A stretch of DNA of 64,000 nucleotides from a virus. Its lineage: Duplodnaviria > Caudoviricetes. The notes beneath the pieces are model-generated. The model had not been told where the DNA came from. It saw nothing but the letters and a program-made list of their open reading frames with translations, and searched no databases. The stretch covers positions 1,169 to 65,168 of the IMG/VR virus record IMGVR_UViG_3300028025_004186; one strand, 5' to 3'. Shown piece after piece: positions 1 through 64,000 of the stretch; positions within the stretch are counted from its first letter, which is position 1, and every line of letters begins with the position of its first letter. The position numbers and the translations under genes are program-made.

Positions 1-147
1 TTGCACCCCACCTTGAACTTTGAAGTCAAGCGTGGGGTTGATTTTATTACTGTACACTTTGTTCACGACGCAGATCAAACAATGTTCGCATTGTTATGGC
101 CAGCTGGTCATCCAGGTTGGGAGACAATAGACAATGATATTTCCTGA
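1..147 (+). CDS. 5'-truncated small phage protein (F-x5-D-x2-MF-x-L-x-W type)
   Basis: Frame 1 open from base 1 to TGA at 145-147; ...VHFVHDADQTMFALLW resembles the C-termini of ORFs 51262 and 51461. Confidence 0.5.
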   Translation: MHPTLNFEVKRGVDFITVHFVHDADQTMFALLWPAGHPGWETIDNDIS

Positions 148-379
148 TTTACCTAGACAACATAATTTTTTTAAAATTCAACCGAGCCAGGTAGTATCTG
201 CAACGGAAATTCAAATATCCACAAAACCCATTGTCAGGCAGTGGGATGAAACAAACCCATTGATTCGTCGCAGGTCCGGGTCTGTGAGATTTCAAGATGA
301 TCCCGTGGGATATTTCAAATTTTTTAGTATTTGTCTAGGGCTAATAGTCTGGGCATGGTATTGGCATCAATTTATATAA
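134..379 (+). CDS. hypothetical membrane protein
   Basis: ORF with C-terminal hydrophobic segment. Confidence 0.45.
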   Translation: MIFPDLPRQHNFFKIQPSQVVSATEIQISTKPIVRQWDETNPLIRRRSGSVRFQDDPVGYFKFFSICLGLIVWAWYWHQFI

Positions 380-398
380 TTAAACAAAAGGAGATAGT

Positions 399-596
399 AT
401 GAAAAATTTTATAGCATTTTCGGCGTTTGTGGTATGTTGTGCTGGCGTAGTGCCACTGGCTTTAGCCGAAGCCGAAACCAAAAAAGTCTGCACCAAACAA
501 ACGGATCCCAAAACCAAGAAAGAAAAAGAAGTATGCAAGACAATCAAGATACATAAGAAACTAGAAGGAACTAAAATCCCTGACGGTAAGAAGTAA
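399..596 (+). CDS. small secreted protein, Lys-rich with two Cys
   Basis: AAGGAG RBS, N-terminal signal peptide, CTKQTDPKTKKEKEVCK. Confidence 0.65.
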   Translation: MKNFIAFSAFVVCCAGVVPLALAEAETKKVCTKQTDPKTKKEKEVCKTIKIHKKLEGTKIPDGKK

Positions 597-614
597 TTTA
601 CCTTTCGCACTGCA

Positions 615-640
615 GGAGCCCTTCGGGGCTCTTGCCACTT
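615..640 (+). terminator. probable intrinsic terminator hairpin
   Basis: GGAGCCC-TTCG-GGGCTCT stem-loop with a weak U tract. Confidence 0.5.
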
Positions 641-647
641 TAAATCT

Positions 648-1427
648 ATGGACCACTATACAACACTAGGCGTACAACGCACAGCATCACAAGACGAAAT
701 CAAACAGGCCTATCGCAGATTGGCCGCAAAGCATCACCCTGATCGTGGCGGTGACACAGCTACATTTCAAAAGATACAGCAGGCCTATGATACCCTGGGC
801 AATGATCAACAGCGAGCTGCTTATGATCAACCACAGTCACCATTCCAAGGCTTCCAAGGTGGTGGACATTTCAACTTTGATGAAATCTTCAACATGTTTG
901 GTGCACGATTCCATGCGGGTGGACATCAACAGCAGCATCGGCAAGTGCGCATGAGTCTTTGGATTACCCTGCGTGATGTGGCAGTGGGCGGATCAAGACC
1001 TGTGGCAGTGAGCACTCAGCAAGGATCGACTACAATTGAAATCCAAATTCCCTCGGGCATTGAAGATGGTGATTCAGTACAGTATCCCAATTTGGCTCCA
1101 GGAGGCGGTGATCTTATTGTGACCTTCCGTATCCAACCCGACGACCGTTGGCAGCGCAATGGCAACACTGTTCTGCGTGAAGAACCCATATCCATTTGGA
1201 CATTGATCTCTGGTGGCTCGTTAACCATCACAACTCTTGCCGATGAGCGTATCACTGTGGCTATTCCCAGCAATACACAACCCGGAACCATGCTGCGTGT
1301 ACGCGGCAAAGGTCTGCCAAATCGGCAAGGGCAGCTGGGAGATCTAATAATAAAAGCACAGGCACAGATTCCTGCAAACATTTCTCCCCAACTGATGTCA
1401 GCGATTCGGCAAGAAACGGGCAGCTAA
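648..1427 (+). CDS. dnaJ: DnaJ class B (CbpA-like) co-chaperone
   Basis: J domain with HPD motif, G/F-rich linker, C-terminal domain, no zinc finger. Confidence 0.9.
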   Translation: MDHYTTLGVQRTASQDEIKQAYRRLAAKHHPDRGGDTATFQKIQQAYDTLGNDQQRAAYDQPQSPFQGFQGGGHFNFDEIFNMFGARFHAGGHQQQHRQVRMSLWITLRDVAVGGSRPVAVSTQQGSTTIEIQIPSGIEDGDSVQYPNLAPGGGDLIVTFRIQPDDRWQRNGNTVLREEPISIWTLISGGSLTITTLADERITVAIPSNTQPGTMLRVRGKGLPNRQGQLGDLIIKAQAQIPANISPQLMSAIRQETGS

Positions 1428-1430
1428 TAG

Positions 1431-1465
1431 TTGCAGTTAAATGGCAACCATGTTATACTTAAATA
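1431..1465 (+). promoter_or_regulatory. sigma70-type promoter followed by TAAATA late-promoter box
   Basis: TTGCAG-17nt-TATACT, then TAAATA. Confidence 0.55.
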
Positions 1466-1505
1466 CCAAAACAAATAGTGGTTCCAATACTCAACGGGAT
1501 ATAAC

Positions 1506-3770
1506 ATGCAAAACAATCCAGAAATCGAACAAATAGTTGATGCTGCTGTACGCATCGCACGTGACAAGAAAAACGCTTACATCACAGTAGAGCATGTGCT
1601 GTTGGCCATGGTGCGACATGCACCGTTTCGAAAAACTCTGGAAAAATTTGGCACCAATGTTGCGCTGCTGGAAGGCGATGTTGATGCTTACATTTCTGCA
1701 CAGAGCAATCATTCAAAAGATCCCACAGATCAGCCCAAGAAGACCAATGCCTTGGAGCGATTGTTCAATCGTGCGCTGACTCAGGTGATGTTTACCGGCC
1801 GCCGACAAGTAGTGACATTGGATCTCTATCTGTCAATGATGACTGAAACCAACAGTCATGCACAGTATTTTTTACTCAAACACGGCGTTACTAAAATTGA
1901 GTTTGCCACGTTCTGGCAGAAACATTATGTTCAAAGTGATGTCAAAATTACAGACGAACAAGCCGATGAAATACTCAGCGAGTACTGCACCAATCTCACT
2001 GCACAGGCACAGAAGTCTCAGTTGGAGCCGTTGATTGGGCGTGAAACTGAACTGCAGGAAATGATCACTATTCTAGCCAAACGCTTCAAGGCCAATGTGT
2101 TGATGGTGGGCGATCCCGGCGTGGGCAAGACTTGTATTGTAGAAGGTCTGGCACAGGAGATTGCTGCCGGGCGTGTGCCGGAATTCCTCAAAGGACACGA
2201 AGTCTGGAGCCTGGAAGTTGGCACACTGTTGGCAGGATCCAAGTACCGTGGTGAGTTTGAAGAAAAGTTCAAGATGGTGATCACTGCACTAGAAGCCAAG
2301 AAGAAATGCGTGTTGTTTATTGACGAAGCACACACCATCAAAGGTGCCGGTGCATCAGGATCAAACACCCTGGACATGGCCAATATGATCAAGCCTGCTA
2401 TCACCAAGGGGCATTTGAAAGTTGTGGCGTCTACAACTTGGGAAGAATACTACGAAAGTTTTGAAAAGGATCGTGCGCTGATGCGTAGGTTCTATCGCAT
2501 TACTATTGACGAGCCCAACACCGAAACCACAGAAAAGATTCTTATTGGCTTGAGTCCTAGATTAGAAACATTCCACAATGTGGAGATAACCACCGAAGCC
2601 ATTACATCTGCTGTGGAATTGGCCGAACGTTACATACACGACAAAAAGAATCCTGACAAATCAATTGATGTAATTGATGCTGCCTGTGCTAGGGAACGTA
2701 TCAAAGACATTGGTAATGTTGTACTCACACGCGATCTCATACAAGCACAGGTGGCCAAGATGACTGGTGTGCCCGTGGATCGTCTGCGCAACGAACAGAG
2801 CCTGAATGTAGTGAATCTTGAACCCAACATCAAATCTGCGCTGTACGGTCAGGATGAGGTGGTTGATCAGGTCTTGGAGCGAGTGTACATCAACTTTGCT
2901 GGCATTGCCAAAGCAGGTCGCCCCATGGCATCGTTTTTGTTTGTTGGCCCCACTGGCACAGGCAAAACTGAAATGGCCAAACTGTTGAGCAGTAACTTAG
3001 ACATGAAACTGCTGCGCTATGACATGAGTGAATATCAAGAAAAGCACACAGTATCCAGTTTGATTGGTGCTCCTCCGGGTTACGTGGGCTTTGAAGATGG
3101 CAACGTGGGCGGCGGTAAGTTGATCTCGGATCTCACCAAGAATCCTTTTGCTGTGATCTTGTTTGATGAAATTGAAAAAGCACACCCTGATGTCACCAAC
3201 ATTTTGTTGCAGTTGTTGGACGAAGGACGCATCACCAGTTCCAATGGCAAGACTGTGGACTGTAAAAATACCATTGTGATTATGACATCTAACCTGGGAT
3301 CACGCGACAACGAAAACAACAACATTGGCTTTGGCAACATGGAAAAAACCGGCGAAGAAGATCGTGCCATGCGTGAGTTCTTCAAACCTGAACTACGCAA
3401 TCGTATTGATCAAATCTGCAAATTCAATCGTTTGGACCAATTGGCCATCAAGAAGATTGTTGTGAAGTTTATTGATGAACTGCGTGGCACATTGACAGAA
3501 AAGAATATTCGTATCAATCTCACAGAAGCTGCTGTGGAATATTTGGCTGACAAGGGCTATGACTCCAAGATGGGTGCAAGACCCCTGGGACGTAAGATTG
3601 ATGAACTGATTCGTGTGCCGTTGTCCAAGCGTATGTTGTTTGATCGACTCACTGATTGCACAGTAAATGTAGACGTCGTTGATGATGCCGTAGATTTTAA
3701 TATTGTGCCTACAGTAACCCCCACAGTCAACAGTGAAGGATATATAGTTGTCGACAATATTACAATTTAA
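1506..3770 (+). CDS. clpA: ATP-dependent Clp protease ATPase subunit ClpA
   Basis: Clp N domain, two AAA+ modules (GDPGVGKT, GPTGTGKT), GAPPGYVG pore loop, IGF ClpP-docking loop, no ClpB coiled coil. Confidence 0.9.
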   Translation: MQNNPEIEQIVDAAVRIARDKKNAYITVEHVLLAMVRHAPFRKTLEKFGTNVALLEGDVDAYISAQSNHSKDPTDQPKKTNALERLFNRALTQVMFTGRRQVVTLDLYLSMMTETNSHAQYFLLKHGVTKIEFATFWQKHYVQSDVKITDEQADEILSEYCTNLTAQAQKSQLEPLIGRETELQEMITILAKRFKANVLMVGDPGVGKTCIVEGLAQEIAAGRVPEFLKGHEVWSLEVGTLLAGSKYRGEFEEKFKMVITALEAKKKCVLFIDEAHTIKGAGASGSNTLDMANMIKPAITKGHLKVVASTTWEEYYESFEKDRALMRRFYRITIDEPNTETTEKILIGLSPRLETFHNVEITTEAITSAVELAERYIHDKKNPDKSIDVIDAACARERIKDIGNVVLTRDLIQAQVAKMTGVPVDRLRNEQSLNVVNLEPNIKSALYGQDEVVDQVLERVYINFAGIAKAGRPMASFLFVGPTGTGKTEMAKLLSSNLDMKLLRYDMSEYQEKHTVSSLIGAPPGYVGFEDGNVGGGKLISDLTKNPFAVILFDEIEKAHPDVTNILLQLLDEGRITSSNGKTVDCKNTIVIMTSNLGSRDNENNNIGFGNMEKTGEEDRAMREFFKPELRNRIDQICKFNRLDQLAIKKIVVKFIDELRGTLTEKNIRINLTEAAVEYLADKGYDSKMGARPLGRKIDELIRVPLSKRMLFDRLTDCTVNVDVVDDAVDFNIVPTVTPTVNSEGYIVVDNITI

Positions 3771-4446
3771 AACACGCAACCGGGATCGGTTATTCTTTGA
3801 TCAGTTCCAGTATGCGCTGAGATGTGAAATACCACATATCACAGCCATACGGAATTACACCGGAGACTTTGCTACAGACAGCGTACATACACATCGCATG
3901 TTGGAGATGATGAAACGTTGGCACAGTCATGTCCATGTCGTTGACTATGAATATGGCACAAAAAATCGGCACATGACTCCCAAAGAACGTGACAATGTTC
4001 TTGATTTCCTGTCACGGTTATGTGCTGCACCTGAATTAATACGTACTTCAGTGAGTGGCGGCGTGGCATATATCTACGGCAACAATCTTGACTTCTTAAC
4101 CGGCCTCACAGACAGCGATTACATTCACAGCCCTGAAATCACCGAAGTTTATCTTGATCGTCCCAGAGACACTGTGATGCTTAAGAAAAGCAACTATCAA
4201 TACCGCACGTATTTCAGGGACTGCAATATCACCGCGGAGAATCGTCAGTATTTGCATAACTGGATCCGCAATCAGCAAGATATACGAGTGAGCCCAGGGC
4301 TACAAGAATGGCTCACAAACAATTGGCGTAATCTATACTCCAATTACTTTTTTGATCACAATGACATACGTTTGACACAGATGCTGGGGCTGATTTTGCC
4401 CCGGGCGTTAAAAGCAACAAAAACTATTGTGATTGCCGCTAAATAA
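3748..4446 (+). CDS. hypothetical protein
   Basis: 232-aa ORF overlapping the clpA end. Confidence 0.6.
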   Translation: MSTILQFKTRNRDRLFFDQFQYALRCEIPHITAIRNYTGDFATDSVHTHRMLEMMKRWHSHVHVVDYEYGTKNRHMTPKERDNVLDFLSRLCAAPELIRTSVSGGVAYIYGNNLDFLTGLTDSDYIHSPEITEVYLDRPRDTVMLKKSNYQYRTYFRDCNITAENRQYLHNWIRNQQDIRVSPGLQEWLTNNWRNLYSNYFFDHNDIRLTQMLGLILPRALKATKTIVIAAK

Positions 4447-4452
4447 TACACT

Positions 4453-4617
4453 ATGGCTAAAATACACGAAGAAATTATTGTTATCAAACTCTCAAAACTT
4501 GTGCGCAACGATCAAGGTGCAAGCACCCTAGCAAGTGAAGAGACTGTACAGGCACTGGAAGCAGTGGTACAGGAACTTGTGGGCAGTGATATTATTGTAG
4601 AAATTGAACGAGCATGA
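4453..4617 (+). CDS. small hypothetical protein (54 aa, not in ORF track)
   Basis: MAKIHEEIIVIKLSKLV...IVEIERA*; TAAATA 7 nt upstream; ATGA overlap with next gene. Confidence 0.7.
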   Translation: MAKIHEEIIVIKLSKLVRNDQGASTLASEETVQALEAVVQELVGSDIIVEIERA

Positions 4618-5021
4618 CTCAGACAGTAACGCAAGAAGTTTTAATTCCGCGAACTGTTAACGGAGAACCATCGGGCAATTACGATGGCTCCAGTCTTGAC
4701 TGGCAGTCAAATCCAGTCAAAGCAGGGAATTATTATCGTGCATCATCATTACAGTCAGTTGTTGTCAACGTAGAAGATTTTGTGGGACTACTCACAATCC
4801 AAGGAACTCAAATGCAGGATGTTACTAGCTCAGTAAGTGCAAGATACATCCCACCGGGAACTGAAGTTTGGGTTAATTTGGACACTTACGGTGATCAAGG
4901 TGATTCTGTTCCGATCACTGACTATCGCTATATTTCTGTTCTTGGTAATTTTACTTGGATACGCATTCAGGTGACAGGGTTTACTCAAGGTATTATAAAC
5001 CAAGTTCAATTATTCTATTAA
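4614..5021 (+). CDS. hypothetical beta-rich, probably virion protein
   Basis: ORF in late-promoter operon, beta-strand-like composition. Confidence 0.55.
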   Translation: MTQTVTQEVLIPRTVNGEPSGNYDGSSLDWQSNPVKAGNYYRASSLQSVVVNVEDFVGLLTIQGTQMQDVTSSVSARYIPPGTEVWVNLDTYGDQGDSVPITDYRYISVLGNFTWIRIQVTGFTQGIINQVQLFY

Positions 5022-5024
5022 ACA

Positions 5025-5465
5025 ATGGCCACAACACAATTCAGTTGTGAAATTTCAAATTCGGATCCCACAGTTCCGCTGGTGTTAAAAATTTATATTG
5101 ACGGTGCCAACGTTTTAACCCTAGCACCAGTACCTGCTGAATATTATTTTGAATCAACCTTTGAAGACAGTGAACTAACTCAAGCTCATACAATTGAGCT
5201 TGAGTTGCTGGGTAAATCACCTGAGCATACTGTTGTTGATGATCAGGGAAATATTGTAAAAGATGCCGTGATCACTATACGCAACAAAAAACTTGAAACC
5301 ATACTCATTGATACTGTGTTTGATCAAAGCACACAATACTGGCATGATTTCAATGGTAGCAGCGAAACAATACGCGATGAATTCTTTGGAGTAATGGGCT
5401 GCAACGGTCGAACTCGTTTTGAATTTACCACTCCCGTTTACGTTTGGATGCTAGAGAATCTATAA
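5025..5465 (+). CDS. hypothetical protein
   Basis: 146-aa ORF. Confidence 0.6.
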   Translation: MATTQFSCEISNSDPTVPLVLKIYIDGANVLTLAPVPAEYYFESTFEDSELTQAHTIELELLGKSPEHTVVDDQGNIVKDAVITIRNKKLETILIDTVFDQSTQYWHDFNGSSETIRDEFFGVMGCNGRTRFEFTTPVYVWMLENL

Positions 5466-5480
5466 CATAAATATAGAATC

Positions 5481-6311
5481 ATGCGCACAATTGTCATTTA
5501 TCCCGGTCGTTTTCACCCCTTTCATCGTGGGCACTTTAGTGTCTACAAAGATCTAACAAAGAAGTACGGTGCAGAAAATGTGTTTGTTGCTACATCAGAC
5601 AAACAAGCACCGGTGACATCACCATTCTCTTTTGCTGACAAGCAGAACATGATGGCCAAACTAGGCGTGCCCACTGACCACGTGGTCAAAGTAAAGAATC
5701 CCTATCAAGCTCAGGAAATCACACAACATTTTGATGCCAACGACACTGTGTTGATATTTGCCCTGGGGCAGAAAGACGTTGAACGTATCAGCTTCAATCC
5801 CAAGAAGGATGGGTCGCCCAGTTACATGCAGCCCATGCCTGAGAATCCCAAGAAAATGAAACCCTTGAGTCAGCATGCCTATGTTGTGTTGGCTCCTACA
5901 ATAACATTCCAAGTGCAGGGTGCTGATGCCAGTTCAGCCACACAGATACGCAATAGTTATATCAAGGGCAATGATGAATCACGCATGGGCATCATTCAAG
6001 ATCTCTATGGTGAGGTCAACAAAAATCTCAAAGATATGTTTGATCAACGATTACTACCTGTGGAAAAGATGCAGGAGTTTGTGTATGAAATGCGTCAGCG
6101 TCCCACAGCCAAAGGTGTAGCACTGCTGGAACGTGTGATGCGCATGGAACGTGCGGCATTGGATGAATTTGATGTACAACAAGATGAATACGATGAGTCT
6201 GCTGATTACATCGAAGAAAAGTGGAGCAAGAAATACAAAAGCTCAATCAACTGCAACAATCCAAAAGGATTCAGCCAACGTGCGCATTGCCAGGGACGAA
6301 AGAAAAAATAA
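5481..6311 (+). CDS. cytidylyltransferase-family (HxGH) nucleotidyltransferase with C-terminal basic Cys microdomain
   Basis: YPGRFHPFHRGH motif, SATQIR; acidic linker then KWSKKYKSSINCNNPKGFSQRAHC. Confidence 0.75.
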   Translation: MRTIVIYPGRFHPFHRGHFSVYKDLTKKYGAENVFVATSDKQAPVTSPFSFADKQNMMAKLGVPTDHVVKVKNPYQAQEITQHFDANDTVLIFALGQKDVERISFNPKKDGSPSYMQPMPENPKKMKPLSQHAYVVLAPTITFQVQGADASSATQIRNSYIKGNDESRMGIIQDLYGEVNKNLKDMFDQRLLPVEKMQEFVYEMRQRPTAKGVALLERVMRMERAALDEFDVQQDEYDESADYIEEKWSKKYKSSINCNNPKGFSQRAHCQGRKKK

Positions 6312-6886
6312 TGCGACTGGGCGAGATTGCAATTGAAGAAAGCTCGGGCTACAGTCTTGAAGGCAGTTTTACTCCTGATTTAGTATTCAGCAAGTTGTGG
6401 CTCATGCGTGAACTTGGTGAGATACAGCGTGACATTCCAGTGATGTACGTCCTGGGTTCGTGGTATGGTAATCTTGCGCTGATGATCAACAGATATCAAA
6501 TACCCGTTGTTGATCGCATTGTCAATGTTGAACCCAACAAAAAATTCCTCAGCAGTAGCCAAGATCTTTTAACGCAGGCCGGTGCAGATAATGTTGAATA
6601 CATGGCCAAAGATGCCAATGCGTTAGATTATCGTCAACTGGGCGATCAAGGTGTTGTAGTCAACACCAGTCTCACTGACATGCCGGGACGCAAGTGGTTT
6701 GATCGTATTCCCCCTGGCACATTGGTTGTGTTACAAGCACGTGATCATGATCCTGGTGAACAGTTTGACTCTCCTGAATCCATACAACAACGTTTCCCCT
6801 TGGAGCAAGTCTTGTACTCCGGCAGTTTAGATCTTGAAGATCCTGAAACTCCCTACACTAGATTTATGGTCATTGGCACCAAATAG
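6311..6886 (+). CDS. SAM-dependent methyltransferase-like protein with CTS-like leader (start moved to 6311)
   Basis: MRLGEIAIEE start overlapping the upstream stop; VLGSWYG motif I, acidic residue at end of strand 2, YTRFMVIG end. Confidence 0.6.
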   Translation: MRLGEIAIEESSGYSLEGSFTPDLVFSKLWLMRELGEIQRDIPVMYVLGSWYGNLALMINRYQIPVVDRIVNVEPNKKFLSSSQDLLTQAGADNVEYMAKDANALDYRQLGDQGVVVNTSLTDMPGRKWFDRIPPGTLVVLQARDHDPGEQFDSPESIQQRFPLEQVLYSGSLDLEDPETPYTRFMVIGTK

Positions 6887-6949
6887 TCTAGAAAAAAATA
6901 TCCATCTGTAGTATACTCTGTAAATACCAGACACTTTTAAGAGGAACTT

Positions 6950-7891
6950 ATGGCTGAACAACAAATCCAAGTCAACGTAGATTATCTGCGTACAACTCGC
7001 GTACATATTTGCATGCCCTGCTACGGCGGACAGCTCACTGAGGCTTGCTTTATGAGTTATATCAAGTGGTCAAATACATGCCGTCAGTTGGGCATTGATT
7101 GGACCGTAGAAACAATGACCAATGAAAGCCTCATTAGTCGTGCTAGAAATACCCTGGTGGCAAAGTTTCTTGCAAATCCTGAATCAACTCACCTGATGTT
7201 TATTGATGCTGACATTGGCTGGGAACCTTGGCACTTGCTGGCACTGTTAAATCACGATGTTGATGTGATTGGCGGTCTCTACCCCATGAAAACTATTCCA
7301 GTGAAATGGTGCGTGAATGGCATCCCAGGTGCACCAGACACCGATCCAAACGGCCTGCTGGAAGTAACAAAAACTGGCACAGGCTTTTTCCTGGTCAAAC
7401 GCCACGTATTTGAAAAACTCAAAACGCATCCTGCTGTGAAACCATTTGCCAATGACATTGGCTTGGACAAGTCCTTGGATGAAAACATGAAAACTTATTT
7501 TGACACAGCAGTGCGTGAGAATCGCTACTATAGCGAAGACTGGACTTTCTGTGAAAACTGGCGTGACATTGGCGGTAAAGTCTTTGTTGACAAGCGAGTG
7601 TTGCTCAAGCACGTAGGTACCTATGTATTTGATTTTGCCACACAAGATCAACTCTACAAAGACCTGCAAGCTCTGGCACAACAAAATGGTGCTGTTGCCC
7701 CTGTGGATACCACAGCAACTGTCAGTGCAGTGGGCGGTGATGCTGCAGTGGGAGAAATGATCCCGGCTACTGTAACCGAAGTTGAAACTCCCCCACCACC
7801 AAAAACTCGTGTTTTAGGCAGCAAAAAAGGTCGTGCAGCAAAAGACACCGCAGTTGATGTCGTTGTCGAGGAAACACCTGCAGCAGTTTAA
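6950..7891 (+). CDS. GT-A fold glycosyltransferase-like protein
   Basis: ESLISRARN, FIDADIGW (DxD), GTGFFLVKR, SEDWTFC; low-complexity tail. Confidence 0.75.
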   Translation: MAEQQIQVNVDYLRTTRVHICMPCYGGQLTEACFMSYIKWSNTCRQLGIDWTVETMTNESLISRARNTLVAKFLANPESTHLMFIDADIGWEPWHLLALLNHDVDVIGGLYPMKTIPVKWCVNGIPGAPDTDPNGLLEVTKTGTGFFLVKRHVFEKLKTHPAVKPFANDIGLDKSLDENMKTYFDTAVRENRYYSEDWTFCENWRDIGGKVFVDKRVLLKHVGTYVFDFATQDQLYKDLQALAQQNGAVAPVDTTATVSAVGGDAAVGEMIPATVTEVETPPPPKTRVLGSKKGRAAKDTAVDVVVEETPAAV

Positions 7892-7906
7892 GCAATAAAT
7901 AAGTTC

Positions 7907-10900
7907 ATGAACATTGATGAACTTGACAACTTTAACCTTGATGATGCAATAAGATTCCACAACCAGCTAAACCCTGGTTTGTGGGACCAAAAAGAGCATT
8001 TACGACCCGAAGTGCGCGAAGCATTGTTGCGTATTGCTGATGACTTTCGCGAGTTCCTGGGCGTACAAGATCTTCAAGTCAAAGACATTACTATAAGTGG
8101 CAGCAACGCCGCTTACACCTATACCCCCCACAGCGACATTGATCTACATCTGGTAGTTGACATACCCGAGTTGTATGATCCGGTGTATCGTGAACTGTTC
8201 AATGCCAAGAAGTATGAATACAATGACCGTCACAACATACGTGTTCGTGATGCTGATGTAGAGTTGTATGTGCAGCCCAGTGATGACACACATCACAGTC
8301 AGGGCATTTATTCAATCAAAGACAATAAATGGATTCAGGTACCACGACGTCGTAAAGCCACAGTGGATGACCTTGCAGTGCGCCACAAGTACGAAGACCT
8401 AGTGGCACGTATTGATCAAGCCATCAAAGACAGCAACAATGAATCTGCTGCTGCGTTGATGAAAAAAATACGCAACATGCGTCAGACTGGACTAGATCAA
8501 CACGGCGAGTTTGGTGCAGAAAATCTTGCGTTCAAGATGTTGCGCTCACAAGGGTATATTAAAAAGTTATCTGATGCAGTGGCAGCAGCCAAGGATCGTG
8601 AGCTAAGTCTTAAAGAACGTAAGAAACCCAAAAAGAAAAAACGCTATGGATATGGTGGCTATTGGTATCCTGGCTTCAGTTGGGGCGACAGCAGCGGATC
8701 GTCTGAAGGCGGTGACGGTGGTGGCGGCGGCGAGTCTGTGCGTGAAGATGCCGGCAGTACCTGGGATGGAGTAAGTCCCACCACTTGCATGTTTACCAAC
8801 GAAGCTGACAGTGAAGACAGTCGTCGTGACATCATAAAGAAGTTTGCCGGACTGTGCGCACAACATTTAAAACTTAAAAAAATTCCTCGTATCATATTGA
8901 AAAAGACTCCGCAGTGGAGTGAGGAAACTGGAAGCTTTGGCCAATACCAGCCAGATGAACATACACTGATCTTGAGTTTGCCAGGACGTCACATACTTGA
9001 CGTGCTGCGCACCATGGCACATGAACTAACTCATGCACAACAAGAAGAACGTGTGGGACTGCCAGTGGGTGCAGGCGACACTGGATCACCCTGGGAAAAC
9101 GAAGCCAATGCTCGTGCTGGTATTCTCATGCGTCACTTTGCTGAACGTCATCCCGAATACTTCAGCAATGTCAGCATAGCCGAAGCCAGTGGTTATATTC
9201 CTACTCGAGCACAAGCCCGAGATCCTAGATTCAGCATGGCTCTGACTGCGGACATCCAACCTGGTGAACTGGGTCGTCAGGCCAACAAGCTGGGATTACA
9301 AACAGACTCACAAGGGCGTCCAGCACTCCTAATGAAGAGTCTGGCTCGTCAGTTGCGTGAATACAAAGAAACACCGCGTAAAAAGAGCCTGGTGATATTT
9401 GACATTGATGATACCTTGTTACATACCACTGCCAAAATCAGAGTTGTGAGTCGTGGACGTGTGGTGCGTGAACTCACCAATCAACAGTTCAATCATTATA
9501 AACTGCAGCCCGATGAAGAGTTTGACTTTGGCGAATTTAGAAATGCTGAGAAGTTCAATCGCGAAAGCGAGCCCATCAAGCCCATGGTTCGCAAACTAAA
9601 AACTATATTGATCAACTCGCCTGACAGCGATGTGATCATGCTCACAGCACGAGCAGATTTTGATGACAAAGAATTATTTTTAAAAACATTCCGTGATCTT
9701 GGCATAGACATGAGTCGTGTGCATGTACATCGTGCTGGTAACTTGCCTGGTGATGCCATCCCTGCAGAAAAGAAAGCAGTATGGGTTCGCAAATATCTCA
9801 ACACTGATCGTTATGACCATGTGAGACTGTATGATGACTCTGTGACCAACCTCACTGTGTTCAAAGATCTACGTCAGGAATATCCTGGCGTGGACTTCCG
9901 TGCAATCTATGTTGGCCCTGAAGGCACAACCAAGCCCATAGAAGAAGATGAAGAATCTTATGAAATTGACGATGGCAATGATCCACCAGGACCAGAGTCA
10001 CCGCCCCAGTTCCCCTCGGGTACTGTCAAGGTAGATGTGTCAGATGTGTATGATTGGTACAAACTAGGCCAAGGCATATCTGACATTGATGACATGAACA
10101 AGAAAGATTTTGGCCAAGGACCACCCAGCACTGTGTTGGCGTTTGGTTCTGAAGATCTGGAACATCAATACATCAAAGCCTTGAAATCTCTGGGATTGCC
10201 TGTGCATGATCTTGATGAACCCGGCGAAGAAGACCTTGATGAATCTGCTGGCGTTGACTTGTTTGAAATCAACATGAGCCCCAGCAATCTTCGGAAGATG
10301 GCTGCCAAGACTGGCGCCATAGCCGGCATGGAATTTGAAATGTATGTGCCCGGTGCTGCCGAAGCCGACGAAGATGAATATGGATCTGAGCCAGACTATG
10401 AAATGGACGAAAGTTTTCCAACTGGTCGTGGATATCAAAGCGAGGTCATAGATTTCTTTAGAGGTGGCGATAATGGCAGTCCTAGAAGCACAATTCAACG
10501 TGCGCTTGATGTCTTAAGTGAAGATTACTGGTCATGGAAAGACGAAAACTTTGAGGAATGGTTAAATGACAATGATACATTGCTAGACTACTATCTCAGA
10601 GAAGAACTTCCTCAGGAAGATGATGAAAGCGACGACCAATACACAGAACGATTGGGCAGCGACGATGAAGAAGTTCGGCAGGCACAAGATCGGGCCATGG
10701 ATCGGGTGCGTGAAGAACACCAAAACGAAGATCAATTTGAAGAATTTTTACAAGACGCCGACATCAGATCCATGGCCGACTTTGGTAGCAATTACGACGT
10801 AGAATGGCCTTATTATAACTACCCTGAAAGCAGAGGTGGTAGTATAGACATCGACGATGTCGCCAGCGACTTTCAATCAGCTATTGGTCGCAGAGTGACC

Positions 10901-12865
10901 ACAGGCGGATATCACAGTGGTGCCAGCTCACAAACCAACAACTATCGTGTAGAAACAGACAGCAGTCTTAGCGATCCTGCCAATCCCGAAGACGGTGGCT
11001 TGGAGTTTATCAGTCCTCCACTGCCCTTGGATGAAATGTTGTCAGATCTAGACAAGGTAGTTAAATGGGCGCAGCGCAACGACTGTTACACCAACGATAC
11101 CACCGGCTTGCACATGAATGTCAGTGTTCCTGGCTTTGAACTCAGCAAACTTGACTATGTTAAGTTGGCTATATTCCTGGGCGATGAATATGTGTTGGAT
11201 CAGTTTGGTCGTGCTGGTAATACCTACTGCGCCAGTGCCATGGAAAACATTAGAAAGATTGCTCGAACCAATCCTGACAAAGTCAAAACTATGTTGCAAC
11301 AGATGCAGGGTAATCTCAGTGCCATGGCATCAAAGATTGTACACACCGGCACCACAAACAAATATACCAGTATCAACACCAAAGATGGTTACATTGAGTT
11401 TCGCAGTCCCGGCGGTGATTGGCTAGACGAATATGCCAACAACGAAGATAAAATCAACAATACCTTGCTGCGTTTTACAGTGGCATTGGACATTGCCATG
11501 AAGCCTGAGTTGTACAGACAAGAGTACATGAAGAAGTTGTACAAGACTCTGTCCCAGGGCGAGAGCGATGACACTATTCAATTCTTTGCACGTTATGCTG
11601 CTGGTGACTTGCCACAGTCAGCCCTGAAGAGTTTTGTCAAGCAAGCGCAAATACAGCGTAAAGCTAAAAAACTACTTCCTGGCGCAATCAAAGGGCAACA
11701 ATTAATTAGATGGCAGGCCACTTCAGGAGCAGCTACCGGTACTGTTGTGGCACGTACCGAAGAGGAAGCTAGAAAGAAAGCTGCTGTCAATATTGGTATT
11801 CCTTTCACTGATCGTGCCATAGACACCATGAACATACAGCCCTTGGATCTTTATACCGGACCTGTTAATCAATACAATATCATCAGAGACGATAGTGGGT
11901 TTGACCTTGGCGCTTTTGAAGGTATTGATGAACGCGATGCTATCACAAACTTCCGAGTGCAAAAACCACAGTGGAGCAACACTGATGTAACTGCTCGATT
12001 AGTAACATCAACTCCAACTCCTCCAGATTATCCAGCAGCGACGAGCAATACCCCAGGTTCGTGGACCATTATGAATCAATCAACTCGTAATATGTTACAA
12101 GGTGTTGGTGGCACATTCATTTATGCCTCTCGTGCTGCACGGGAGATAGCCCAAGATAACAATATTCGTCATGCAGAGATCCGTATCATAAACACCGACA
12201 ATGGTCAGGTCTTTGACATTGACGGAAATCCTGCTAGATACGGCACAGAATCAAATACTCGCGGTGGTGGATTTGCCCGAGCACCACACACCAGCATATA
12301 TCAAGTGGTTGATAATAGAGACGGGCAAATAATATTACGCGGCGCAACACGAACTTTTGCATACACGGTTGAAATGACCAACATATACATTGGTACTCCT
12401 AGATATAACCTTACCCCTGAAGATATTAGAATTGTTGATCTTAATACCAACACTGCCTATAAAATAGATGGTTCACCTGCTAATGCATCTGCACCAGCAG
12501 CACAAACAGAACAACTTTATAATGTTAGATGGACAGATGAAAATGGCGAGCACGACGTAAATCGTAGAGCCCCAAATGCCAATGCTGCCATGGAAGATGT
12601 TCGTAACAGTTTAGAAAGCGGTGGATTTAGAGTGGCCTCTATAGAAGCCAATCCCATAGGACAGACACAAGGTCAAGCACAAGGATCGGACAGTTTACCA
12701 TCAGGGCAGGCTCGTTGGTTGATACTGGATCGCAATGATCGTGAAGTTTATTCGTTTGTAGGTAGTACAGCACAACGTGACGCCAATGATATTGCCAGGA
12801 ACTGGCTAACTGCCAATGCTCAAGATGGACAAGGGCCTTTTACTGTGGTGCCGGTGTCAAGATGA
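7907..12865 (+). CDS. 1652-aa polyvalent protein: Pol-beta nucleotidyltransferase + HExxH metallopeptidase + HAD + amidoligase + C-terminal repeats
   Basis: GSNAAY..SDIDLH; AHELTHAQQ..E; FDIDDTL..YDDS; GMEFE..TDSSL..GLEFISP..TGLHMNVS..IEFRSPGG; repeated ~60-aa units at the end. Confidence 0.8.
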   Translation: MNIDELDNFNLDDAIRFHNQLNPGLWDQKEHLRPEVREALLRIADDFREFLGVQDLQVKDITISGSNAAYTYTPHSDIDLHLVVDIPELYDPVYRELFNAKKYEYNDRHNIRVRDADVELYVQPSDDTHHSQGIYSIKDNKWIQVPRRRKATVDDLAVRHKYEDLVARIDQAIKDSNNESAAALMKKIRNMRQTGLDQHGEFGAENLAFKMLRSQGYIKKLSDAVAAAKDRELSLKERKKPKKKKRYGYGGYWYPGFSWGDSSGSSEGGDGGGGGESVREDAGSTWDGVSPTTCMFTNEADSEDSRRDIIKKFAGLCAQHLKLKKIPRIILKKTPQWSEETGSFGQYQPDEHTLILSLPGRHILDVLRTMAHELTHAQQEERVGLPVGAGDTGSPWENEANARAGILMRHFAERHPEYFSNVSIAEASGYIPTRAQARDPRFSMALTADIQPGELGRQANKLGLQTDSQGRPALLMKSLARQLREYKETPRKKSLVIFDIDDTLLHTTAKIRVVSRGRVVRELTNQQFNHYKLQPDEEFDFGEFRNAEKFNRESEPIKPMVRKLKTILINSPDSDVIMLTARADFDDKELFLKTFRDLGIDMSRVHVHRAGNLPGDAIPAEKKAVWVRKYLNTDRYDHVRLYDDSVTNLTVFKDLRQEYPGVDFRAIYVGPEGTTKPIEEDEESYEIDDGNDPPGPESPPQFPSGTVKVDVSDVYDWYKLGQGISDIDDMNKKDFGQGPPSTVLAFGSEDLEHQYIKALKSLGLPVHDLDEPGEEDLDESAGVDLFEINMSPSNLRKMAAKTGAIAGMEFEMYVPGAAEADEDEYGSEPDYEMDESFPTGRGYQSEVIDFFRGGDNGSPRSTIQRALDVLSEDYWSWKDENFEEWLNDNDTLLDYYLREELPQEDDESDDQYTERLGSDDEEVRQAQDRAMDRVREEHQNEDQFEEFLQDADIRSMADFGSNYDVEWPYYNYPESRGGSIDIDDVASDFQSAIGRRVTTGGYHSGASSQTNNYRVETDSSLSDPANPEDGGLEFISPPLPLDEMLSDLDKVVKWAQRNDCYTNDTTGLHMNVSVPGFELSKLDYVKLAIFLGDEYVLDQFGRAGNTYCASAMENIRKIARTNPDKVKTMLQQMQGNLSAMASKIVHTGTTNKYTSINTKDGYIEFRSPGGDWLDEYANNEDKINNTLLRFTVALDIAMKPELYRQEYMKKLYKTLSQGESDDTIQFFARYAAGDLPQSALKSFVKQAQIQRKAKKLLPGAIKGQQLIRWQATSGAATGTVVARTEEEARKKAAVNIGIPFTDRAIDTMNIQPLDLYTGPVNQYNIIRDDSGFDLGAFEGIDERDAITNFRVQKPQWSNTDVTARLVTSTPTPPDYPAATSNTPGSWTIMNQSTRNMLQGVGGTFIYASRAAREIAQDNNIRHAEIRIINTDNGQVFDIDGNPARYGTESNTRGGGFARAPHTSIYQVVDNRDGQIILRGATRTFAYTVEMTNIYIGTPRYNLTPEDIRIVDLNTNTAYKIDGSPANASAPAAQTEQLYNVRWTDENGEHDVNRRAPNANAAMEDVRNSLESGGFRVASIEANPIGQTQGQAQGSDSLPSGQARWLILDRNDREVYSFVGSTAQRDANDIARNWLTANAQDGQGPFTVVPVSR

Positions 12866-13443
12866 GAGCTGCAGAATTCATCACCGAAGCCAATAGAAGT
12901 GGGCTACCAAGACTGTCAGTGCAGGATCAAATTCGTGCTGCTGTGAAAAAAGATGGTGGCCGTGCTGACGAATACTTTGTGAGATTTACCGGTGTTGACC
13001 GTGTAGGCTTCAGTGCTCGTCAAGTGTTTGGTCGTACTCCTGATGCCGACGATCCCAAGTTTGATCCTGATTATATTGGTGCCGGCAAAGGTCGTCCAGC
13101 ACTGTGGTTCTATCCTTTAAACACTTATCTCAAATCCCGCGATATTTTTGCCAGCGAACATCCTTACATATGGTTAGTGCGTATTCGTCCTGATGCTTGG
13201 TTACAACCTATTCGCAACAATACTCGAGGTATACAAGCAGCACCTCAAGGCAAGCATCGTGTGGGCATGATGCGGTTGACTGGCGGTTTTCCTGCTGCAA
13301 TTTTCTTTGAACCGGCATTTGATGTTGTGGGACGCTTTTACGACTATGCCAAAATGCATCAAAGACACGGTGAAGTGCAAGGCGCTCCCAAAACATCCAC
13401 CTCTAAAAATCTGTTAAATAAGTTCAAAGGATTGTTTAAATGA
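12862..13443 (+). CDS. putative internal head protein (CTS-like leader), possibly ART-like fold
   Basis: MRAAEFITE start; YFVRFT..LWFYPL; fold call is speculative. Confidence 0.55.
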   Translation: MRAAEFITEANRSGLPRLSVQDQIRAAVKKDGGRADEYFVRFTGVDRVGFSARQVFGRTPDADDPKFDPDYIGAGKGRPALWFYPLNTYLKSRDIFASEHPYIWLVRIRPDAWLQPIRNNTRGIQAAPQGKHRVGMMRLTGGFPAAIFFEPAFDVVGRFYDYAKMHQRHGEVQGAPKTSTSKNLLNKFKGLFK

Positions 13444-14060
13444 GAGCCGTTGAATTTATCGCTGAAATAGATCGTCGGGGGTTCCTAGGAGCCTTGGGTG
13501 CCGGTGCCATGGCTGCTGCTGGAGTTCCTGCACAAGCAAAATCCAAGAAGCCCGAGCCAATGGCCTTCTTGAGTTCAAACATGGATGCCGAAGAAATGCT
13601 GCACAAGACTGCGCTTCGTGCTGGCATTCGTGGCACAGAACTAGCACAGTTTCTAGCACAGTGTTATCATGAATCAGCAGGCTTTGGTCGTATGCATGAA
13701 TATGCCACGGGAAAAGAATACGAAGGACGTCAAGACTTAGGTAACATATACAAGGGCGACGGTGTTAGATACAAAGGGCGCGGCTTTATACAGATCACTG
13801 GCAGAGACAACTATCGTCGTGCTGGGCAGGCCTTGGGATTGCCACTAGAAGATAAGCCTGAGTTAGCCAGCAGACCCGACATTGCTGCAAAGATCGCTGT
13901 ATGGTACTGGGCAAATCGTGTCAGACCCAATGTTGCTAACTTCAATGACACTCGTGCTGTCACACAACGTATTAATCCCAAGTTACTTGGTTTGGCAGAC
14001 AGACACGAAAACTTTAAAGATTACAAGAATATGTTTATTGCCACAAGGACCGGAACGTGA
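13440..14060 (+). CDS. GH19 chitinase/lysozyme-like muramidase with CTS-like leader and Tat-like signal
   Basis: QFLAQCYHES, YEGRQDLGN, DG.RYKGRGFIQITGRDNY; MRAVEFIAE then DRRGFLG..AQA. Confidence 0.85.
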   Translation: MRAVEFIAEIDRRGFLGALGAGAMAAAGVPAQAKSKKPEPMAFLSSNMDAEEMLHKTALRAGIRGTELAQFLAQCYHESAGFGRMHEYATGKEYEGRQDLGNIYKGDGVRYKGRGFIQITGRDNYRRAGQALGLPLEDKPELASRPDIAAKIAVWYWANRVRPNVANFNDTRAVTQRINPKLLGLADRHENFKDYKNMFIATRTGT

Positions 14061-15352
14061 GAGCTCAAGACTTTATCACAGAAGCACCACGTGACGTATT
14101 CCACTTTGTGGGACAGAGTCATAACGTCCCACGTCCCACAGGTAGTTACTATAAATGGCGTGTGAGTCTCAGCAACGGACAATACTATCATGTCCGAGCT
14201 GGTGCCAATACTGACTTAGAAAAATTCAAGAAATACTTTCAACGTAAATGGGGCGCAGAAATGCCTGACGTTGAAGTTGTCAAGGCCGAACGTCTGGAAA
14301 GACTCAGTGAAGAAGATTCTCAAAAAGAATGTCCGCCAGCCACGCAAGATATCACCATCAATCTTGAGAATAGACAAAAAGCCATTGATGAGTACGGATA
14401 CGGTCCACTGAACCCAGACTTGCCCAATCGTAAGTTCTGGATGGCCAAAGTTGACGAGTGGAACCTGGACTCTGCAGAAGAAGCAAAACAAAGCCTGTGC
14501 GGTAACTGTGCAGCATTTGATCAACGTCAAGCAACCTTGGACTGTATTGCTCAAGGCATAGACAGTGACAATCCCGAAGACGCCGAAGGCGTTATTGACG
14601 CCGGCGAGTTAGGATATTGTAAATTTTTAAAATTTAAATGTGCCAGTCGTAGAACCTGCGATGCATGGGTAACAGGTGGTCCACTCACAGACCAACAAGA
14701 TGTAGATGAAATGGCCGGCACAATAAATGCTGGTATTAGTCAAGCATTGGCCAACAAAGGATACAAATATCTAGGCGGAGGAATTGACAAGCAAGCATAC
14801 CTAGAGCCAGGTACCGGACAGGTGTTGATCATATTTGGCTATCGCAAAGGCCAAAAAGATTTTAGCCCTGATCAACGTATGTTTATAAACTGGATAAACT
14901 ATTGCAATAAAAATAAAAATAATCCACACTTGCCTAGATTTTCAGGATTTGAAAGTTTCAAATTCCAAGGCAAAAACTATATTCAAGCAAGAATGGAACC
15001 ACTGCAAGAGTTACCTGATGAAATAGGATATCTAGTTGGACACGCTGATGAAGTTATAAAGAAACGCAAAACAGATTACAAAAAAGAACTTAAAACAATG
15101 TCACAGTATGCTATGCATACGTTTAATGACGAAGGCGGCGGTACATGGTATGAGTTAAAAGACACCGTAAAGCATTTGGGTGGTAAAAAAGCAGCAGTGA
15201 ATTTACTAAACACAGTGTATGATGTCAAACGTTTTGGACGTAAGCAAGGATACACAATTGATTTACACAAAGGAAATTACATGCGACGAGCCGACGGTAC
15301 CATCGTTGTAAATGATCCTTATGTGTTATGGCTAGGAGGGCTGCTAGATTGA
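14057..15352 (+). CDS. putative internal head polyprotein: Cys-rich domain + protein-kinase-like domain
   Basis: GTG start, MRAQDFITE; CGNC..C..C..C domain; after the QDVDE linker YLGGG, ARME.L, DLHKGNYM..VVNDP. Confidence 0.7.
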   Translation: MRAQDFITEAPRDVFHFVGQSHNVPRPTGSYYKWRVSLSNGQYYHVRAGANTDLEKFKKYFQRKWGAEMPDVEVVKAERLERLSEEDSQKECPPATQDITINLENRQKAIDEYGYGPLNPDLPNRKFWMAKVDEWNLDSAEEAKQSLCGNCAAFDQRQATLDCIAQGIDSDNPEDAEGVIDAGELGYCKFLKFKCASRRTCDAWVTGGPLTDQQDVDEMAGTINAGISQALANKGYKYLGGGIDKQAYLEPGTGQVLIIFGYRKGQKDFSPDQRMFINWINYCNKNKNNPHLPRFSGFESFKFQGKNYIQARMEPLQELPDEIGYLVGHADEVIKKRKTDYKKELKTMSQYAMHTFNDEGGGTWYELKDTVKHLGGKKAAVNLLNTVYDVKRFGRKQGYTIDLHKGNYMRRADGTIVVNDPYVLWLGGLLD

Positions 15353-16242
15353 GAGCCACTGAATTCATAGCAGAAGGTGCCACTGATATATTGTATCATT
15401 ATACTGGCATCAATTCGGCTCTTAAAATACTCACCAATGGCGAATTTGAGTTGAGCAGTGTCACAGGCAATCCGTCTGAAGAACAATATGCTCCCCCAGG
15501 TTATCCTTACTTTTTATCTACCACTCGCAGTCGTGTGGGCGATTATCATAGATGGGTTGGCAGCAGTGCTGTGATGTTTGTGTTGGATGGACAATGGCTG
15601 CAGCAGCGTTATCCAGTCAAGCCGGTTGATTATTGGAATCGTTCTTGGTTACACAGTGGTGGCAGCAGAAGCAGAGAAAGCGAAGACCGAGTGTTCAGTC
15701 GTGATCCCACTATTGCCACTGGCGGTGTCAAGATGATTCATGTTCTACTGAAAGAACAGCACGAAAATAGATCTCCAGAAGTTAGAAAATTATTGATACT
15801 GGCCAAACGATTGGACATACCTGCTTATTTGTACGACGACGAGCAGGCCTGGAGATTACAAGACACACGCAAAGCCATCACTGTGGGGCAAGCTGCCTCA
15901 CTGTTAAAAGGACAGGATCCTTCACCAAGAAGTTATGGAAGAAAATATCTATCAAAATGGCTGGAGTTGATACACAAGAAAGCCAGTGATGAGTTAAGCA
16001 AAGAAGCCAATCGCATGGCGTATAATATGAAATACTATTCGCTTGATGGATTGTACAATCTGGACATTGATATGAGCAACGCCAGAAAACCCGGCTCCAG
16101 TGATCATGACCAAGCTGTTAAGATTATCAGTTATATGCGAGCCAACAGAATCACAACATTGCAGCAACTACTGAATCATCTCCGAGACAAGTGGACAGCA
16201 ATTGGCGAAAAAGAGCAAGCAGCGAAAAAGGCACAGCAATGA
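15349..16242 (+). CDS. putative internal head protein, ADP-ribosyltransferase-like (start moved to TTG 15349)
   Basis: (M)RATEFIAE leader overlapping the upstream TGA; LYHYT..FLSTTRS..ESEDR order matches the ART H/R-S-E scaffold. Confidence 0.55.
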   Translation: MRATEFIAEGATDILYHYTGINSALKILTNGEFELSSVTGNPSEEQYAPPGYPYFLSTTRSRVGDYHRWVGSSAVMFVLDGQWLQQRYPVKPVDYWNRSWLHSGGSRSRESEDRVFSRDPTIATGGVKMIHVLLKEQHENRSPEVRKLLILAKRLDIPAYLYDDEQAWRLQDTRKAITVGQAASLLKGQDPSPRSYGRKYLSKWLELIHKKASDELSKEANRMAYNMKYYSLDGLYNLDIDMSNARKPGSSDHDQAVKIISYMRANRITTLQQLLNHLRDKWTAIGEKEQAAKKAQQ

Positions 16243-17546
16243 GAGCCCAAGAATTTATTGTAGAAGCGTTTGATCAACCTTACGCGACAGATTTAGAAAA
16301 ATCCGAACATGATGATTATGACTCATTGGTGCAATTGCCAGATGGTTCCCACTTGAGCATTATGTTTAATCACCAAGGCGATGACGAATATCAAGTTGAA
16401 TTTTGGCGAGGGCCTAGTCAGGAAGTAACCGGCGAAGGTGATGCACAAAGAATATTTGCTACAGTTCTGAGTACTATACAAAAGTTTATTAAAGAACATA
16501 ACCCGTGGCGGTTGACATTCTCAGCAACCAAAGACGTTGAGCCCGGGCAGAACAGTGAAAGCAGAGCCAAATTATATAATAGATTAGTTGATCGCTATGC
16601 TGCTGCTTGGGGGTATGATGCCCTTATTAATGATCTTGGTGACCAAGTTGAATACGAGTTGACTAGATTAAAGCCGGGTGTGACGGAAGACGCAATGCGA
16701 GGTGTGATCTATATTAAACCCAATTTAGAAAATGAATGGCCTGAAGCAAATCGTTATCCAGAATTTCATAAGTTAGGCAAGGATCAGTGGATTAAAATTG
16801 CTCGGCAAGGTAGTATGGCCAAGTGGTCAAGTTTAAAAGATGTTGGCAATTTTGATAGTGATTTATCTAATTTAGAACCAGGAAAAAGAAAAAGAGCGGC
16901 GGTACAGGTAAATCGTGGCAAAGTTGAACTACCTATCGTGGGTCGTTGGCCTAACGGTGAGTTGGATCTAATTGCTGGCAACACTCGTACTGCTACACTA
17001 TTAGATCAAGGACATGATCCTAAAGTTTGGGTTGTAGATGTTCCTGATGTTGATATCAAAGAAAACTTTGCTGATGGCAAGACGCCAGTCCAACCAGTGA
17101 TTGCTGCCATACAAAAAGTCATGCCCATAGCACAAGAAATATGGTTCCATGGCAGTCGTGCTACAGGTCGGCATCGTAGAAATAGCGACACTGACATCTT
17201 GGTGGTTGTGCCTGATGACCTCGTGGGAGATCAGTATCTTGGTGTGGTAAGAATATTACAAAACCTTTCTGCACATTTTGACAATTATGACATACAACCA
17301 ACTAAGGCAGGAACCAATATACATCAAATTGCACAAGAAGAAGGTAAATTACTGTGGTCAACAACAAATGAAAACTTTGCCGATGGCAAGGTCAAGGGCA
17401 AAAGTCGTCCGGGTCGTGTAAAACGTTCAGGTGCAAGTTGTGCAGGATCGGTAAGTAGTTTAAGAGCCAAGGCCAAACGCAGTGGAGGCGAACGTGGCAA
17501 GATGTATCACTGGTGTGCTAACATGAAGTCAGGAAAGAAAAAATGA
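16239..17546 (+). CDS. putative internal head polyprotein: unknown domain + ParB/Srx-like + minimal nucleotidyltransferase + basic Cys microdomain (start moved to 16239)
   Basis: MRAQEFIVE; LPIV..LIAGNTR; FHGSRATG..SDTDILV; ENFADGK occurs twice. Confidence 0.7.
   Translation: MRAQEFIVEAFDQPYATDLEKSEHDDYDSLVQLPDGSHLSIMFNHQGDDEYQVEFWRGPSQEVTGEGDAQRIFATVLSTIQKFIKEHNPWRLTFSATKDVEPGQNSESRAKLYNRLVDRYAAAWGYDALINDLGDQVEYELTRLKPGVTEDAMRGVIYIKPNLENEWPEANRYPEFHKLGKDQWIKIARQGSMAKWSSLKDVGNFDSDLSNLEPGKRKRAAVQVNRGKVELPIVGRWPNGELDLIAGNTRTATLLDQGHDPKVWVVDVPDVDIKENFADGKTPVQPVIAAIQKVMPIAQEIWFHGSRATGRHRRNSDTDILVVVPDDLVGDQYLGVVRILQNLSAHFDNYDIQPTKAGTNIHQIAQEEGKLLWSTTNENFADGKVKGKSRPGRVKRSGASCAGSVSSLRAKAKRSGGERGKMYHWCANMKSGKKK
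17061..17390 (+). repeat. 21-nt direct repeat (17061-17081 and 17370-17390) flanking a nucleotidyltransferase module
   Basis: GAAAACTTTGCTGATGGCAAG vs GAAAACTTTGCCGATGGCAAG (20/21 identical). Confidence 0.9.
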
Positions 17547-17968
17547 GAATACGCGATATAGTTGAAGCAGCTGACTTGGATCTTGATGCCATGAAAACCA
17601 ACATAGCTGCTGGCACCGATGCAGTTGATACCACTAACCCAGTCAAGTCCCTTCCTGGGTCGTCTAAGTCCACAGCAAGTCTTGGCATGACCCCGGCACA
17701 GTCAGCAGTTATTTCTGCCAGCGATGTAGACAAGGCCATAAATCTTGGTAAATCAGTGCAGTCTAATTTAGAGAAACAAATTGCCGACACCACAACACAA
17801 TTAAAAGTTGCGCAAACAATGCCAGCAGGTGCCACAGTCAAAGGCATGTCTGGGCCAGTGGGAGGTCCTGCTACCAATTGGGTTGGCAAGACTGCGCAAG
17901 GTGCCCCCGCAGGTGGAGGCATAGTAAAGAAACCACCAACAACCAGTCAGAAATTTCCTTTAAAATGA
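17543..17968 (+). CDS. putative internal head protein, low complexity
   Basis: MRIRDIVE leader; ATGA coupling. Confidence 0.6.
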   Translation: MRIRDIVEAADLDLDAMKTNIAAGTDAVDTTNPVKSLPGSSKSTASLGMTPAQSAVISASDVDKAINLGKSVQSNLEKQIADTTTQLKVAQTMPAGATVKGMSGPVGGPATNWVGKTAQGAPAGGGIVKKPPTTSQKFPLK

Positions 17969-18354
17969 GAGCCACTGAATTCATCGTTGAAACCCCGGTA
18001 CGTGACTTGACTAGAGCACTGCGAGCCAACTCAAATCACGACTACAATACCATTGACGGTGAAATGACTGCCATCTCTCTACACTACGACATCACTCCCA
18101 AGCAGTTACATGATCGCTTTGTCAAACGCTATGGCAAGACTCCCGACGAATGGATCAAATCACAAAGTGTTGATGAAGCCGGCACAGGATTGTTCTGGAG
18201 AACCTATCCCTGTACCAAAGATTGTTCAGGTCATCAAGCCGGTGATCAATGGGCACAGATTCGCGGAATAAAAAATCCTGCACAATGCCCCTTGGGCAAG
18301 TCCAACAGTTGGTGGGAAGGCTGCAAAAGCGAAGCCGAAGGTCGCCCTTATTAA
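17965..18354 (+). CDS. putative internal head protein with C-terminal Cys module (start moved to 17965)
   Basis: MRATEFIVE; QSVDE linker; CTKDCSGHQAG..C..EGC. Confidence 0.65.
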   Translation: MRATEFIVETPVRDLTRALRANSNHDYNTIDGEMTAISLHYDITPKQLHDRFVKRYGKTPDEWIKSQSVDEAGTGLFWRTYPCTKDCSGHQAGDQWAQIRGIKNPAQCPLGKSNSWWEGCKSEAEGRPY

Positions 18355-18387
18355 TTGTCTGCTACCTTGGGTAGCGTAAATATCCCC

Positions 18388-20232
18388 ATGCAGCGTAACG
18401 TCTATCTCTATGCCCCTAACTTCGTCTCAGGTCTTGGTTCTGTGACCACAGTGTGGTTGCCTTACACAGTGGGATGCCTGTGGAGTTATGCAGTGACCAA
18501 TCCCACAGTGGCCAGTAACTATCGCCTGGCAGGCCTGGGTGTGTTGCGTGATCCCATTGAGCAAGTTGTTGGCAGTCTTGACAATCCTGCAGTGTGTGGA
18601 TTCAGTACCTATGTCTGGAACGAACAGTACAATCTTCAATTGGCACAGGCCATCAAACAACGTTGGCCTGACTGTGTAATTGTGTTTGGCGGACCCAACG
18701 TGCCCAATCAAGAACAAGACTATCGTGACTGGCGAGCTGCTGCACCTTGGATTGATGTCACCATACGCTACGAAGGTGAGCAGGCATTTCAACAGATGTT
18801 GCTGGACAACCTGTCAGGTGATCTCAAGAAAGATTATGTGGCCACTAGACTTGAAGAGTTGGATATCCCCAGCCCCTATCTCACCGGTGTGTTTGACAGC
18901 ATTGTACAGGATCAGAGTCATCAATATGCCATGACATTTGAAACAAATCGTGGTTGTCCGTTTGCCTGTACGTTCTGTGACTGGGGGAGCCTGACTTACA
19001 GTAAAATTAAAAAGTTTTCCCTGGAGCGTGTGTTTGCAGAAATTGACTGGGCCGGAAAGAATCAAATTGAGTTTGTTATCATAGCCGATGCCAACTTCGG
19101 AGTGTTTCCAGATCGCGATCAAGCCATTGTTGATCATCTCATTGCCACCAAACAACAGTGGGGATACCCACAACAGTTAAACACCAATTGGTATAAAAAT
19201 TCCAATCAGGTAGTGTTAGACATCGCTGAAAAACTCACCCAGCATGGATTAAATCGTGGACTCACACTCAGTGTGCAGAGCATGAACGATGCCACACTCA
19301 CAGCAATCAAACGCAAGAACATGCGTATCAATGATCTCAGTACACTGTTCCGTGACTGCAATCGCCGACAAATACCTTTCTATACTGAACTAATCCTGGG
19401 CTTGCCCTTGGAAACTCTAGACTCCTGGCAGCAAGGACATTATCAACTGTTGGAGATGGGACAACATGGATGCGTGTTTGTATTTCCTGTGGAGTTATTG
19501 CGCAACAGTGAGCTAGGCATCAATCATCAACAGTATCAAATACAGAGTGCAACCATTGATGACTACTGGCGTTGTGAGGTCACAGGTATCAATGAGAAGC
19601 AGCACATTGTAATGAGTCACAGCACCATGACTGCCAAAGATCATGTCGCTGCCACAATGTTCAGTTGGATGATTGTGACTTTTCATCATCACGGATGGAC
19701 AGAAATCTATGCTAGATTTTTACACAGTCAGGGCTGGAGTTATCAACAGATATACTCAAGTCTGGAGCAATGGCTGCGCAACGACGAATTCTTTCTAGCT
19801 CAAATCAACACTATCCAACAGGGCGTTGAAGCATTTTATCTACATCAGCAAAGCACAGATTATTATGGAATTTGGGACACAGTTCGGGCATTGTTTGCTG
19901 ATCGTGACCAAAGTTGCCAACGCCTGACTCAGTGGTTCCTCTCTGTGTACACCGGAGAGTTGGCCTGGCAGGTAATTGAATTGCAACAAGCGTTTATCAC
20001 AGACCCCAATTTTAGGAGCAAACTTGTGCTGACACAGCCCAATAATTTATTGAGCGTGATACTGGAGTTTGATGCAGAATTACACAACAGCGAGCACAGT
20101 TATGAATTTTGCCCCACGTCTCAATGGCAGGATACCGAGGAATTCATGGCCTATGTTGTGCTGAGAAGAAAAGAAGGCTTTGGTAAAAATCGTATTGTAG
20201 CACTGGGGCAGCAGTTAGAAAAACTATGCTAA
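18388..20232 (+). CDS. B12-binding-domain radical SAM enzyme (start moved to 18388)
   Basis: FSTYVWN, VFGGP, ETNRGCPFACTFC (CxxxCxxC), DANFG, ILGLP. Confidence 0.85.
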   Translation: MQRNVYLYAPNFVSGLGSVTTVWLPYTVGCLWSYAVTNPTVASNYRLAGLGVLRDPIEQVVGSLDNPAVCGFSTYVWNEQYNLQLAQAIKQRWPDCVIVFGGPNVPNQEQDYRDWRAAAPWIDVTIRYEGEQAFQQMLLDNLSGDLKKDYVATRLEELDIPSPYLTGVFDSIVQDQSHQYAMTFETNRGCPFACTFCDWGSLTYSKIKKFSLERVFAEIDWAGKNQIEFVIIADANFGVFPDRDQAIVDHLIATKQQWGYPQQLNTNWYKNSNQVVLDIAEKLTQHGLNRGLTLSVQSMNDATLTAIKRKNMRINDLSTLFRDCNRRQIPFYTELILGLPLETLDSWQQGHYQLLEMGQHGCVFVFPVELLRNSELGINHQQYQIQSATIDDYWRCEVTGINEKQHIVMSHSTMTAKDHVAATMFSWMIVTFHHHGWTEIYARFLHSQGWSYQQIYSSLEQWLRNDEFFLAQINTIQQGVEAFYLHQQSTDYYGIWDTVRALFADRDQSCQRLTQWFLSVYTGELAWQVIELQQAFITDPNFRSKLVLTQPNNLLSVILEFDAELHNSEHSYEFCPTSQWQDTEEFMAYVVLRRKEGFGKNRIVALGQQLEKLC

Positions 20233-20239
20233 ATATGAT

Positions 20240-20545
20240 ATGCGCTGCGAATTTGTTCAAGTTGTGTGTGATGTGGACTGTAAATGGGAAGGGTTATCCC
20301 CAGCCTACAGGGCCTATATCAACGATGAATTATTTGCCGAGCGTACTTGGATATGGACAGAACATTACCTAGAAGAAATGTTTCAAATTTCAGCACTGCC
20401 GGGCAAGTATCATATCAGATTTGAACTAGTACAGCCTTGTTTGGCTGAATTAACAGTGACAAATATGCGTGTGGTACAAGGGCCAGGGCGCATGAAAAGC
20501 GGTGGATTATTGAAGATTGGAAGCACAGAACATGAGAGCCAGTGA
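20240..20545 (+). CDS. hypothetical protein
   Basis: ORF directly after a TAAATA box. Confidence 0.6.
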   Translation: MRCEFVQVVCDVDCKWEGLSPAYRAYINDELFAERTWIWTEHYLEEMFQISALPGKYHIRFELVQPCLAELTVTNMRVVQGPGRMKSGGLLKIGSTEHESQ

Positions 20546-20723
20546 ATTTATCAATGAAAATGTCAGCGTAGGGGCAACAGGCGCAGGATCAATTGCCTCA
20601 ACCATGGGCGGACTTAGTCACATGCCTGCTGTGAGCCGCTTAGGTGGAAACTTACTAACTGGTAAATATACAAACGTGGCTACGCCAAATACACCAAAGA
20701 AGAGGAAAAATCGTGCTAAGTGA
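20532..20723 (+). CDS. small putative internal head protein (start moved to 20532)
   Basis: MRASEFINE leader, Gly/Ser/Thr-rich body, basic tail. Confidence 0.65.
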   Translation: MRASEFINENVSVGATGAGSIASTMGGLSHMPAVSRLGGNLLTGKYTNVATPNTPKKRKNRAK

Positions 20724-21156
20724 TGCTTTGAAAACTTTACTCGCTACTGAGTATGCTTTTGCGACCAAGTCGCAGTACTTTCACTGGAATGTGGAAGGCC
20801 CGGACTTTGCACAATTGCATGAGTTCTTTGGTGAGCTGTATGAAGAAGTCAACGGCAATGCCATTGATCGCTGTGCTGAATTTATTCGTACCTTAGATGA
20901 ATACGCTCCAGGTAGTTTTGAGAGATTTGCCGAACTCAGTGTTATTCAAGGACAGACCAAAGTACCCCGTGCTCGGTTAATGCTTGAAGAATTACTCAGC
21001 AACAACACCCAAGTTATTGACTTATTGAATCAATGTTTTTCCGAAGCCGAACAAGAAAATCAGCAGGGCATTGCAAACTTCATTGCTGAACGTTTGGACG
21101 CACACGGCAAACACGGATGGATGTTGCGTAGCTTCTTGAAAGACAACCGCGCATGA
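20713..21156 (+). CDS. dps: Dps/ferritin-like protein
   Basis: HWNVEGPDFAQLHEFF, IDRCAE, HGKHGWML. Confidence 0.9.
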   Translation: MLSDALKTLLATEYAFATKSQYFHWNVEGPDFAQLHEFFGELYEEVNGNAIDRCAEFIRTLDEYAPGSFERFAELSVIQGQTKVPRARLMLEELLSNNTQVIDLLNQCFSEAEQENQQGIANFIAERLDAHGKHGWMLRSFLKDNRA

Positions 21157-21734
21157 GCAACATCCGTGACATCATTGACCGTTTGAATTTAATTGAAGGC
21201 AGTGCAACCTCTGCGGCATTGCCTAAGTCTGGACTCAATGCTCAACAAAAGTCAGTGCCTGAATTGCCGGCATTGTTCAAGCCCAAGAACATCAGCCCAG
21301 TGTTGGGCAGCAAGAAAGATCCTAAGCACCCCACAGCAGGATACTTTGTGGGTGGTGAAAGCCAGGACATGAGTCATCCACAAAACGAAGATCTATTGAG
21401 CAAAGTTAAAAAAGGTCTCAACGACTATCTCAAGAGTGTGGAAGATCAATTGGTAGGCCAGGATCGCCAGCTCATCAACAAAGCCAAGGCCAACATACAA
21501 AAAGATCCCTTGGAAAAATTATTACCAGTCAAAACAATTCGCACCGACGATGGCAATGAAATTAAAATTCATGGCAACGAAGATGATGGGTTCCGCATCA
21601 CAGTCAAAGGCAAGCCACTTAAATCAAAGTTTGATTCATTGGATGAAGCTGCCATGGCCTGTGAAATGTATCTAGCACGCCGCAGTGCAATGGCACCAGC
21701 AATGCCGGATCAAGATTACATAGAAGAACGATAG
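21153..21734 (+). CDS. putative internal head protein
   Basis: MSNIRDIIDRLNLIE leader variant; Glu-ending linkers. Confidence 0.55.
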   Translation: MSNIRDIIDRLNLIEGSATSAALPKSGLNAQQKSVPELPALFKPKNISPVLGSKKDPKHPTAGYFVGGESQDMSHPQNEDLLSKVKKGLNDYLKSVEDQLVGQDRQLINKAKANIQKDPLEKLLPVKTIRTDDGNEIKIHGNEDDGFRITVKGKPLKSKFDSLDEAAMACEMYLARRSAMAPAMPDQDYIEER

Positions 21735-21743
21735 GACACGCCA

Positions 21744-24560
21744 ATGAATTTCCGACAACTGTTTGAAAATAAAACACCAGTCACAGACTATGGCACCTGG
21801 CGTGACGAGATTAATGCTCAGGGCGGTGAGATACATCCTCAGCAGGATAGAAATCGTTTGGTGGCACAACGCTGGGACGGTGACGTCATTGGTGAATTTA
21901 ATCTTAGAACCAATCAAGGTTATATTAACAGACAGCAAGGTGTGGCAGAAGGCAAAGGTGATTTTGCACAAGCCATTGAAAATCTACACGGTTGGCATGA
22001 AGTAGAATCAAACAATCCTGACATAAGAATTTGGGAGTTTGATGATCGTGAAGGCGGTCACTACGCTCAAGGAACAGTGTATTACATTGAGAAAACTGGT
22101 CGCATACAAATAGAGTTTGAAGACCGAGATGGTTATCACGGCGGTGATGTAACTGATGCTTTCAATTCCATTGGTGGTGCCATGAATGTGTTGAAGAATA
22201 TCACAGTACAGGTTAGACCAAACACCGGCAAAGCACGAGATTTTGATAAACTTGGTGGAAGAACTGTTGCAGGTCCAGATGATCTATATAAAACTGATCG
22301 TGCAGGCCGGAAAGGTACCTTGAATAAGAGTCGCATGGATACTATGAAAGCATCTAGTCCATATCGTAAGACAGGCCCCGAAGGCCAATTACCCGAGTCT
22401 GGCGTAGAAGAAGCCACAGGTGATCCAAAGTTTGACAAGATGCTTAAAGGTATTACAGGTAAAAGACAAGTAGCCAAACAACAAAAAACAGATACTAAGC
22501 AACAGGCACGTGATGCTTTTGGTGGTATGTTTGGTGGTGGCAATCCTGCTGATAAACTCAGCATCAGAAACAAAGGTGTGGCGGAAGGCTCAGATGATGG
22601 CTACGGTTATAAGTCATTGTCAACCGAACAAATCATGAAGTTGATCAAATCAGGCAACTGGGAGGCCGTGCAAGACGTTGTACCGGGCAAGCACATTCAA
22701 TTACGAAACAACAGAAATGGAAAGAGCACCACCATCCATGTCAAGCAAGATGTAGATGAAGGCCTAAAAAGTAAAATAGCAGGTGCAGCTCTTGCTGCTG
22801 CCAATCTCTTAGGAAGTCCTGCTCAGGCAGCGGAAGAACCAGTTAAGCCTATAACAATTGCCTATGTACAAATTGACGGTGAAGTCAGGAAATACAATCT
22901 AGGAGATAAATTTTCTAGTGCCAAAGAAGCCGAACAATTTATTTCTGGTGTCTTAGACAAGCAAGGTATATCAGGATATACCTTAGATATTAAACACGGA
23001 TATCCCAAACAGAAGCAAAGTGTAGATGAAAATCTACGTGATTGGTTCAAAGAAAAGTGGGTGAGATTTGGCCCTGATGGCAAGATTCGCGGCGACTGTG
23101 CCAGAGGCAGTGAATCCGAAGGCAAGCCTAAATGCTTACCACAGGCCAAAGCACATGCACTGGGCAAAAAAGGTCGTGCATCAGCTGCAGCCCGCAAGCG
23201 CAAAGAAGATCCCAACGCCAATCGCACAGGTGCTGCAATAAATGTTGCAACCAAAAAGAAAACCAACGAAGTGCAACTTGACGAAAAATGCTGGGATACA
23301 CACAAACAAGTAGGGATGAAGAAAAAAAGCGGTCGCATGGTCCCCAACTGTGTGCCAAGAGAAAGTGTAGAACAATCAGAAATGTGCCCTGAGTGCGGCG
23401 GCGCAATGTATTCTGAAGCTATGATCAATGAAAAGAAAGATGCCTGTTATTACAAAGTCAAAGCATCAGCCAAGGTATGGCCCAGTGCTTATGCATCAGG
23501 CCGCTTGGTACAGTGTCGCAAACGCGGTTCCGCCAACTATGGCAAAAAATCAGAAAGTAAAATACCCGAAGATGCCAATATGTCACAGGCCGCTGTGAGA
23601 AAATTACAGAACATGCTCAACACTAAAGGTGCAAATTTAGATGTTGACGGCGTAATGGGACCGTTGACTACAAAGTCGGTAGAAAAATATCTGCCAGCAG
23701 TGGCCAAACGGTTGGCGCCAGATCCAAGTCGTACCACCGGAGTACAAGGACAAAAGCCCAAGCACAAAGACATGGCCGAAGGCTTGCCACCAATGGGTTT
23801 TGTTAGGTCTGAGATAAAACGCGATCCTTTGAAAAATCCAACAAGAACTTATATAGAAATATCAAAAATGTTAGGTATTACACCTAGACAATTGCAAGGT
23901 TTTACTTTACGCAATGCAGGGTTTCCGTCTCCTATTAAAGGGATAGGAAGACAAGCAGGGCGTGGCACTAATAATTATTATGAATTAAACCAAGTAAAGC
24001 AATGGATTAAAGATAATAATATTAAAGATCAAATTGCAGCACTGGTTAGTAAAAATGTTGCAAAAGATCAAGGCGTAGACGAAGGCGAATACAAAGACAC
24101 AGTTGACAAGAGCAAGATTCCGGCAGTGCAACGCAAAGCCCAAGGTGGTGATTGGAAAGTGTCCACCCGAGATCTTGAGCACGAACGCAGCAAGAGCCCC
24201 ACTGGCGCAGCTGGGCTGGCCAAAGCCAAAGAACGTTTAGGCATGAATGAAAATCAACAGTTGCCACCCGAAGTCATTGAACTGCTTAAAAAGGTAGCGC
24301 AGAGCGATGCTGCTCCTGAACATAAAAAGGCCATCATCAACTCTATCATGGCCAAGTACCAGCCCGTCAAGGATATTGCTGAAACACCAACACGAACCGC
24401 ACGTGAAAAGTTCAACCAGGGCCTGAAACGTGCAGGCTTTGATCCTGATGCAGCAGCCAAAAGACTTACTGATTTGATTGCCAAGCAAAAAGCCGAGCGT
24501 GAACAATTTGAAAAAGAGAATCCCGCAGTGTATGGTGATACTTCCAAGGCACCCAAATGA
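21744..24560 (+). CDS. 938-aa modular putative internal head polyprotein (many short modules including PG-binding and HTH domains)
   Basis: MNFRQLFE; linkers GVAEG x2, GVEEA, DVDEG, SVDEN, DMAEG, GVDEG; VRKLQNMLN..DVDGVMGPLT (PG-binding-1); EISKMLGITPRQL..FPSP..VKQWI (AlpA/Xis-like). Confidence 0.75.
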   Translation: MNFRQLFENKTPVTDYGTWRDEINAQGGEIHPQQDRNRLVAQRWDGDVIGEFNLRTNQGYINRQQGVAEGKGDFAQAIENLHGWHEVESNNPDIRIWEFDDREGGHYAQGTVYYIEKTGRIQIEFEDRDGYHGGDVTDAFNSIGGAMNVLKNITVQVRPNTGKARDFDKLGGRTVAGPDDLYKTDRAGRKGTLNKSRMDTMKASSPYRKTGPEGQLPESGVEEATGDPKFDKMLKGITGKRQVAKQQKTDTKQQARDAFGGMFGGGNPADKLSIRNKGVAEGSDDGYGYKSLSTEQIMKLIKSGNWEAVQDVVPGKHIQLRNNRNGKSTTIHVKQDVDEGLKSKIAGAALAAANLLGSPAQAAEEPVKPITIAYVQIDGEVRKYNLGDKFSSAKEAEQFISGVLDKQGISGYTLDIKHGYPKQKQSVDENLRDWFKEKWVRFGPDGKIRGDCARGSESEGKPKCLPQAKAHALGKKGRASAAARKRKEDPNANRTGAAINVATKKKTNEVQLDEKCWDTHKQVGMKKKSGRMVPNCVPRESVEQSEMCPECGGAMYSEAMINEKKDACYYKVKASAKVWPSAYASGRLVQCRKRGSANYGKKSESKIPEDANMSQAAVRKLQNMLNTKGANLDVDGVMGPLTTKSVEKYLPAVAKRLAPDPSRTTGVQGQKPKHKDMAEGLPPMGFVRSEIKRDPLKNPTRTYIEISKMLGITPRQLQGFTLRNAGFPSPIKGIGRQAGRGTNNYYELNQVKQWIKDNNIKDQIAALVSKNVAKDQGVDEGEYKDTVDKSKIPAVQRKAQGGDWKVSTRDLEHERSKSPTGAAGLAKAKERLGMNENQQLPPEVIELLKKVAQSDAAPEHKKAIINSIMAKYQPVKDIAETPTRTAREKFNQGLKRAGFDPDAAAKRLTDLIAKQKAEREQFEKENPAVYGDTSKAPK
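21936..24086 (+). repeat. dispersed ~18-nt linker repeats at module junctions
   Basis: CAAGGTGTGGCAGAAGGC 21936, AAAGGTGTGGCGGAAGGC 22572, CAAGATGTAGATGAAGGC 22746, CAAAGTGTAGATGAAAAT 23016, AAAGACATGGCCGAAGGC 23766, CAAGGCGTAGACGAAGGC 24069; related copies at 14696, 16674, 18163. Confidence 0.75.
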
Positions 24561-24706
24561 TCACTTACACATTAGAAGCCGTGATTGGGGTTGATCCACA
24601 AGGCAATCCAGTGTCCCAAACGTTTGACATTCAGGCCAGTAACTGGAACGAAGCACGTCATAAGTTAGAACAGTTGGTGCAAGATGCTCAACTAAATAGA
24701 GAATAA
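24557..24706 (+). CDS. small hypothetical protein (49 aa, not in ORF track)
   Basis: MITYTLEAVIG..QASNWNEARHKL; ATGA overlap. Confidence 0.55.
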   Translation: MITYTLEAVIGVDPQGNPVSQTFDIQASNWNEARHKLEQLVQDAQLNRE

Positions 24707-24719
24707 TAGGAGTTGTTAA

Positions 24720-25472
24720 ATGATATTAGTTCACAGTCCACTAGTACAACGAGGAATTTTACCACTTGCTGCCATACATAAAAATTGGATGACAGAGTTT
24801 GGTCATTCAACTGATGCAGATGTATTTGCTGCAGAATACGACTTGGTCCTTAACAATGCATCTGACATCACTGTTGAACAATTGAATACTTTGAGAACTC
24901 TAGCATCACAATCAGGTAAAATTGTACTGACTGCATCATTAGATACGATCCCTGCTGATATTAAGTCACTTAGTTTATCTAGTGGAAAGTTAGTTGGAAT
25001 CGTTGGCGACGAATCTCGTCGTGCCACAGAAACTTATTTAAATTTACACAAATTTAAATTTCAGTTTAGTTTTGCTGCCACTCAAACGTCAGAAATGACT
25101 TTTTATCAAGCCATGTATCAACAGTTGGGTATTCTAATTTTTAACGAAGTTGCCACGTCAGAACAGTACAGTGTCACTGTCACTGCCATGGACACCTTGG
25201 ATAAATTAAGTGGGCTGATGACTGTGATCCAAACAGACTATGAATTCTCAGCTCCGGCACAGGACTGGTCTACTTGGTATACAACTCAAGTTACTCCTTC
25301 AGAATTACTGACAAATAATGCTCAGATGGCGGCAGATTTTGTCACTTGTTGGAACACAATTAAAACAGCTGGGTCCAATGCGCAATTTCAATCTTATCAG
25401 TCTGTCTTGAGTCAAGAAAATGCCGCTAAATTTGAATCCGTAATTGATTACCTTCGTACTGCAACTGCTTAA
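24720..25472 (+). CDS. hypothetical protein
   Basis: TAAATA box and AGGAG RBS; 250 aa. Confidence 0.65.
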   Translation: MILVHSPLVQRGILPLAAIHKNWMTEFGHSTDADVFAAEYDLVLNNASDITVEQLNTLRTLASQSGKIVLTASLDTIPADIKSLSLSSGKLVGIVGDESRRATETYLNLHKFKFQFSFAATQTSEMTFYQAMYQQLGILIFNEVATSEQYSVTVTAMDTLDKLSGLMTVIQTDYEFSAPAQDWSTWYTTQVTPSELLTNNAQMAADFVTCWNTIKTAGSNAQFQSYQSVLSQENAAKFESVIDYLRTATA

Positions 25473-25478
25473 CAAACA

Positions 25479-25558
25479 TAACCTTAGGACCGCTGGGGTT
25501 ACGTAGGGCGGCTGCTGCCTGACGCTACAGATCGCTACCCTGTAGTACAAAGTGAGCA
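25479..25558 (+). ncRNA. candidate structured RNA (three hairpins, possible pseudoknot)
   Basis: TAACCTTAG/CTGGGGTTA, GGCGG/CTGCC and CTACAG/CTGTAG stems; loop TCGCT complementary to downstream AGTGA. Confidence 0.4.
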
Positions 25559-25575
25559 TTAAAATAATAATAACA

Positions 25576-25800
25576 ATGCTTTATGTCAGCGAAGATGATT
25601 GTGGATTGCCCATGTACATGGTCACCAATAACGAAGGACTGTGTTTAATTCGCACCACCAATGGTGGCATGGCACTCTATATCAACGCCTTTACCAAGAA
25701 TATCAATCCCAATCTTCGCATCAATGTGGGCGGAGATCCCAGTACTAGGAATGTTTTGAGTCCAAGAATTTTCCATCACGTTCGACGATACCACTGTTGA
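25576..25800 (+). CDS. hypothetical protein
   Basis: ATG at 25576 within the ORF-track frame. Confidence 0.5.
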   Translation: MLYVSEDDCGLPMYMVTNNEGLCLIRTTNGGMALYINAFTKNINPNLRINVGGDPSTRNVLSPRIFHHVRRYHC

Positions 25801-25825
25801 CTCTAGTGTTGTTTTACTGTATAAC
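25797..25825 (+). promoter_or_regulatory. sigma70-type promoter
   Basis: TTGACT-17nt-TATAAC; ATG 7 nt downstream. Confidence 0.7.
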
Positions 25826-25831
25826 TGTTAG

Positions 25832-26860
25832 ATGAAATCCGAGACACTTGTTTACTACAAATACAAACCTACAGTAAAACCAAATCTTGCAGGTAAATTC
25901 TGCGCAATACCATTTTCAATGATTGAAATTGATGAAGATGGAGATGTGATGTTATGTGGGTGTCAGTACCATATGCCCTACGTGATTGGCAATATATATC
26001 ACGATTCTATCAGTGACATATGGCAAAACCCATCAGCAAAAACAGTGCGTGATAGTGTGGTTGCAGGAGAGTTTACTTACTGCAATTGGACTTGTCCAAA
26101 TCTTCAAAATGCCCCGCAGCGACCGGACGTAATCCCAGATCCAGGAGTATTTCCAGTTTGGGTTAAAATTGATCTTGATCGTAGCTGTAATTTACGATGT
26201 CCATCATGTCGTGAAACTGTAATTCAAGAAAAAGACAATGCACGTATTGCCAAACAACAAGAAATTTTTTCTGAAATCGTCACTCGAGCGGCCGGTGACC
26301 CTGATGTCAGCTACACTGTATTCCCAATCGGCAGCGGTGAAGTATTTGCTAGTCGAAGCGGATTGCATTTTTTAAAATCTTTGACCAATTATCCACACAA
26401 TAATATACAACTGGCAATATGTACCAATGGTACATTGTTATGGCACCACCGCGAACTAGTTGATCAACTTCAACATCACATGTCATTTACTGTCAGTATT
26501 GATGCTGCCACAGCTGAAACCTATGCTCTAGTACGCGGAGGTAACTGGGAAGAATTACAATTGGGCATAGACAGGTATCAAAAAAACATTCAGCACTTTA
26601 CTTTTGTAGTACAGGAAAAAAATTGGCATGAGATTGAGTTGATTGCTGAATACGCCGATCAACTGGGCAAACGAGTTGATTATCAAAAGTTTTTAGATTG
26701 GGGGCATTGGACCAATGACTGGTGGCACGAAAATAATCCCTTGGATCGACATAAAGCTCACTATCAAACTGTGCTTGGCGCATTGAATCAGGTGCGGCAA
26801 CGCTATCCAAAATGTACGTTTTCTACTGAGATAATAAATTTAATGAACAAGGTCAAATAG
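25832..26860 (+). CDS. radical SAM protein with N-terminal SPASM/twitch-like domain
   Basis: C..PF..IEIDEDGDVMLC..IGN; CNLRCPSC; TNGT. Confidence 0.85.
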   Translation: MKSETLVYYKYKPTVKPNLAGKFCAIPFSMIEIDEDGDVMLCGCQYHMPYVIGNIYHDSISDIWQNPSAKTVRDSVVAGEFTYCNWTCPNLQNAPQRPDVIPDPGVFPVWVKIDLDRSCNLRCPSCRETVIQEKDNARIAKQQEIFSEIVTRAAGDPDVSYTVFPIGSGEVFASRSGLHFLKSLTNYPHNNIQLAICTNGTLLWHHRELVDQLQHHMSFTVSIDAATAETYALVRGGNWEELQLGIDRYQKNIQHFTFVVQEKNWHEIELIAEYADQLGKRVDYQKFLDWGHWTNDWWHENNPLDRHKAHYQTVLGALNQVRQRYPKCTFSTEIINLMNKVK

Positions 26861-26862
26861 TG

Positions 26863-26891
26863 TTGACTATGCCCAAATTATTTGCTATATT
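26863..26891 (+). promoter_or_regulatory. sigma70-type promoter (extended -10)
   Basis: TTGACT-17nt-TATATT with TG upstream. Confidence 0.7.
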
Positions 26892-26911
26892 GTATATCTA
26901 AGGAGGTGTAT

Positions 26912-27172
26912 ATGAACGATCGTATTTTTACATCAGAACAAAAAGCCAAGCTCACGCAGCTCATCAACGAAGGCATGCAGGTTATGCACGAAGTTGAAAC
27001 ACTCAACGGTGGACTTGCCGACACAGTCAAAGCCATTGCCGAAGAGTTGGAGATCAAACCAGCTGTGTTAAAGAAAGCAATTAAAATTGCACACAAAGCT
27101 GAGTTTGGTAAGGCACAACAAGACCATGAACTATTAGAAACTATTCTTACAACGGTTGGTAAAACACTTTGA
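26912..27172 (+). CDS. T4 DsbA-like dsDNA-binding protein (start moved to 26912)
   Basis: AAGGAGG RBS; helical pattern VKAIAEELEIKPAVLKKAIKIAHK; lies before the polymerase. Confidence 0.6.
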   Translation: MNDRIFTSEQKAKLTQLINEGMQVMHEVETLNGGLADTVKAIAEELEIKPAVLKKAIKIAHKAEFGKAQQDHELLETILTTVGKTL

Positions 27173-29835
27173 GTTACATTGATGCACTGTTTGATCGTGA
27201 ACACGATCGCATACATGTAGTGGAACGACGTGAGGGTATTCGTCAATATCAAGAGTATCCGGCCAACTATATTTTCTACTATGATGACCCTCGTGGAAAG
27301 TTCCAGAGTATCTATGGCACACCAGTGTCTAGATTCTCCACACGTAGCAACAAGGAGTTTCGCAAAGAACTACGTATACAAAACGGTAAACGATTCTATG
27401 AGTCTGATATCAATCCGGTGTTTCGTTGCCTAGAAGAAAACTACAAAGGGCATGACGCACCTCGATTACATGCAGCATTCTTTGACATCGAAGTAGACTT
27501 TGATCCTGAAAAAGGCTATTCAAAGCCCGACGATCCATTCAACCCTATCACAGCAATATCAGTGTATCTGAGCTGGTTAGATCAACTTGTGACATTGGCT
27601 ATCCCTCCGCGTCATATGAGCATTGAAACTGCTGAAGAACTTGTGGCAGACTTTGACAACACTTTCTTGTTTGACAACGAAGCAGAAATGTTGAAGATGT
27701 TTTTAGATCTCATTGACGACGCAGACGTGTTGAGTGGTTGGAACAGCGAGGGCTATGATATTCCTTATACCGTAAATCGTGTGATTAGAGTGCTCAGCAA
27801 GGATGACACACGCAAATTTTGTCTATGGGGACAATTGCCCAAACAGCGCACATTTGAACGTTTTGGCGCCGAAGCACAAACATATGACCTCATAGGCCGC
27901 GTACACATGGACTATATGCAATTGTATCGCAAGTACACATATGAAGAACGTCACAGTTATAGCTTGGATGCCATTGGTGAGTACGAAGAGGTTGGTGGCA
28001 AGACAGCATTTGAAGGTACACTAGATCAACTCTACAATCAAAACTTTAAACTGTTTATTGACTACAACAGACAAGACGTTGCGTTGCTGGCCAAACTAGA
28101 CAAGAAACTCAAGTTCTTGGATCTTGCTAACACACTGGCACATGAAAATACTGTGTTGCTGCAGACCACCATGGGTGCTGTGGCAGTGACTGAACAAGCA
28201 ATTATTAACGAAGCCCATGAACGTGGATTGGTAGTGCCTAACCGTAGAGAAAGACTCACAGATGAAGACACACAAGCCGCAGGTGCCTATGTTGCTTATC
28301 CCAAAAAAGGTCTCCACGACTGGATTGGATCAATTGACATCAACTCGCTTTATCCCTCGGCGATCCGTGCTCTTAACATGGCCGCCGAAACAATTGTTGG
28401 TCAACTCCGACCAACAATGACTGACAGGTATATTGCAGACAAAATGCAAAGTGGCTCAAGTTTTGCTGCTGCGTGGGAAGGTTTGTTTGGCAGTTTAGAA
28501 TACACGGCTGTGATGGAACAACAACGTGGCACTGAAATTACCATTGACTGGGAAGACGGTGAAGAAACTGTGTACTCAGCAGCTGAAATTTGGCGGATGA
28601 TCTTTGACAGTAACCAACCTTGGATACTGTCGGCCAATGGTACTATTTTTACTTACGAACGCGAAGGTGTGGTTCCAGGCTTGCTCAAACGTTGGTATGC
28701 TGAACGTAAAGACATGCAGAAGAAAGCAAGAGAATATGAAGGAACAGATGACGTACAATTTGAATACTGGGACAAACGACAGTTGGTCAAGAAGATTAAT
28801 CTCAATAGTTTGTATGGTGCTATTCTTAATCCTGGCTGTAGGTTTTTTGATAAACGAATTGGTCAATCAACCACACTTACTGGAAGAGCCGTGGCCAAGC
28901 ATATGGACGCTTACGTCAACGAGTGTCTCACAGGAAAATATGATCACACAGGTGAAACTATCATCTACGGTGACACAGACTCATGTTACTTTTCAGCTTG
29001 GCCAGTACTGAAGCGAGAAGTAGAAGAAGGTCGTATGATCTGGAACAAAGATGTCTGTGTGCAGCTATATGATGGCATTGCTGATCAAGTCAATGATAGT
29101 TTTCCGGGGTTCATGGAACAGGCATTTCACATACCCCGAGACATGGGTGCAGTGATACGTGGCGGTCGAGAACTTGTGGCATCCAAAGGTTTGTTTATCA
29201 CAAAGAAACGTTATGCTGTGCTATATTATGACAAAGAAAACAAACGCACAGATGTCAACGGCAAACCTGGCAAAGTCAAGGCCATGGGCTTGGATCTCAA
29301 GCGTAGTGATACACCCAAAGTGATTCAAGACTTTTTGTCGGATGTTTTAAACGATGTGTTGACTGGTGCTGAGAAAGACGCTGTGATTGAAAAAATCAAA
29401 GAGTTCAAATATGTGTTCAAAGAACGTCCAGGTTGGGAGAAAGGTACTCCCAAACGTGTAAACAATCTCACCAAGTTTGTCAAGGCCGAAGAGCGCGAAG
29501 GTAAAACCAACATGCCCGGACATGTACGTGCTGCAATGAATTGGAATACCATGCGACGTATGCACTCGGACAACTACAGCATAGCCATTGTTGATGGCAT
29601 GAAAACTATTGTGTGCAAACTTAGAAGCAATGCCCTGGGATGGACATCAATTGGCTATCCCACTGATGAGTTGCATTTGCCTGCATGGTTCAAAGAGTTA
29701 CCGTTTGATGACAGTGAAATGGAATCAACAGTAATTGATGCCAAGATTGATAACTTGTTGGGTGTACTTGATTGGGAATTAGCAGCCGCAACAAACACAG
29801 AAAATACATTCCAAAGCCTATTTGAATTTTCATGA
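27169..29835 (+). CDS. polB: family B DNA polymerase with 3'-5' exonuclease
   Basis: FFDIE, GWNSEGYD, YSLD, DINSLYPS, KINLNSLYG, YGDTDS, KKRY. Confidence 0.95.
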   Translation: MSYIDALFDREHDRIHVVERREGIRQYQEYPANYIFYYDDPRGKFQSIYGTPVSRFSTRSNKEFRKELRIQNGKRFYESDINPVFRCLEENYKGHDAPRLHAAFFDIEVDFDPEKGYSKPDDPFNPITAISVYLSWLDQLVTLAIPPRHMSIETAEELVADFDNTFLFDNEAEMLKMFLDLIDDADVLSGWNSEGYDIPYTVNRVIRVLSKDDTRKFCLWGQLPKQRTFERFGAEAQTYDLIGRVHMDYMQLYRKYTYEERHSYSLDAIGEYEEVGGKTAFEGTLDQLYNQNFKLFIDYNRQDVALLAKLDKKLKFLDLANTLAHENTVLLQTTMGAVAVTEQAIINEAHERGLVVPNRRERLTDEDTQAAGAYVAYPKKGLHDWIGSIDINSLYPSAIRALNMAAETIVGQLRPTMTDRYIADKMQSGSSFAAAWEGLFGSLEYTAVMEQQRGTEITIDWEDGEETVYSAAEIWRMIFDSNQPWILSANGTIFTYEREGVVPGLLKRWYAERKDMQKKAREYEGTDDVQFEYWDKRQLVKKINLNSLYGAILNPGCRFFDKRIGQSTTLTGRAVAKHMDAYVNECLTGKYDHTGETIIYGDTDSCYFSAWPVLKREVEEGRMIWNKDVCVQLYDGIADQVNDSFPGFMEQAFHIPRDMGAVIRGGRELVASKGLFITKKRYAVLYYDKENKRTDVNGKPGKVKAMGLDLKRSDTPKVIQDFLSDVLNDVLTGAEKDAVIEKIKEFKYVFKERPGWEKGTPKRVNNLTKFVKAEEREGKTNMPGHVRAAMNWNTMRRMHSDNYSIAIVDGMKTIVCKLRSNALGWTSIGYPTDELHLPAWFKELPFDDSEMESTVIDAKIDNLLGVLDWELAAATNTENTFQSLFEFS

Positions 29836-30779
29836 AACTCAGTGACGTCGTTCGTTATAAAAACACCATAGATCAATTGCAAAGTGATCAGAGTTATCGT
29901 CGCGAAGTTGACTTTCGTCTTGATGATCTTATGCGAGCAGTTCGCACTGAAGTCAATATCCGCAATAAGTTTGAACTTGATGTTCAACACACCGTTGATA
30001 CTGTTTATTCTTCGCTGCAAAAGCTAGAAGAAGAAATGCTTAATGTCGCCCGAGGCGTTGATGCGTTGATAGAAGAAATACAACCTCAGTATTTTGAACA
30101 AAGTTATAGATGGTATACCAATGAGATGGTGCACGAAACTGCACAGTATATTTTAGATCGAAAATTAATTATCAAACCAGAAGAGTACGAAGTTTTATCA
30201 GCTAGGATAAAAACCTGGGCCGATTGGAAATATCCTGTGTTATGTATTAGACCAGGCACGGAAGAATTTGTCAATCATTTGGTAGCCGGCAGTCCTCTAT
30301 ACATTGTTGATCAATTCCACGAACTGCTAACGCCAACGCTGGAAAGATTCAATGAAAAGTACCGCCGCCACATAAGACCTTATGTATTCAAAGAAAAAGA
30401 AACTGAACCTATATTTCCCTTCTTACCAGATAATCAATTTGGATTAGTATTTGCCTATAACTTTTTTAATTTTAGGCCACTGGAGTCTATCAAGCATCAC
30501 CTTGCTGAAATTTTTAAAAAACTTAGACCTGGTGGTGTGATTATTTTTACCATAAACAATTGCGACAATGCACACCCAGTGGCTCTAGCTGAAAAAAATT
30601 ACAATTGTTATACCCCTGGTGGAATGATCATAAATCTTGCAAAACTTCTGGGCTACGAACATCGGTACACATTTGATGCCCTGGATCATTTTTGTTGGAT
30701 TGAACTTGCCAAACCCGGAGAACTTACTACCTTGCGTGGTGGTCAAAGTCTTGCAAAAATTGTACCAAAACAGTTGTAA
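29832..30779 (+). CDS. methyltransferase-fold protein with N-terminal coiled coil
   Basis: LPDNQFGLVFAYNFF, LRPGG. Confidence 0.55.
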   Translation: MKLSDVVRYKNTIDQLQSDQSYRREVDFRLDDLMRAVRTEVNIRNKFELDVQHTVDTVYSSLQKLEEEMLNVARGVDALIEEIQPQYFEQSYRWYTNEMVHETAQYILDRKLIIKPEEYEVLSARIKTWADWKYPVLCIRPGTEEFVNHLVAGSPLYIVDQFHELLTPTLERFNEKYRRHIRPYVFKEKETEPIFPFLPDNQFGLVFAYNFFNFRPLESIKHHLAEIFKKLRPGGVIIFTINNCDNAHPVALAEKNYNCYTPGGMIINLAKLLGYEHRYTFDALDHFCWIELAKPGELTTLRGGQSLAKIVPKQL

Positions 30780-30802
30780 AATCTAAATACCCCTGTTACA
30801 AT
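30774..30802 (+). promoter_or_regulatory. sigma70-type promoter with TAAATA box inside the spacer
   Basis: TTGTAA-17nt-TACAAT; CTAAATA in spacer. Confidence 0.55.
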
Positions 30803-30824
30803 AACACATCACATTGGAGAACCT

Positions 30825-31550
30825 ATGAGAGATAATCTGTTGGATTTAGTAGAACACACTTTTGATCTTGGTTGTATTGACCTGATCAAAATCACAGGCA
30901 CTGACAAAGAAACTTTGGTTTCAGGCCTTGACGACAAAGAACGTAAAGTAGTAATTGAAGCACGATTTGCCAATCCTGCTGCAGAATTTATTGGAACGTT
31001 TGGCATGCCTAATCTCAATAAACTAAAAATTCTTTTGAACTTACAAGAATATCGTGAGAATGCCAAGCTGTCTATCACAAAGAAAAGCACAGGCGAGCCC
31101 GATGGTATTGCATTTGAAAACGCCACTGGTGACTTTAAAAACAGTTATCGCTTTATGAGCAGCGAGATTGTTTCGGACAAACTAAAGGCAGTGACGTTCA
31201 AAGAGCCCAAGTGGCACATTGAGTTTGAGCCAACTGTTGCCGGTATTCAGCGATTGAAGATGCAGGCACAGGCCAATGCCGAGGAAACATTGTTCCAGGC
31301 CAAAACTGAAGGCACAGACTTGAAGTTCTTCTTTGGTGATCATTCAACTCACGCTGGTAACTTTGTGTTTCAACCAAACGTCACTGGACAGCTCAAACGT
31401 GCCTGGGCTTGGCCAGTGGCTACTTTTATTTCAATTATGAATCTCAGTGGTGACAAGAAAATCAAGATCAGTGATGATGGCGCAGCGGAGATTACTGTGG
31501 ATTCAGGATTGGCTGTGTATCGTTACATTCTTCCAGCACACACAAAATGA
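30825..31550 (+). CDS. putative DNA polymerase sliding clamp (gp45/PCNA-like)
   Basis: About 240 aa, two-domain alpha/beta pattern, ends YRYILPA, near PolB. Confidence 0.55.
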   Translation: MRDNLLDLVEHTFDLGCIDLIKITGTDKETLVSGLDDKERKVVIEARFANPAAEFIGTFGMPNLNKLKILLNLQEYRENAKLSITKKSTGEPDGIAFENATGDFKNSYRFMSSEIVSDKLKAVTFKEPKWHIEFEPTVAGIQRLKMQAQANAEETLFQAKTEGTDLKFFFGDHSTHAGNFVFQPNVTGQLKRAWAWPVATFISIMNLSGDKKIKISDDGAAEITVDSGLAVYRYILPAHTK

Positions 31551-31924
31551 TCAAGGGCATCTATCAGTCCGGCAAGTATGTCACTGTGGCGGGCGGAACA
31601 GCGACTAGTCTCAATGTCTATTATACCAACGCTGCGCCGCAGAGCAGTGGTGCACATGGAGTTGCCGGACAGGTTCGCTACAGTACCATAGGTCAATGCC
31701 TGGAAATTTTTAATGGCAACAGCTGGCAAACGTGGTACCCCAGTACCGCTACCGTGGGTCTCACAACCGACGCCGAAGAGATTATTGACTGGGCCAAGAA
31801 TAAAATGCAACAAGAACAACGGCTCCTGGCACTGATGGAGCAGCATCCAGGTCTTAAAGACTTGCATGAAAAACTAGAAATTATGAAAGCACTGGTCACC
31901 AAGGAGACACAAGATGCCAATTAG
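31547..31924 (+). CDS. hypothetical phage protein
   Basis: Coupled ORF. Confidence 0.6.
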   Translation: MIKGIYQSGKYVTVAGGTATSLNVYYTNAAPQSSGAHGVAGQVRYSTIGQCLEIFNGNSWQTWYPSTATVGLTTDAEEIIDWAKNKMQQEQRLLALMEQHPGLKDLHEKLEIMKALVTKETQDAN

Positions 31925-32720
31925 AATTTTAATCATGGGACTACCTGGGTCAGGTAAGACTTTTATGGCTCGGGCTTTACAACAACTGCTCAGTAGTTTT
32001 CAGCACGAAGGACATGGCATCTCTGTAGAATGGTTTAATGCCGATGACGTGAGAAAAAAATTCAATGACTGGGATTTCAGTGAAGCTGGGCGTATCCGCC
32101 AAAGTCACAGGATGCGCGAATTAGCCGATGCCAGTGATGCTGACTACGTAATTGTGGACTTTGTGGCGCCTTTACCAGAGCAACGGCACAATTTCAAAGC
32201 CGATTGGACCATTTGGATAGACACTATTCGTGAAGGTCGTTACGCTGATACCAATGCTATGTTTGCTGAACCAGATGTGTATGATTTTCGCATCACTGAA
32301 CAGAATGCTGAAAAGTGGGCAGAATTTATTGCCGAGCACATTTTAGATAATCGGCGTCGTCCTACTTTTGACTGGCAGCGAGAAACTGTGCAAATGTTGG
32401 GTCGCTGGCAACCTTGGCACGATGGTCATAGAGCTTTGTTCGAAAGAGCTATTGCCAAGACAGGTCAAGTGTGTATAATGATTAGAGATTGCCAGGGATG
32501 GCAAGGATCAAATCCTTTTGAAATTGACAAAGTTAAAAGTTTTATACAGAGAGACTTAGATCCTATATACCAAGGCCAGTATGAAATTCAAGTTGTACCA
32601 AACATTGTAAACATCACTTATGGTAGAGATGTTGGATATAAAATTGAACAAGAAACGTTTGATGATCAAATATCTTCTATCAGTGCAACAAACATAAGAA
32701 AACAATTAGGTATTCAATGA
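31914..32720 (+). CDS. cysC: adenylylsulfate-kinase-like P-loop domain fused to cytidylyltransferase-like domain
   Basis: GLPGSGKT, NADDVR, DWDFSEAGR; GRWQPWHDGH; ISATNIR. Confidence 0.75.
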   Translation: MPIRILIMGLPGSGKTFMARALQQLLSSFQHEGHGISVEWFNADDVRKKFNDWDFSEAGRIRQSHRMRELADASDADYVIVDFVAPLPEQRHNFKADWTIWIDTIREGRYADTNAMFAEPDVYDFRITEQNAEKWAEFIAEHILDNRRRPTFDWQRETVQMLGRWQPWHDGHRALFERAIAKTGQVCIMIRDCQGWQGSNPFEIDKVKSFIQRDLDPIYQGQYEIQVVPNIVNITYGRDVGYKIEQETFDDQISSISATNIRKQLGIQ

Positions 32721-34249
32721 CTGAACAGCATGACTTAACAGCAGCACAGCATGATTATGCTGTGTTTCTTCCTGCAGTATCAAGTTTCTACAGTACGTAT
32801 GTTGGACGTCAACGGTTTGAACCCTATGTTGATGCTACACGCATGCCTGCTAAATTACCAGACATGGAAATGCTGAACATTTTCAATGACCAAGCAGGAT
32901 TGTTTCCGTATTGTTGGGCATTGTATTCAGCAGGACATGCCAATTTAGATTTAACCAAACACGATCCTCGAGAAGATATGATGCGTAATCGGGGCAAACA
33001 CACAACCTTGCTATGCGACTCTGGCGGATTCCAGATTGCCAAAGGGGTATGGGAAGGCGACTGGAAAGACCCCAAGTGTCCTCGAGCACAAAAGAAACGT
33101 GACGCTGCTTTGAAGTGGTTAGATGGTATGGCCGACTATGGCATGACACTGGATATTCCCACATGGACCGCCAACGTTCCTGGTGCCACTGAGAAAACTG
33201 GTATTAGGGATTATGATGATGCTGTGCGAGCTACACACTACAACAACGAATACTTTATCAAGCATCGGCGTGGGGTTGACCAAGGTGGCACAAAGTTCTT
33301 GAATGTTTTGCAAGGTGCCAATCACGGTGAAGCTGATGGTTGGTATGACTTAATGAAACAGTATTGCGATCCCAAACAATATCCCGGACGTCATTTTAAT
33401 GGCTGGGGCATGGGTGGTCAGAATATGTGTGACGCACATCTTGTGATGCGCAGAATTGTCACATTGATACATGATGGCCTACTGGAGCAGGGTACGCATG
33501 ACTGGATGCACTTCCTGGGCACATCAAGACTGGAATGGGCATTGCTGTTGACTGACATCATGCGAGCAGTACGCCGCTATCACAATCCTGACTTTACCAT
33601 CAGTTTTGACTGTGCGTCACCATTTCTGGCCACTGCCAATGGACAGTTGTATCACAGCATTGGAATAGAAGATCGTGGACGTTTCAACTACTTCATGGAA
33701 CCCACAGCAGACAACAAGAAGTATGCCACAGACTCACGCAGTTTCCGTGATGCAGTGATGCAGGATGGTATTCACAAACAGTTTGAAGATTCACCTATCA
33801 GCGCACGCCTAAAGATATCAGATATCTGTGTGTACAAACCCGGCGACCTAAATAAGATTGGCAAGGAAGGCAAAACATCCTGGGATAGTTTCTCCTATGC
33901 ATTGTTGATGGGGCATAATGTTTGGATGCATCTTGAATCAGTGCAACGTGCCAATCGTGCATATGACTCAGGTATTGTGCCCAGTATGTTACTACAAGAA
34001 TCATTTGATCGCATAAAAGTCCGAGACATTGTTGATGAGGTTTTTGCCAAAAAAGACCGCCAACAAAGTTTGGCATTGGTTGATCATCACAAGAAACTCT
34101 GGGAACAGATAATTGGTACTCGAGGACACACCGGAAAACGGGCAAACAATGCCCATACTATGTTTAACAGCCTTTTCTCAATAGAAGAAAAGGATTCAGA
34201 AGGAGATTTGGATGAATCAAGACTTGACCAACTTGAACAACAGCATTAA
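32717..34249 (+). CDS. dpdA: tRNA-guanine transglycosylase-like (DpdA family) 7-deazaguanine insertase
   Basis: DSGGFQ, LDIP, LNVLQG, HFLG, SFDCASPF; same cluster as folE/queD/queE. Confidence 0.75.
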   Translation: MTEQHDLTAAQHDYAVFLPAVSSFYSTYVGRQRFEPYVDATRMPAKLPDMEMLNIFNDQAGLFPYCWALYSAGHANLDLTKHDPREDMMRNRGKHTTLLCDSGGFQIAKGVWEGDWKDPKCPRAQKKRDAALKWLDGMADYGMTLDIPTWTANVPGATEKTGIRDYDDAVRATHYNNEYFIKHRRGVDQGGTKFLNVLQGANHGEADGWYDLMKQYCDPKQYPGRHFNGWGMGGQNMCDAHLVMRRIVTLIHDGLLEQGTHDWMHFLGTSRLEWALLLTDIMRAVRRYHNPDFTISFDCASPFLATANGQLYHSIGIEDRGRFNYFMEPTADNKKYATDSRSFRDAVMQDGIHKQFEDSPISARLKISDICVYKPGDLNKIGKEGKTSWDSFSYALLMGHNVWMHLESVQRANRAYDSGIVPSMLLQESFDRIKVRDIVDEVFAKKDRQQSLALVDHHKKLWEQIIGTRGHTGKRANNAHTMFNSLFSIEEKDSEGDLDESRLDQLEQQH

Positions 34250-34418
34250 TATAGAAGAACTCAGCATTGAAGAACTTGAACGAGAACATCACAGATTGGA
34301 AAAACAACTAGGCAAATTGGAAAAACATCCCATTGCCGATCATGATCGAATACGCGATATCAAAAAACTCAAACTACAACTCAAAGATCACATCGAAGAA
34401 CTAAAACGTCAGCCATGA
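34212..34418 (+). CDS. DUF465/YdcH-like small coiled-coil protein
   Basis: EHHRLEKQL..IKKLKLQLKDHI. Confidence 0.6.
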   Translation: MNQDLTNLNNSINIEELSIEELEREHHRLEKQLGKLEKHPIADHDRIRDIKKLKLQLKDHIEELKRQP

Positions 34419-35659
34419 CTGCCACTGTTGAAACTGTAAAGAATCAAATCCCCGAAGTGCCACCCCGTCGTTTTTGTGTGGCACCATTCATCAGTACCAT
34501 GCAAACTACTATTGGTAAAACCAGTCCCTGTGCGTATGGTATAACTGAATGGCAGTTTGGAGAGTTGACTCCCAAACAACGTTGGACCAGTACTGAACTA
34601 AATCAGTTTAGATTAGATTTCTTACAAGGAACTCCACCTGAACCTTGTAGCAAATGTTTTGATGAAGAAACAGCAGGCAAACAAAGTCTACGGCAACGTA
34701 TGCTTGAATGGTATCCGCAGGCCTATGAAGAACTGATATTGAGCGGGCAATGGGAACATGGCCCTCAACATATCAGCAGCAAAGTCAGCAATGTCTGCAA
34801 CCTTGCCTGTAGAAGCTGCGGTGGCTATGACAGCAACACCTATCATCGTGAAGGTGTGCATTATACTGAAAAATATAAAACCATAAACTTTGTTGGTGAA
34901 CCCGGCAATAGATTTGTCGCAAGGTTCTCGGCCAAGCACACTGATTATTCAGGCTTCCGTGACATTGACGCCAACATCACTAAATTAGAATTCTACGGTG
35001 GGGAACCACTGCTTAACTTATCGCATCTTGACTTGCTGGAACATCTAGTCAACACAGGCCGTAGTAAAAATATCACGCTGTTCTATAGCACCAACTGTAC
35101 ACAGCCCATCAACAATCGTCATCGCAAGGTCTGGGATAAGTTCAAACGAGTTGAATTTAGTTTGAGTATTGATCACATTGGTGATAAGTTTCATTACCTA
35201 CGCTGGCCTGGCAATTGGGATGAAGTACAAACCAATGTTGATAGCCTGTTGGCATTGCGCAACACGTTAGATGCCGAAGTCACACATGTGGTATCACCAT
35301 GCTGCACCATGCTCAATGTCTACTACATTGATGAGATTTTGGATTGGGCACAGAGTTATGTGGGTGCTAGTTATATCAACATGGTGGCGAATCCATCCTA
35401 TTTGTCTGTACATATTGCTCCAGATCATGTAAAATCCGCTATACTGGATCAAATAAAAGCACCTGAGGTTCGAGGATTTTTACAACTCAAACCGCACAAC
35501 AAGATTGATTGGCGACAATTTATTATATGGACCAAACGTCAAGACCTATATAGACAACAAGACTTTACTAAAACTTTTCCCGAATTTTATCAACTGTTCA
35601 AATCTGACTGGGATAGCATAACTGACCTTTCAGAAGAGAACTTCTTATGTGAGAGTTAA
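34415..35659 (+). CDS. radical SAM protein with twitch/SPASM-like domain
   Basis: CVAPF, CSKCFDEE..SLRQ, CNLACRSC, GGEP. Confidence 0.85.
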   Translation: MTATVETVKNQIPEVPPRRFCVAPFISTMQTTIGKTSPCAYGITEWQFGELTPKQRWTSTELNQFRLDFLQGTPPEPCSKCFDEETAGKQSLRQRMLEWYPQAYEELILSGQWEHGPQHISSKVSNVCNLACRSCGGYDSNTYHREGVHYTEKYKTINFVGEPGNRFVARFSAKHTDYSGFRDIDANITKLEFYGGEPLLNLSHLDLLEHLVNTGRSKNITLFYSTNCTQPINNRHRKVWDKFKRVEFSLSIDHIGDKFHYLRWPGNWDEVQTNVDSLLALRNTLDAEVTHVVSPCCTMLNVYYIDEILDWAQSYVGASYINMVANPSYLSVHIAPDHVKSAILDQIKAPEVRGFLQLKPHNKIDWRQFIIWTKRQDLYRQQDFTKTFPEFYQLFKSDWDSITDLSEENFLCES

Positions 35660-36169
35660 ATGGAACGAGCCGGGCACAAAAATGTCACTATTTTTACTGG
35701 TATAGAAGTTGAACAAACTGCACAATACAAACAGCCAACTGTGTTTGTAGTGGGCGTACAAAACATCAACGAGATTGAAAGACGTGCTGAAAGTTTTGGT
35801 GCTCGTCATATCTACCTTGGTGCCAATCACAGCTTTCCACGCGATGCCAGTGCCGAAAACTGGAGTTACTTTGAAGGCATGGCCAAATACTTTCTCAAGA
35901 AGGATTATTGGGTCACCTTGGATCTTGACATTGCTGAAGTGGAAGGCCTATTGGAATCCGCACTGCCTGAGTATCGCAGATTCATTCCCATGATTTCAGC
36001 CAAGTTACCCTATATCAATCAACTGGGGTACAATGCTGTGTTGAAAATAGATGACACGGACTTTGATCACAGTAATTTTGGCGTGTGGTGTCACAGACTA
36101 CACGATTTACAATCAGCGTCAACCTTTACTGGATGGGACGCCTACAAAGACGACGAGGTATGGCAATGA
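35660..36169 (+). CDS. hypothetical protein in dpd cluster
   Basis: HIYLGANHSF, KIDDTDF..NFGVWCH. Confidence 0.65.
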   Translation: MERAGHKNVTIFTGIEVEQTAQYKQPTVFVVGVQNINEIERRAESFGARHIYLGANHSFPRDASAENWSYFEGMAKYFLKKDYWVTLDLDIAEVEGLLESALPEYRRFIPMISAKLPYINQLGYNAVLKIDDTDFDHSNFGVWCHRLHDLQSASTFTGWDAYKDDEVWQ

Positions 36170-36477
36170 AATGGTTTGATCGGTGGTTCGTACGCAAAAG
36201 CAAATGGGCATGGCAAAACAAGCATTTTGCTGATGGTGCATATTCATCAGATGCTATATCATCCAACCGGGTACGGGATATAGAAGAAGACCCACACGAG
36301 CTCAATGATGGCTTGCGTATCAATCTAAAAAAAGTCATAGGTGGATCACTAGTGACATTTAGGACCTATGATAGAAAATTAGATCGCAATGAAAACAAGA
36401 CCTATATAATCACATCTGAACAAGATTTCAATGTAGAACTTGCCAAGATCATCACAATGGAAAGCCTAAGGCAATGA
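36166..36477 (+). CDS. hypothetical protein (start moved to 36166)
   Basis: ATGA coupling. Confidence 0.6.
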   Translation: MKWFDRWFVRKSKWAWQNKHFADGAYSSDAISSNRVRDIEEDPHELNDGLRINLKKVIGGSLVTFRTYDRKLDRNENKTYIITSEQDFNVELAKIITMESLRQ

Positions 36478-36950
36478 CCGTAGAAGCTGACGATCGTGTG
36501 TATCAACTGACACCGTTGAATGCCAACAGTATCAAGATAACCTACACCATTGTCAAAGTCAAAGGCGTCACTGAAAAGATTGCCCGGATTGATGAATGGT
36601 ATCGTTGGGGTCGTGGGCGAGTTCCTGTGGCAGATCGAATTAATGTTGACGATAGTTATATCAAATGCAACGTTGAATTAGGGTGTGAACTTGATGATTG
36701 TGTTTCGGTAAGTTACAATTACGGTGGTGATGGATGGACTGACAAAGATCGTCACCGAATTCAAAAGGACTATGTACGTGGTGGTATAGAAAAGATACAA
36801 GAGAACGACTCAGATTGGCATGTAAAAGAGTCGGCTCTTTATATTAATGCACCGTTTCAGGTTGATCTTATACCAAAACCTATGTATAATGATGTTATTC
36901 GTAGTCATGTCAGAGCACCAAAAAAGTTATTAAAACAGGAGAAGTTATGA
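36474..36950 (+). CDS. hypothetical protein
   Basis: Coupled ORF. Confidence 0.6.
   Translation: MTVEADDRVYQLTPLNANSIKITYTIVKVKGVTEKIARIDEWYRWGRGRVPVADRINVDDSYIKCNVELGCELDDCVSVSYNYGGDGWTDKDRHRIQKDYVRGGIEKIQENDSDWHVKESALYINAPFQVDLIPKPMYNDVIRSHVRAPKKLLKQEKL
36862..36890 (+). promoter_or_regulatory. internal sigma70-type promoter for dpdL-like gene
   Basis: TTGATC-17nt-TATAAT. Confidence 0.6.
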
Positions 36951-37393
36951 ATCAAGAACTACGTGATCAAGCCGACCGTATCATGGCAGCAGCCAAACGC
37001 CAAATTTGGGTCACGTTCCGTCGGGAAGGCATTCATCGTTATCCAGATGCAGCCTTAAATCCCGCACTGGCCACCGGAGACCAATATGATGTTTCGTTCC
37101 TTGCTAATTCTCATAGGCATATTTTCCATTTTCGTGTCGGTATTGATGTTTATCATAACGACCGCGACATTGAGTTCATCCAGTTCAAACGTTGGTTGGA
37201 TGCGTTGTATTCCACTGACGCAGTTCTGTCGTTAGATTATAAATCATGCGAGATGATTGCCGATGACCTATATATTCAAATAGCCAGTCGTTATCCTGAA
37301 CGTTCAGTGACTATTGAAGTCAGTGAGGATGGCGAGAACGGCTGTGTCATAGAATACCCCACCCATAAACCTTATCAATCAATCAAAATCTAA
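36947..37393 (+). CDS. dpdL: QueD paralogue, DpdL-like (putative CDG decarboxylase)
   Basis: T-fold with LANSHRHIF (LxxxHRHxF), DRDIEF, SCEMIA, EDGENG. Confidence 0.7.
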   Translation: MNQELRDQADRIMAAAKRQIWVTFRREGIHRYPDAALNPALATGDQYDVSFLANSHRHIFHFRVGIDVYHNDRDIEFIQFKRWLDALYSTDAVLSLDYKSCEMIADDLYIQIASRYPERSVTIEVSEDGENGCVIEYPTHKPYQSIKI

Positions 37394-37402
37394 GGAGCTA
37401 CC

Positions 37403-38329
37403 ATGCCCCGAACAAAAAAGTCTGTTGAACTCATAGCCGAGCAAGAACGACTCATTGCAATGTTGAAATTTACGCCATGCACCTATAAGATTAGTCTTTG
37501 GGGCTACGGCGGTGAGTCTGTGATGGGCACAGTGAAGCGTGAAATCTACGATTACTTTAGAAGTCGTAGATTAGATGTCAGTGACTTTGCCTGGAACAGT
37601 GACTACGCCGAAGTACATGCTATCCCCGAAGACATGTGGCCATTCTCTCCTGGTTCATGGTATGAATGCGACGACATGGCACATACCAATGGTGTTGTGC
37701 TGGATAGCGGCACTGTACACATTGAAGATGAAAACGGTGACGAAGTACTCCGACGCGGGCTTGAAGATTTCCAAGATGAAGATTGTCCGGAGTTTGATTA
37801 CGCAGATGCAGTGTTTATTGATAACCAGCCCCCGGGTACTGTGGTGTTCATTGGCAACAGCAACGAAAAGGGTACGTTCTTTGAAGGTAGTATTGATCTC
37901 ACTGCTCCGTTTGATATCAACAAACTAACTTTCCATGTTGAAGATGTAGACGGCAGCGATGTTGTTGTTGGCGTAAGTTACGGTGATGAGTCTATTGATA
38001 ACTGGGGCGGAGACACCACTGGCAAGAGTTCAGAATTTGGATTCTATGTTGCAGGATCGTTGAAAGACGGTAAGTGGGAACGTTATCGTGACAGTGACGA
38101 CTGCACTTATGAAATGACAGACTGGTTCTCAAAGAAAGTCACGCCAGCACGTGAAGGCATTTATGAAATTGACACAGGCAAAAAGAACGAATGGCCAAAT
38201 ACCGTTGCAACAACAGCACGGTGGACTGGCACACGATGGGTTCCAGTTTGGGGCGACGATACTCCCGACATAGAAGAGGTAAAAATCAAACAGTGGCGTG
38301 GCATTGCCTACGACCCTGATGCTGTATAA
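37403..38329 (+). CDS. acidic hypothetical protein
   Basis: AAGGAG RBS; 308 aa. Confidence 0.65.
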   Translation: MPRTKKSVELIAEQERLIAMLKFTPCTYKISLWGYGGESVMGTVKREIYDYFRSRRLDVSDFAWNSDYAEVHAIPEDMWPFSPGSWYECDDMAHTNGVVLDSGTVHIEDENGDEVLRRGLEDFQDEDCPEFDYADAVFIDNQPPGTVVFIGNSNEKGTFFEGSIDLTAPFDINKLTFHVEDVDGSDVVVGVSYGDESIDNWGGDTTGKSSEFGFYVAGSLKDGKWERYRDSDDCTYEMTDWFSKKVTPAREGIYEIDTGKKNEWPNTVATTARWTGTRWVPVWGDDTPDIEEVKIKQWRGIAYDPDAV

Positions 38330-38351
38330 AATTGCAAACTAGGAGATACAA

Positions 38352-38558
38352 ATGGCAAAGATAGTAATTAAATCAAACCCAAAAACTACACAAATACTAG
38401 ATGACCTTGAACAGTTTTTAGAATTCTGTCGTAACTATGGGTACAAGTTCAACGAAGCTGATCTTTACAACTGGAAGAGTTATGCCTACCAGCAGTTCAA
38501 CAAACTGCAGCAAGGTAAATCAGTGAAGAACATGTGGATGCAAGACAGCCGTCGATAA
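38352..38558 (+). CDS. hypothetical protein
   Basis: AGGAG RBS. Confidence 0.65.
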   Translation: MAKIVIKSNPKTTQILDDLEQFLEFCRNYGYKFNEADLYNWKSYAYQQFNKLQQGKSVKNMWMQDSRR

Positions 38559-38567
38559 GGAAACGTC

Positions 38568-39773
38568 ATGAGAAAATTATTTTACATGGGGCTTGAGAGT
38601 TACGAGTCCCGCTATACTCTACAACTAACAGAGTGGAATCGGCGTGTGTTTGATGCACGTGGACTTGATGTTGTGTATGTGCCAGGTACAACCATTGACA
38701 CCACTCAAGCTATATCAGTAGGGCAAGTGTTAGATGCACATGGTCGCAGCTTCTTTGGCATGAGTCAGATCATGAATCTTGTCCAAATGCATAAAAATGG
38801 CGAGATCACCAACGAAGACGTCATCTACTTTGAAGACATGTTCCAACCCGGCATTGAAAGTCTCCCTTATATCTTTGATCAAGTTGATCCTAGCCAGCGT
38901 CCTCGTGTTTTTGTTCGTTGCCTGGCTCAGACTATTGACCCTGACGATTTTGTACATGTGTGGGGCCTGGAGCGGTGGATGGCAGCATATGAAAAGATGG
39001 TCAATGAATTTGTCACAGGTGTTCTTGCCACCAACGAGGAAATGGTAGCTCACATGCGTATTGCAGGCTGGACTGCTCCAATCTACAACATATCTGGTCT
39101 GGCATTTGGCAAAGCAGAAGTGCTGGAACGTATTGGTGGCGCCGGCAATATAAAGCCGTTTGATCAGCGTCCGATGCGTGTGGGATTTGCAGCAAGATTT
39201 GATCAAGAGAAACAACCAGAGTTTTACATGGATCTTATTGAGATGTGGCATCGTCAAGGTGGCTACCCTGTGGAGTTCTGTGTGTACTCAGGTGGACCAT
39301 TGCGCTCAAACAATCCCTTGCATCTACAACGAGCACGACAGATGCAAGAAGCCGGGCAGTTGACAATCCATGAGGGGCTAAATAAAAACGAGTACTACAA
39401 TCTTCTCAACGACACTAGAGTATTGTTTAACTGTGCATTGCAAGATTGGGTATCTAACACAGTAAGTGAAGCCGACACACTTGGCGCCAATGTATTGTAT
39501 CCTGCGTATCGTAGTTTTCCCGAAACTTTTGCCAATGACCCAGACCGCTTGTATGTTCCTTGGTCGATAGATGATGCATTCAATAAGTTGGGTAATCTAC
39601 TAAAGACTCCGCATCACAACATGGGGCTAATAAGCGACTGGAACAACGGTACTGTTGATCGTGTTGTTGATATTATTTCGCACCCTACTAAAAATCGTCT
39701 ATGGTACAGAGGAAGCAATCGCTATCGCGAGAACGTTGCCGAAGCCAAGTATGCAGTAAACAAAATAGAATAA
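38568..39773 (+). CDS. GT-B fold glycosyltransferase
   Basis: ARFDQEKQP, EYYNLL..VLFNCALQDWVS..EA, YRSFPE. Confidence 0.75.
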   Translation: MRKLFYMGLESYESRYTLQLTEWNRRVFDARGLDVVYVPGTTIDTTQAISVGQVLDAHGRSFFGMSQIMNLVQMHKNGEITNEDVIYFEDMFQPGIESLPYIFDQVDPSQRPRVFVRCLAQTIDPDDFVHVWGLERWMAAYEKMVNEFVTGVLATNEEMVAHMRIAGWTAPIYNISGLAFGKAEVLERIGGAGNIKPFDQRPMRVGFAARFDQEKQPEFYMDLIEMWHRQGGYPVEFCVYSGGPLRSNNPLHLQRARQMQEAGQLTIHEGLNKNEYYNLLNDTRVLFNCALQDWVSNTVSEADTLGANVLYPAYRSFPETFANDPDRLYVPWSIDDAFNKLGNLLKTPHHNMGLISDWNNGTVDRVVDIISHPTKNRLWYRGSNRYRENVAEAKYAVNKIE

Positions 39774-39774
39774 T

Positions 39775-40695
39775 ATGAAAATATTTGTAACTGGAGCATC
39801 CGGATTCATTGGGTCACATCTTGTTCCTCTGCTTGATCAGGATCATGATGTGTACTCAATGAAATCTGACCTTTTGAATTTTCAAGATGTAGAACAAGAA
39901 GTACTGGCTTATCAACCAGATATCATTGTTCACTTGGCTGCCAGAACCGAAGTAGAAAAAAGTTTCACCGAACAGATTACGTTTAGTCAAATCAACTATG
40001 TGGGATCAGTCAATCTAATTGAAGCAGCATCAAAGCTAACGAATCTAAAGAACTTTGTGTTTGCATCAACTATGGAAGTATATGGTTGGCAACCCATAAG
40101 TGATGTAGTTCGTGAGATAGGTCGTCCCACGGTATTACCGGCGTTTAACGAAGATACGCCACCTAATCCCAATGCACCCTATGCAGTGGCCAAATATGCT
40201 GTGGAAAAATATTTAGAGTACGCACATCGTTCTCTTATGTTGCCTTTTACAGCCATACGCCAAACCAACTCATATGGTCGTCAAGACAATGACTTTTTTG
40301 TAACCGAGCAAATTATAACGCAAATGTTACAAAATCCCAACGAGATACATTTAGGGTATGGTGAACCTTATCGTAATTTTATTTTTGTTTCGGACTTGCT
40401 GGATGCTTGGATACAAGTAATCAACAATCCGCAAAAAGTAAACGATGGTAAGATTTTTACTATCGGTCCCAACAATCCCATTAAAATCAGTGACTACGCT
40501 GACATGATTGCCAAGAAACTTGGTTGGCAAGGTACAATACACTGGAATACCAAGCCCCCTAGGCCTGGCGAAATCTATTGTCTTAACAGTGACAACCAAC
40601 TGATAACAGATGTTTTGGGATGGGAACCACAGGTGGATCTTGACACTGGACTTGACAAGACCATTGAGATCTGGCGAAGCAAGTTATGCAAGTAA
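39775..40695 (+). CDS. NAD-dependent nucleotide-sugar epimerase/dehydratase
   Basis: TGASGFIG, HLAA, YAVAK (YxxxK), RPGE. Confidence 0.9.
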   Translation: MKIFVTGASGFIGSHLVPLLDQDHDVYSMKSDLLNFQDVEQEVLAYQPDIIVHLAARTEVEKSFTEQITFSQINYVGSVNLIEAASKLTNLKNFVFASTMEVYGWQPISDVVREIGRPTVLPAFNEDTPPNPNAPYAVAKYAVEKYLEYAHRSLMLPFTAIRQTNSYGRQDNDFFVTEQIITQMLQNPNEIHLGYGEPYRNFIFVSDLLDAWIQVINNPQKVNDGKIFTIGPNNPIKISDYADMIAKKLGWQGTIHWNTKPPRPGEIYCLNSDNQLITDVLGWEPQVDLDTGLDKTIEIWRSKLCK

Positions 40696-41174
40696 CCGGT
40701 CATATTGTACCAGTCTGGAACGAAGACTTTAAAACATTATTGTTCGCACGTCACCCTGATCCATATCGAGGGTTTGATCTTGTTGATGCCAAAGATAAAA
40801 ATCGATACAATGAGATTGGAGTGTTTGTGGCACCTGGTGACGTGTTCGGATATCTAGGCGGGCATTGGCCCGAACTGTCAACCAAGGTATTTCAAATCAG
40901 TAAAATGACCACAGGTATGATATTGCCGCAGCACGTTGATCGATATCAGACTTATCGTCAAAAAAACAACATTGAAGATATCAACAGCATACACAGGATA
41001 ATAGTGTTCCTTGACGATTGGCAAGCCGGGCATTATCTAGAAGTCAATGGGAAACCTTTTATCAATTGGCGAGCCGGGGATTGGGTGCGTTGGCAAGGAC
41101 AAACTCCCCATCTCGCGGTAAATTTAGGCAAAGAAGATCGTTATACACTGCAAATTACAGGAATAAAAAATTGA
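40686..41174 (+). CDS. 2OG-Fe(II) oxygenase-like protein
   Basis: HVD..H..N...RYTLQITG. Confidence 0.7.
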   Translation: MQVTGHIVPVWNEDFKTLLFARHPDPYRGFDLVDAKDKNRYNEIGVFVAPGDVFGYLGGHWPELSTKVFQISKMTTGMILPQHVDRYQTYRQKNNIEDINSIHRIIVFLDDWQAGHYLEVNGKPFINWRAGDWVRWQGQTPHLAVNLGKEDRYTLQITGIKN

Positions 41175-41206
41175 CTTCTGATCTAAATAACTTTATAATT
41201 TAAATA
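41171..41206 (+). promoter_or_regulatory. sigma70 promoter with overlapping TAAATA boxes
   Basis: TTGACT-17nt-TATAAT; TAAATA in spacer and just downstream. Confidence 0.75.
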
Positions 41207-41237
41207 TAGACATCCACGTCTATAACTCGGAGAAAAT
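41206..41237 (+). promoter_or_regulatory. candidate RBS-pairing pseudoknot in the folE leader
   Basis: ATAGAC-ATCCAC-GTCTAT hairpin; loop TCC complementary to GGA of the RBS. Confidence 0.4.
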
Positions 41238-41990
41238 ATGGTTTACGAAAAAATGTATCAAGACAACGACGAGCCGGCGTCAAATGCAATAGCAGGCAAT
41301 GTTGGATATCTTAGTGAAGCCCTTCGTGCTAGGATGAAACGTGACGGTAAACGTTTCTGGGCAGGTGACAACATCAGTGATTATCTACACGACAGTGACA
41401 AAGAACATCTAATCAACGAAGCAACAGAAGCGTTCGAACTAGTTCTGGATCGCTTGCTAATTGATCGCGAAAACGATCCTAATAGCAAAGGCACAGCACG
41501 TCGCCTTGCTAAAATGTACTTTAACGAAATAATGGCAGGTAGATATGAACCGGAACCAGATTGCACAGCGTTCCCTAATGATAGCGAGGAAAGATATGAA
41601 GGTATGCTTGTGGTTAGAAGTGAACTTCGCAGTATGTGTAGTCATCATCACCAGCCCGTTACTGGTGTTGCTTACATCGGTATTATCGCCGCTAATAAAC
41701 TCATTGGTCTTAGCAAGTACACTCGTATTGCTCAGTGGTGCGCTCGTCGTGGCACACTACAAGAAGAGTTGTGTAATGATATCGCTAGAGAGATCATGAA
41801 GGCAACTGGCAGTAAAAACGTAGGTGTGTACATACAAGCCACACATGGTTGCTGTGAGAATCGCGGCATCATGGCACATAGTTCATTGACACAAACCACT
41901 GTACTGACAGGTGCATTCAAAGATGATCCCAGTGTCAAGAAAGAGTTCATGGACAATATCAAACTACAACAAGAGTTTGCGCCAAGATAA
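41238..41990 (+). CDS. folE: GTP cyclohydrolase I
   Basis: SMCSHH, IGLSK, LQEE, HGCCENRG. Confidence 0.95.
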   Translation: MVYEKMYQDNDEPASNAIAGNVGYLSEALRARMKRDGKRFWAGDNISDYLHDSDKEHLINEATEAFELVLDRLLIDRENDPNSKGTARRLAKMYFNEIMAGRYEPEPDCTAFPNDSEERYEGMLVVRSELRSMCSHHHQPVTGVAYIGIIAANKLIGLSKYTRIAQWCARRGTLQEELCNDIAREIMKATGSKNVGVYIQATHGCCENRGIMAHSSLTQTTVLTGAFKDDPSVKKEFMDNIKLQQEFAPR

Positions 41991-43117
41991 TGGAATGGTA
42001 TTGCCCATTGCCGTTTAAACATGCTTTTGTTGACAGCACTGGCATAAGTTCTTGTTGTCAACTCACACGACAGCCAACCAGTTTAGATCAATGGCACAGC
42101 AATGCTCGACTTATTGAGCTACAGAAGCAAACTCTATCAGGCGTTGCGCCAGTTGAATGTAACGCCTGTGTAACTCAAGAAAAGTTGCAAGGGCATAGTT
42201 TGCGCACAGACAGCTGGAGAGACTACAACTATGAAAAATTTCATGACACTGATATTGATTTTATAGATTATCGCAGCAGTAACATCTGCAATTTTAAATG
42301 TCGCAGTTGTGCCCCAGAATTCAGTCATGGTATTGCACGGGAAACCCGCACTGACAGCAGATTGCAAAAATTTAATGTTGTCATTGACAATAAAACAGTT
42401 GGTGTAGATGAACACAATCGCCAGTGGATCATTGACAATCTTTCCTCTGTCAAGAGGTTGATGTTTACTGGTGGTGAACCCACTGCGATACCCGAAGTTA
42501 GATCAATACTTGAAGAAGTCCATCGGCGTCAACTGGATAGTTTGTCTGTGTTGATAACCACCAATGGTAGTTTTACTGATCAATTCTGGTATGACATAAC
42601 TCGTGAGTTTAAAAACTTACACTGGACCGTGAGTGTTGATGCTGTGGGTCACGCTGCTGAGATAATTAGACATGGTACTGATTGGTCAACTGTTGAATAC
42701 AATCTTCAGTGGCTGGCCACTAACGCTCAGAGCATGGACGTCAACACAGTAGTATCTAATTTAAATGTTTTTCAGTTGGCCCCACTGTTACAATTGATTC
42801 GCGCAACACAGTTACGGTCTATTGAATCTGCTCAAATGGGCAGCGATGGATGCAGACATCAGTTTTTTGTATGCCAGCGTCCTTATATGTTAGCTGCAGA
42901 CAACTGGCCAGATCCGAACATTGCCATAGAGTATTTGAATCATTGTTTAACATTGGATCTAGACGCAAGTCAAAGATCAATGCTGGAACTTTTGTTGGAT
43001 TCAATACACAACAGTGAATTTAACAGTGAGCTGTGGGCTCGCAGTGAAGAATACAACGCAACACTAGATGATATTCGAGGCGAGGATCATAATATGCTGA
43101 GATATCCAACCTGGTAA
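41990..43117 (+). CDS. radical SAM protein with twitch/SPASM-like domain
   Basis: CPLPF, CNACVTQE..SLR, CNFKCRSC, GGEP, TNG. Confidence 0.85.
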   Translation: MEWYCPLPFKHAFVDSTGISSCCQLTRQPTSLDQWHSNARLIELQKQTLSGVAPVECNACVTQEKLQGHSLRTDSWRDYNYEKFHDTDIDFIDYRSSNICNFKCRSCAPEFSHGIARETRTDSRLQKFNVVIDNKTVGVDEHNRQWIIDNLSSVKRLMFTGGEPTAIPEVRSILEEVHRRQLDSLSVLITTNGSFTDQFWYDITREFKNLHWTVSVDAVGHAAEIIRHGTDWSTVEYNLQWLATNAQSMDVNTVVSNLNVFQLAPLLQLIRATQLRSIESAQMGSDGCRHQFFVCQRPYMLAADNWPDPNIAIEYLNHCLTLDLDASQRSMLELLLDSIHNSEFNSELWARSEEYNATLDDIRGEDHNMLRYPTW

Positions 43118-43174
43118 AATAACGTTTTTGTTATATATAAAATGGTAGTTGACATTTTATAGGGAATAAAAACC

Positions 43175-43456
43175 ATGTCCACAGAAGACAGCCCAGAAGA
43201 GTTTAAAAAGAAGTTAAACGCATTAAAGCCCAAGAAAAAGAAGTTAGCAGTACCTGAAGGATTCTTAGATCAAGCTAAAAGTTATGAAGGTAAGGTAGAA
43301 GCTGTTAAAATAATTTCAGAGCGAGAGAAGGATCGAGTTATTTTAATATTTAAAAAATTGCTTGAACCAGAACCACCCCGGCAGCAAATAGAACCACCAG
43401 CTGATGTAAAGCCCAAAGAACCCCCCAAGAAGAAAGGGTTGTTTGGGAAAAAATAA
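43175..43456 (+). CDS. Lys-rich hypothetical protein
   Basis: ORF with RBS. Confidence 0.55.
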   Translation: MSTEDSPEEFKKKLNALKPKKKKLAVPEGFLDQAKSYEGKVEAVKIISEREKDRVILIFKKLLEPEPPRQQIEPPADVKPKEPPKKKGLFGKK

Positions 43457-43471
43457 ACTCAAGGAGAAAAC

Positions 43472-43666
43472 ATGGCAACAACAATCAGTGACAAGCTAAC
43501 AAAGGTAAATGAAGCATTTACTATCAACATGTACGACAACGGATTTATGATTGAAGTTGGCGGGCGTGATGACAACGACGAATGGAAGAACACTAAAATT
43601 ATAGTGCCAACCGTTGAAGAACTCGTAGCACTAGTCAAAGAAGCAGCATCAATGCCGCGGGACTGA
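43472..43666 (+). CDS. hypothetical phage protein
   Basis: AAGGAG RBS. Confidence 0.65.
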   Translation: MATTISDKLTKVNEAFTINMYDNGFMIEVGGRDDNDEWKNTKIIVPTVEELVALVKEAASMPRD

Positions 43667-43667
43667 T

Positions 43668-43895
43668 ATGAAAACAGCAGCCGACTACACTCAAGAAATC
43701 ATAAGCCGAGCACAGCAAATGCGCAGCTACAAAGTTCGTTTGCGAGTTGACGATGGCTGGTTGCCCATGGGCCGTGTGCCGTTTGACATACACATCAAAA
43801 ACGGTGTTGCTACTCTCACCGTTGTTGCAGAGAGCATAGAATCTGCTCGCGAACAAGCATCTGTTTACATGGAAAGCGATGACTGGTGTGATTGA
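43668..43895 (+). CDS. hypothetical protein
   Basis: Coupled ORF. Confidence 0.55.
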   Translation: MKTAADYTQEIISRAQQMRSYKVRLRVDDGWLPMGRVPFDIHIKNGVATLTVVAESIESAREQASVYMESDDWCD

Positions 43896-44289
43896 TCTAG
43901 AACAAGCTCAACGACACGGTGTGGCTCCTTGGGACGACATTGTATGGGAAGACTTTCATGTGGTAGTTTATCGTGATCGCTACCCAGTCACCCCAGGCCA
44001 CTTGTTATTTGTGCCACGATACAATAATGTGGGCATAATCAATGAAGCAGTTTATTCGGCCATGACACATGGCAACAAAATAGTTAATCAAGGTGAGTGC
44101 GATGGATTCAATATTGGTATCAACTTTGGTGAGGCTGCTGGGCAAACTGTGATGTATCCGCATGTGCATATGATACCACGTCGCAAAGGTGATTGTGCAG
44201 ATCCAGTTGGCGGAGTGCGTGGTGTAATTACCGGACAGGCCAATTACAAAAAAGATGGTTATAAAAACCCCAATGGTCACAGTATATAA
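43879..44289 (+). CDS. HIT-family hydrolase
   Basis: YPVTPGH, GFNIG..AGQTV.YPHVHMIPR. Confidence 0.85.
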   Translation: MTGVIDLEQAQRHGVAPWDDIVWEDFHVVVYRDRYPVTPGHLLFVPRYNNVGIINEAVYSAMTHGNKIVNQGECDGFNIGINFGEAAGQTVMYPHVHMIPRRKGDCADPVGGVRGVITGQANYKKDGYKNPNGHSI

Positions 44290-44962
44290 AAACCTATTGA
44301 CGTCTGAATCAGTTCTGGAGTTAATTGATTACCTTACCCTTGAAGATTCACGCAGCGATATTAGACCGGGAATATCAAGCAAACATCCGCGATGGGATAT
44401 TGATGACTGGCCACAAAATATTGTGAGCGATTGTCTCAACGAATTAATAGACTATCAGTGGGCGGTTGATGAGCTTGTGATGTTTTCTACTTACAATCAT
44501 ACCCAGAGCCCGCATGTTGACTCACACCGTGAGTGGCCAATATCAATGCTGGGTCCTGCATTTTTATTCCCGTTAGAATTTAGCCCACGTGCATCAACAG
44601 TGTTCTTTGATAACTATTGGACTGGAGATACTGGAAAATTTTCAAGGCAAGCTGCCAAAAAGCCAATTAATTCAACCCCAGCGGCATTGGGGCAAGGGCA
44701 AAATCTAATATCTGACTATACAGGTATTGTCAACATCAACGATCAACCGTTTGATGAAAACATGTATTACCAATATCTAGACTATTTGCCCATTGAAGAT
44801 CTACATGGGCTAACTGTTGATACTGTGGTAGATTGGCATGTTGGTGATGTGATTTCTTGGGATCGGACTCAAATACATTGCAGTAGTAATCAGCACCACT
44901 ACAAAAAATATCTAACTGTGTTTACCTATAAACTAGACCAAGTTGCAGCAAATCATATATAA
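44273..44962 (+). CDS. 2OG-Fe(II) oxygenase-like protein
   Basis: PHVD; WDRTQIHCS. Confidence 0.55.
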   Translation: MVTVYKNLLTSESVLELIDYLTLEDSRSDIRPGISSKHPRWDIDDWPQNIVSDCLNELIDYQWAVDELVMFSTYNHTQSPHVDSHREWPISMLGPAFLFPLEFSPRASTVFFDNYWTGDTGKFSRQAAKKPINSTPAALGQGQNLISDYTGIVNINDQPFDENMYYQYLDYLPIEDLHGLTVDTVVDWHVGDVISWDRTQIHCSSNQHHYKKYLTVFTYKLDQVAANHI

Positions 44963-44974
44963 TAGTTCTTCAAC

Positions 44975-45040
44975 AGCGGTCTTTAGAGCATTCATCCCGC
45001 TATACAAATTCTGCAAGCCTATATTAACTTATAGGAGAAT
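44975..45040 (+). promoter_or_regulatory. candidate preQ1-class-I-like riboswitch upstream of queD
   Basis: AGCGG/CCGCT stem, U...C loop, A-rich tail ATACAAA, tail TTCTG pairs with loop TAGAG; CCTATA/TATAGG hairpin covers the RBS; TATAAT at 44958. Confidence 0.5.
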
Positions 45041-45044
45041 CATT

Positions 45045-45575
45045 ATGACAATCGTTAGCAAAGACAATGTTTGGGGCAGGCCGCCTAAACAATACAAATA
45101 TACCAGTACCAAAGAGTACCACGATGCATTTCCTTGTGCATACAGACAATGGCGTGCTGATAGTCACTGTAATCTAATTCATGGTTATAGTTTCAGCATG
45201 AAGTTTTACTTTGGTACAGATAACTTAGATGTACGCAATTGGGCCGCTGACTACGGTGGTCTCAAAGAACTTAAAAAGACTCTAGAAGATCAATTTGATC
45301 ATACTTTACTTGTGGCCGAAGATGATCCAGAATTGGCGACATTCAAACTGCTACAAGAACGTAATATGGCTAAACTAACCATCTTGCCTAGATTGGGCTG
45401 TGAAGGACTAGCCGATATGCTGTACAAATATGTCAATGGAGTGTATATTCCAGACATGTGGGGGCCTGGTGAAGCAGAACGTTTGTGGTGTTATCGAGTA
45501 GAAGTACGTGAAACACAAAGTAACATGGCGTATCGTGAAGGACATCGCGAATGGCACGAAGATTTATTTGCATGA
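45045..45575 (+). CDS. queD: 6-carboxy-5,6,7,8-tetrahydropterin synthase (start moved to 45045)
   Basis: CNLIHGY (CxxxHGx), DYGGLK, FDH, VRET; AGGAGA RBS. Confidence 0.9.
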   Translation: MTIVSKDNVWGRPPKQYKYTSTKEYHDAFPCAYRQWRADSHCNLIHGYSFSMKFYFGTDNLDVRNWAADYGGLKELKKTLEDQFDHTLLVAEDDPELATFKLLQERNMAKLTILPRLGCEGLADMLYKYVNGVYIPDMWGPGEAERLWCYRVEVRETQSNMAYREGHREWHEDLFA

Positions 45576-45590
45576 AATTTTGAGGAACAA

Positions 45591-46424
45591 ATGGAAAAAC
45601 AACATTCATATGAATATGACATAGCAGTTTTGTTGCCCACACGTGGACGCACGGTGGCATTGACACGCAGTGTAATGAGCCTGGTTAATCGTGTACGCGA
45701 TATATCAAAAATACAATTTTTGCTGGGGTTTGACGACGACGATGAAGTTGGAATCAAACACTGGGAAGAAAATCTACAACCGTTGTTAGACGATCGTGGT
45801 GTACACTACACTATTTTAAGTTTTGAGCCCTTGGGGTATATTCGTCTCAATGAATATGTAAGTGAACTGGCAAGAAACACCGATGCGTCTTGGTTTATGT
45901 TCTGGAATGATGATGCTGTGATGCAAAGTCAGAACTGGGACGAAGAAATTATGAAGCATCAAGGACAATTTAAGTGTCTGGCTGTTCATACACATCGCGA
46001 ACATCCTTATTCAATCTTCCCTATTATTCCTAGAGAGTGGCTTGATGTATTTGGCTATCTCAGTCCACATCAGATCAACGATGCTTGGATCTCACAAGTT
46101 AGTTACATGCTTGATATTTTAGAACGTATCCCTGTGTGGGTCGAGCATGATCGATTTGATCTCACTGGCAACAACCATGACGAAACATTCCTTAATCGTC
46201 CCATGTTGGAAAATCAACCCGACAATCCTGAAGATTTTCACAGTGATAAATGGCACGCCAAGCGATTGCAAGACACTGAAAAACTTGCACAGTATCTAAG
46301 AGAAAAAGGTGCTGACATGACTTTTTGGGAAAATGTCAAAGCACAAAAGCAAGATCCCTGGGTCAAACTTGAAGCCAATGACATCAACCGACAGATGACC
46401 ACCACTAGGAAAAAGTATGGATAA
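45591..46424 (+). CDS. GT2-like glycosyltransferase
   Basis: VLLPTRGR, FDDDD, WNDD. Confidence 0.75.
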   Translation: MEKQHSYEYDIAVLLPTRGRTVALTRSVMSLVNRVRDISKIQFLLGFDDDDEVGIKHWEENLQPLLDDRGVHYTILSFEPLGYIRLNEYVSELARNTDASWFMFWNDDAVMQSQNWDEEIMKHQGQFKCLAVHTHREHPYSIFPIIPREWLDVFGYLSPHQINDAWISQVSYMLDILERIPVWVEHDRFDLTGNNHDETFLNRPMLENQPDNPEDFHSDKWHAKRLQDTEKLAQYLREKGADMTFWENVKAQKQDPWVKLEANDINRQMTTTRKKYG

Positions 46425-47202
46425 GTTAGAATGGAAAATACAAGACTACTGGAATCGGCAGCCTTGTAACATTCGCCACAGTCAGAAACCCGTTGGATCT
46501 GTTGAATACTTTGAAGAAGTCACTGCACGCCGATATCGTGTGGAGCCACACATACTTGATTTTGCACAGTTTCATCGTTGGCAAGGTAAGAAGGTGCTGG
46601 AAATTGGCTGCGGTATTGGCACTGATGCTGAACAATTTGTACGCCACGGTGCTGACTATACAGGCATTGATATCAGTGATGCTAGTTTAAACATCTGTCG
46701 TGACCGATTCCAAACTCTAGATTTACATGGCGATTTCCGCAACATCAATTTACTTGATCCAGATGATACAACAGCAATAGAAAATCTTGGCAAGTTTGAT
46801 CTTGTGTACAGTTATGGTGTAATACATCATTCACCCAATATTGCACAACACATTCAAGAGATTCACAGTTTAGTGGCGCCGGGAGGCGAGTTTCGTTTTA
46901 TGGTGTATGCTAAAAACTCCTGGAAGTATGCAATGATTCAAAAGGGGCTGGATCAGTTTGAAGCACAGGCTGAATGTCCATACGCCGAAGCATTCTCTAG
47001 AGGTGAAATTTATCAGATGCTTAATGGTCAGTTTGAAATAGAACGTATTAGGCAGGATCACTGTTTTATGTATAACATACCAGCATATCGCGAAGGTCGC
47101 TATGAATTGGAACCTTGGTTTGCTGCCATGGATGATACCATGCGTGATGCAGTGAAAGAATACCTGGGTTGGCATTTACTAGTCAAAGCAAGGAAACTAT
47201 GA
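46417..47202 (+). CDS. class I SAM-dependent methyltransferase
   Basis: VLEIGCGIG, GIDIS, FDLVYSYGVIHH. Confidence 0.9.
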   Translation: MDKLEWKIQDYWNRQPCNIRHSQKPVGSVEYFEEVTARRYRVEPHILDFAQFHRWQGKKVLEIGCGIGTDAEQFVRHGADYTGIDISDASLNICRDRFQTLDLHGDFRNINLLDPDDTTAIENLGKFDLVYSYGVIHHSPNIAQHIQEIHSLVAPGGEFRFMVYAKNSWKYAMIQKGLDQFEAQAECPYAEAFSRGEIYQMLNGQFEIERIRQDHCFMYNIPAYREGRYELEPWFAAMDDTMRDAVKEYLGWHLLVKARKL

Positions 47203-47750
47203 AACGTGTATACTACACCTGGCGTGATGTAGAAAACTTCACGCAAGAAATTATCAGACAGATTCATCATGATGGCTGGCGACCGGACTATGTTGTGGGT
47301 ATCACTCGTGGAGGACTTGTTCCGGCCAATCTCATCAGTCAATACTTGGGTGTGCGTATGGAAACACTCAAAGTGAGTCTAAGAGATGGTGGAGACTGTG
47401 AAAGCAATTTATGGATGGCCGAAGATGCATTTGGGTATGTGCCCGAAGATAGTCGTGGGGAGTCAGGCACACAGACTGATCCGGCATATCGTAAAAACAT
47501 TTTGATCGTTGATGACATCAATGACTCGGGTGCTACATTAAATTGGATCCAACAAGATTGGCCCAGTAGTTGCTTGCCTACTCATACTGCATGGGATGCA
47601 GTATGGAATAAAAATGTGCGTGTGGCCACTCTCGTTGACAACGAATCCAGTGAAGCTAAACTTGATGTCAACTACACTGGTTGTGCTATTAACAAAGCAG
47701 CCGATCCGCAATGGATTGTATTTCCCTGGGAACAATGGTGGACCAAATGA
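47199..47750 (+). CDS. type I phosphoribosyltransferase (purine PRTase-like; start moved to 47199)
   Basis: GITRGG, ILIVDDINDSGAT, WIVFPWE. Confidence 0.85.
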   Translation: MKRVYYTWRDVENFTQEIIRQIHHDGWRPDYVVGITRGGLVPANLISQYLGVRMETLKVSLRDGGDCESNLWMAEDAFGYVPEDSRGESGTQTDPAYRKNILIVDDINDSGATLNWIQQDWPSSCLPTHTAWDAVWNKNVRVATLVDNESSEAKLDVNYTGCAINKAADPQWIVFPWEQWWTK

Positions 47751-48121
47751 CAAATATTTTTGAAGATCAAAAACGATTCATGCTGGCATGTGATCAAACA
47801 GTGGGTGAATTCAAACCCAAGCAGTATCGCATGTATGTGAATCTCATCAAAGAAGAATGGCATGAACTCAAAGAAGCTGTTCAGGCAGCGGACCGAGTGG
47901 AACAATTGGATGCATTGATTGACTTGTTGGTTGTGACCACTGGGGCATTGCACAGCATGGGAATAGATGCCGAAGCGGCTTGGAATGAGGTTATGCGTAC
48001 CAACTTTGCCAAAATTGATCCTGAAACTGGCAAAGTCAACAAGCGCAAAGATGGCAAAGTTCTCAAACCCGAAGGTTGGAAACCTCCCAAATTAAAACCT
48101 TTCTTAAAAGACATTGACTAA
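47747..48121 (+). CDS. MazG-like all-alpha NTP pyrophosphohydrolase (start moved to 47747)
   Basis: LIKEEWHEL..LDALID, NFAK..DGKVLKP. Confidence 0.85.
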   Translation: MTNIFEDQKRFMLACDQTVGEFKPKQYRMYVNLIKEEWHELKEAVQAADRVEQLDALIDLLVVTTGALHSMGIDAEAAWNEVMRTNFAKIDPETGKVNKRKDGKVLKPEGWKPPKLKPFLKDID

Positions 48122-48142
48122 TTTTATTTCTTGTGCTATACT
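48114..48142 (+). promoter_or_regulatory. sigma70-type promoter (extended -10)
   Basis: TTGACT-17nt-TATACT. Confidence 0.7.
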
Positions 48143-48166
48143 CGCACAAAACTCTCAAGGAATATC

Positions 48167-49036
48167 ATGCAACTTAAAATAGCTGAAATATTTTATAGTC
48201 TACAAGGTGAAGGACGTTGGGCCGGTGTGCCCAGTGTTTTCATGCGTACATTTGGTTGTAATTTTCAATGTCGTGGATTTGGATTGCCGCGTGGTGAGAA
48301 GACCACTGAACCCGACGAAATCGCAGCCAACGTACACCTTTACAAAACCTACAACGACTTGCCGTTGGCTCGAACTGGCTGTGACAGTTATGCATCATGG
48401 CATCCGGCGTTCAAACATCTGTCACCATTTATGACCTTAGATGAAATTGCTGATCGTATGCATGGCATGATTCCCAAAAACAAGTGGAGTCCAGACACCA
48501 TCAGTGATGATGTACATTTGGTTATCACTGGTGGCGAACCATTGCTGGGCTATCAGGTTGAATATCCTGAACTTATTGAAAAATGTCGCCAGCAAGGCCT
48601 GCGCAACATTACATTTGAAACCAATGGCACTCAGTTTTTACATGAAGACGTTAGAGAATATTTGTTTGAAGAATTCACCAGACATGGTAGAGATTATGAT
48701 CGCCTGACTTTCAGTGTCAGTGCCAAACTGCCATGCTCGGGTGAGCGGTGGGAAGATGCTATACGTCCCGAAGTTGTAAAAAGTTATGAGATGGTGGGCA
48801 TGACCTATCTCAAGTTTGTTGTATCCAATGATGATGATTTGAAAGATGTCAACGAAGCAGTGTATCAATTCCGCAGAGCTGGATTTGGCGGGCCTGTTTA
48901 CTTGATGCCAACAGGTGGTGTCGCTGACTTATACAACTTCAATGTACCACAAGTGGCCGAACTGGCTATGAAACATGGATACAGATACAGTCCTAGATTG
49001 CAGGTAGATATCTGGCGCAATGCCTGGGGAACCTAA
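48167..49036 (+). CDS. queE: 7-carboxy-7-deazaguanine synthase (start moved to 48167)
   Basis: EIFYSLQGEG, RTFGCNFQC..CD, TGGEP, ETNG, PRLQ. Confidence 0.9.
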   Translation: MQLKIAEIFYSLQGEGRWAGVPSVFMRTFGCNFQCRGFGLPRGEKTTEPDEIAANVHLYKTYNDLPLARTGCDSYASWHPAFKHLSPFMTLDEIADRMHGMIPKNKWSPDTISDDVHLVITGGEPLLGYQVEYPELIEKCRQQGLRNITFETNGTQFLHEDVREYLFEEFTRHGRDYDRLTFSVSAKLPCSGERWEDAIRPEVVKSYEMVGMTYLKFVVSNDDDLKDVNEAVYQFRRAGFGGPVYLMPTGGVADLYNFNVPQVAELAMKHGYRYSPRLQVDIWRNAWGT

Positions 49037-49230
49037 TGGAATTACATAAACGAACCATAGTAAGAGCAATTACCTGGCGTGTGGTGGCAACATTGATTAC
49101 TGCAGTATGGACTGGATTAAGTGGTGCAATTATAATCAATATTTTTATGACACTGGCACATTACATACACGAGCGTGTATGGTTGAAAATCAATTGGGGT
49201 AAAGAATGGAAACAAAACAACGAACAATAG
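49036..49230 (+). CDS. DUF2061-like small membrane protein
   Basis: RTIVRAITWR..HERVW. Confidence 0.75.
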   Translation: MELHKRTIVRAITWRVVATLITAVWTGLSGAIIINIFMTLAHYIHERVWLKINWGKEWKQNNEQ

Positions 49231-49412
49231 CACGTATGGTATCATATAGAATCACAGCATGGTTGTTCACAATTTTTTGGACATACATGTTTACTGGTGA
49301 TGTTGCATCGGCCACTGGATTTGCAACAACGTTGCATATTTTATTGAGCATTGACTATTATATACACGAACGTATATGGTTAAAAATTAAATGGGGACGA
49401 AATGACTATTAA
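49206..49412 (+). CDS. DUF2061-like small membrane protein (tandem paralogue)
   Basis: RTIARMVSYR..HERIW. Confidence 0.75.
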   Translation: METKQRTIARMVSYRITAWLFTIFWTYMFTGDVASATGFATTLHILLSIDYYIHERIWLKIKWGRNDY

Positions 49413-49755
49413 TCAAATTCTATTTGCTGTTGGGGTTTGGGCTGTGTTAATCGGCGTAATTTATACATTCACTGGTTGGGGTAAAATCAGAGAGTGTTAT
49501 ACAATGTGGTTTACTCGGGAATATTGGACTAATTACAATATCGTTGAAGCTGCCAGTTGGCTGGCCAAAGCAGTGATTATTATTCCAGGATTGATTTTTG
49601 GTATTCAGCTTTGGTGGCTATACTTTTTCACATTAATAACCAGTCTTACCTTAATCTGGGCATCAAACAAAAAACTGTTACCAACACTGGTAGGATTTAA
49701 CACCATGTGGGTATGGTTGAGTATGATGGTAATTGCACAACATGTAATCAACTAA
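49402..49755 (+). CDS. multi-pass membrane protein
   Basis: About four hydrophobic segments. Confidence 0.65.
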   Translation: MTINQILFAVGVWAVLIGVIYTFTGWGKIRECYTMWFTREYWTNYNIVEAASWLAKAVIIIPGLIFGIQLWWLYFFTLITSLTLIWASNKKLLPTLVGFNTMWVWLSMMVIAQHVIN

Positions 49756-49757
49756 CT

Positions 49758-50159
49758 ATGAAATTATTTGATCGTTTTTTCAAGAAGAAACCACAACAAA
49801 AAATAGAGACACCTGAGCCGGTGATTCCTAAGCCGGTGGTTTCTAAAAAGAAAACAGCCAAAGAACTTGCCACCGAACGCGATGAACCTTACATTGCTAT
49901 ACTCAGCATGGATATTGATCCCAACAATATCAATCAAGGAGCATTTGAGCTAGATTGGAACGAGAAGTTTATATCTAATTTGGTACGTGCAGGATACATG
50001 ATGAAAAAAGAGGATTCTGATTCAGACATCGTTGATCGTTGGTTTCAGAATGTATGTCGTAATGTAGTGTTAGAAACATACGAACAAGAACAAGCAATGA
50101 ATCCACAACGCTATGTTCGCAGCAAAGACATCGGTGACGGCCGCAGTGAGGTTAGTTAA
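49758..50159 (+). CDS. hypothetical phage protein (start moved to 49758)
   Basis: GAFELDWN..IVDRWF..CR. Confidence 0.65.
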   Translation: MKLFDRFFKKKPQQKIETPEPVIPKPVVSKKKTAKELATERDEPYIAILSMDIDPNNINQGAFELDWNEKFISNLVRAGYMMKKEDSDSDIVDRWFQNVCRNVVLETYEQEQAMNPQRYVRSKDIGDGRSEVS

Positions 50160-51260
50160 ATGAAAATTACAAAAATACCCGGACTTGGTAGTCGAGGAAT
50201 CTACATTGATGATGTAGATCTCAATCACATCAGTGATGAAGAGTGGCTGGAGATCGGACATCTCTACATGCAGAATCTTGTGACTATCCTACGCAACGTC
50301 ACAGTGACCAAAGAGCGATATCCTGAGCTGATGGCCAAGTGGGGCCAATCACGTGTGCCCACTGGTATGGGGAAAAAATTCAAACAAAAGTATGGGTATG
50401 GTGTCAAAGATATATTTCAACTTGCCAAAACCAATCCAGAATTAATTGACGAACAAGATCAGTTATGGATTAAATCAATTGAAGAAGCCACTGAAAGAAC
50501 CAGCAATGGTTATGTGATGATGAAAGTAGCTGGTGGATACACTGCCGACGGAGTGCCCAATGGCATGTTCAGCGAGGGAGAACTACTGTGGCACAGCAAT
50601 GAGTCAGGTACATTGACCTTTACTCCCAGTGTATCTTTGCTGGGCTGGAAAAACATGGTAGGATCATCAACTGGCTTTGTGCAAACTGCCGACTACTATG
50701 AAAATATTTCCAACAGTTTTCGCAGTGAACTTGATGACATGATTGTAGTACATCGCTTTATACCCAACAAGATTGGGCCAGGTATATCAAAGTCACAAGA
50801 TGATTTATTGGGCATAAACATGGTGCCCGAAAACAACAAAGAAGTTCCGCTGGTGCTGACCAGTCCTGGTGGCATACGTGGATTACATTACAGCATCAAT
50901 ACTGCCTGGCAAATCAAAGACATGAGTGTACCTGACAGTCATATACTGTTTGAGAGACTCAATAAAGAACTGTTTACTGAGGCAAACATTTATGATCACT
51001 GGTATCAGCAAGACAACGACTTATTGCTATTTGATAACACAATAACTCTGCATCGCAGAATTGGTTACATTGATGGTCGTGTGGCTCTAAGAAATCCACA
51101 TGACTTCACAAATCTTCAAACTGGCCCTTGGCTACCCTATTCTGACAAACCAAAATATCAAAGACAGTACAACAGAGAGATTAGAAAAATTGTACGTCAA
51201 CTTGGCATCACTGATTTTAAACTTCCACCAACCGGCTTGTTAGAAATCCTAGGTCTTTGA
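50160..51260 (+). CDS. TauD/TfdA-family 2OG dioxygenase
   Basis: LLWHSNE, HWYQQDNDLLLFDN..LHRR. Confidence 0.75.
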   Translation: MKITKIPGLGSRGIYIDDVDLNHISDEEWLEIGHLYMQNLVTILRNVTVTKERYPELMAKWGQSRVPTGMGKKFKQKYGYGVKDIFQLAKTNPELIDEQDQLWIKSIEEATERTSNGYVMMKVAGGYTADGVPNGMFSEGELLWHSNESGTLTFTPSVSLLGWKNMVGSSTGFVQTADYYENISNSFRSELDDMIVVHRFIPNKIGPGISKSQDDLLGINMVPENNKEVPLVLTSPGGIRGLHYSINTAWQIKDMSVPDSHILFERLNKELFTEANIYDHWYQQDNDLLLFDNTITLHRRIGYIDGRVALRNPHDFTNLQTGPWLPYSDKPKYQRQYNREIRKIVRQLGITDFKLPPTGLLEILGL

Positions 51261-51261
51261 C

Positions 51262-51474
51262 ATGACACCGGTGCATTTGAGTTGGTGCGAGGGAGATACT
51301 CACATCACTCATGCCAACATTTATAGTTGGACTGTAGAAATGTTTGGACTTCCAGGTAATAGATTTATGTTTCATCCCACAAGTCGCGCCATGGAGTTTG
51401 AATTTACGGACTCCGATGATGCTTTATTATTTGCTTTGAGATTCAGTGAGAGAGTGATCAATGAACCCCATTAA
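51262..51474 (+). CDS. small hypothetical protein
   Basis: FEFTDSDDALLFALRF. Confidence 0.55.
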   Translation: MTPVHLSWCEGDTHITHANIYSWTVEMFGLPGNRFMFHPTSRAMEFEFTDSDDALLFALRFSERVINEPH

Positions 51475-51763
51475 ACTTACTCCCCGGCAGTGGCGCATAA
51501 TTCGCGAGCGCATGATTGAAGAATATCGCGATACCCCCAGTGTGATAATGATGCGCAGCAAGATGCGTGAAGTCTTGGGGTTCACTCCACGAGAACACAC
51601 AGAGTATACTGATCATCCAGAATTTCTCCTGGAGACACGAGGTGAAAGGCCTTATTCTGTTGAGCGAAATATCATGCTTGACTTTTACAGTGAACCCATG
51701 CGTACAATGTTTTTGTTGAAATACTCACACCTAATCAATGACAATGAATCATCTTTACGTTAA
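51461..51763 (+). CDS. small hypothetical protein
   Basis: LGFTPREH..LDFYSEPMRTMFLLKY. Confidence 0.6.
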   Translation: MNPIKLTPRQWRIIRERMIEEYRDTPSVIMMRSKMREVLGFTPREHTEYTDHPEFLLETRGERPYSVERNIMLDFYSEPMRTMFLLKYSHLINDNESSLR

Positions 51764-52388
51764 CGGAGATAGTCACAGTGCAGGCGTGGCAGTGGAATCT
51801 GCCACTCAGTCTTTTGGTGCATTGGTAGCACAACATTTTAAATTGCCATTGGTGAATCAGGCCTTGGCCGGTGCTAGTAATAACTATATCATCCGTATCA
51901 CACAAGATTGGATCCGCACTCGCAATGACAAATATTTTGTGCTGATAGGTTGGAGCAGTTGGGAACGAGAAGAATGGCCGTATCGTGGAGATTTTTTTCA
52001 AGCCAATAGCAGTGCCGACACCTTTGGTGATCCAGAATTAGATCAGCGTTATAAAATCTGGGTCAACGGGCTTGACGAAACCAGTCTACCCAGACTGGGT
52101 CAGGAGTGGCATGAGCGTATCTGGCAGTTTCATGAAAAACTCAAAACAAGAAATATCCCACATTTGTTTTTTAACTGCTTTTATGATTTCTTAATAGATT
52201 CCAAGTATCAACGAGATTGGGGTGCAAATTTTTTTCATCCCTATGAAAATGACTGGAGCTACTGGTACTACCTTCAACATCAGCAGTTCCAGCCTGCGCA
52301 ACATGAATTGTATCACTATGGTGCAGATGCACACCAAGTCTGGGCAGACTTGCTAATACAACATATCAAAAAACACAAGCTATTATGA
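51738..52388 (+). CDS. SGNH/GDSL-like hydrolase
   Basis: VNGDSHS, GASN, late His (HYGADAH). Confidence 0.65.
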   Translation: MTMNHLYVNGDSHSAGVAVESATQSFGALVAQHFKLPLVNQALAGASNNYIIRITQDWIRTRNDKYFVLIGWSSWEREEWPYRGDFFQANSSADTFGDPELDQRYKIWVNGLDETSLPRLGQEWHERIWQFHEKLKTRNIPHLFFNCFYDFLIDSKYQRDWGANFFHPYENDWSYWYYLQHQQFQPAQHELYHYGADAHQVWADLLIQHIKKHKLL

Positions 52389-53092
52389 TAATTTACGTAA
52401 ATGGTGATAGCCACAGTGCTGCTGCCGAAGCAGTAAACCCGCATTGCTTTGCTGAAGATGATCCATTCTTCTGGGGTATGGGACGACGTCCACACCCTGA
52501 AAACGAACGTGTGAGCTATGGCTGTGAGATAGCCAATGCTCTATATGCTATACTTTGGTGCGACGCAGAATCGGCTAGTTCAAATCAACGTATCATGCGT
52601 ACCACACGCAGTTGGATCAACGAACAAACTCCGCAAGCACTCAAAGATACCTTTATGATCATCCAATGGTCAACTTGGGAACGCGAGGAATGGTTGGACG
52701 AGGGTGTGTACTACCAAGTCAATGCGTCGGGCATAGATCATGTGCCCGAACATTTACAATCACGTTATCAACAATTCATTGCCGATGTTAACTGGCAACA
52801 ATGTACTGAACAAGCTCATCAGACGATTTGGGAATTCCATCAAGAGTTACAGCAGCTCAATATACGTCATGTAATGTTCAATGGTAATTCGGATTTTAGT
52901 AAAATCACAACTCAACAGGACTGGGGCAACCATTACCTCTCACCTTATGATCCCACACAGACCTATGATAGTGTGCTAAAAAACAACGGATTTTCCACAG
53001 TAAAGCCTGATAGTTGGCATTTTGGTGCTGATGCTCATTGCTTTTGGGCCAATCATGTGCTACAATATGTACGTACTCACAACATAATCTAA
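52385..53092 (+). CDS. SGNH/GDSL-like hydrolase (tandem paralogue)
   Basis: VNGDSHS, SASSN, WEREEW, HFGADAH. Confidence 0.65.
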   Translation: MIIYVNGDSHSAAAEAVNPHCFAEDDPFFWGMGRRPHPENERVSYGCEIANALYAILWCDAESASSNQRIMRTTRSWINEQTPQALKDTFMIIQWSTWEREEWLDEGVYYQVNASGIDHVPEHLQSRYQQFIADVNWQQCTEQAHQTIWEFHQELQQLNIRHVMFNGNSDFSKITTQQDWGNHYLSPYDPTQTYDSVLKNNGFSTVKPDSWHFGADAHCFWANHVLQYVRTHNII

Positions 53093-53094
53093 TC

Positions 53095-54144
53095 ATGCGC
53101 TACTTACTCATTGATACTGCCAACATGTTCTTTCGTGCCCGACACGTGGCTTTTCGCGCCACCAGTGCTGAAGAAAAAGTAGGCTATGCCCTGCACATCA
53201 CACTGGCAGCAATCAACAAAGTTCACAAGAAATTCTCTGCGGATCACGTGATATTTGCCCTTGAGGGAAGGAGCTGGCGCAAGGACTTTTACGAGCCCTA
53301 CAAAAAGAACCGTGCTGTGGCCCGTGCTGCTCAGACAGAAAAAGAGCAAGAAGAAGATAAATTGTTTTGGGAAACTTTTGATCTGTTCACTAAATACTTG
53401 GGTGAGCAGACCAACTGCTCCGTAATACGGCATCCTGAAGCCGAAGCTGATGACGTTATTGCTCGCTGGATCGCTTTACATCCCCAAGATCAACATTTTA
53501 TTGTAAGTTCCGACACAGACTTTGTACAACTTCTAGCACCCAACGTTCAGCAATTTAACGGTATCACCGACGAGCTCATCACATTAGAAGGAATTTTTGA
53601 TGCCAAGGGCAAACAGATTATTGACAAGAAGACCAAAGAACCAAAAACGGTTCCAGATCCTACGTGGCTTCTCTTTGAAAAATGTATGCGAGGCGATGCG
53701 TCGGATAATGTGTTCTCGGCGTATCCAGGCGTTAGGACCAAAGGCACTAAGAATAAAGTTGGGCTCCAAGAGGCCTATGCGGATCGCAATACAAAAGGCT
53801 ATGCGTGGAACAATCTAATGCTACAGCGTTGGACAGATCACAACGGCACCGAACATCGTGTGTTGGATGACTACAATCGCAATGTTGCCCTGGTTGATTT
53901 AACTGCACAGCCCACAGAGATTAAACAAAAAGTGGATCTAGCCATTGCCCAGCAGATTTCACACCGAGACATTGGGCAGGTAGGTGTACGTTTCATGAAG
54001 TTCTGTGGACGTTACGACTTGCAAAAGATTTCTGAGTCAGCCGAGCAATATGCTCAATGGCTCAATGCTACATACAAAGGAGTTCTTGATGATAATAGCC
54101 AAACCCATAGTGCCCAACCAATACTGGATACTGCGTCACAATGA
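53095..54144 (+). CDS. rnh: T4 RNase H-like 5'-3' exonuclease (start moved to 53095)
   Basis: LLIDTAN, WRK..YKKNR, EADD, SSDTDF, GDASDN. Confidence 0.9.
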   Translation: MRYLLIDTANMFFRARHVAFRATSAEEKVGYALHITLAAINKVHKKFSADHVIFALEGRSWRKDFYEPYKKNRAVARAAQTEKEQEEDKLFWETFDLFTKYLGEQTNCSVIRHPEAEADDVIARWIALHPQDQHFIVSSDTDFVQLLAPNVQQFNGITDELITLEGIFDAKGKQIIDKKTKEPKTVPDPTWLLFEKCMRGDASDNVFSAYPGVRTKGTKNKVGLQEAYADRNTKGYAWNNLMLQRWTDHNGTEHRVLDDYNRNVALVDLTAQPTEIKQKVDLAIAQQISHRDIGQVGVRFMKFCGRYDLQKISESAEQYAQWLNATYKGVLDDNSQTHSAQPILDTASQ

Positions 54145-54523
54145 TGAAAAAATAGGTAACATTCAAGCCACTGACAATGGCTTTCAGGTAAAGATCAACA
54201 ATCAAATACAGAGTTTCAAATCCATGCGCATGATTCGTCAGCGTGTGGGCATTGACTTTGAACCTGCAGTCAAAACCGCTAGCCCTGCACAAGATGAAAT
54301 CTATGGATTTAAAACTGGCTGTCGCGCCTACAATGGTATTTTTGAAGTGCGCAAACAGTTGCCACTGTTTACCAAAACACGCAAATCAAAATCATGGTAT
54401 GCGGCCGGTTGGTATCTCATACAACAAAATCGCAACTGGGAAATAGTACAAAATCCCAAACTCATCACACTGCAACGATACACTTATCGAGGTCCATTCA
54501 AAACCAAGGAACAAGCACAATGA
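54089..54523 (+). CDS. hypothetical phage protein (start moved to 54089)
   Basis: AGGAG RBS; PLFTKTRKSKSWYAAGWY. Confidence 0.65.
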   Translation: MIIAKPIVPNQYWILRHNDEKIGNIQATDNGFQVKINNQIQSFKSMRMIRQRVGIDFEPAVKTASPAQDEIYGFKTGCRAYNGIFEVRKQLPLFTKTRKSKSWYAAGWYLIQQNRNWEIVQNPKLITLQRYTYRGPFKTKEQAQ

Positions 54524-54723
54524 GTTTACACATCAATCGGTTTGTAGATCGTATCAAGGCACATGAGTCACGAGCGTCTCGTGACTTCTCAATGCCCATG
54601 CAGGATGCCCGAGACCTACATGCAGACATAACCAAACTACTTGCTCAAGTTCAGGAATTACATGAACAGGCAACACAAAAATCAGAAACTGTTCAAGTAG
54701 AGATCACCGGCGGCTCGTTCTAA
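54520..54723 (+). CDS. hypothetical phage protein (start moved to 54520)
   Basis: ATGA coupling; ends GGSF. Confidence 0.6.
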   Translation: MSLHINRFVDRIKAHESRASRDFSMPMQDARDLHADITKLLAQVQELHEQATQKSETVQVEITGGSF

Positions 54724-54774
54724 AACTGCTTAGATTACGGACTAAATAATAGTGTTATATTATTGGAGACTCCG

Positions 54775-55077
54775 TTGTCTAGACCCAAACCTCAAGTATT
54801 AGTTGAACTAACCAACAAGACCACTTACAAAACCGAGCAGGTGTTGGCATCTGACGGTATTTGGGCTGTGTTCTTTGATAGTGCCCCAATCAATCTCAAG
54901 ACTTCGAACATGCTGCAACAATTTCCTGGACCCAAGTACAAAAAAGTAAGTTTCTCAAATCCTGGACATGCCATTAACTTGGCTCGAAAGCTCAACACCC
55001 AGTTCAAAACTGATAAATTTTCAGTGGTGTTGCTCACAGCCGGGGAAAGGATTTTCCCTAATGGCACGACGGGCTGA
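54775..55077 (+). CDS. hypothetical phage protein (TTG start, MSRPKP)
   Basis: GGAG RBS; PKYKKVSFSNPGHA. Confidence 0.65.
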   Translation: MSRPKPQVLVELTNKTTYKTEQVLASDGIWAVFFDSAPINLKTSNMLQQFPGPKYKKVSFSNPGHAINLARKLNTQFKTDKFSVVLLTAGERIFPNGTTG

Positions 55078-55420
55078 AATCACACAACGAGTTTTAGAAG
55101 TAATTCCTGCTGAACATCAGATATCATTTGAAACGGCCATGCTGCATTGGTGGCAAAATTTACGTGCTGAAGGTGGGCTACGTCTCACTGACGCTGGAGT
55201 GATTGCATTTCGTGATCATGCTGAGTTAGAATGTTATACTCATGAGTTACCAACCAAACAACCTCTCACCAAGTTGATGCTGTTGAAGTTGGATCGCAGT
55301 ATCACCATGCCTTACTATATTGGGCCAAAACGCACCATTGTGTTTTTTGGCAGTCGCGAAGCAATGATGGCAGCATTGTATGGAGACTTAGCAAAATATA
55401 TACAAAATCTCAGCACTTGA
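55061..55420 (+). CDS. hypothetical phage protein (start moved to 55061)
   Basis: WWQN.R..GGLRLT. Confidence 0.6.
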   Translation: MARRAEITQRVLEVIPAEHQISFETAMLHWWQNLRAEGGLRLTDAGVIAFRDHAELECYTHELPTKQPLTKLMLLKLDRSITMPYYIGPKRTIVFFGSREAMMAALYGDLAKYIQNLST

Positions 55421-55445
55421 CCAATTATTGGTGGTCTGCTATAAT
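55417..55445 (+). promoter_or_regulatory. sigma70-type promoter (extended -10)
   Basis: TTGACC-17nt-TATAAT. Confidence 0.75.
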
Positions 55446-55491
55446 AGCAGTATAGTTGAGTTAGTTGTTAAAATTGCAACAGGAGAATATG

Positions 55492-56073
55492 ATGCCAGCA
55501 GTATTTTTAGTCAGCGACACACACTTTGGACACGCCGGCGTCTGCAGATTCCTACGCAACGACGGGGTGACCAAACTGCGCCCTTGGGACAACCCAGAGG
55601 ACATGGACGAAGAAATGGTCAAGCGTTGGAACGAGCGTGTTCGACCCAACGACAAGGTGTATCATCTGGGCGATGTTGTGATTAACCGTCGAGCACTGGC
55701 TACAATGGCTCGACTGAACGGCGACAAGGTGCTGATACGTGGTAACCACGACATCTTCCGTGATGACGAATATAGAAAGTACTTTCGTGAACTACGTGCG
55801 TACCATGTGATGAACGGAATGATACTGAGTCATATTCCTATCCACACTGATAGTTTGGCAAGATTTGGCACCAACATACACGGACACTTGCATGCCAATC
55901 GTGTAATGGCCGAAGCATGGGGCGAGTACAAGATTGATCCCCGCTATCATTGCGTATGTGTGGAGCAAACAGACTTTACACCTATACTGTTTGAAGATGT
56001 TATCAAACGTATTGAGGCAGAAGGTGGTACTATAGGTTTTAAAAATGGCAACGGCCCTACTGGACCTACATAA
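55492..56073 (+). CDS. calcineurin-like metallophosphoesterase
   Basis: SDTHFGH, LGD, GNHD, SHIP, HGHLH. Confidence 0.9.
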   Translation: MPAVFLVSDTHFGHAGVCRFLRNDGVTKLRPWDNPEDMDEEMVKRWNERVRPNDKVYHLGDVVINRRALATMARLNGDKVLIRGNHDIFRDDEYRKYFRELRAYHVMNGMILSHIPIHTDSLARFGTNIHGHLHANRVMAEAWGEYKIDPRYHCVCVEQTDFTPILFEDVIKRIEAEGGTIGFKNGNGPTGPT

Positions 56074-56080
56074 TCTGAGG

Positions 56081-56109
56081 TTGACTTAATATGCAACTTC
56101 AAGTAAAAT
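56081..56109 (+). promoter_or_regulatory. sigma70-type promoter
   Basis: TTGACT-17nt-TAAAAT. Confidence 0.65.
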
Positions 56110-56145
56110 ATAGGTTCAGTAGTTAATTTATTGAAAGGAAAAGAA

Positions 56146-56355
56146 ATGTATTTGAAACTCAGAGCAGCAGCAATCACCTTGGGCGTGATCAGCAGTGGGT
56201 TGTTGGCAGGATTCTTGTTGAGTTATTTGCCTAACTGGGCGGTGTTGACAATTGCAGTAGCAGTGATTTGTTATTTTGTATATGTCACAGCACTGGCTGG
56301 ATTGAAGTTTGATGAGAGCATTGAGAAAATGAACTCAAAGCACAATGACAAATAA
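56146..56355 (+). CDS. small two-TM membrane protein
   Basis: AAGGA RBS; two hydrophobic helices. Confidence 0.6.
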   Translation: MYLKLRAAAITLGVISSGLLAGFLLSYLPNWAVLTIAVAVICYFVYVTALAGLKFDESIEKMNSKHNDK

Positions 56356-56369
56356 TTTTATAAGGTAAC

Positions 56370-56516
56370 ATGAAGGAACAAGATCAGAAACAACCGCAGA
56401 AATCTGAGCACGAACTCACTGCCAAGCAATTGGCAGAGTTACTCGAGGCCAAGCTCGAACGTGCCAGATTGATGCAACAAAGTTTTAGACAAGTACAACA
56501 GTTGGTTGACCAGTAA
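56370..56516 (+). CDS. small helical protein (48 aa, not in ORF track)
   Basis: TAAGG RBS; MKEQDQKQ..QQLVDQ*. Confidence 0.5.
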   Translation: MKEQDQKQPQKSEHELTAKQLAELLEAKLERARLMQQSFRQVQQLVDQ

Positions 56517-56534
56517 TGTATTATCATTTAAAAT
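56506..56534 (+). promoter_or_regulatory. sigma70-type promoter for the RNA cluster
   Basis: TTGACC-17nt-TAAAAT. Confidence 0.65.
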
Positions 56535-56547
56535 GTATTTTTTTGAT

Positions 56548-56625
56548 GCATCAGTACCAAAGTGGTTTAATGGCTCCGCCTGCAAAGCGGTTGATTCGTA
56601 GGTTCAAATCCTACCTGATGCTCCA
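56548..56625 (+). tRNA. tRNA-Cys(GCA)
   Basis: GCATCAG/CTGATGC acceptor, U73, CCA, anticodon loop CT-GCA-AA. Confidence 0.9.
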
Positions 56626-56631
56626 GATTAA

Positions 56632-56795
56632 AACGATTGAGTGCGAATCGTCCCGCAAGGGTTCAGCAAGGGTTTGATGCAGTAATATGACTTCGGCATC
56701 ATGTAATAGTCAGTTCCTTGTTAGCATTAGATCAGATGGTAGGCAACTACCCAATGGTTGTAGGTGACGATGGGCTTTATAGGAACCTTCACTTT
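56632..56795 (+). ncRNA. candidate structured ncRNA
   Basis: ACGATT/AATCGT, CCC-GCAA-GGG, AGCAAGG/CCTTGTT, TGATGC/GCATCA, GGTAG-GCAA-CTACC. Confidence 0.5.
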
Positions 56796-56800
56796 TTTAT

Positions 56801-56875
56801 GCACCGTTCATCTAGTGGTTAGGATACCGCCCTTTCACGGCGGGTACACGAGTTCGAATCTCGTACGGTGTACCA
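56801..56875 (+). tRNA. tRNA-Glu(TTC)
   Basis: Cloverleaf; CCGCC-CTTTCAC-GGCGG; TTCGAAT; ACCA. Confidence 0.92.
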
Positions 56876-56990
56876 TATTAAAGCACATTACGGCCAAGGT
56901 CTAGAGATAACTTCATACTACGCCGTGACAGGATATAGAAGCAGACCTAAACCTGTCGTATAGTGTGTTTTAATATGGTAGAGTCTACCA
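56871..56990 (+). ncRNA. structured 3' trailer of tRNA-Glu
   Basis: TACCATATTAAAGCACATTA pairs with TAGTGTGTTTTAATATGGTA; two inner hairpins with complementary loops. Confidence 0.55.
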
Positions 56991-57000
56991 AAAGAACGTT

Positions 57001-57196
57001 CCAGCGTCACTGGATACTCTGACCCAGAGGATGAGAAGTGGTGTGACAACCACGGGTGGTACACTTCAAACCGAAAGTGCGCTGGCAATGCGAGAACGGT
57101 CCCGGTCGGGGAGCGGGTGGAGGCTGTAGAAGTATTCCCCTTGAAAGAGGACATGTTTACTGATGCAGTATAATTACCGCCGCGGGACGCAGAGCA
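57001..57196 (+). ncRNA. candidate multi-stem GC-rich ncRNA
   Basis: CCAGCG/CGCTGG, CTCTG/CAGAG, GAAGTG/CACTTC, GTCCCG/CGGGAC, CTGTA/TGCAG; no plus-strand ORF. Confidence 0.55.
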
Positions 57197-57218
57197 TTTT
57201 ACTTTTAAAGGAAATATC

Positions 57219-57446
57219 ATGGGCCGTTATATAACTATATCACAAGAAGTTGATGTTGATATTGATATGGAAGACTTTGACACCAGCGAACTAGTTCAAG
57301 AACTTGAGCGTCGCGGAGCAGGTGCCACAGACTACGGCGATGGTAAAGACATATTAAGAGCTATCTACGAAAAACGTAGACTAGGCAAAGATTATCAAGC
57401 AGACCTAGACCAACTTATCTGGATGGGCCTAGGTAAAACATTATAA
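57219..57446 (+). CDS. hypothetical protein
   Basis: AAGGA RBS; DFDTSELVQELERRG. Confidence 0.65.
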   Translation: MGRYITISQEVDVDIDMEDFDTSELVQELERRGAGATDYGDGKDILRAIYEKRRLGKDYQADLDQLIWMGLGKTL

Positions 57447-57458
57447 GAATAGATGTAT

Positions 57459-57553
57459 GGAGCGTTGGCCGAGTCGGTCGAAGGCACTTTCCTGCTAAGA
57501 AAGCATCGGGGCTAAAACTCTGATCGTTGGTTCGAATCCAACACGCTCCGCCA
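57459..57553 (+). tRNA. tRNA-Ser(GCT)
   Basis: GGAGCGT/ACGCTCC acceptor, long variable arm, G73, CCA. Confidence 0.9.
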
Positions 57554-57560
57554 AAACAAT

Positions 57561-57634
57561 TCCGGTGTAGTATAGTGGCAGTGCAACGGTCTCCAAAACC
57601 GTGAGTGGCAGTTCGATTCTGTCCACCGGAGCCA
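57561..57634 (+). tRNA. tRNA-Trp(CCA)
   Basis: TCCGGTG/CACCGGA acceptor; ACGGT-CTCCAAA-ACCGT; GCCA. Confidence 0.9.
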
Positions 57635-57653
57635 ATAAAATAGTGAGACATCC

Positions 57654-58682
57654 ATGCAAGACAATAGCAACACAGGTGAACAACTCATTAAAAGTTATTA
57701 TAACTTCACCGAAGATCAATGGAATCACATACTATCAAAAACCTTTGACAAACGCTATTATGAGTATGCCAGTCGCAAGGCTTGGTTTCTTGAGCAATCT
57801 GATGACCAGCGCGATCGAAGATATGATATCAATCCTTTACGTAGTTGGAAAAAATCATATGATGCAATTAGAGATGTATCCTGGCCAAACTGTGACACAG
57901 TGGAAGAATTTAAAAATCTTCCTGAAGCAATAAAGCATGAATGCATCAATGTGCATAATTTCAGTGCAGATCAATGGCTCAACAAAGATATTGCATTTGA
58001 TCAATGGCAAGAAGACACAACCTGGAACATTCAGACATTTGACTTAATTAGACTCAACTATATTATTGTAGAAAACTTAGAATTTATCACTGGTAAAAAA
58101 GTTGTTGATTTTGCCGGGCACATAGGATTTTTTGCTGGGTGCTGTTTACACAATGGTGCCAGCACTGTGACATTTACCAATATCAAAGAAGAATGTGTTG
58201 CAATTGGTGATGAGATGTTGAGTCTTATAGAACCCAACACACACCGGCATCAATCAATGGTTGCCGACATCCATGATTACGATTACAATCGTCAGATCTG
58301 TCAGGAACAAGATACTGTTATGTTATTGGGCATCATGGATATTGTGTATGATCACTACAAGATATTAGAATCAATTGCCAACTGTGCGCCTAAAACTATT
58401 ATCATCGAACATGTAGAACCAATAAAAATTCTTGATCATCCTGAGCCGCTGGTGTATTGGTGGTCTGAAGTTACTCATACCACCTGGAAAGGGTATCACA
58501 AAGATTTAAAACCAATTGTAGTTGGTAGTCCAAACTCAAGTTGGTTTGATCTTGCCATGGATAGACTTGGATATACAAAACTCAAGCAAACACGATTTAA
58601 AATTTGGGAGGCAGCGGCCCAAGATTTTAGCAATGAAGAAGATTTATCTCACCATACTGTGTATGTGTATGTGAAGCAATAA
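57654..58682 (+). CDS. SAM-dependent methyltransferase with uncharacterised N-terminal module
   Basis: VVDFAGHIGFF motif I; N-terminal YDAIRDVSWPNC..LPEAIKHEC. Confidence 0.7.
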   Translation: MQDNSNTGEQLIKSYYNFTEDQWNHILSKTFDKRYYEYASRKAWFLEQSDDQRDRRYDINPLRSWKKSYDAIRDVSWPNCDTVEEFKNLPEAIKHECINVHNFSADQWLNKDIAFDQWQEDTTWNIQTFDLIRLNYIIVENLEFITGKKVVDFAGHIGFFAGCCLHNGASTVTFTNIKEECVAIGDEMLSLIEPNTHRHQSMVADIHDYDYNRQICQEQDTVMLLGIMDIVYDHYKILESIANCAPKTIIIEHVEPIKILDHPEPLVYWWSEVTHTTWKGYHKDLKPIVVGSPNSSWFDLAMDRLGYTKLKQTRFKIWEAAAQDFSNEEDLSHHTVYVYVKQ

Positions 58683-58696
58683 CCAAGGATATTGTT

Positions 58697-58942
58697 ATGA
58701 CGACCGATTGGATAAGACGACATGTCAAAGCTAACCTTGTGGCCCGGTACGAACGAGAAATGCACAAGCTTCGTGGTGATCACAGTGATCAGCACACCAT
58801 CGAAGAAAACATTAAAAAGTTATCCACCGAAGTAGAAATTATAGAGACTGAAGAAGAGCGTCGTGCTAGAATATTAGCCGAGGATGAGGAAGAGGAAAAA
58901 CATTATCAAGAACAACGTGAAAGAATGAACAAAAATAAGTAG
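58697..58942 (+). CDS. charged coiled-coil protein
   Basis: AAGGA RBS. Confidence 0.55.
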   Translation: MTTDWIRRHVKANLVARYEREMHKLRGDHSDQHTIEENIKKLSTEVEIIETEEERRARILAEDEEEEKHYQEQRERMNKNK

Positions 58943-58973
58943 AAATATGTTATAATGTAAAATAAATAGTTAC

Positions 58974-59033
58974 TTGTAAATGTGCCGACAGGGCATTTAC
59001 AAAATCTTGCTTAATTCAAAGGAGAAAACAATG
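58974..59033 (+). promoter_or_regulatory. ROSE-like RNA thermometer candidate
   Basis: Upstream hairpin TTGTAAATGT/GCATTTACAA; TCTT[G]CTT pairs with AAGGAGA. Confidence 0.55.
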
Positions 59034-60908
59034 AGCACAATTATAGGTATTGACCTCGGAACCACCAACTCATGCGTGGCTATTGTAGAAAACGGAACCC
59101 CAAAAGTAATTGAAAATTCAGAAGGCGCACGTACTACGCCATCAATCGTCGCTTACACTGACGCCGAAGTGTTGGTTGGCGCACCAGCCAAACGTCAGGC
59201 AGTCACAAACCCCAAGAATACAATCCATGCAGCCAAGCGGTTGATTGGACGTAAGTTCAAAGAACAGGCTGTGCAAAAAGACCTTGATCTAATGCCATAC
59301 AAAATCATGGCGGCCGCCAATGGTGATGCCTGGGTTGAAGCCAATGGAAAAGAACTAGCACCACCGCAAATTTCAGCAGAAGTATTGCGTAAGATGAAAA
59401 AGACTGCGGAAGACTATCTTGGTCACGAAGTCACACAGGCCGTCATCACAGTACCCGCTTACTTCAATGACAGCCAGCGTCAAGCCACCAAAGACGCTGG
59501 TAAGATTGCTGGCCTGGAAGTGCTGCGTATTATCAATGAACCAACAGCGGCTGCGCTGGCATATGGGGTAGACAAACAAGACAAAGTGGATCGCAAGGTT
59601 GCTGTGTATGACTTAGGTGGCGGCACGTTTGACGTCAGTATTATTGAGATTGCCAATGTTGATGGCGACAAGCAAATTGAAGTGTTGTCAACAAACGGTG
59701 ACACATTTCTAGGCGGAGAAGACTTTGATAATCGTATCATGGACTATCTTGTTTCTGAATTTAAAAAGGATTCTGGTGTTGACCTCAGTAAAGATGTCAT
59801 GGCACTACAACGTCTAAAAGAAGCAGCAGAGCGCACCAAGATTGAACTATCAAACAGCGCACAAACAGATGTAAACTTGCCGTATGTCACTGCTGATGCA
59901 TCAGGTCCTAAACATTTAAATGTCAAGATGACTCGTGCCAAGTTGGAAAGTCTTGTTGAAGACTTGATTCAACGCAGCCTAGAGCCATGCCGTCAGGCCA
60001 TGACAGATGCCAAAGTATCGGCCGCAGACATTGACGAAGTTATTCTTGTGGGCGGCCAGACACGTATGCCCAAGGTGCAAGAAGCAGTGGAAAAGCTGTT
60101 TGGTAAAGCACCACGACGTGATGTCAATCCAGACGAAGCAGTGGCTGCAGGTGCTGCCTTGCAAGGTGCTGTGCTAGGCGGTGAACGCAAAGACCTACTG
60201 TTGCTTGATGTAACACCATTGAGTCTTGGCATTGAAACACAGGGTGGAGTGTTTACTAAGTTGATCAATAAGAACACCACTATTCCCACAAAGCATAGCC
60301 AAGTGTTCTCCACTGCTGACGACAATCAACCTGCTGTGACTATCAAAGTTGCGCAAGGCGAACGTGAACTATTCCAATACAACAAGTCATTGGGTGAATT
60401 TAATCTTGAAGGCATTGCACCAGCACGTCGTGGTGTGCCACAGATTGAAGTTACACTAGATATTGATGCCAATGGTATCATGCACGTATCAGCCAAAGAC
60501 AAAAACACCGGCAAAGAAAACAAGATCACTATCAAATCCAACTCAGGGCTAAGTGATGCTGAAGTTGAACAGATGATCAAGGATGCTGAACTCAATGCTG
60601 AAGCCGACAAGAAGCAACGTGAATCTATTGAAACACGCAATCAAGCCGAATCACAGTTACACATGATTCGTGCCGAACTCAAGGAAGTGGAATCGCAGTT
60701 AACTGAGGAACAAAAAACCTCTGTCAACACTGCAATCACTGCGGTTGAAACTGCTGTGCAAGGCGATGACTTGGAAGCAATTAAATCTAGTCTGGATGAA
60801 TTATTCAAGGCCGCTGCTCCGGTCTTTGAGGCCAAAGCCAAAGCATCTGAGCCCGCAGAACCTGTAGATGAAACAGTGGTTGACGCTGACTTCAAAGAAA
60901 GCAAATAA
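59031..60908 (+). CDS. dnaK: Hsp70 chaperone DnaK (start moved to 59031)
   Basis: [37 protein letters not shown]-terminal VDADF. Confidence 0.97.
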
Positions 60909-60912
60909 AATC

Positions 60913-60937
60913 AAAGCCCAGCATGTCTGGGCTTTTT
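60913..60937 (+). terminator. intrinsic terminator
   Basis: AAAGCCCAG-CATGT-CTGGGCTTTTT. Confidence 0.8.
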
Positions 60938-60948
60938 CCTAAAAACAC

Positions 60949-61023
60949 CTGGCGTTCGTTCAATGGATAGGACATAGAGCTTCTACCTCTAGAATGTGGG
61001 TTCGATTCCTGCACGCCGGACCA
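60949..61023 (+). tRNA. tRNA-Arg(TCT)
   Basis: TAGAG-CTTCTAC-CTCTA; GGTTCGATTCC; ACCA. Confidence 0.9.
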
Positions 61024-61082
61024 AAAAAACCAGCTAAATAGTAAACAGGGTTTTTGCCTGAACTATTTAGACGAGGTAACCA

Positions 61083-61925
61083 TTGAAAAAAATATTACTA
61101 ATAGTTATTGCATTGTTATGTTTTGTCAGCACTGCTGAAGCAAAAAAACGTCACCATCATCATCCACATCGCGCAGCAGTTAAAAAAGCAAAACATCATC
61201 CTGTTCGCACTGCAAATCCCATCAGTGTATGGGCATATGACATTAAGACACAATCACCCATTGTTGGGCATGGCACACAACTTGTTAGGCCCATGGCTAG
61301 TTTAACCAAGTTAATGACTGCCATGGTAAGTCTTGACCACAACAACAATCTTCAACAGACAATGTATTATCAAGGTCGGCCAGTGACTAGAGAACGATTA
61401 TTTCAACGCCTGTTGATTCGCAGCGACAACAACGTAGCAGAATTTCTAAGTCAAGATTATCCAGGTGGCCGTACTGCATTTCTCAATGCCATGAATCACA
61501 AGGCATCACGGTTGGCTATGTTGAACACACACTTTGATGACCCATCGGGTCGTATTCAAACCAATGTCAGCACTGCTGAGGATGTTGGTAGAATGTTGGA
61601 AGCAGCACACGGATATCAAATCATACGTAGGATTTCCACTTACCAAGATTTAGAAACCACCACAGTGGTACATCGTCGACACAAAACCTACACCAGCGTC
61701 AGTCATACCCCCAATACCAACACCATGGTACTGTCGGCTTTTCCTGAAGTAGTTGTAAGCAAAACTGGGTTTACCAATCCAGCTGGTTATTGCGTGGGAG
61801 TAGTGGTTGAACAAAACGGTCGCACTTATGCCGTGGTCATTATGGGTGCTCAAAATCGTTATCAAAGATTTGACAAAGTAAAAGAAGTCATGCATAATCA
61901 TATTGTAACGGCTTCAAACATATAA
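61083..61925 (+). CDS. peptidase S11 D-alanyl-D-alanine carboxy/endopeptidase (PBP7-like), secreted
   Basis: Signal peptide; SLTK (SxxK), SDN (SxN), KTG. Confidence 0.88.
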   Translation: MKKILLIVIALLCFVSTAEAKKRHHHHPHRAAVKKAKHHPVRTANPISVWAYDIKTQSPIVGHGTQLVRPMASLTKLMTAMVSLDHNNNLQQTMYYQGRPVTRERLFQRLLIRSDNNVAEFLSQDYPGGRTAFLNAMNHKASRLAMLNTHFDDPSGRIQTNVSTAEDVGRMLEAAHGYQIIRRISTYQDLETTTVVHRRHKTYTSVSHTPNTNTMVLSAFPEVVVSKTGFTNPAGYCVGVVVEQNGRTYAVVIMGAQNRYQRFDKVKEVMHNHIVTASNI

Positions 61926-61933
61926 AGAACGAT

Positions 61934-62007
61934 GCGGGGTTCGTATAATGGTAATACCTTAGCCTTCCAAGCTAAAGCCGAGGGTTCGATTCCCTTACCC
62001 CGCTCCA
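61934..62007 (+). tRNA. tRNA-Gly(TCC)
   Basis: GCGGGGT/ACCCCGC acceptor, U73, CCA; TTAGC-CTTCCAA-GCTAA. Confidence 0.92.
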
Positions 62008-62027
62008 TAATTTAAGTAAATAAGTGC

Positions 62028-62159
62028 ATGGGCACTGAACAGTTATACTTCGTTATTGGGTTCTTACTTGGCACAATGTTAACGGGCTGCTTGGTGGTAT
62101 TTGCCTATGCACTCTGGCATGAATACTTGTTTAAACCCACCCCAGAGAAAGAAGAATAA
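62028..62159 (+). CDS. small single-TM protein (43 aa, not in ORF track)
   Basis: TAAATA 5 nt upstream; MGTEQLYFVIGFLLG..PEKEE*. Confidence 0.5.
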   Translation: MGTEQLYFVIGFLLGTMLTGCLVVFAYALWHEYLFKPTPEKEE

Positions 62160-62164
62160 AAGAA

Positions 62165-62460
62165 TTGTTGTAATTCCTTTGGAGTAAAGGCATTCTGGAC
62201 GTGGGTTCGACTCCCACCTGGTCCACCAGAAACATATTTGCAGACCGTGCGACTCTTTGTGAAAAGGACCGTACTGCAGGACGAAGTGTGTTTCTGATGG
62301 GCCAGACCTGGCTTCGACAGGGTGAGATAGCAAAGAAGGCAACACGCCAGGCGATGGACGTAATCCAAGCAAACTAGTAACTGCAAACGCAGCTAACGAC
62401 GAGGTTTTCGCTCTCGCAGCGTAATCTCCGGGGCAACTATGCCTTGTAACCCAAAATAGT
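62165..62460 (+). ncRNA. ssrA: circularly permuted (two-piece) tmRNA; outer ends approximate
   Basis: T-arm and CTGGTCC-ACCA end (62228) precede the 5' end GGGCCAG (62299); G3:U70 pair; tag frame 62383-62424 encodes ANAANDEVFALAA*. Confidence 0.9.
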
Positions 62461-62483
62461 AAGCCCGCTTCGGCGGGCTTTTT
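62461..62483 (+). terminator. intrinsic terminator
   Basis: AAGCCCGC-TTCG-GCGGGCTTTTT. Confidence 0.9.
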
Positions 62484-62526
62484 CACATCTGCAGATTTGC
62501 ATTCTTAAATACAGCAAGGAGAGTAT

Positions 62527-63141
62527 ATGGGCGCACGAAGTCATCATTTAATTGTGGAATATCTTGATCAGTTGCAAGGATCAATTGTAGAGATTGGAGC
62601 TGGTCGTAATGAAGGCAGTACTGATTTTTTTGCTGGTATCGCAGCCTGCAGATCTGATTTACAATATCACAGTGTTGACTTTGACCCTGAGGCCCACAAA
62701 GTCATGGACAACTATGCTCTCAAAATATCCAACATGCATTCGCATCTGATGCTGGGTGAAGATTTTCTAACAAATGTCCTTATTCCTTCAGGTGAGCGAG
62801 TATGTTGGGCATATCTTGACAATTTTGATTGGATCTATTACACACCAGACGATATGCCGCCCTGGGTACAAAAACAAATCATGCGCTACGCCAGTTTTGA
62901 TCTAATCATGAACAATGAAAACAGTCAAGCCGCACACCTTGAACAAACCAAACTCATTGCATCAATTGCTGCAGACCGATGTGTAATACATTTTGACGAT
63001 ACACGATTAGTTCCGGCCCATGAAAACACACCAAGACATTTTGATGGCAAGGGCGGTACTGCAGTGCCCTGGTTAGTGTCACAGGGGTGGCGTGTACTGT
63101 ATGGTGATAATTCAAACATAGCCTGTGCTAACTTTGAATAA
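62527..63141 (+). CDS. methyltransferase-fold protein
   Basis: IVEIGAGR..ST, SVD, YLDNFD, FDDT, GKG. Confidence 0.65.
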   Translation: MGARSHHLIVEYLDQLQGSIVEIGAGRNEGSTDFFAGIAACRSDLQYHSVDFDPEAHKVMDNYALKISNMHSHLMLGEDFLTNVLIPSGERVCWAYLDNFDWIYYTPDDMPPWVQKQIMRYASFDLIMNNENSQAAHLEQTKLIASIAADRCVIHFDDTRLVPAHENTPRHFDGKGGTAVPWLVSQGWRVLYGDNSNIACANFE

Positions 63142-63201
63142 GTCTTTGTAACACTGTTGTAATACGTACACTCTTAAATATTTGTCTAAGCCCAATAGCC
63201 C

Positions 63202-64000
63202 ATGACAATAAAAACATATCGCAGTGTATTCATTTCTGATGTTCACCTTGGCACTAAAGATTGCAAGGCCAATCAGCTCAACAATTTTCTCAAACACACC
63301 ACCTGCGATACGTTGTATCTCGTTGGTGACATCATTGATGCCTGGAAAATAAAACAAAACAAGTGGCGCTGGAAACAAAGTCATACCAACGTGGTGCGCC
63401 GTGTACTGGGCTATAGCAAACGCGGCACACGAGTTGTTTACGTTGCCGGCAATCATGATGAATTTCTAAGGCCATTCATGCAATATGGTATAGGGTTTGG
63501 CAACTTTGAAATTGTTAACCAGTGCGAACATATAGGTGTTGACGGACGGCATTATCTAGTCACACACGGTGACTTGTTTGATGGCATCACTAGACTGGCA
63601 CCATGGCTGTCGCTGTTAGGAGACAAAGCATATGATTTTATACTCACACTTAATTCCCGCTTTAATTGGATTCGCCACAGGCTCGGCTTTGGTTATTGGA
63701 GTCTCAGCCTATATCTTAAAGGTCGAGTCAAGAAAGCGATTGATTTCGTCTTTCAGTTTGAAAAAAATCTAGCCACGTATTGTAAGAAACGTGGGTACGA
63801 TGGAGTAATCTGTGGGCACATACACAAAGCAGAAATCAAAGAAATAGATGGTGTTGTGTACATGAACGACGGTGACTGGGTTGAAAGTTGCACAGCATTA
63901 GTCGAGCATCACAACGGTCGCTGGGAAATAATAACTTGGACACAGGAGACTGACAATGTGGTTGATGATATTGATAGCAGTACACGTGAACGATCCCCAG
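63202..64000 (+). CDS. LpxH-like UDP-2,3-diacylglucosamine hydrolase-family metallophosphoesterase (3'-truncated, not in ORF track)
   Basis: ISDVHLG, LVGDIID, GNHD, HGDLFD, CGHIH, NDGDWVESC; frame open to the window end. Confidence 0.85.
   Translation, partial: MTIKTYRSVFISDVHLGTKDCKANQLNNFLKHTTCDTLYLVGDIIDAWKIKQNKWRWKQSHTNVVRRVLGYSKRGTRVVYVAGNHDEFLRPFMQYGIGFGNFEIVNQCEHIGVDGRHYLVTHGDLFDGITRLAPWLSLLGDKAYDFILTLNSRFNWIRHRLGFGYWSLSLYLKGRVKKAIDFVFQFEKNLATYCKKRGYDGVICGHIHKAEIKEIDGVVYMNDGDWVESCTALVEHHNGRWEIITWTQETDNVVDDIDSSTRERSP

Follow-up and report, generated by a model that had tools for sequence, protein, structure and literature searches.

A phage GH19 peptidoglycan hydrolase with a predicted twin-arginine signal behind a leader resembling capsid-targeting tags

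Introduction

Why would a phage enzyme predicted to cut the bacterial cell wall begin with two address labels, one resembling the tags of T4 internal head proteins and the other resembling a signal for the host's twin-arginine (Tat) export system? The question is raised by an open reading frame (ORF) of 206 aa at positions 13440..14060 (+ strand) of a 64-kb stretch of DNA, the whole of which was analysed and is called the window here; it belongs to a 65,168-bp virus contig with a CheckV completeness of 19%. An earlier note on this DNA had read the product as MRAVEFIAE|IDRRGFLGALGAGAMAAAGVPAQA|KS followed by a GH19 domain, and had proposed that it is addressed first into the capsid and then, after injection, through host Tat to the periplasm, or else that it is a holin-independent Tat-exported endolysin. 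The translation of the ORF (MRAVEFIAE / IDRRGFLGALGAGAMAAAGVPAQA / KS...) is identical to that reading, and the build of three modules, namely leader, Tat-signal match and GH19 domain, is confirmed.

Results

The phage and its relatives

The source of the window is an uncultured jumbo phage. The family-B DNA polymerase of this phage (27169-29835) has its nearest cultured counterparts in myoviruses of 350-490 kb, with 50% identity to Phosso, 45% to Atu_ph07, and 43% to fHe-Yen9-04 and Serratia BF. In a complete 374-kb metagenomic relative (G001) the DNA polymerase is 73% identical to that of the window, and synteny between the two extends over DnaJ, Clp, GH19 and DNA polymerase. The relatives that carry the lysin are uncultured T4-type jumbo phages. 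DNA near-identical to the window was not found in cultured phages. The lysin is missing from all four of the cultured phages closest by DNA polymerase (Phosso, Atu_ph07, fHe-Yen9-04 and Vibrio 2.275.O), as is the strict form of the leader pattern (0/4 each), and the N-terminal module is absent among the 40 best records listed from a cultured-phage collection of 50,697 records. A 499-aa GH19 protein of the cultured phage Motura was considered as a cultured counterpart and rejected, as its build is different, with TM-like segments and no leader.

The GH19 domain

The ATG of the ORF lies 8 nt downstream of a Shine-Dalgarno-like AAAGGA read from the sequence (13426..13431, + strand), and it overlaps the stop codon of the upstream gene (ATGA), which suggests translational coupling. 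The C-terminal module covers residues ~46-206 (13575..14057, + strand) according to profiles, structures and alignment. The GH19 assignment made earlier is well founded: Pfam PF00182 matches residues 62-163 with 44.8 bits against a cut-off of 25.5 (E=1.7e-11), PHROG 181 (endolysin) matches the 206-aa protein with E=8e-41, and solved GH19 phage endolysins are matched with E=2.4e-24 (7r6s), 1.9e-21 (9ms7) and 5.3e-16 (SPN1S, 4ok7). The catalytic pair Glu78 (13671-13673, + strand) and Glu87 (13698-13700, + strand), ~9 residues apart, is intact; it is invariant across 42 aligned relatives and aligns to the H-E-S...E of 7r6s and 9ms7.

The AlphaFold2 (AF2) model has a mean pLDDT of 82.8, with values above 85 in the core (residues 45-206) and below 50 for residues 1-36. 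Its top Foldseek matches are GH19 endolysins and chitinases, with a probability of 1.00. From profiles and model together, residues ~46-206 are a GH19 peptidoglycan hydrolase with predicted muralytic activity. The resemblance to the endolysins of SPN1S (4ok7), PWe2 (9ms7) and Pseudomonas aeruginosa (GH19 endolysin, 9eoi) and to 7r6s takes in the catalytic domain, the fold and the Glu pair. However, the aligned parts span residues ~47-196 only, and none of these structures aligns to the leader or the signal. Between signal and domain lies a basic, variable linker (residues 34-45, 13539..13574, + strand), where the alignment is gappy and the AF2 model has low confidence to about residue 40.

The predicted twin-arginine signal

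The claim that a Tat signal starts directly after Glu9 agrees with NCBIfam model TIGR01409, which matches the protein above its curated cut-off (20.5 bits vs 16.7), residues 10-29 corresponding to model positions 1-20. The score is 20.6 bits with the leader removed. Pfam PF10518 (TAT_signal) gives 16.3 bits for the window protein, below its cut-off of 22.7. The putative twin-arginine signal peptide was delimited as residues 10-33 (13467..13538, + strand) from the TIGR01409 match and the conservation of RR, F, L and A.A. Its core, D-R-R-G-F-L-G, conforms to the Tat consensus S/T-R-R-x-F-L-K, and residues 14-31, after the RR, form an uncharged Gly/Ala-rich stretch of 18 residues. The AQA site named in the earlier note is present as A31-Q32-A33 before K34, a predicted signal peptidase I site. 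Among the relatives, TIGR01409 scores 26 bits in P0080, 28 bits in P0088 and 18.5 bits in P0004, where the match is internal (residues 120-141), while P0034 and P0017 fall just under the cut-off; a PF10518 annotation is on record for 6 of 120 relatives. A phage-borne TatA was found in none of five relatives.

The precursor carries nine residues ahead of the Tat signal, which attains an N-terminal position only if the protein is cleaved at [LIVMF]xE. Some E. coli Tat signals, such as that of CueO, have only two residues before the RR, and an N-terminus processed at Glu9 would therefore look like a normal Tat signal. N-terminal extensions do not always block Tat, and an extended signal may work uncleaved; the internal position is thus suggestive and no proof of unmasking.

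Conservation and position of the signal among homologues

A database search at E<=0.001 gave 1313 homologues, which makes the family a large one; the counts given here rest on the best 120 plus the window protein (121 in all). The family is also widespread in environmental jumbo-phage contigs. The motif RRx[FLIM][LMIF] lies upstream of GH19 in 101/121 members. In these 101 RR-type members, RR and F are invariant (101/101 each), L is present in 100/101, and the residue preceding RR is S, D or T in 99/101. The protease-type motif [LIVMF]xE ends 2-3 residues before RR in 96/101 and within 10 residues in 100/101, the exception being P0032, and A.A follows 10-36 residues downstream in 98/101. Within the N-terminal 45 residues, conservation is highest in the RR/F/L core, in relatives down to 46% identity.

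In 26/101 RR-type members the signal is internal, with RR at residues 65-167. These internal signals sit behind at least seven unrelated N-terminal domains, and [LIVMF]xE is retained at each junction; in P0017 the preceding domain is a cytidine deaminase, and in P0010 it is the N-terminal part of a homologue of the neighbouring gene's product. In the long-precursor relatives the leader stays at the far N-terminus, with [LIV]xE at the junction. As the 26 internal signals stand behind a protease motif, proteolysis would expose them. A start codon inside the gene, from which a Tat precursor lacking the leader would be made, was looked for and rejected, the codon being ATG in only 4 of 13 distinct loci (TTA, ATA or ATT in the others).

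A non-RR class (16/121) has a Gly/Ala-rich hydrophobic segment in its place, mostly after E-G-W-K-D ('EGWKDW'), with a weaker A.A and no match to the Tat model. The majority of the more distant loci that were read also have this segment, and it is internal in 5/16 members and again in a majority of those loci. With 16/121 members lacking RR, Tat cannot be the whole story for the lysin family. The remaining 4/121 have neither segment: P0020, P0021 and P0113 begin at an internal Met, all three being on short contigs, and P0029 has a Pro/Thr linker instead.

The junction and signal also occur with other cargo. The module precedes LysM and then GH19 in L048, in L035 and L038, where a cytidylyltransferase-like domain comes first, it leads a small non-GH19 domain of ~80 residues, and in L040 (671 aa, with repeated QGVAEG linkers) it stands before a non-GH19 domain of no known family. 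With residues 1-45 as the query, all matches were GH19 proteins apart from one frameshifted copy, and no new cargo was found in the 113-361 aa length class. GH19 domains at 34-56% identity are found in many bacterial assemblies, and among the 80 best loci there, no match extends to the first 18 residues of the window protein.

A leader shared by eight genes

The leader MRAVEFIAE (residues 1-9, 13440..13466, + strand) was delimited from a pattern count and from comparison with T4 IPII and IPIII. The corresponding DNA pattern (M-R-A-x-E-F-[LIV]-x-E, <=1 mismatch) occurs six times in the window against 0.01 expected from 100 shuffles, and all six matches are on the + strand at ORF starts (12862, 13440, 15349, 16239, 17965 and 20532). 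Degenerate forms begin two further genes (14057 and 17543), making eight leader genes in total. The gene directly upstream of the lysin (12862..13443, + strand, MRAAEFITEA, 193 aa) matches no known family. Directly downstream is a 431-aa gene with a GTG start (14057..15352, + strand, MRAQDFITEA), the C-terminal part of which weakly matches a T7 0.7-like kinase PHROG. The pattern then recurs in a 297-aa gene with a TTG start (15349..16242, + strand, MRATEFIAEG) and in a 435-aa gene with a Pol-beta-type nucleotidyltransferase domain (16239..17546, + strand, MRAQEFIVEA); a degenerate leader forms the N-terminus of a 141-aa gene (17543..17968, + strand, MRIRDIVEAA), and the pattern is seen again in a 129-aa gene (17965..18354, + strand, MRATEFIVET) and in a small 63-aa gene with a basic C-terminus (20532..20723, + strand, MRASEFINEN).

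The codons of the leader vary synonymously between the eight genes. As the eight proteins give no cross matches past residue 10 (blastp, E<=0.01), their sequences identify the leader as a shared tag, not a mark of paralogy. The window has no match to the T4 late-promoter motif TATAAATA (0 vs 2.07 expected), which therefore gives no clue to expression timing.

Resemblance to T4 capsid targeting and the head genes of relatives

The likeness of the leader to capsid-targeting ones, also asserted earlier, is upheld by T4 ipII and ipIII, whose N-terminus MKTYQEFIAE shares EFIAE with MRAVEFIAE. The leader ends in I-x-E, the site that a gp21-type prohead protease would cut. As described in excerpts of a review (PMC9026906), the first 10 residues of IPIII are enough for packaging, gp21 cleaves after L/I-x-E, and targeting by the capsid-targeting tag (CTS) and its processing rest on different tag positions. 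The same excerpts state that CTS fusions, including those to foreign proteins, are packaged and then delivered into the infected cell, and that T4 internal proteins reach the host cytoplasm (PMC9026906).

The gp21 protease family (PF03420) was found in 4/5 complete and 3/5 partial genomes that carry the lysin; the complete relative G004 gave no PF03420 match, and the window's own contig (19% complete) likewise gave no protease match. G001 encodes, in this order, a gp20 portal (E=4.6e-106), an S77 protease (E=3.6e-25), a 373-aa protein in which L/I-x-E occurs 20 times, and the major capsid protein gp23 (E=9.7e-98). By these homologies, the relatives possess T4-type heads.

A second GH19 protein in the relatives

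A second, weaker GH19 match is present in all five complete relatives, in an open frame of 207-239 aa. The second-GH19 ORFs that were read (four of 206-219 aa, and the 209-aa one of G001) lack both leader and signal. Directly after this ORF, G001 and G004 have a gene whose product combines an N-terminal TM segment with a coiled-coil-like stretch, followed by one for a small lipoprotein with the lipobox L-S-G-C, an arrangement that corresponds, judged from sequence features, to the usual order of endolysin, i-spanin and o-spanin. In G002, G003 and G005 the second GH19 instead precedes a protein of 825-886 aa, not spanin-like genes. The G001 cassette lies ~3 kb past DnaJ, which by synteny would be just beyond the end of the window's contig; no lysis cassette was found in that contig (19% complete). 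A T4-lysozyme-type domain was not found in 4/5 complete relatives, nor an SLT domain in any of the five. Given the second, signal-less GH19 in the relatives, with spanin-like neighbours in two of them, the GH19 protein with the Tat signal is probably not the lysis endolysin. It has one trait of SAR endolysins, a weakly hydrophobic Gly/Ala-rich N-terminal segment (GFLGALGAGAMAAAGVPA). A place in a lysis cassette, as is usual for those enzymes, was not found: the gene sits in the leader-gene cluster, and it is the other GH19 of the relatives that adjoins spanin-like genes.

Discussion

Addressing to the capsid and then to the periplasm

The reading that we prefer, to which we give a probability of about 50%, is that the protein is addressed in two steps, into the capsid and then, after ejection, to the host Tat system. 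The steps that we infer from sequence are packaging, the cut at Glu9, entry into the cytoplasm by ejection, and export that depends on Tat. The gene product would be a pre-pro-enzyme with two stacked address labels. The nine-residue leader, like a T4 CTS, would bring it into the prohead's scaffolding core, and a prohead protease of the gp21 type would there cleave after Glu9 (I-A-E|I). The processed N-terminus, I-D-R-R-G-F-L-G..., would then be a minimal Tat signal. The protein would remain in the head, enter the next host's cytoplasm together with the ejected DNA, fold there and be exported by that host's TatABC. Cleavage after A-Q-A by signal peptidase I would leave a soluble GH19 enzyme, a muramidase or glycosidase, free in the periplasm, where it would cut peptidoglycan early in infection.

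Addressing in two steps is the simplest account in that both labels are conserved, the first cut would expose the second label, and a separate GH19 of lysis type is present in the relatives. All the sequence elements of this proposal of the earlier note hold; the part that does not extend to the whole family is Tat, given the 16/121 members without RR. The note's alternative of a holin-independent Tat endolysin is less favoured by the comparative data, because of the 26/101 internal signals, the gp21-type protease and the separate signal-less GH19. It counts against addressing in two steps that we know of nothing that a phage would gain by sending a lysin out of the cytoplasm early in infection.

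Other explanations

Three further explanations were weighed, none of which we consider likely. The protein might be a virion lysin, packaged and cleaved as above, that leaves the tail tube while the tip is in the periplasm and cuts peptidoglycan locally to aid penetration, its Gly/Ala-rich N-terminus anchoring in or perturbing the inner membrane, with no part for Tat. Internal core proteins with lytic domains exist, such as T7 gp16, and a non-RR hydrophobic segment occupies the same place in the 16/121 relatives and the majority of the more distant loci. The GH19 protein of Motura, with its TM-like segments, speaks in the same direction, and with no T4-lysozyme-type domain found in 4/5 complete relatives and no SLT domain found in 5/5, a virion wall hydrolase could otherwise be missing. 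However, direct action in the periplasm leaves unexplained the conservation of RR (101/101), F and L, the match to a curated Tat model and the A.A in 98/101, and T4 internal proteins go to the cytoplasm according to excerpts of PMC9026906. On balance it is unlikely.

We hold it equally improbable that the protein is an auxiliary lysin absent from virions, exported in the producing cell in a Tat-dependent or SAR-like way and released or activated at lysis, with the leader serving some other end; candidates are translation coupling, the boundary of a recombination cassette, or recognition by the phage's Clp/DnaK chaperones, the window phage encoding DnaJ, Clp ATPase and DnaK. Endolysins with a Gly/Ala-rich N-terminal signal or SAR domain are known (P1 Lyz, fOg44 Lys44), and nine extra residues do not necessarily keep a Tat signal from working. 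Excerpts of PMC9527704 also report that Tat is able to transport an endolysin to which a Tat signal has been fused. Such a role for the leader is nevertheless hard to reconcile with its fit to the T4 CTS at key positions, with the matching protease and head module of the relatives, and with a protease motif directly before the signal in 100/101 members, including the 26 internal cases. The separate signal-less GH19 with spanin-like neighbours is a further point against it, and a leaderless internal start is unsupported (ATG in 4/13 distinct loci). Far less probable than either of these is that the Tat-like stretch is a functionless relic of a bacterial donor gene. GH19 domains of 34-56% identity do occur in many bacterial assemblies, but 0 of the 80 best such loci match the first 18 residues, and among the N-terminal 45 residues it is the RR/F/L core that is conserved best, down to 46% identity.

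Comparison with known systems

Among known systems, the T4 proteins with a CTS, namely the internal proteins IPI, IPII and IPIII and Alt, are the nearest in kind: they too have an N-terminal tag of 9-10 residues ending in I-x-E, one tag is likewise found on several unrelated proteins of a phage, and a gp21-type protease is present (here in relatives). The T4 cargo is delivered to the next host (excerpts of PMC9026906). Our tag, putatively one for packaging, is shorter by one residue, the phage (~340 kb) is uncultured and not one of the Tevenvirinae, and the cargo has a second address, the Tat signal, a feature not described in the internal proteins of T4. In the giant phages phiKZ and SPN3US, many head-internal proteins with propeptides are likewise cut by gp21-like proteases after a short Glu-ending motif (excerpts of PMC9026906, PMC5694885 and PMC10052503). 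The ejection proteins of these phages share cleavage after a Glu-ending motif with our protein; however, they belong to another phage lineage and have another motif, and the excerpts report no export signal on them.

For the stacking of labels, the closest analogue is outside phages. The bipartite transit peptides of thylakoid-lumen proteins carried by the chloroplast Tat system bear a first label, the removal of which bares a twin-arginine signal, and a second peptidase removes that signal. Two stacked labels and the stepwise exposure of a twin-arginine signal are common to both cases. In the phage, the first compartment would be a viral capsid and the second step would follow in another cell, and the two cases are evolutionarily unrelated. 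The SAR and signal-peptide endolysins (P1 Lyz, phage 21 R, fOg44 Lys44) use Sec, have a true N-terminal signal with no RR consensus, and are the lysis enzymes of their phages. They resemble the present protein in having a peptidoglycan hydrolase after a weakly hydrophobic, Gly/Ala-rich export segment, and differ in that the relatives here have a separate signal-less GH19 beside spanin-like genes.

In open-access full text and bioRxiv, we found neither an ejection protein with a natural Tat signal nor such a signal following a capsid-targeting leader. The work found there deals with the T4 CTS, Sec and SAR endolysins, and an engineered endolysin with a Tat signal (excerpts of PMC9527704). The parts, namely CTS-tagged internal proteins and a Tat-exported wall hydrolase, are already known, and it is their combination that seems new.

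Implications

A wider scheme, which we put forward tentatively and trust somewhat less than the addressing of the single protein in two steps, is a clade-wide system of periplasmic effectors pre-loaded in the virion, with a CTS-like leader, cuts at [LIV]xE before export signals, carriage in the virion and export in the new host. The signals may be of the twin-arginine or the non-RR 'GWKDW' type, the cargo may be GH19, LysM-GH19 or other domains, and the products may be single proteins or polyproteins. By analogy, the prohead protease may play the role that the stromal processing peptidase has for thylakoid Tat substrates.

Addressing in two steps is directly testable, since the T4 CTS of 9-10 residues already packages foreign proteins (excerpts of PMC9026906). 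If true, it would be the first case, within the open-access literature and bioRxiv, of a virion-packaged phage protein with a host export signal that is unmasked by capsid maturation, and of addressing across two cells and two compartments. It would also be a natural example of Tat exporting a protein made outside the cell, and it would widen the reach of phage-injected proteins from the cytoplasm to the periplasm.

Leader-tagged genes and their neighbours

The start of the first leader-tagged gene in the window is overlapped by the stop of a multi-domain ORF of 1652 aa (7907-12865), which has nucleotidyltransferase, amidoligase_2 and DUF2608-like matches and does not itself carry the leader. 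Enzyme-like parts are found in two of the leader-tagged proteins: that encoded at 14057-15352 has a weak match to a T7 0.7-type kinase PHROG (E=3.8e-4), and that at 16239-17546 matches a Pol-beta nucleotidyltransferase domain (E=4.8e-7). A role as injected host-takeover enzymes would fit both proteins. The lysis cassette of the complete relative G004 (L114, G004:118800-125300, minus strand) also contains a gene of the leader type (MKINEIITEA, 126 aa; 4027-4407 of the locus), which separates the i-spanin-like and o-spanin-like genes.

Internal signals and membrane segments in other phages

In two loci, ORFs with a cytidylyltransferase-like domain (L035:983-1957 and L038:1425-2936) carry no leader at the N-terminus. 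Behind the cytidylyltransferase-like domain come V-E-E/I-D-E and an internal Tat-like signal, whose scores of 17.8-19.1 bits stay under the Pfam cut-off; after the signal there is an uncharacterised domain of about 80 residues. Large ORFs of related phages at two further loci (L040:2525-4540 and L048:2-1957) have Q-G-V-A-E-G linkers recurring between domains, and they resemble polyproteins with cutting at V-x-E sites. An alternative way to join a membrane segment with GH19 is seen in the cultured Achromobacter phage Motura (221-kb genome), in which a 499-aa protein (L116:1733-3229) has two TM-like segments preceding the GH19 domain.

Other genes of the window

Several ORFs are radical-SAM-like by appearance (18355-20232, 25832-26860, 34415-35659 and 41990-43117); the ORF at 34415 matches radical-SAM PHROGs, and the 625-aa radical-SAM-like ORF has a homologue in the syntenic relative G001 with 42% identity. 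A taurine-dioxygenase-like gene is found at 50160-51260, and the N-terminus at 20713 was judged Dps-like by eye only. The stretch 56548-62515 contains six genes for tRNAs (Cys, Glu, Ser, Trp, Arg and Gly) together with a tmRNA-like gene (62136-62515, tag peptide ANAANDEVFALAA), the whole group being located on the phage contig.

The phage also encodes a set of chaperones (648-3770 and 58980-60908), comprising a DnaJ-like protein, a Clp-type ATPase that is 54% identical to that of G001, and a DnaK with about 68-70% identity to bacterial-type DnaK sequences within phage records. Speculatively, one task of these chaperones may be the refolding of ejected proteins.

Follow-up and report, generated by a model that had tools for sequence, protein, structure and literature searches.

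In phage T4, proteins that carry the capsid-targeting sequence are directed to the core, and gp21 cuts this sequence (PMC9026906, PMC10229621). The published gp21 motif is L/I-X-E, and processing in T4 is blocked when the Glu is replaced by Asp (PMC9026906). The motif agrees with the premise of a first-pass annotation of the DNA studied here, that T4-type prohead proteases cut after hydrophobic-x-Glu. Here, we describe a locus in a 64,000-nucleotide stretch of a Caudoviricetes genome (the window; IMG/VR record IMGVR_UViG_3300028025_004186), in which the product of the 938-aa ORF at 21744-24560 (+ strand) is, in our judgement, reasonably likely to be a capsid-targeted polyprotein that the prohead protease cuts into small internal proteins. 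As with T4 IPI, IPII, IPIII and Alt, a short N-terminal tag ends in hydrophobic-x-Glu (MKTYQEFIAE in T4, MRAxEFIxE in the window), the gene set is variable and encodes small, often basic proteins, and there is a gp21-family protease, here in relatives of the phage. Predicted products measure 5-17 kDa; the sizes given for T4 internal proteins in PMC9026906 are about 8, 10 and 20 kDa. In T4, however, each internal protein has its own gene, one tag and one N-terminal cut, with an additional C-terminal cut in Alt, whereas at our locus a single tag heads a chain of about 12 unrelated modules, every one of them preceded by a site, and some modules start with export signals.

Polyvalent proteins, as presented by Iyer, Burroughs, Anand, de Souza and Aravind (2017; PMC5512222), similarly join unrelated domains in one chain with extreme mosaicism, are predicted to be delivered with the DNA and have been proposed to be processed into separate domains, with embedded peptidases of zincin-like type or assemblin-like ones at the C terminus as the releasing enzymes. 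The first-pass annotation presented processing as an addition to the polyvalent concept, which is overstated, as domain release is already proposed in that paper. What would be new here is a spacer that recurs between all modules and at which cutting is predicted to occur in trans; the term 'capsid targeting' is absent from the text of PMC5512222. With 12 dissimilar modules, the 938-aa product falls within the range of 2-15 distinct domains per chain. Polyvalent proteins are nevertheless defined by hallmark enzymatic domains, and Pfam and PDB searches of the 938-aa protein found neither a peptidase nor any hallmark effector domain (zincin-like metallopeptidase, ADP-ribosyltransferase, nucleases, MuF and others), its modules being mostly small and without a matched fold. 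The neighbouring ORF 7907, with a nucleotidyltransferase, a HELTH zincin-like motif, a HAD/PNK-like domain and Amidoligase_2, is closer to the classical polyvalent type.

In phiKZ-like heads, a gp21-related protease also recognises a three-residue motif and cuts many internal proteins behind its Glu (substrates of phiKZ gp175 and SPN3US gp245), and several cleavage sites per head protein are on record (PMC10052503, PMC9026906). The SPN3US motif is A-X-E, however, and multiple cuts remove long N-terminal propeptides, the product of every identified SPN3US cleavage but the protease's own (PMC10052503). At our locus, P3 is L, V, I or M instead of a small residue, and each piece looks like a separate cargo module. 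The analogy of polyvalent proteins to eukaryotic RNA virus polyproteins, in which a viral protease cuts one product at a recurrent short site into unrelated proteins, was already drawn by Iyer et al. (PMC5512222). It applies here without homology, and with the prohead as the predicted compartment and next-cell cargo, not replication proteins, as the predicted products. Among the matches of our full-text searches, which covered literature outside subscription journals, we found no description of such a polyprotein.

Spacers and modules of the 938-aa ORF

ORF 21744-24560 is a real ORF with an ATG start (938 aa, 103.5 kDa, pI 9.5); an identical protein is also encoded on a 122.5-kb contig. Its product consists of an N-terminal tag, 12 modules with predicted sizes of 5-17 kDa and 11 internal hydrophobic-x-Glu spacers, looser forms counted (Table 1). 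The first-pass annotation had listed nine spacers between mutually unrelated modules, and both observations were borne out: all nine are present, and the best non-self BLASTP match among the modules has an E-value of 0.14. Three further sites are LFE-8 (the tag end), IPE-609 and MNE-836, with the motif in 9/17, 12/18 and 10/14 homologue contexts, respectively. A boundary at residue 547/548, which was our own guess, failed (3/91 contexts) and doubles as a negative control.

Table 1. Features of the locus, in window positions. Fractions are homologue contexts of the following module in which hydrophobic-x-Glu (hyd-x-E) is kept; strings in the second column are spacers from the first-pass annotation.
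Feature	First-pass string (residues)	Residues	Position	Strand	Observations
ORF 7907, 1652-aa polyvalent-type protein			7907..12865	+	homology breakpoints at several hyd-x-E sites
Eight genes with MRAxEFIxE-type tags			12862..20723	+	starts 12862, 13440, 14057, 15349, 16239, 17543, 17965, 20532
Upstream neighbour starting MSNIRDIIDRLNLIE			21153..21734	+	resembles MS[SN]I..G[LI]..E tag class, by eye
N-terminal tag MNFRQLFE		1-8	21744..21767	+	ends L-F-E
Spacer GVAE	QGVAEG (65-70)	66-69	21939..21950	+	18/18; pLDDT <50 segment 65-72
Spacer GVEE	SGVEEA (219-224)	220-223	22401..22412	+	22/22; AlphaFold
Spacer GVAE	KGVAEG (277-282)	278-281	22575..22586	+	5/7; AlphaFold
Spacer DVDE	QDVDEG (335-340)	336-339	22749..22760	+	10/13; AlphaFold
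Signal-peptide-like start of module 6		340-362	22761..22829	+	GLKSK + A/L-rich stretch + AQA, directly behind spacer Glu
Spacer SVDE	QSVDEN (425-430)	426-429	23019..23030	+	87/91; precedes NLRDWFKEKW module (module-start pattern 189/193)
Spacer QLDE	QLDEK (511-515)	511-514	23274..23285	+	48/52; precedes KCWDTH module; adjoins low-confidence segment 500-513
Spacer KIPE		606-609	23559..23570	+	12/18; precedes weak peptidoglycan-binding-like module
Spacer DMAE	DMAEG (676-680)	676-679	23769..23780	+	1/1; 34 HSP ends at 671-680
Spacer GVDE	QGVDEG (776-781)	777-780	24072..24083	+	7/7; AlphaFold
Candidate spacer GMNE		833-836	24240..24251	+	10/14; weakest, outside low-confidence segments
Spacer DIAE	DIAET (877-881)	877-880	24372..24383	+	11/12; AlphaFold

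The spacer motif spans just 3-4 residues and the ORF has 61 Glu codons, so we considered whether so short an acidic motif might recur by chance in a Lys- and Glu-rich protein. The counts refute this. The loose pattern [GDSA][VMIL]xE occurs nine times in the ORF against 2.93 expected, and 0/300 composition-preserving shuffles reached nine. Across the 81 ORFs of the window (20,286 aa), there are nine instances of the strict pattern [GDS]V[ADE]E, six of them in the 938-aa ORF, which holds 4.6% of the residues, and only three in the other ~19,350. The strict form GV[AD]E is rare overall in G001, a syntenic relative (8 in 102,103 aa). Among 120 near-length proteins, comprising the query and 119 homologues among the matches listed, the strict spacer was found 372 times in 106,180 aa.

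Conservation in homologues speaks against chance as well. The homologue searches (E ≤ 0.001) yielded 1,230 near-length and 2,620 shorter matches that were scored, each among 8,000 candidates, and homology breakpoints clustered at the spacers (278 HSPs). [VLIMF]-x-E stood immediately upstream in 392/441 distinct module-start contexts and preceded the module start in 184/203 clusters of differing upstream neighbours. The background for hydrophobic-x-Glu, a short motif, is 2.4% (2,789/116,697 positions), and the contexts come from homologous proteins and hence are not independent. In 272 contexts, P3 was L (107), V (94), I (31) or M (11), P1 was E in 247 and P1' was N, G, K or A; this preference matches the gp21 motif as published. 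P4, P2 and P1' vary, the hydrophobic P3 and the Glu at P1 are kept, and the spacers behave as a conserved peptide signal, hydrophobic-x-Glu. Among the 193 occurrences of the module start xL[RHK]xWF..KW in 240 proteins, 189 follow hydrophobic-x-Glu, 151 internally and 38 directly behind an N-terminal tag such as MRAEEFINE. Tag and internal spacer are interchangeable, and the Glu of the spacer corresponds in position to the Glu that ends the tag. The module at residues 9-69 follows the motif in just 9/21 contexts and 1/8 upstream-neighbour clusters.

The first-pass annotation had suggested comparing AlphaFold domain boundaries with the linkers. In the AlphaFold2 model, which was built from a 58-row alignment (an alignment-free run was poor, with a mean pLDDT of 44.6), about 12 folded units of the 938-aa product are predicted with confidence. 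The spacers are placed between these domains and not inside them, with 9/11 internal spacer Glu residues in segments of pLDDT <50 that separate confident domains (p = 0.0044); the MNE-836 candidate sits in a moderately confident region. Pfam gave nothing above its curated cut-offs for the whole protein and ten pieces of it, the best sub-threshold matches being PG_binding_3 for the module after the KIPE spacer (E-value of 2.8e-4, 21.4 bits against a cut-off of 24.6) and HicA_toxin (E-value of 0.042). The 938-aa model had no PDB fold match at E ≤ 0.001 and matched only uncharacterised viral proteins in BFVD, and an ESM Atlas search with module 70-223 returned no named family.

Disordered spacers between mosaic modules might also belong to an uncut multi-domain virion or early protein that acts as a single chain, in the manner of many polyvalent proteins and of the virion RNA polymerase of N4, with the spacers as flexible junctions carried along with modules or as favoured recombination joints. 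Polyvalent proteins are described as transferable and packageable without processing (PMC5512222), the mosaicism reflects frequent recombination at or near the spacers, and the tag is missing from cyanophage homologues. We nevertheless regard an uncut chain as rather unlikely. A pure linker need not keep a hydrophobic P3 and a Glu at P1 in so many contexts while its other positions vary, nor have its Glu at the position where a cleavable tag of T4 type ends, and an uncut chain leaves no role for the internal Sec and Tat signal peptides found behind spacers (see below). The spacer codons of the ORF also differ synonymously, which rules out a DNA-level joint or repeat and points to selection at the peptide level. 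The Glu codon itself is GAA at all 12 sites (tag end and 11 spacers), which is uninformative, as 49 of the Glu codons in the ORF are GAA and 12 are GAG.

For the favoured reading of a cut polyprotein, we infer the steps of packaging, cleavage, protease identity and ejection. In a jumbo phage of the T4 superfamily, a short T4-type targeting tag would carry the entire chain of 103 kDa into the core of the prohead. There, a gp21-type protease, cutting after Glu in hydrophobic-x-Glu, would take off the tag and cleave at each of the 11 exposed spacers. The resulting unrelated proteins of 5-17 kDa, about a dozen in number, would be left in the head and ejected with the DNA. Each module and its upstream spacer behave as a cassette that can be placed behind a tag or any other module, and this would account for the family's extreme mosaicism. 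Several findings weigh against the reading: the window's own record without a Peptidase_S77 match, the less T4-like tag of the 938-aa ORF, the poorly kept motif before module 9-69, the moderately confident region around MNE-836, the untagged cyanophage homologues, the presence of signal peptides and the rarity of GV[AD]E in G001. The first-pass annotation had likewise proposed a tag-imported polyprotein cut in the head; this is supported in part, by the conserved peptide signal, the tag, the protease of relatives and the modelled disorder of the spacers. Its rationale, that small size lets the pieces through the tail channel, is not supported: PMC9026906 lists T4 Alt at 40 copies per mature head and as ejected, and PMC5512222 gives the N4 virion RNA polymerase as packaged unprocessed.

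If the spacers are cut, this would amount to a general and simple rule for loading diverse cargo into T4-superfamily capsids. Several thousand mosaic 'hypothetical proteins' would become lists of injected proteins with predictable N-termini, a defined motif could be used to predict prohead protease specificity in uncultured phages, and the T4 targeting-sequence packaging tool could be extended to multi-cargo constructs.

Tagged neighbours and the prohead protease of relatives

Upstream of the 938-aa ORF, eight genes carry tags such as MRAAEFITE, MRAVEFIAE and MRAQEFIVE, which are close to the N-termini of T4 IPIII and IPII (MKTYQEFIAE, from NC_000866). Untagged genes are interspersed, including a radical SAM ORF at 18355-20232, and several of the tagged genes have one or two internal spacers. 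The eight MRAxEFIxE starts correspond to the N-terminal propeptides of T4 internal proteins, which have 10-19 residues and end in L/I-X-E. These sequences support an N-terminal tag of T4 capsid-targeting type. The N-termini of T4 gp67 and gp68, which we tried as further counterparts, bear no resemblance to the tags. The 938-aa ORF itself has a second, less T4-like class of tag (L-F-E at residues 6-8), MN[FLI]xx[LIMF][FLIY]E, which occurs on 31/233 M-starting homologues. The MS[SN]I..G[LI]..E class, which the upstream neighbour resembles, was likewise found on 31/233 homologues.

The first-pass annotation had seen the same linkers in ORFs 14057, 16239, 17965 and 7907, which was borne out in part. 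Homology breakpoints do fall at the named sites. In ORF 14057, 25 HSPs start at residue 86, directly after LSE-85, and 28 end at 211-219, around VDE-218; in ORF 16239, HSPs end at 150-156 (VTE-150) and start at 273 (IKE-275); and in ORF 17965, 23 end at 67-74 (VDE-71). The breakpoints of ORF 7907 lie near Glu 237, 426, 485, 680 and 771-787. Loose-pattern counts, on the other hand, are not enriched in these ORFs (8 against 7.03 expected in ORF 7907, 2 against 1.25 in 14057 and 2 against 1.75 in 16191).

A candidate protease was sought in the window's own record and its relatives. Peptidase_S77, the T4 gp21-type prohead protease family, was not found in the 65-kb record (CheckV completeness of 19%), and was present in two of five related records, G001 (E-value of 4.8e-28) and G002 (E-value of 7.8e-29), the three without it being 33-61% complete. 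G001 (315,778 bp, 91% complete) is syntenic across the locus and has a DNA polymerase with 80.3% identity, and its protease gene (312482-313105) lies between portal/core genes and scaffold and capsid genes. These matches support a gp21-type protease encoded by syntenic relatives. In both G001 and G002, the tag class of the 938-aa ORF recurs on a small ORF that has the portal gene on one side and the protease gene on the other. Judged by its polymerase, the phage belongs with jumbo phages such as Phosso, Atu_ph07 and those of 121Q type, and not with phiKZ. The T4 late-promoter consensus TATAAATA has 0 matches within the window, from which we draw no inference on timing.

Signal peptides, cyanophage homologues and the place of the proposed cutting

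A DNA search with ORF 21744-24560 gave no match among cultured phages. At the protein level, residues ~408-629 alone match, to cyanophage genes, and the matches are confined to Synechococcus/Prochlorococcus cyanophage and 'Marine virus' records (366 records). The two cyanophage records that we opened are T4-like Kyanoviridae. Cultured phages that carry such a gene include cyanophages S-SCSM1 (gp029) and P-SSM2 (PSSM2_123). Virions of S-SCSM1 have been subjected to proteomics by mass spectrometry (45 proteins; PMC9602691). In this phage, the homologue of modules 7-8 is annotated as 'virion protein' and its module junctions read GVSE-G, MTE-G, FNE-D and VSE-G, with the hyphen at the junction. 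The cyanophage homologues lack such an N-terminal tag, though one of them is this annotated virion protein.

Several homologues have signal peptides deep inside the chain, starting 2-8 residues past spacers. Internal hydrophobic segments started within 8 aa after hydrophobic-x-Glu in 24/41 cases, against a background of 19% (p = 3e-8). Twin-arginine signals follow spacers at residue 421 of 694 and residue 889 of 1112, and one homologue (P0027) has a precomputed TAT_signal Pfam match. Sec and Tat signals right after spacers are meaningful only as N-termini, which argues for cutting. Tagged ORF 13440, which is GH19 lysozyme-like (Glyco_hydro_19, E-value of 1.7e-11), also has a twin-arginine signal (TAT_signal, E-value of 0.0096).

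Signal peptides are unexpected on proteins presumed to be ejected into the cytoplasm, and export from the producing cell would fit them equally well. The polyprotein may thus be cut at its spacers outside the capsid, in the cytoplasm of the producing cell, by a zincin-like protease (the HELTH motif of ORF 7907) or a host protease, and its signal-peptide modules exported, for example for lysis or envelope remodelling. That signals follow both tags and spacers, including in the GH19-like ORF, fits such a role, as does the weak peptidoglycan-binding module, and zincin-like peptidases are among the processors proposed for polyvalent proteins by Iyer et al. (PMC5512222). The spacer motif, however, fits the gp21 consensus and the tags fit the T4 capsid-targeting sequence, while hydrophobic-x-Glu is not a known zincin specificity. 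The recurrence of the target's tag class on the small ORF in the head module that holds portal and protease in G001 and G002, and the confinement of cultured-phage matches to cyanophage and 'Marine virus' records, with both opened records T4-like, also favour the capsid, so that cutting outside it appears improbable.

If cutting takes place in the capsid, some of the injected proteins might, as a testable idea, be exported again to the periplasm. We tentatively extend this, as a possibility that we hold to be doubtful, to capsid-loaded effector cassettes in a large clade of uncultivated jumbo phages and in T4-like cyanophages. Any small module placed behind hydrophobic-x-Glu would become cargo, and some would carry Sec or Tat signals that become N-terminal after the in-capsid cut and direct re-export to the periplasm of the next host. 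In this way, a dozen separate proteins would be delivered from one gene, with an injected-then-secreted effector route not described before. In the 938-aa product, the signal-peptide-like start of module 6 (residues 340-429) includes a helix at residues 342-351 of the AlphaFold model, predicted with low confidence.

Modules and spacers of the 938-residue ORF

The ORF is a real gene (see table), and its 12 modules (4.9-17.1 kDa; pI > 9 in 7/12) are unrelated to one another, as the first-pass annotation had proposed (best non-self E 0.14). All nine of the spacers quoted there, which are hydrophobic-x-Glu linkers between modules, were recovered. The loose pattern [GDSA][VMIL]xE occurs nine times against 2.93 expected, a number reached in none of 300 shuffles. 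Across the 81 window ORFs (20,286 residues), six of the nine occurrences of the strict pattern [GDS]V[ADE]E fall in this ORF, as do five of the seven preceded by Q/K. Chance recurrence of the motif is thus extremely improbable. Spacer codons vary synonymously (GGT/GGC, GTG/GTA, GCA/GCG/GCC, GAT/GAC), which rules out a DNA repeat as their origin; the repeat is therefore a peptide signal.

Pfam gave only sub-threshold hints of module functions (PG_binding, 21 bits; HicA_toxin, E 0.042; DUF5872, E 0.018; HTH). PHROGs returned only families without known function and a BFVD fold search of the structure model only uncharacterised viral proteins, while a PDB fold search gave no match at E ≤ 0.001 and an Atlas search with a module no named family. 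The model built without an alignment was poor (mean pLDDT 44.6); with 58 of the 133 rows aligned at first, mean pLDDT was 63.1 and about a dozen confident units appeared. Burial of spacers inside folded domains, named in the first-pass annotation as evidence against cutting, is not what this model predicts. Nine of the 11 internal spacer Glu residues (69, 223, 281, 339, 429, 609, 679, 780 and 880) lie in segments of pLDDT < 50, a level below which 361 of the 938 residues fall (binomial p 0.0044); Glu 514 adjoins such a segment and Glu 836 is outside any.

Searches for near-length and shorter proteins identified 1,230 and 2,620 homologues, respectively, at E ≤ 0.001, each among 8,000 scored. 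Most align to just 9-30% of the query, with identities of 60-95%, and the ends of 278 BLASTP alignments cluster on spacers. The strict spacer occurs 372 times in total in the best 120 near-length proteins (106,180 residues). For each module, we scored the residues directly upstream of every recurrence for [VLIMF]-x-E, which was present in 240 of 272 distinct contexts (background 2.4%). Adding the shorter proteins gave 392/441 contexts and 184/203 clusters of different upstream neighbours. The weakest start was that of module 9-69 (9/21 contexts), and a boundary guessed at residue 547/548 failed (3/91). The resulting logo has L/V/I/M at P3 (243/272), a variable P2, Glu at P1 (247/272) and N/G/K/A at P1'. 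According to excerpts of PMC9026906, L/I-X-E is the site recognised by the T4 prohead protease gp21, which cleaves behind its Glu; as read from sequence, the spacer logo is this motif.

Features of the window and of two related virus records (G001, G002)
Feature	Location	Strand	Details
Target ORF	21744-24560	+	ATG start; 938 aa; 103.5 kDa; pI 9.5
ORF 7907	7907-12865		1,652 aa; nucleotidyltransferase, HELTH zincin-like motif, HAD/PNK-like (polynucleotide-kinase-like) region, Amidoligase_2
Eight tagged genes	12862-20723
ORF 13440	13440-14060		Tag MRAVEFIAE, RRGFL, hydrophobic stretch, AQA, GH19 domain; Glyco_hydro_19 E 1.7e-11; TAT_signal E 0.0096, under cut-off
Tagged nucleotidyltransferase protein	16239-17546
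Dps/ferritin-like protein	20713-21156		phrog_3636, E 8.5e-28
DNA polymerase, T4 gp43 type	27169-29835		phrog_262
Radical SAM-type ORFs	18355-20232, 25832-26860, 34415-35659
Chaperone/protease set	648-3770, 58980-60908
tRNA and tmRNA genes	56548-62515
Portal-protease small ORF	G001 311267-311485		Starts MNLFEFF
Portal-protease small ORF (L103)	G002 3236-3469	reverse	Starts MKLFEMFE

N-terminal tags and the prohead protease

Products of the eight tagged genes start MRAAEFITE, MRAVEFIAE, (V)RAQDFITE, (L)RATEFIAE, MRAQEFIVE, MRIRDIVE, MRATEFIVE and MRASEFINE, several of them visible only with the start codon shifted to an internal one. T4 IPIII and IPII start MKTYQEFIAE and IPI starts MKTFKEFTS (translated from NC_000866). 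In T4, these 10-19 residues are a capsid-targeting sequence that carries its own or a fused foreign protein into the prohead core and is taken off by gp21 (excerpts of PMC9026906, PMC10229621 and PMC5694885). The T4-like class was found on 60 of 233 homologues. The target ORF itself starts MNFRQLFE, a second class (MN[FLI]xx[LIMF][FLIY]E) found on 31 of the 233 and also at the start of a small ORF located between the portal and protease genes of G001 and G002. That ORF has the position of T4 gene 67, although T4 gp67 itself has no likeness to its N-terminus.

Tags and spacers can stand in for each other. Among 240 proteins, the opening of module 7 (xL[RHK]xWF..KW) was counted 193 times, 189 of them behind hydrophobic-x-Glu; of these, 151 are internal and 38 directly behind an N-terminal tag, as in MRAEEFINE/NLHKWFKEKW of a tagged homologue versus KQSVDE/NLRDWFKEKW of the target ORF (slashes follow the Glu). 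With T4-style cutting of the tag, stand-alone and internal module 7 would share one mature N-terminus. This interchange is the strongest sequence-only argument for spacer cutting; that the chain instead stays uncut, with spacers as conserved junctions, appears unlikely.

No Peptidase_S77 match was found in the window's own record, a fragment 19% complete, or in three other related records 33-61% complete. Two relatives encode one, G001 (E 4.8e-28) and G002 (E 7.8e-29). G001 (315,778 bp, 91% complete) is syntenic with the whole target locus, in the order ClpA-like gene, 1,699-aa protein, MRAxEFIxE gene run, Dps-like gene, tagged multi-module gene and DNA polymerase, the last 80.3% identical to that of the window. 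Its multi-module gene starts MNLFNLIEN and has spacers GVAEG, GVAEA and QLDEK. The head module around the G001 protease is T4-like, with portal, small ORF and acidic ORF ahead of it and scaffold and major capsid protein behind it. In capsid proteins of both relatives, L-[KS]-E stands just ahead of the conserved mature region.

The most likely reading, which we consider reasonably probable, is that a tagged polyprotein is packaged, cut by a gp21-type protease in the prohead and ejected as small proteins. The tag would direct the protein into the prohead core, the protease would cut at the tag and exposed spacers, and the dozen small proteins left would be ejected along with the DNA. The earlier idea that pieces must be small for tail passage is not needed, because T4 Alt and N4 virion RNA polymerase are each delivered as one whole protein, according to excerpts of the literature.

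Export signals and relation to known systems

Module 6 follows DVDE with GLKSK, an Ala/Leu-rich stretch and AQA. In homologues, 24 of 41 distinct internal hydrophobic segments start ≤8 residues after hydrophobic-x-Glu (background 19%, p = 3e-8). Stringent criteria gave two twin-arginine signals, both two residues past Glu (residue 421 in a 694-residue protein and residue 889 in one of 1112); one of these proteins has a precomputed TAT_signal match. Signal peptides function at the N-terminus only, so internal signals behind spacers argue for cutting. An alternative, that another protease cuts the chain in the producing cell's cytoplasm and signal-bearing modules are exported there, we think quite unlikely. 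ORF 13440 is a GH19 lysozyme/chitinase-like protein with a twin-arginine-type signal directly behind its tag, a layout also seen at G001 162570.

Among cultured phages, target residues ~408-629 have matching genes in 366 records, each of which bears the name Synechococcus, Prochlorococcus, Cyanophage or Marine virus; the two examined are T4-like Kyanoviridae. Module junctions are GVSE/G, MTE/G, FNE/D and VSE/G in the S-SCSM1 homologue and FKE/K, VEE/G and VNE/G in that of P-SSM2, neither of which has an N-terminal tag. The S-SCSM1 homologue is annotated 'virion protein' in its record; mass spectrometry found 45 proteins in total in that virion (excerpts of PMC9602691).

Excerpts of earlier work describe the capsid-targeting sequence, gp21 specificity and variable tagged internal protein sets in T-even phages (PMC9026906, PMC5694885), multi-site propeptide cutting in phiKZ-like phages (PMC10052503, PMC9026906), and polyvalent proteins with proposed release by embedded peptidases (PMC5512222), in whose text the term 'capsid targeting' does not appear. 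In that text and among the hits of full-text searches of non-subscription literature, we found no chain of unrelated cargo modules each behind a prohead-protease-type site, tag/spacer interchange, export signals unmasked by predicted cuts, or extension of such an architecture to metagenomic proteins in their thousands and into cyanophage virion proteins.

Neighbouring genes and phage identity

The same linkers had been reported in other window ORFs; homology breakpoints do fall at the quoted sites, but counting shows no enrichment. A further breakpoint, absent from that list, is at LSE-85 of ORF 14057. ORF 7907 is of the classical polyvalent-protein type, with the 1,699-aa protein as its counterpart in the same place in G001. 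The tagged nucleotidyltransferase protein has NFADGK after Glu twice (DIKE/NFADGK, TNE/NFADGK), either side of its Polbeta-type domain. The Dps/ferritin-like gene, inside the tagged-gene cluster, is in the same place in G001 (60.5% identity); this label is our own reading, the library label being merely DNA-binding protein.

The source record (65,168 bp, of which the window is positions 1169-65168; CheckV completeness 19%) has window genes almost all on the + strand. Its DNA polymerase, of T4 gp43 type, has its best matches in jumbo myoviruses (Sinorhizobium phage Phosso, 49.8%; Agrobacterium phage Atu_ph07, 45.1%; 121Q group, ~43%), which identifies the window as a piece of a T4-superfamily jumbo phage genome. 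It also encodes six tRNAs (Cys, Glu, Ser, Trp, Arg, Gly), a permuted tmRNA with tag peptide ANAANDEVFALAA, and a chaperone/protease set comprising a DnaJ-like ORF, a ClpA-like ATPase (phrog_4871, E 8e-238) and an ORF that we labelled Hsp70/DnaK-like from its N-terminus, not from a family search. Three radical SAM-type ORFs, one with a weak B12-binding match (E 5.4e-5; 23.5 bits, under the 32.1 cut-off), lie close to glycosyltransferase-like and sugar-nucleotide-type genes and may constitute a modification pathway.
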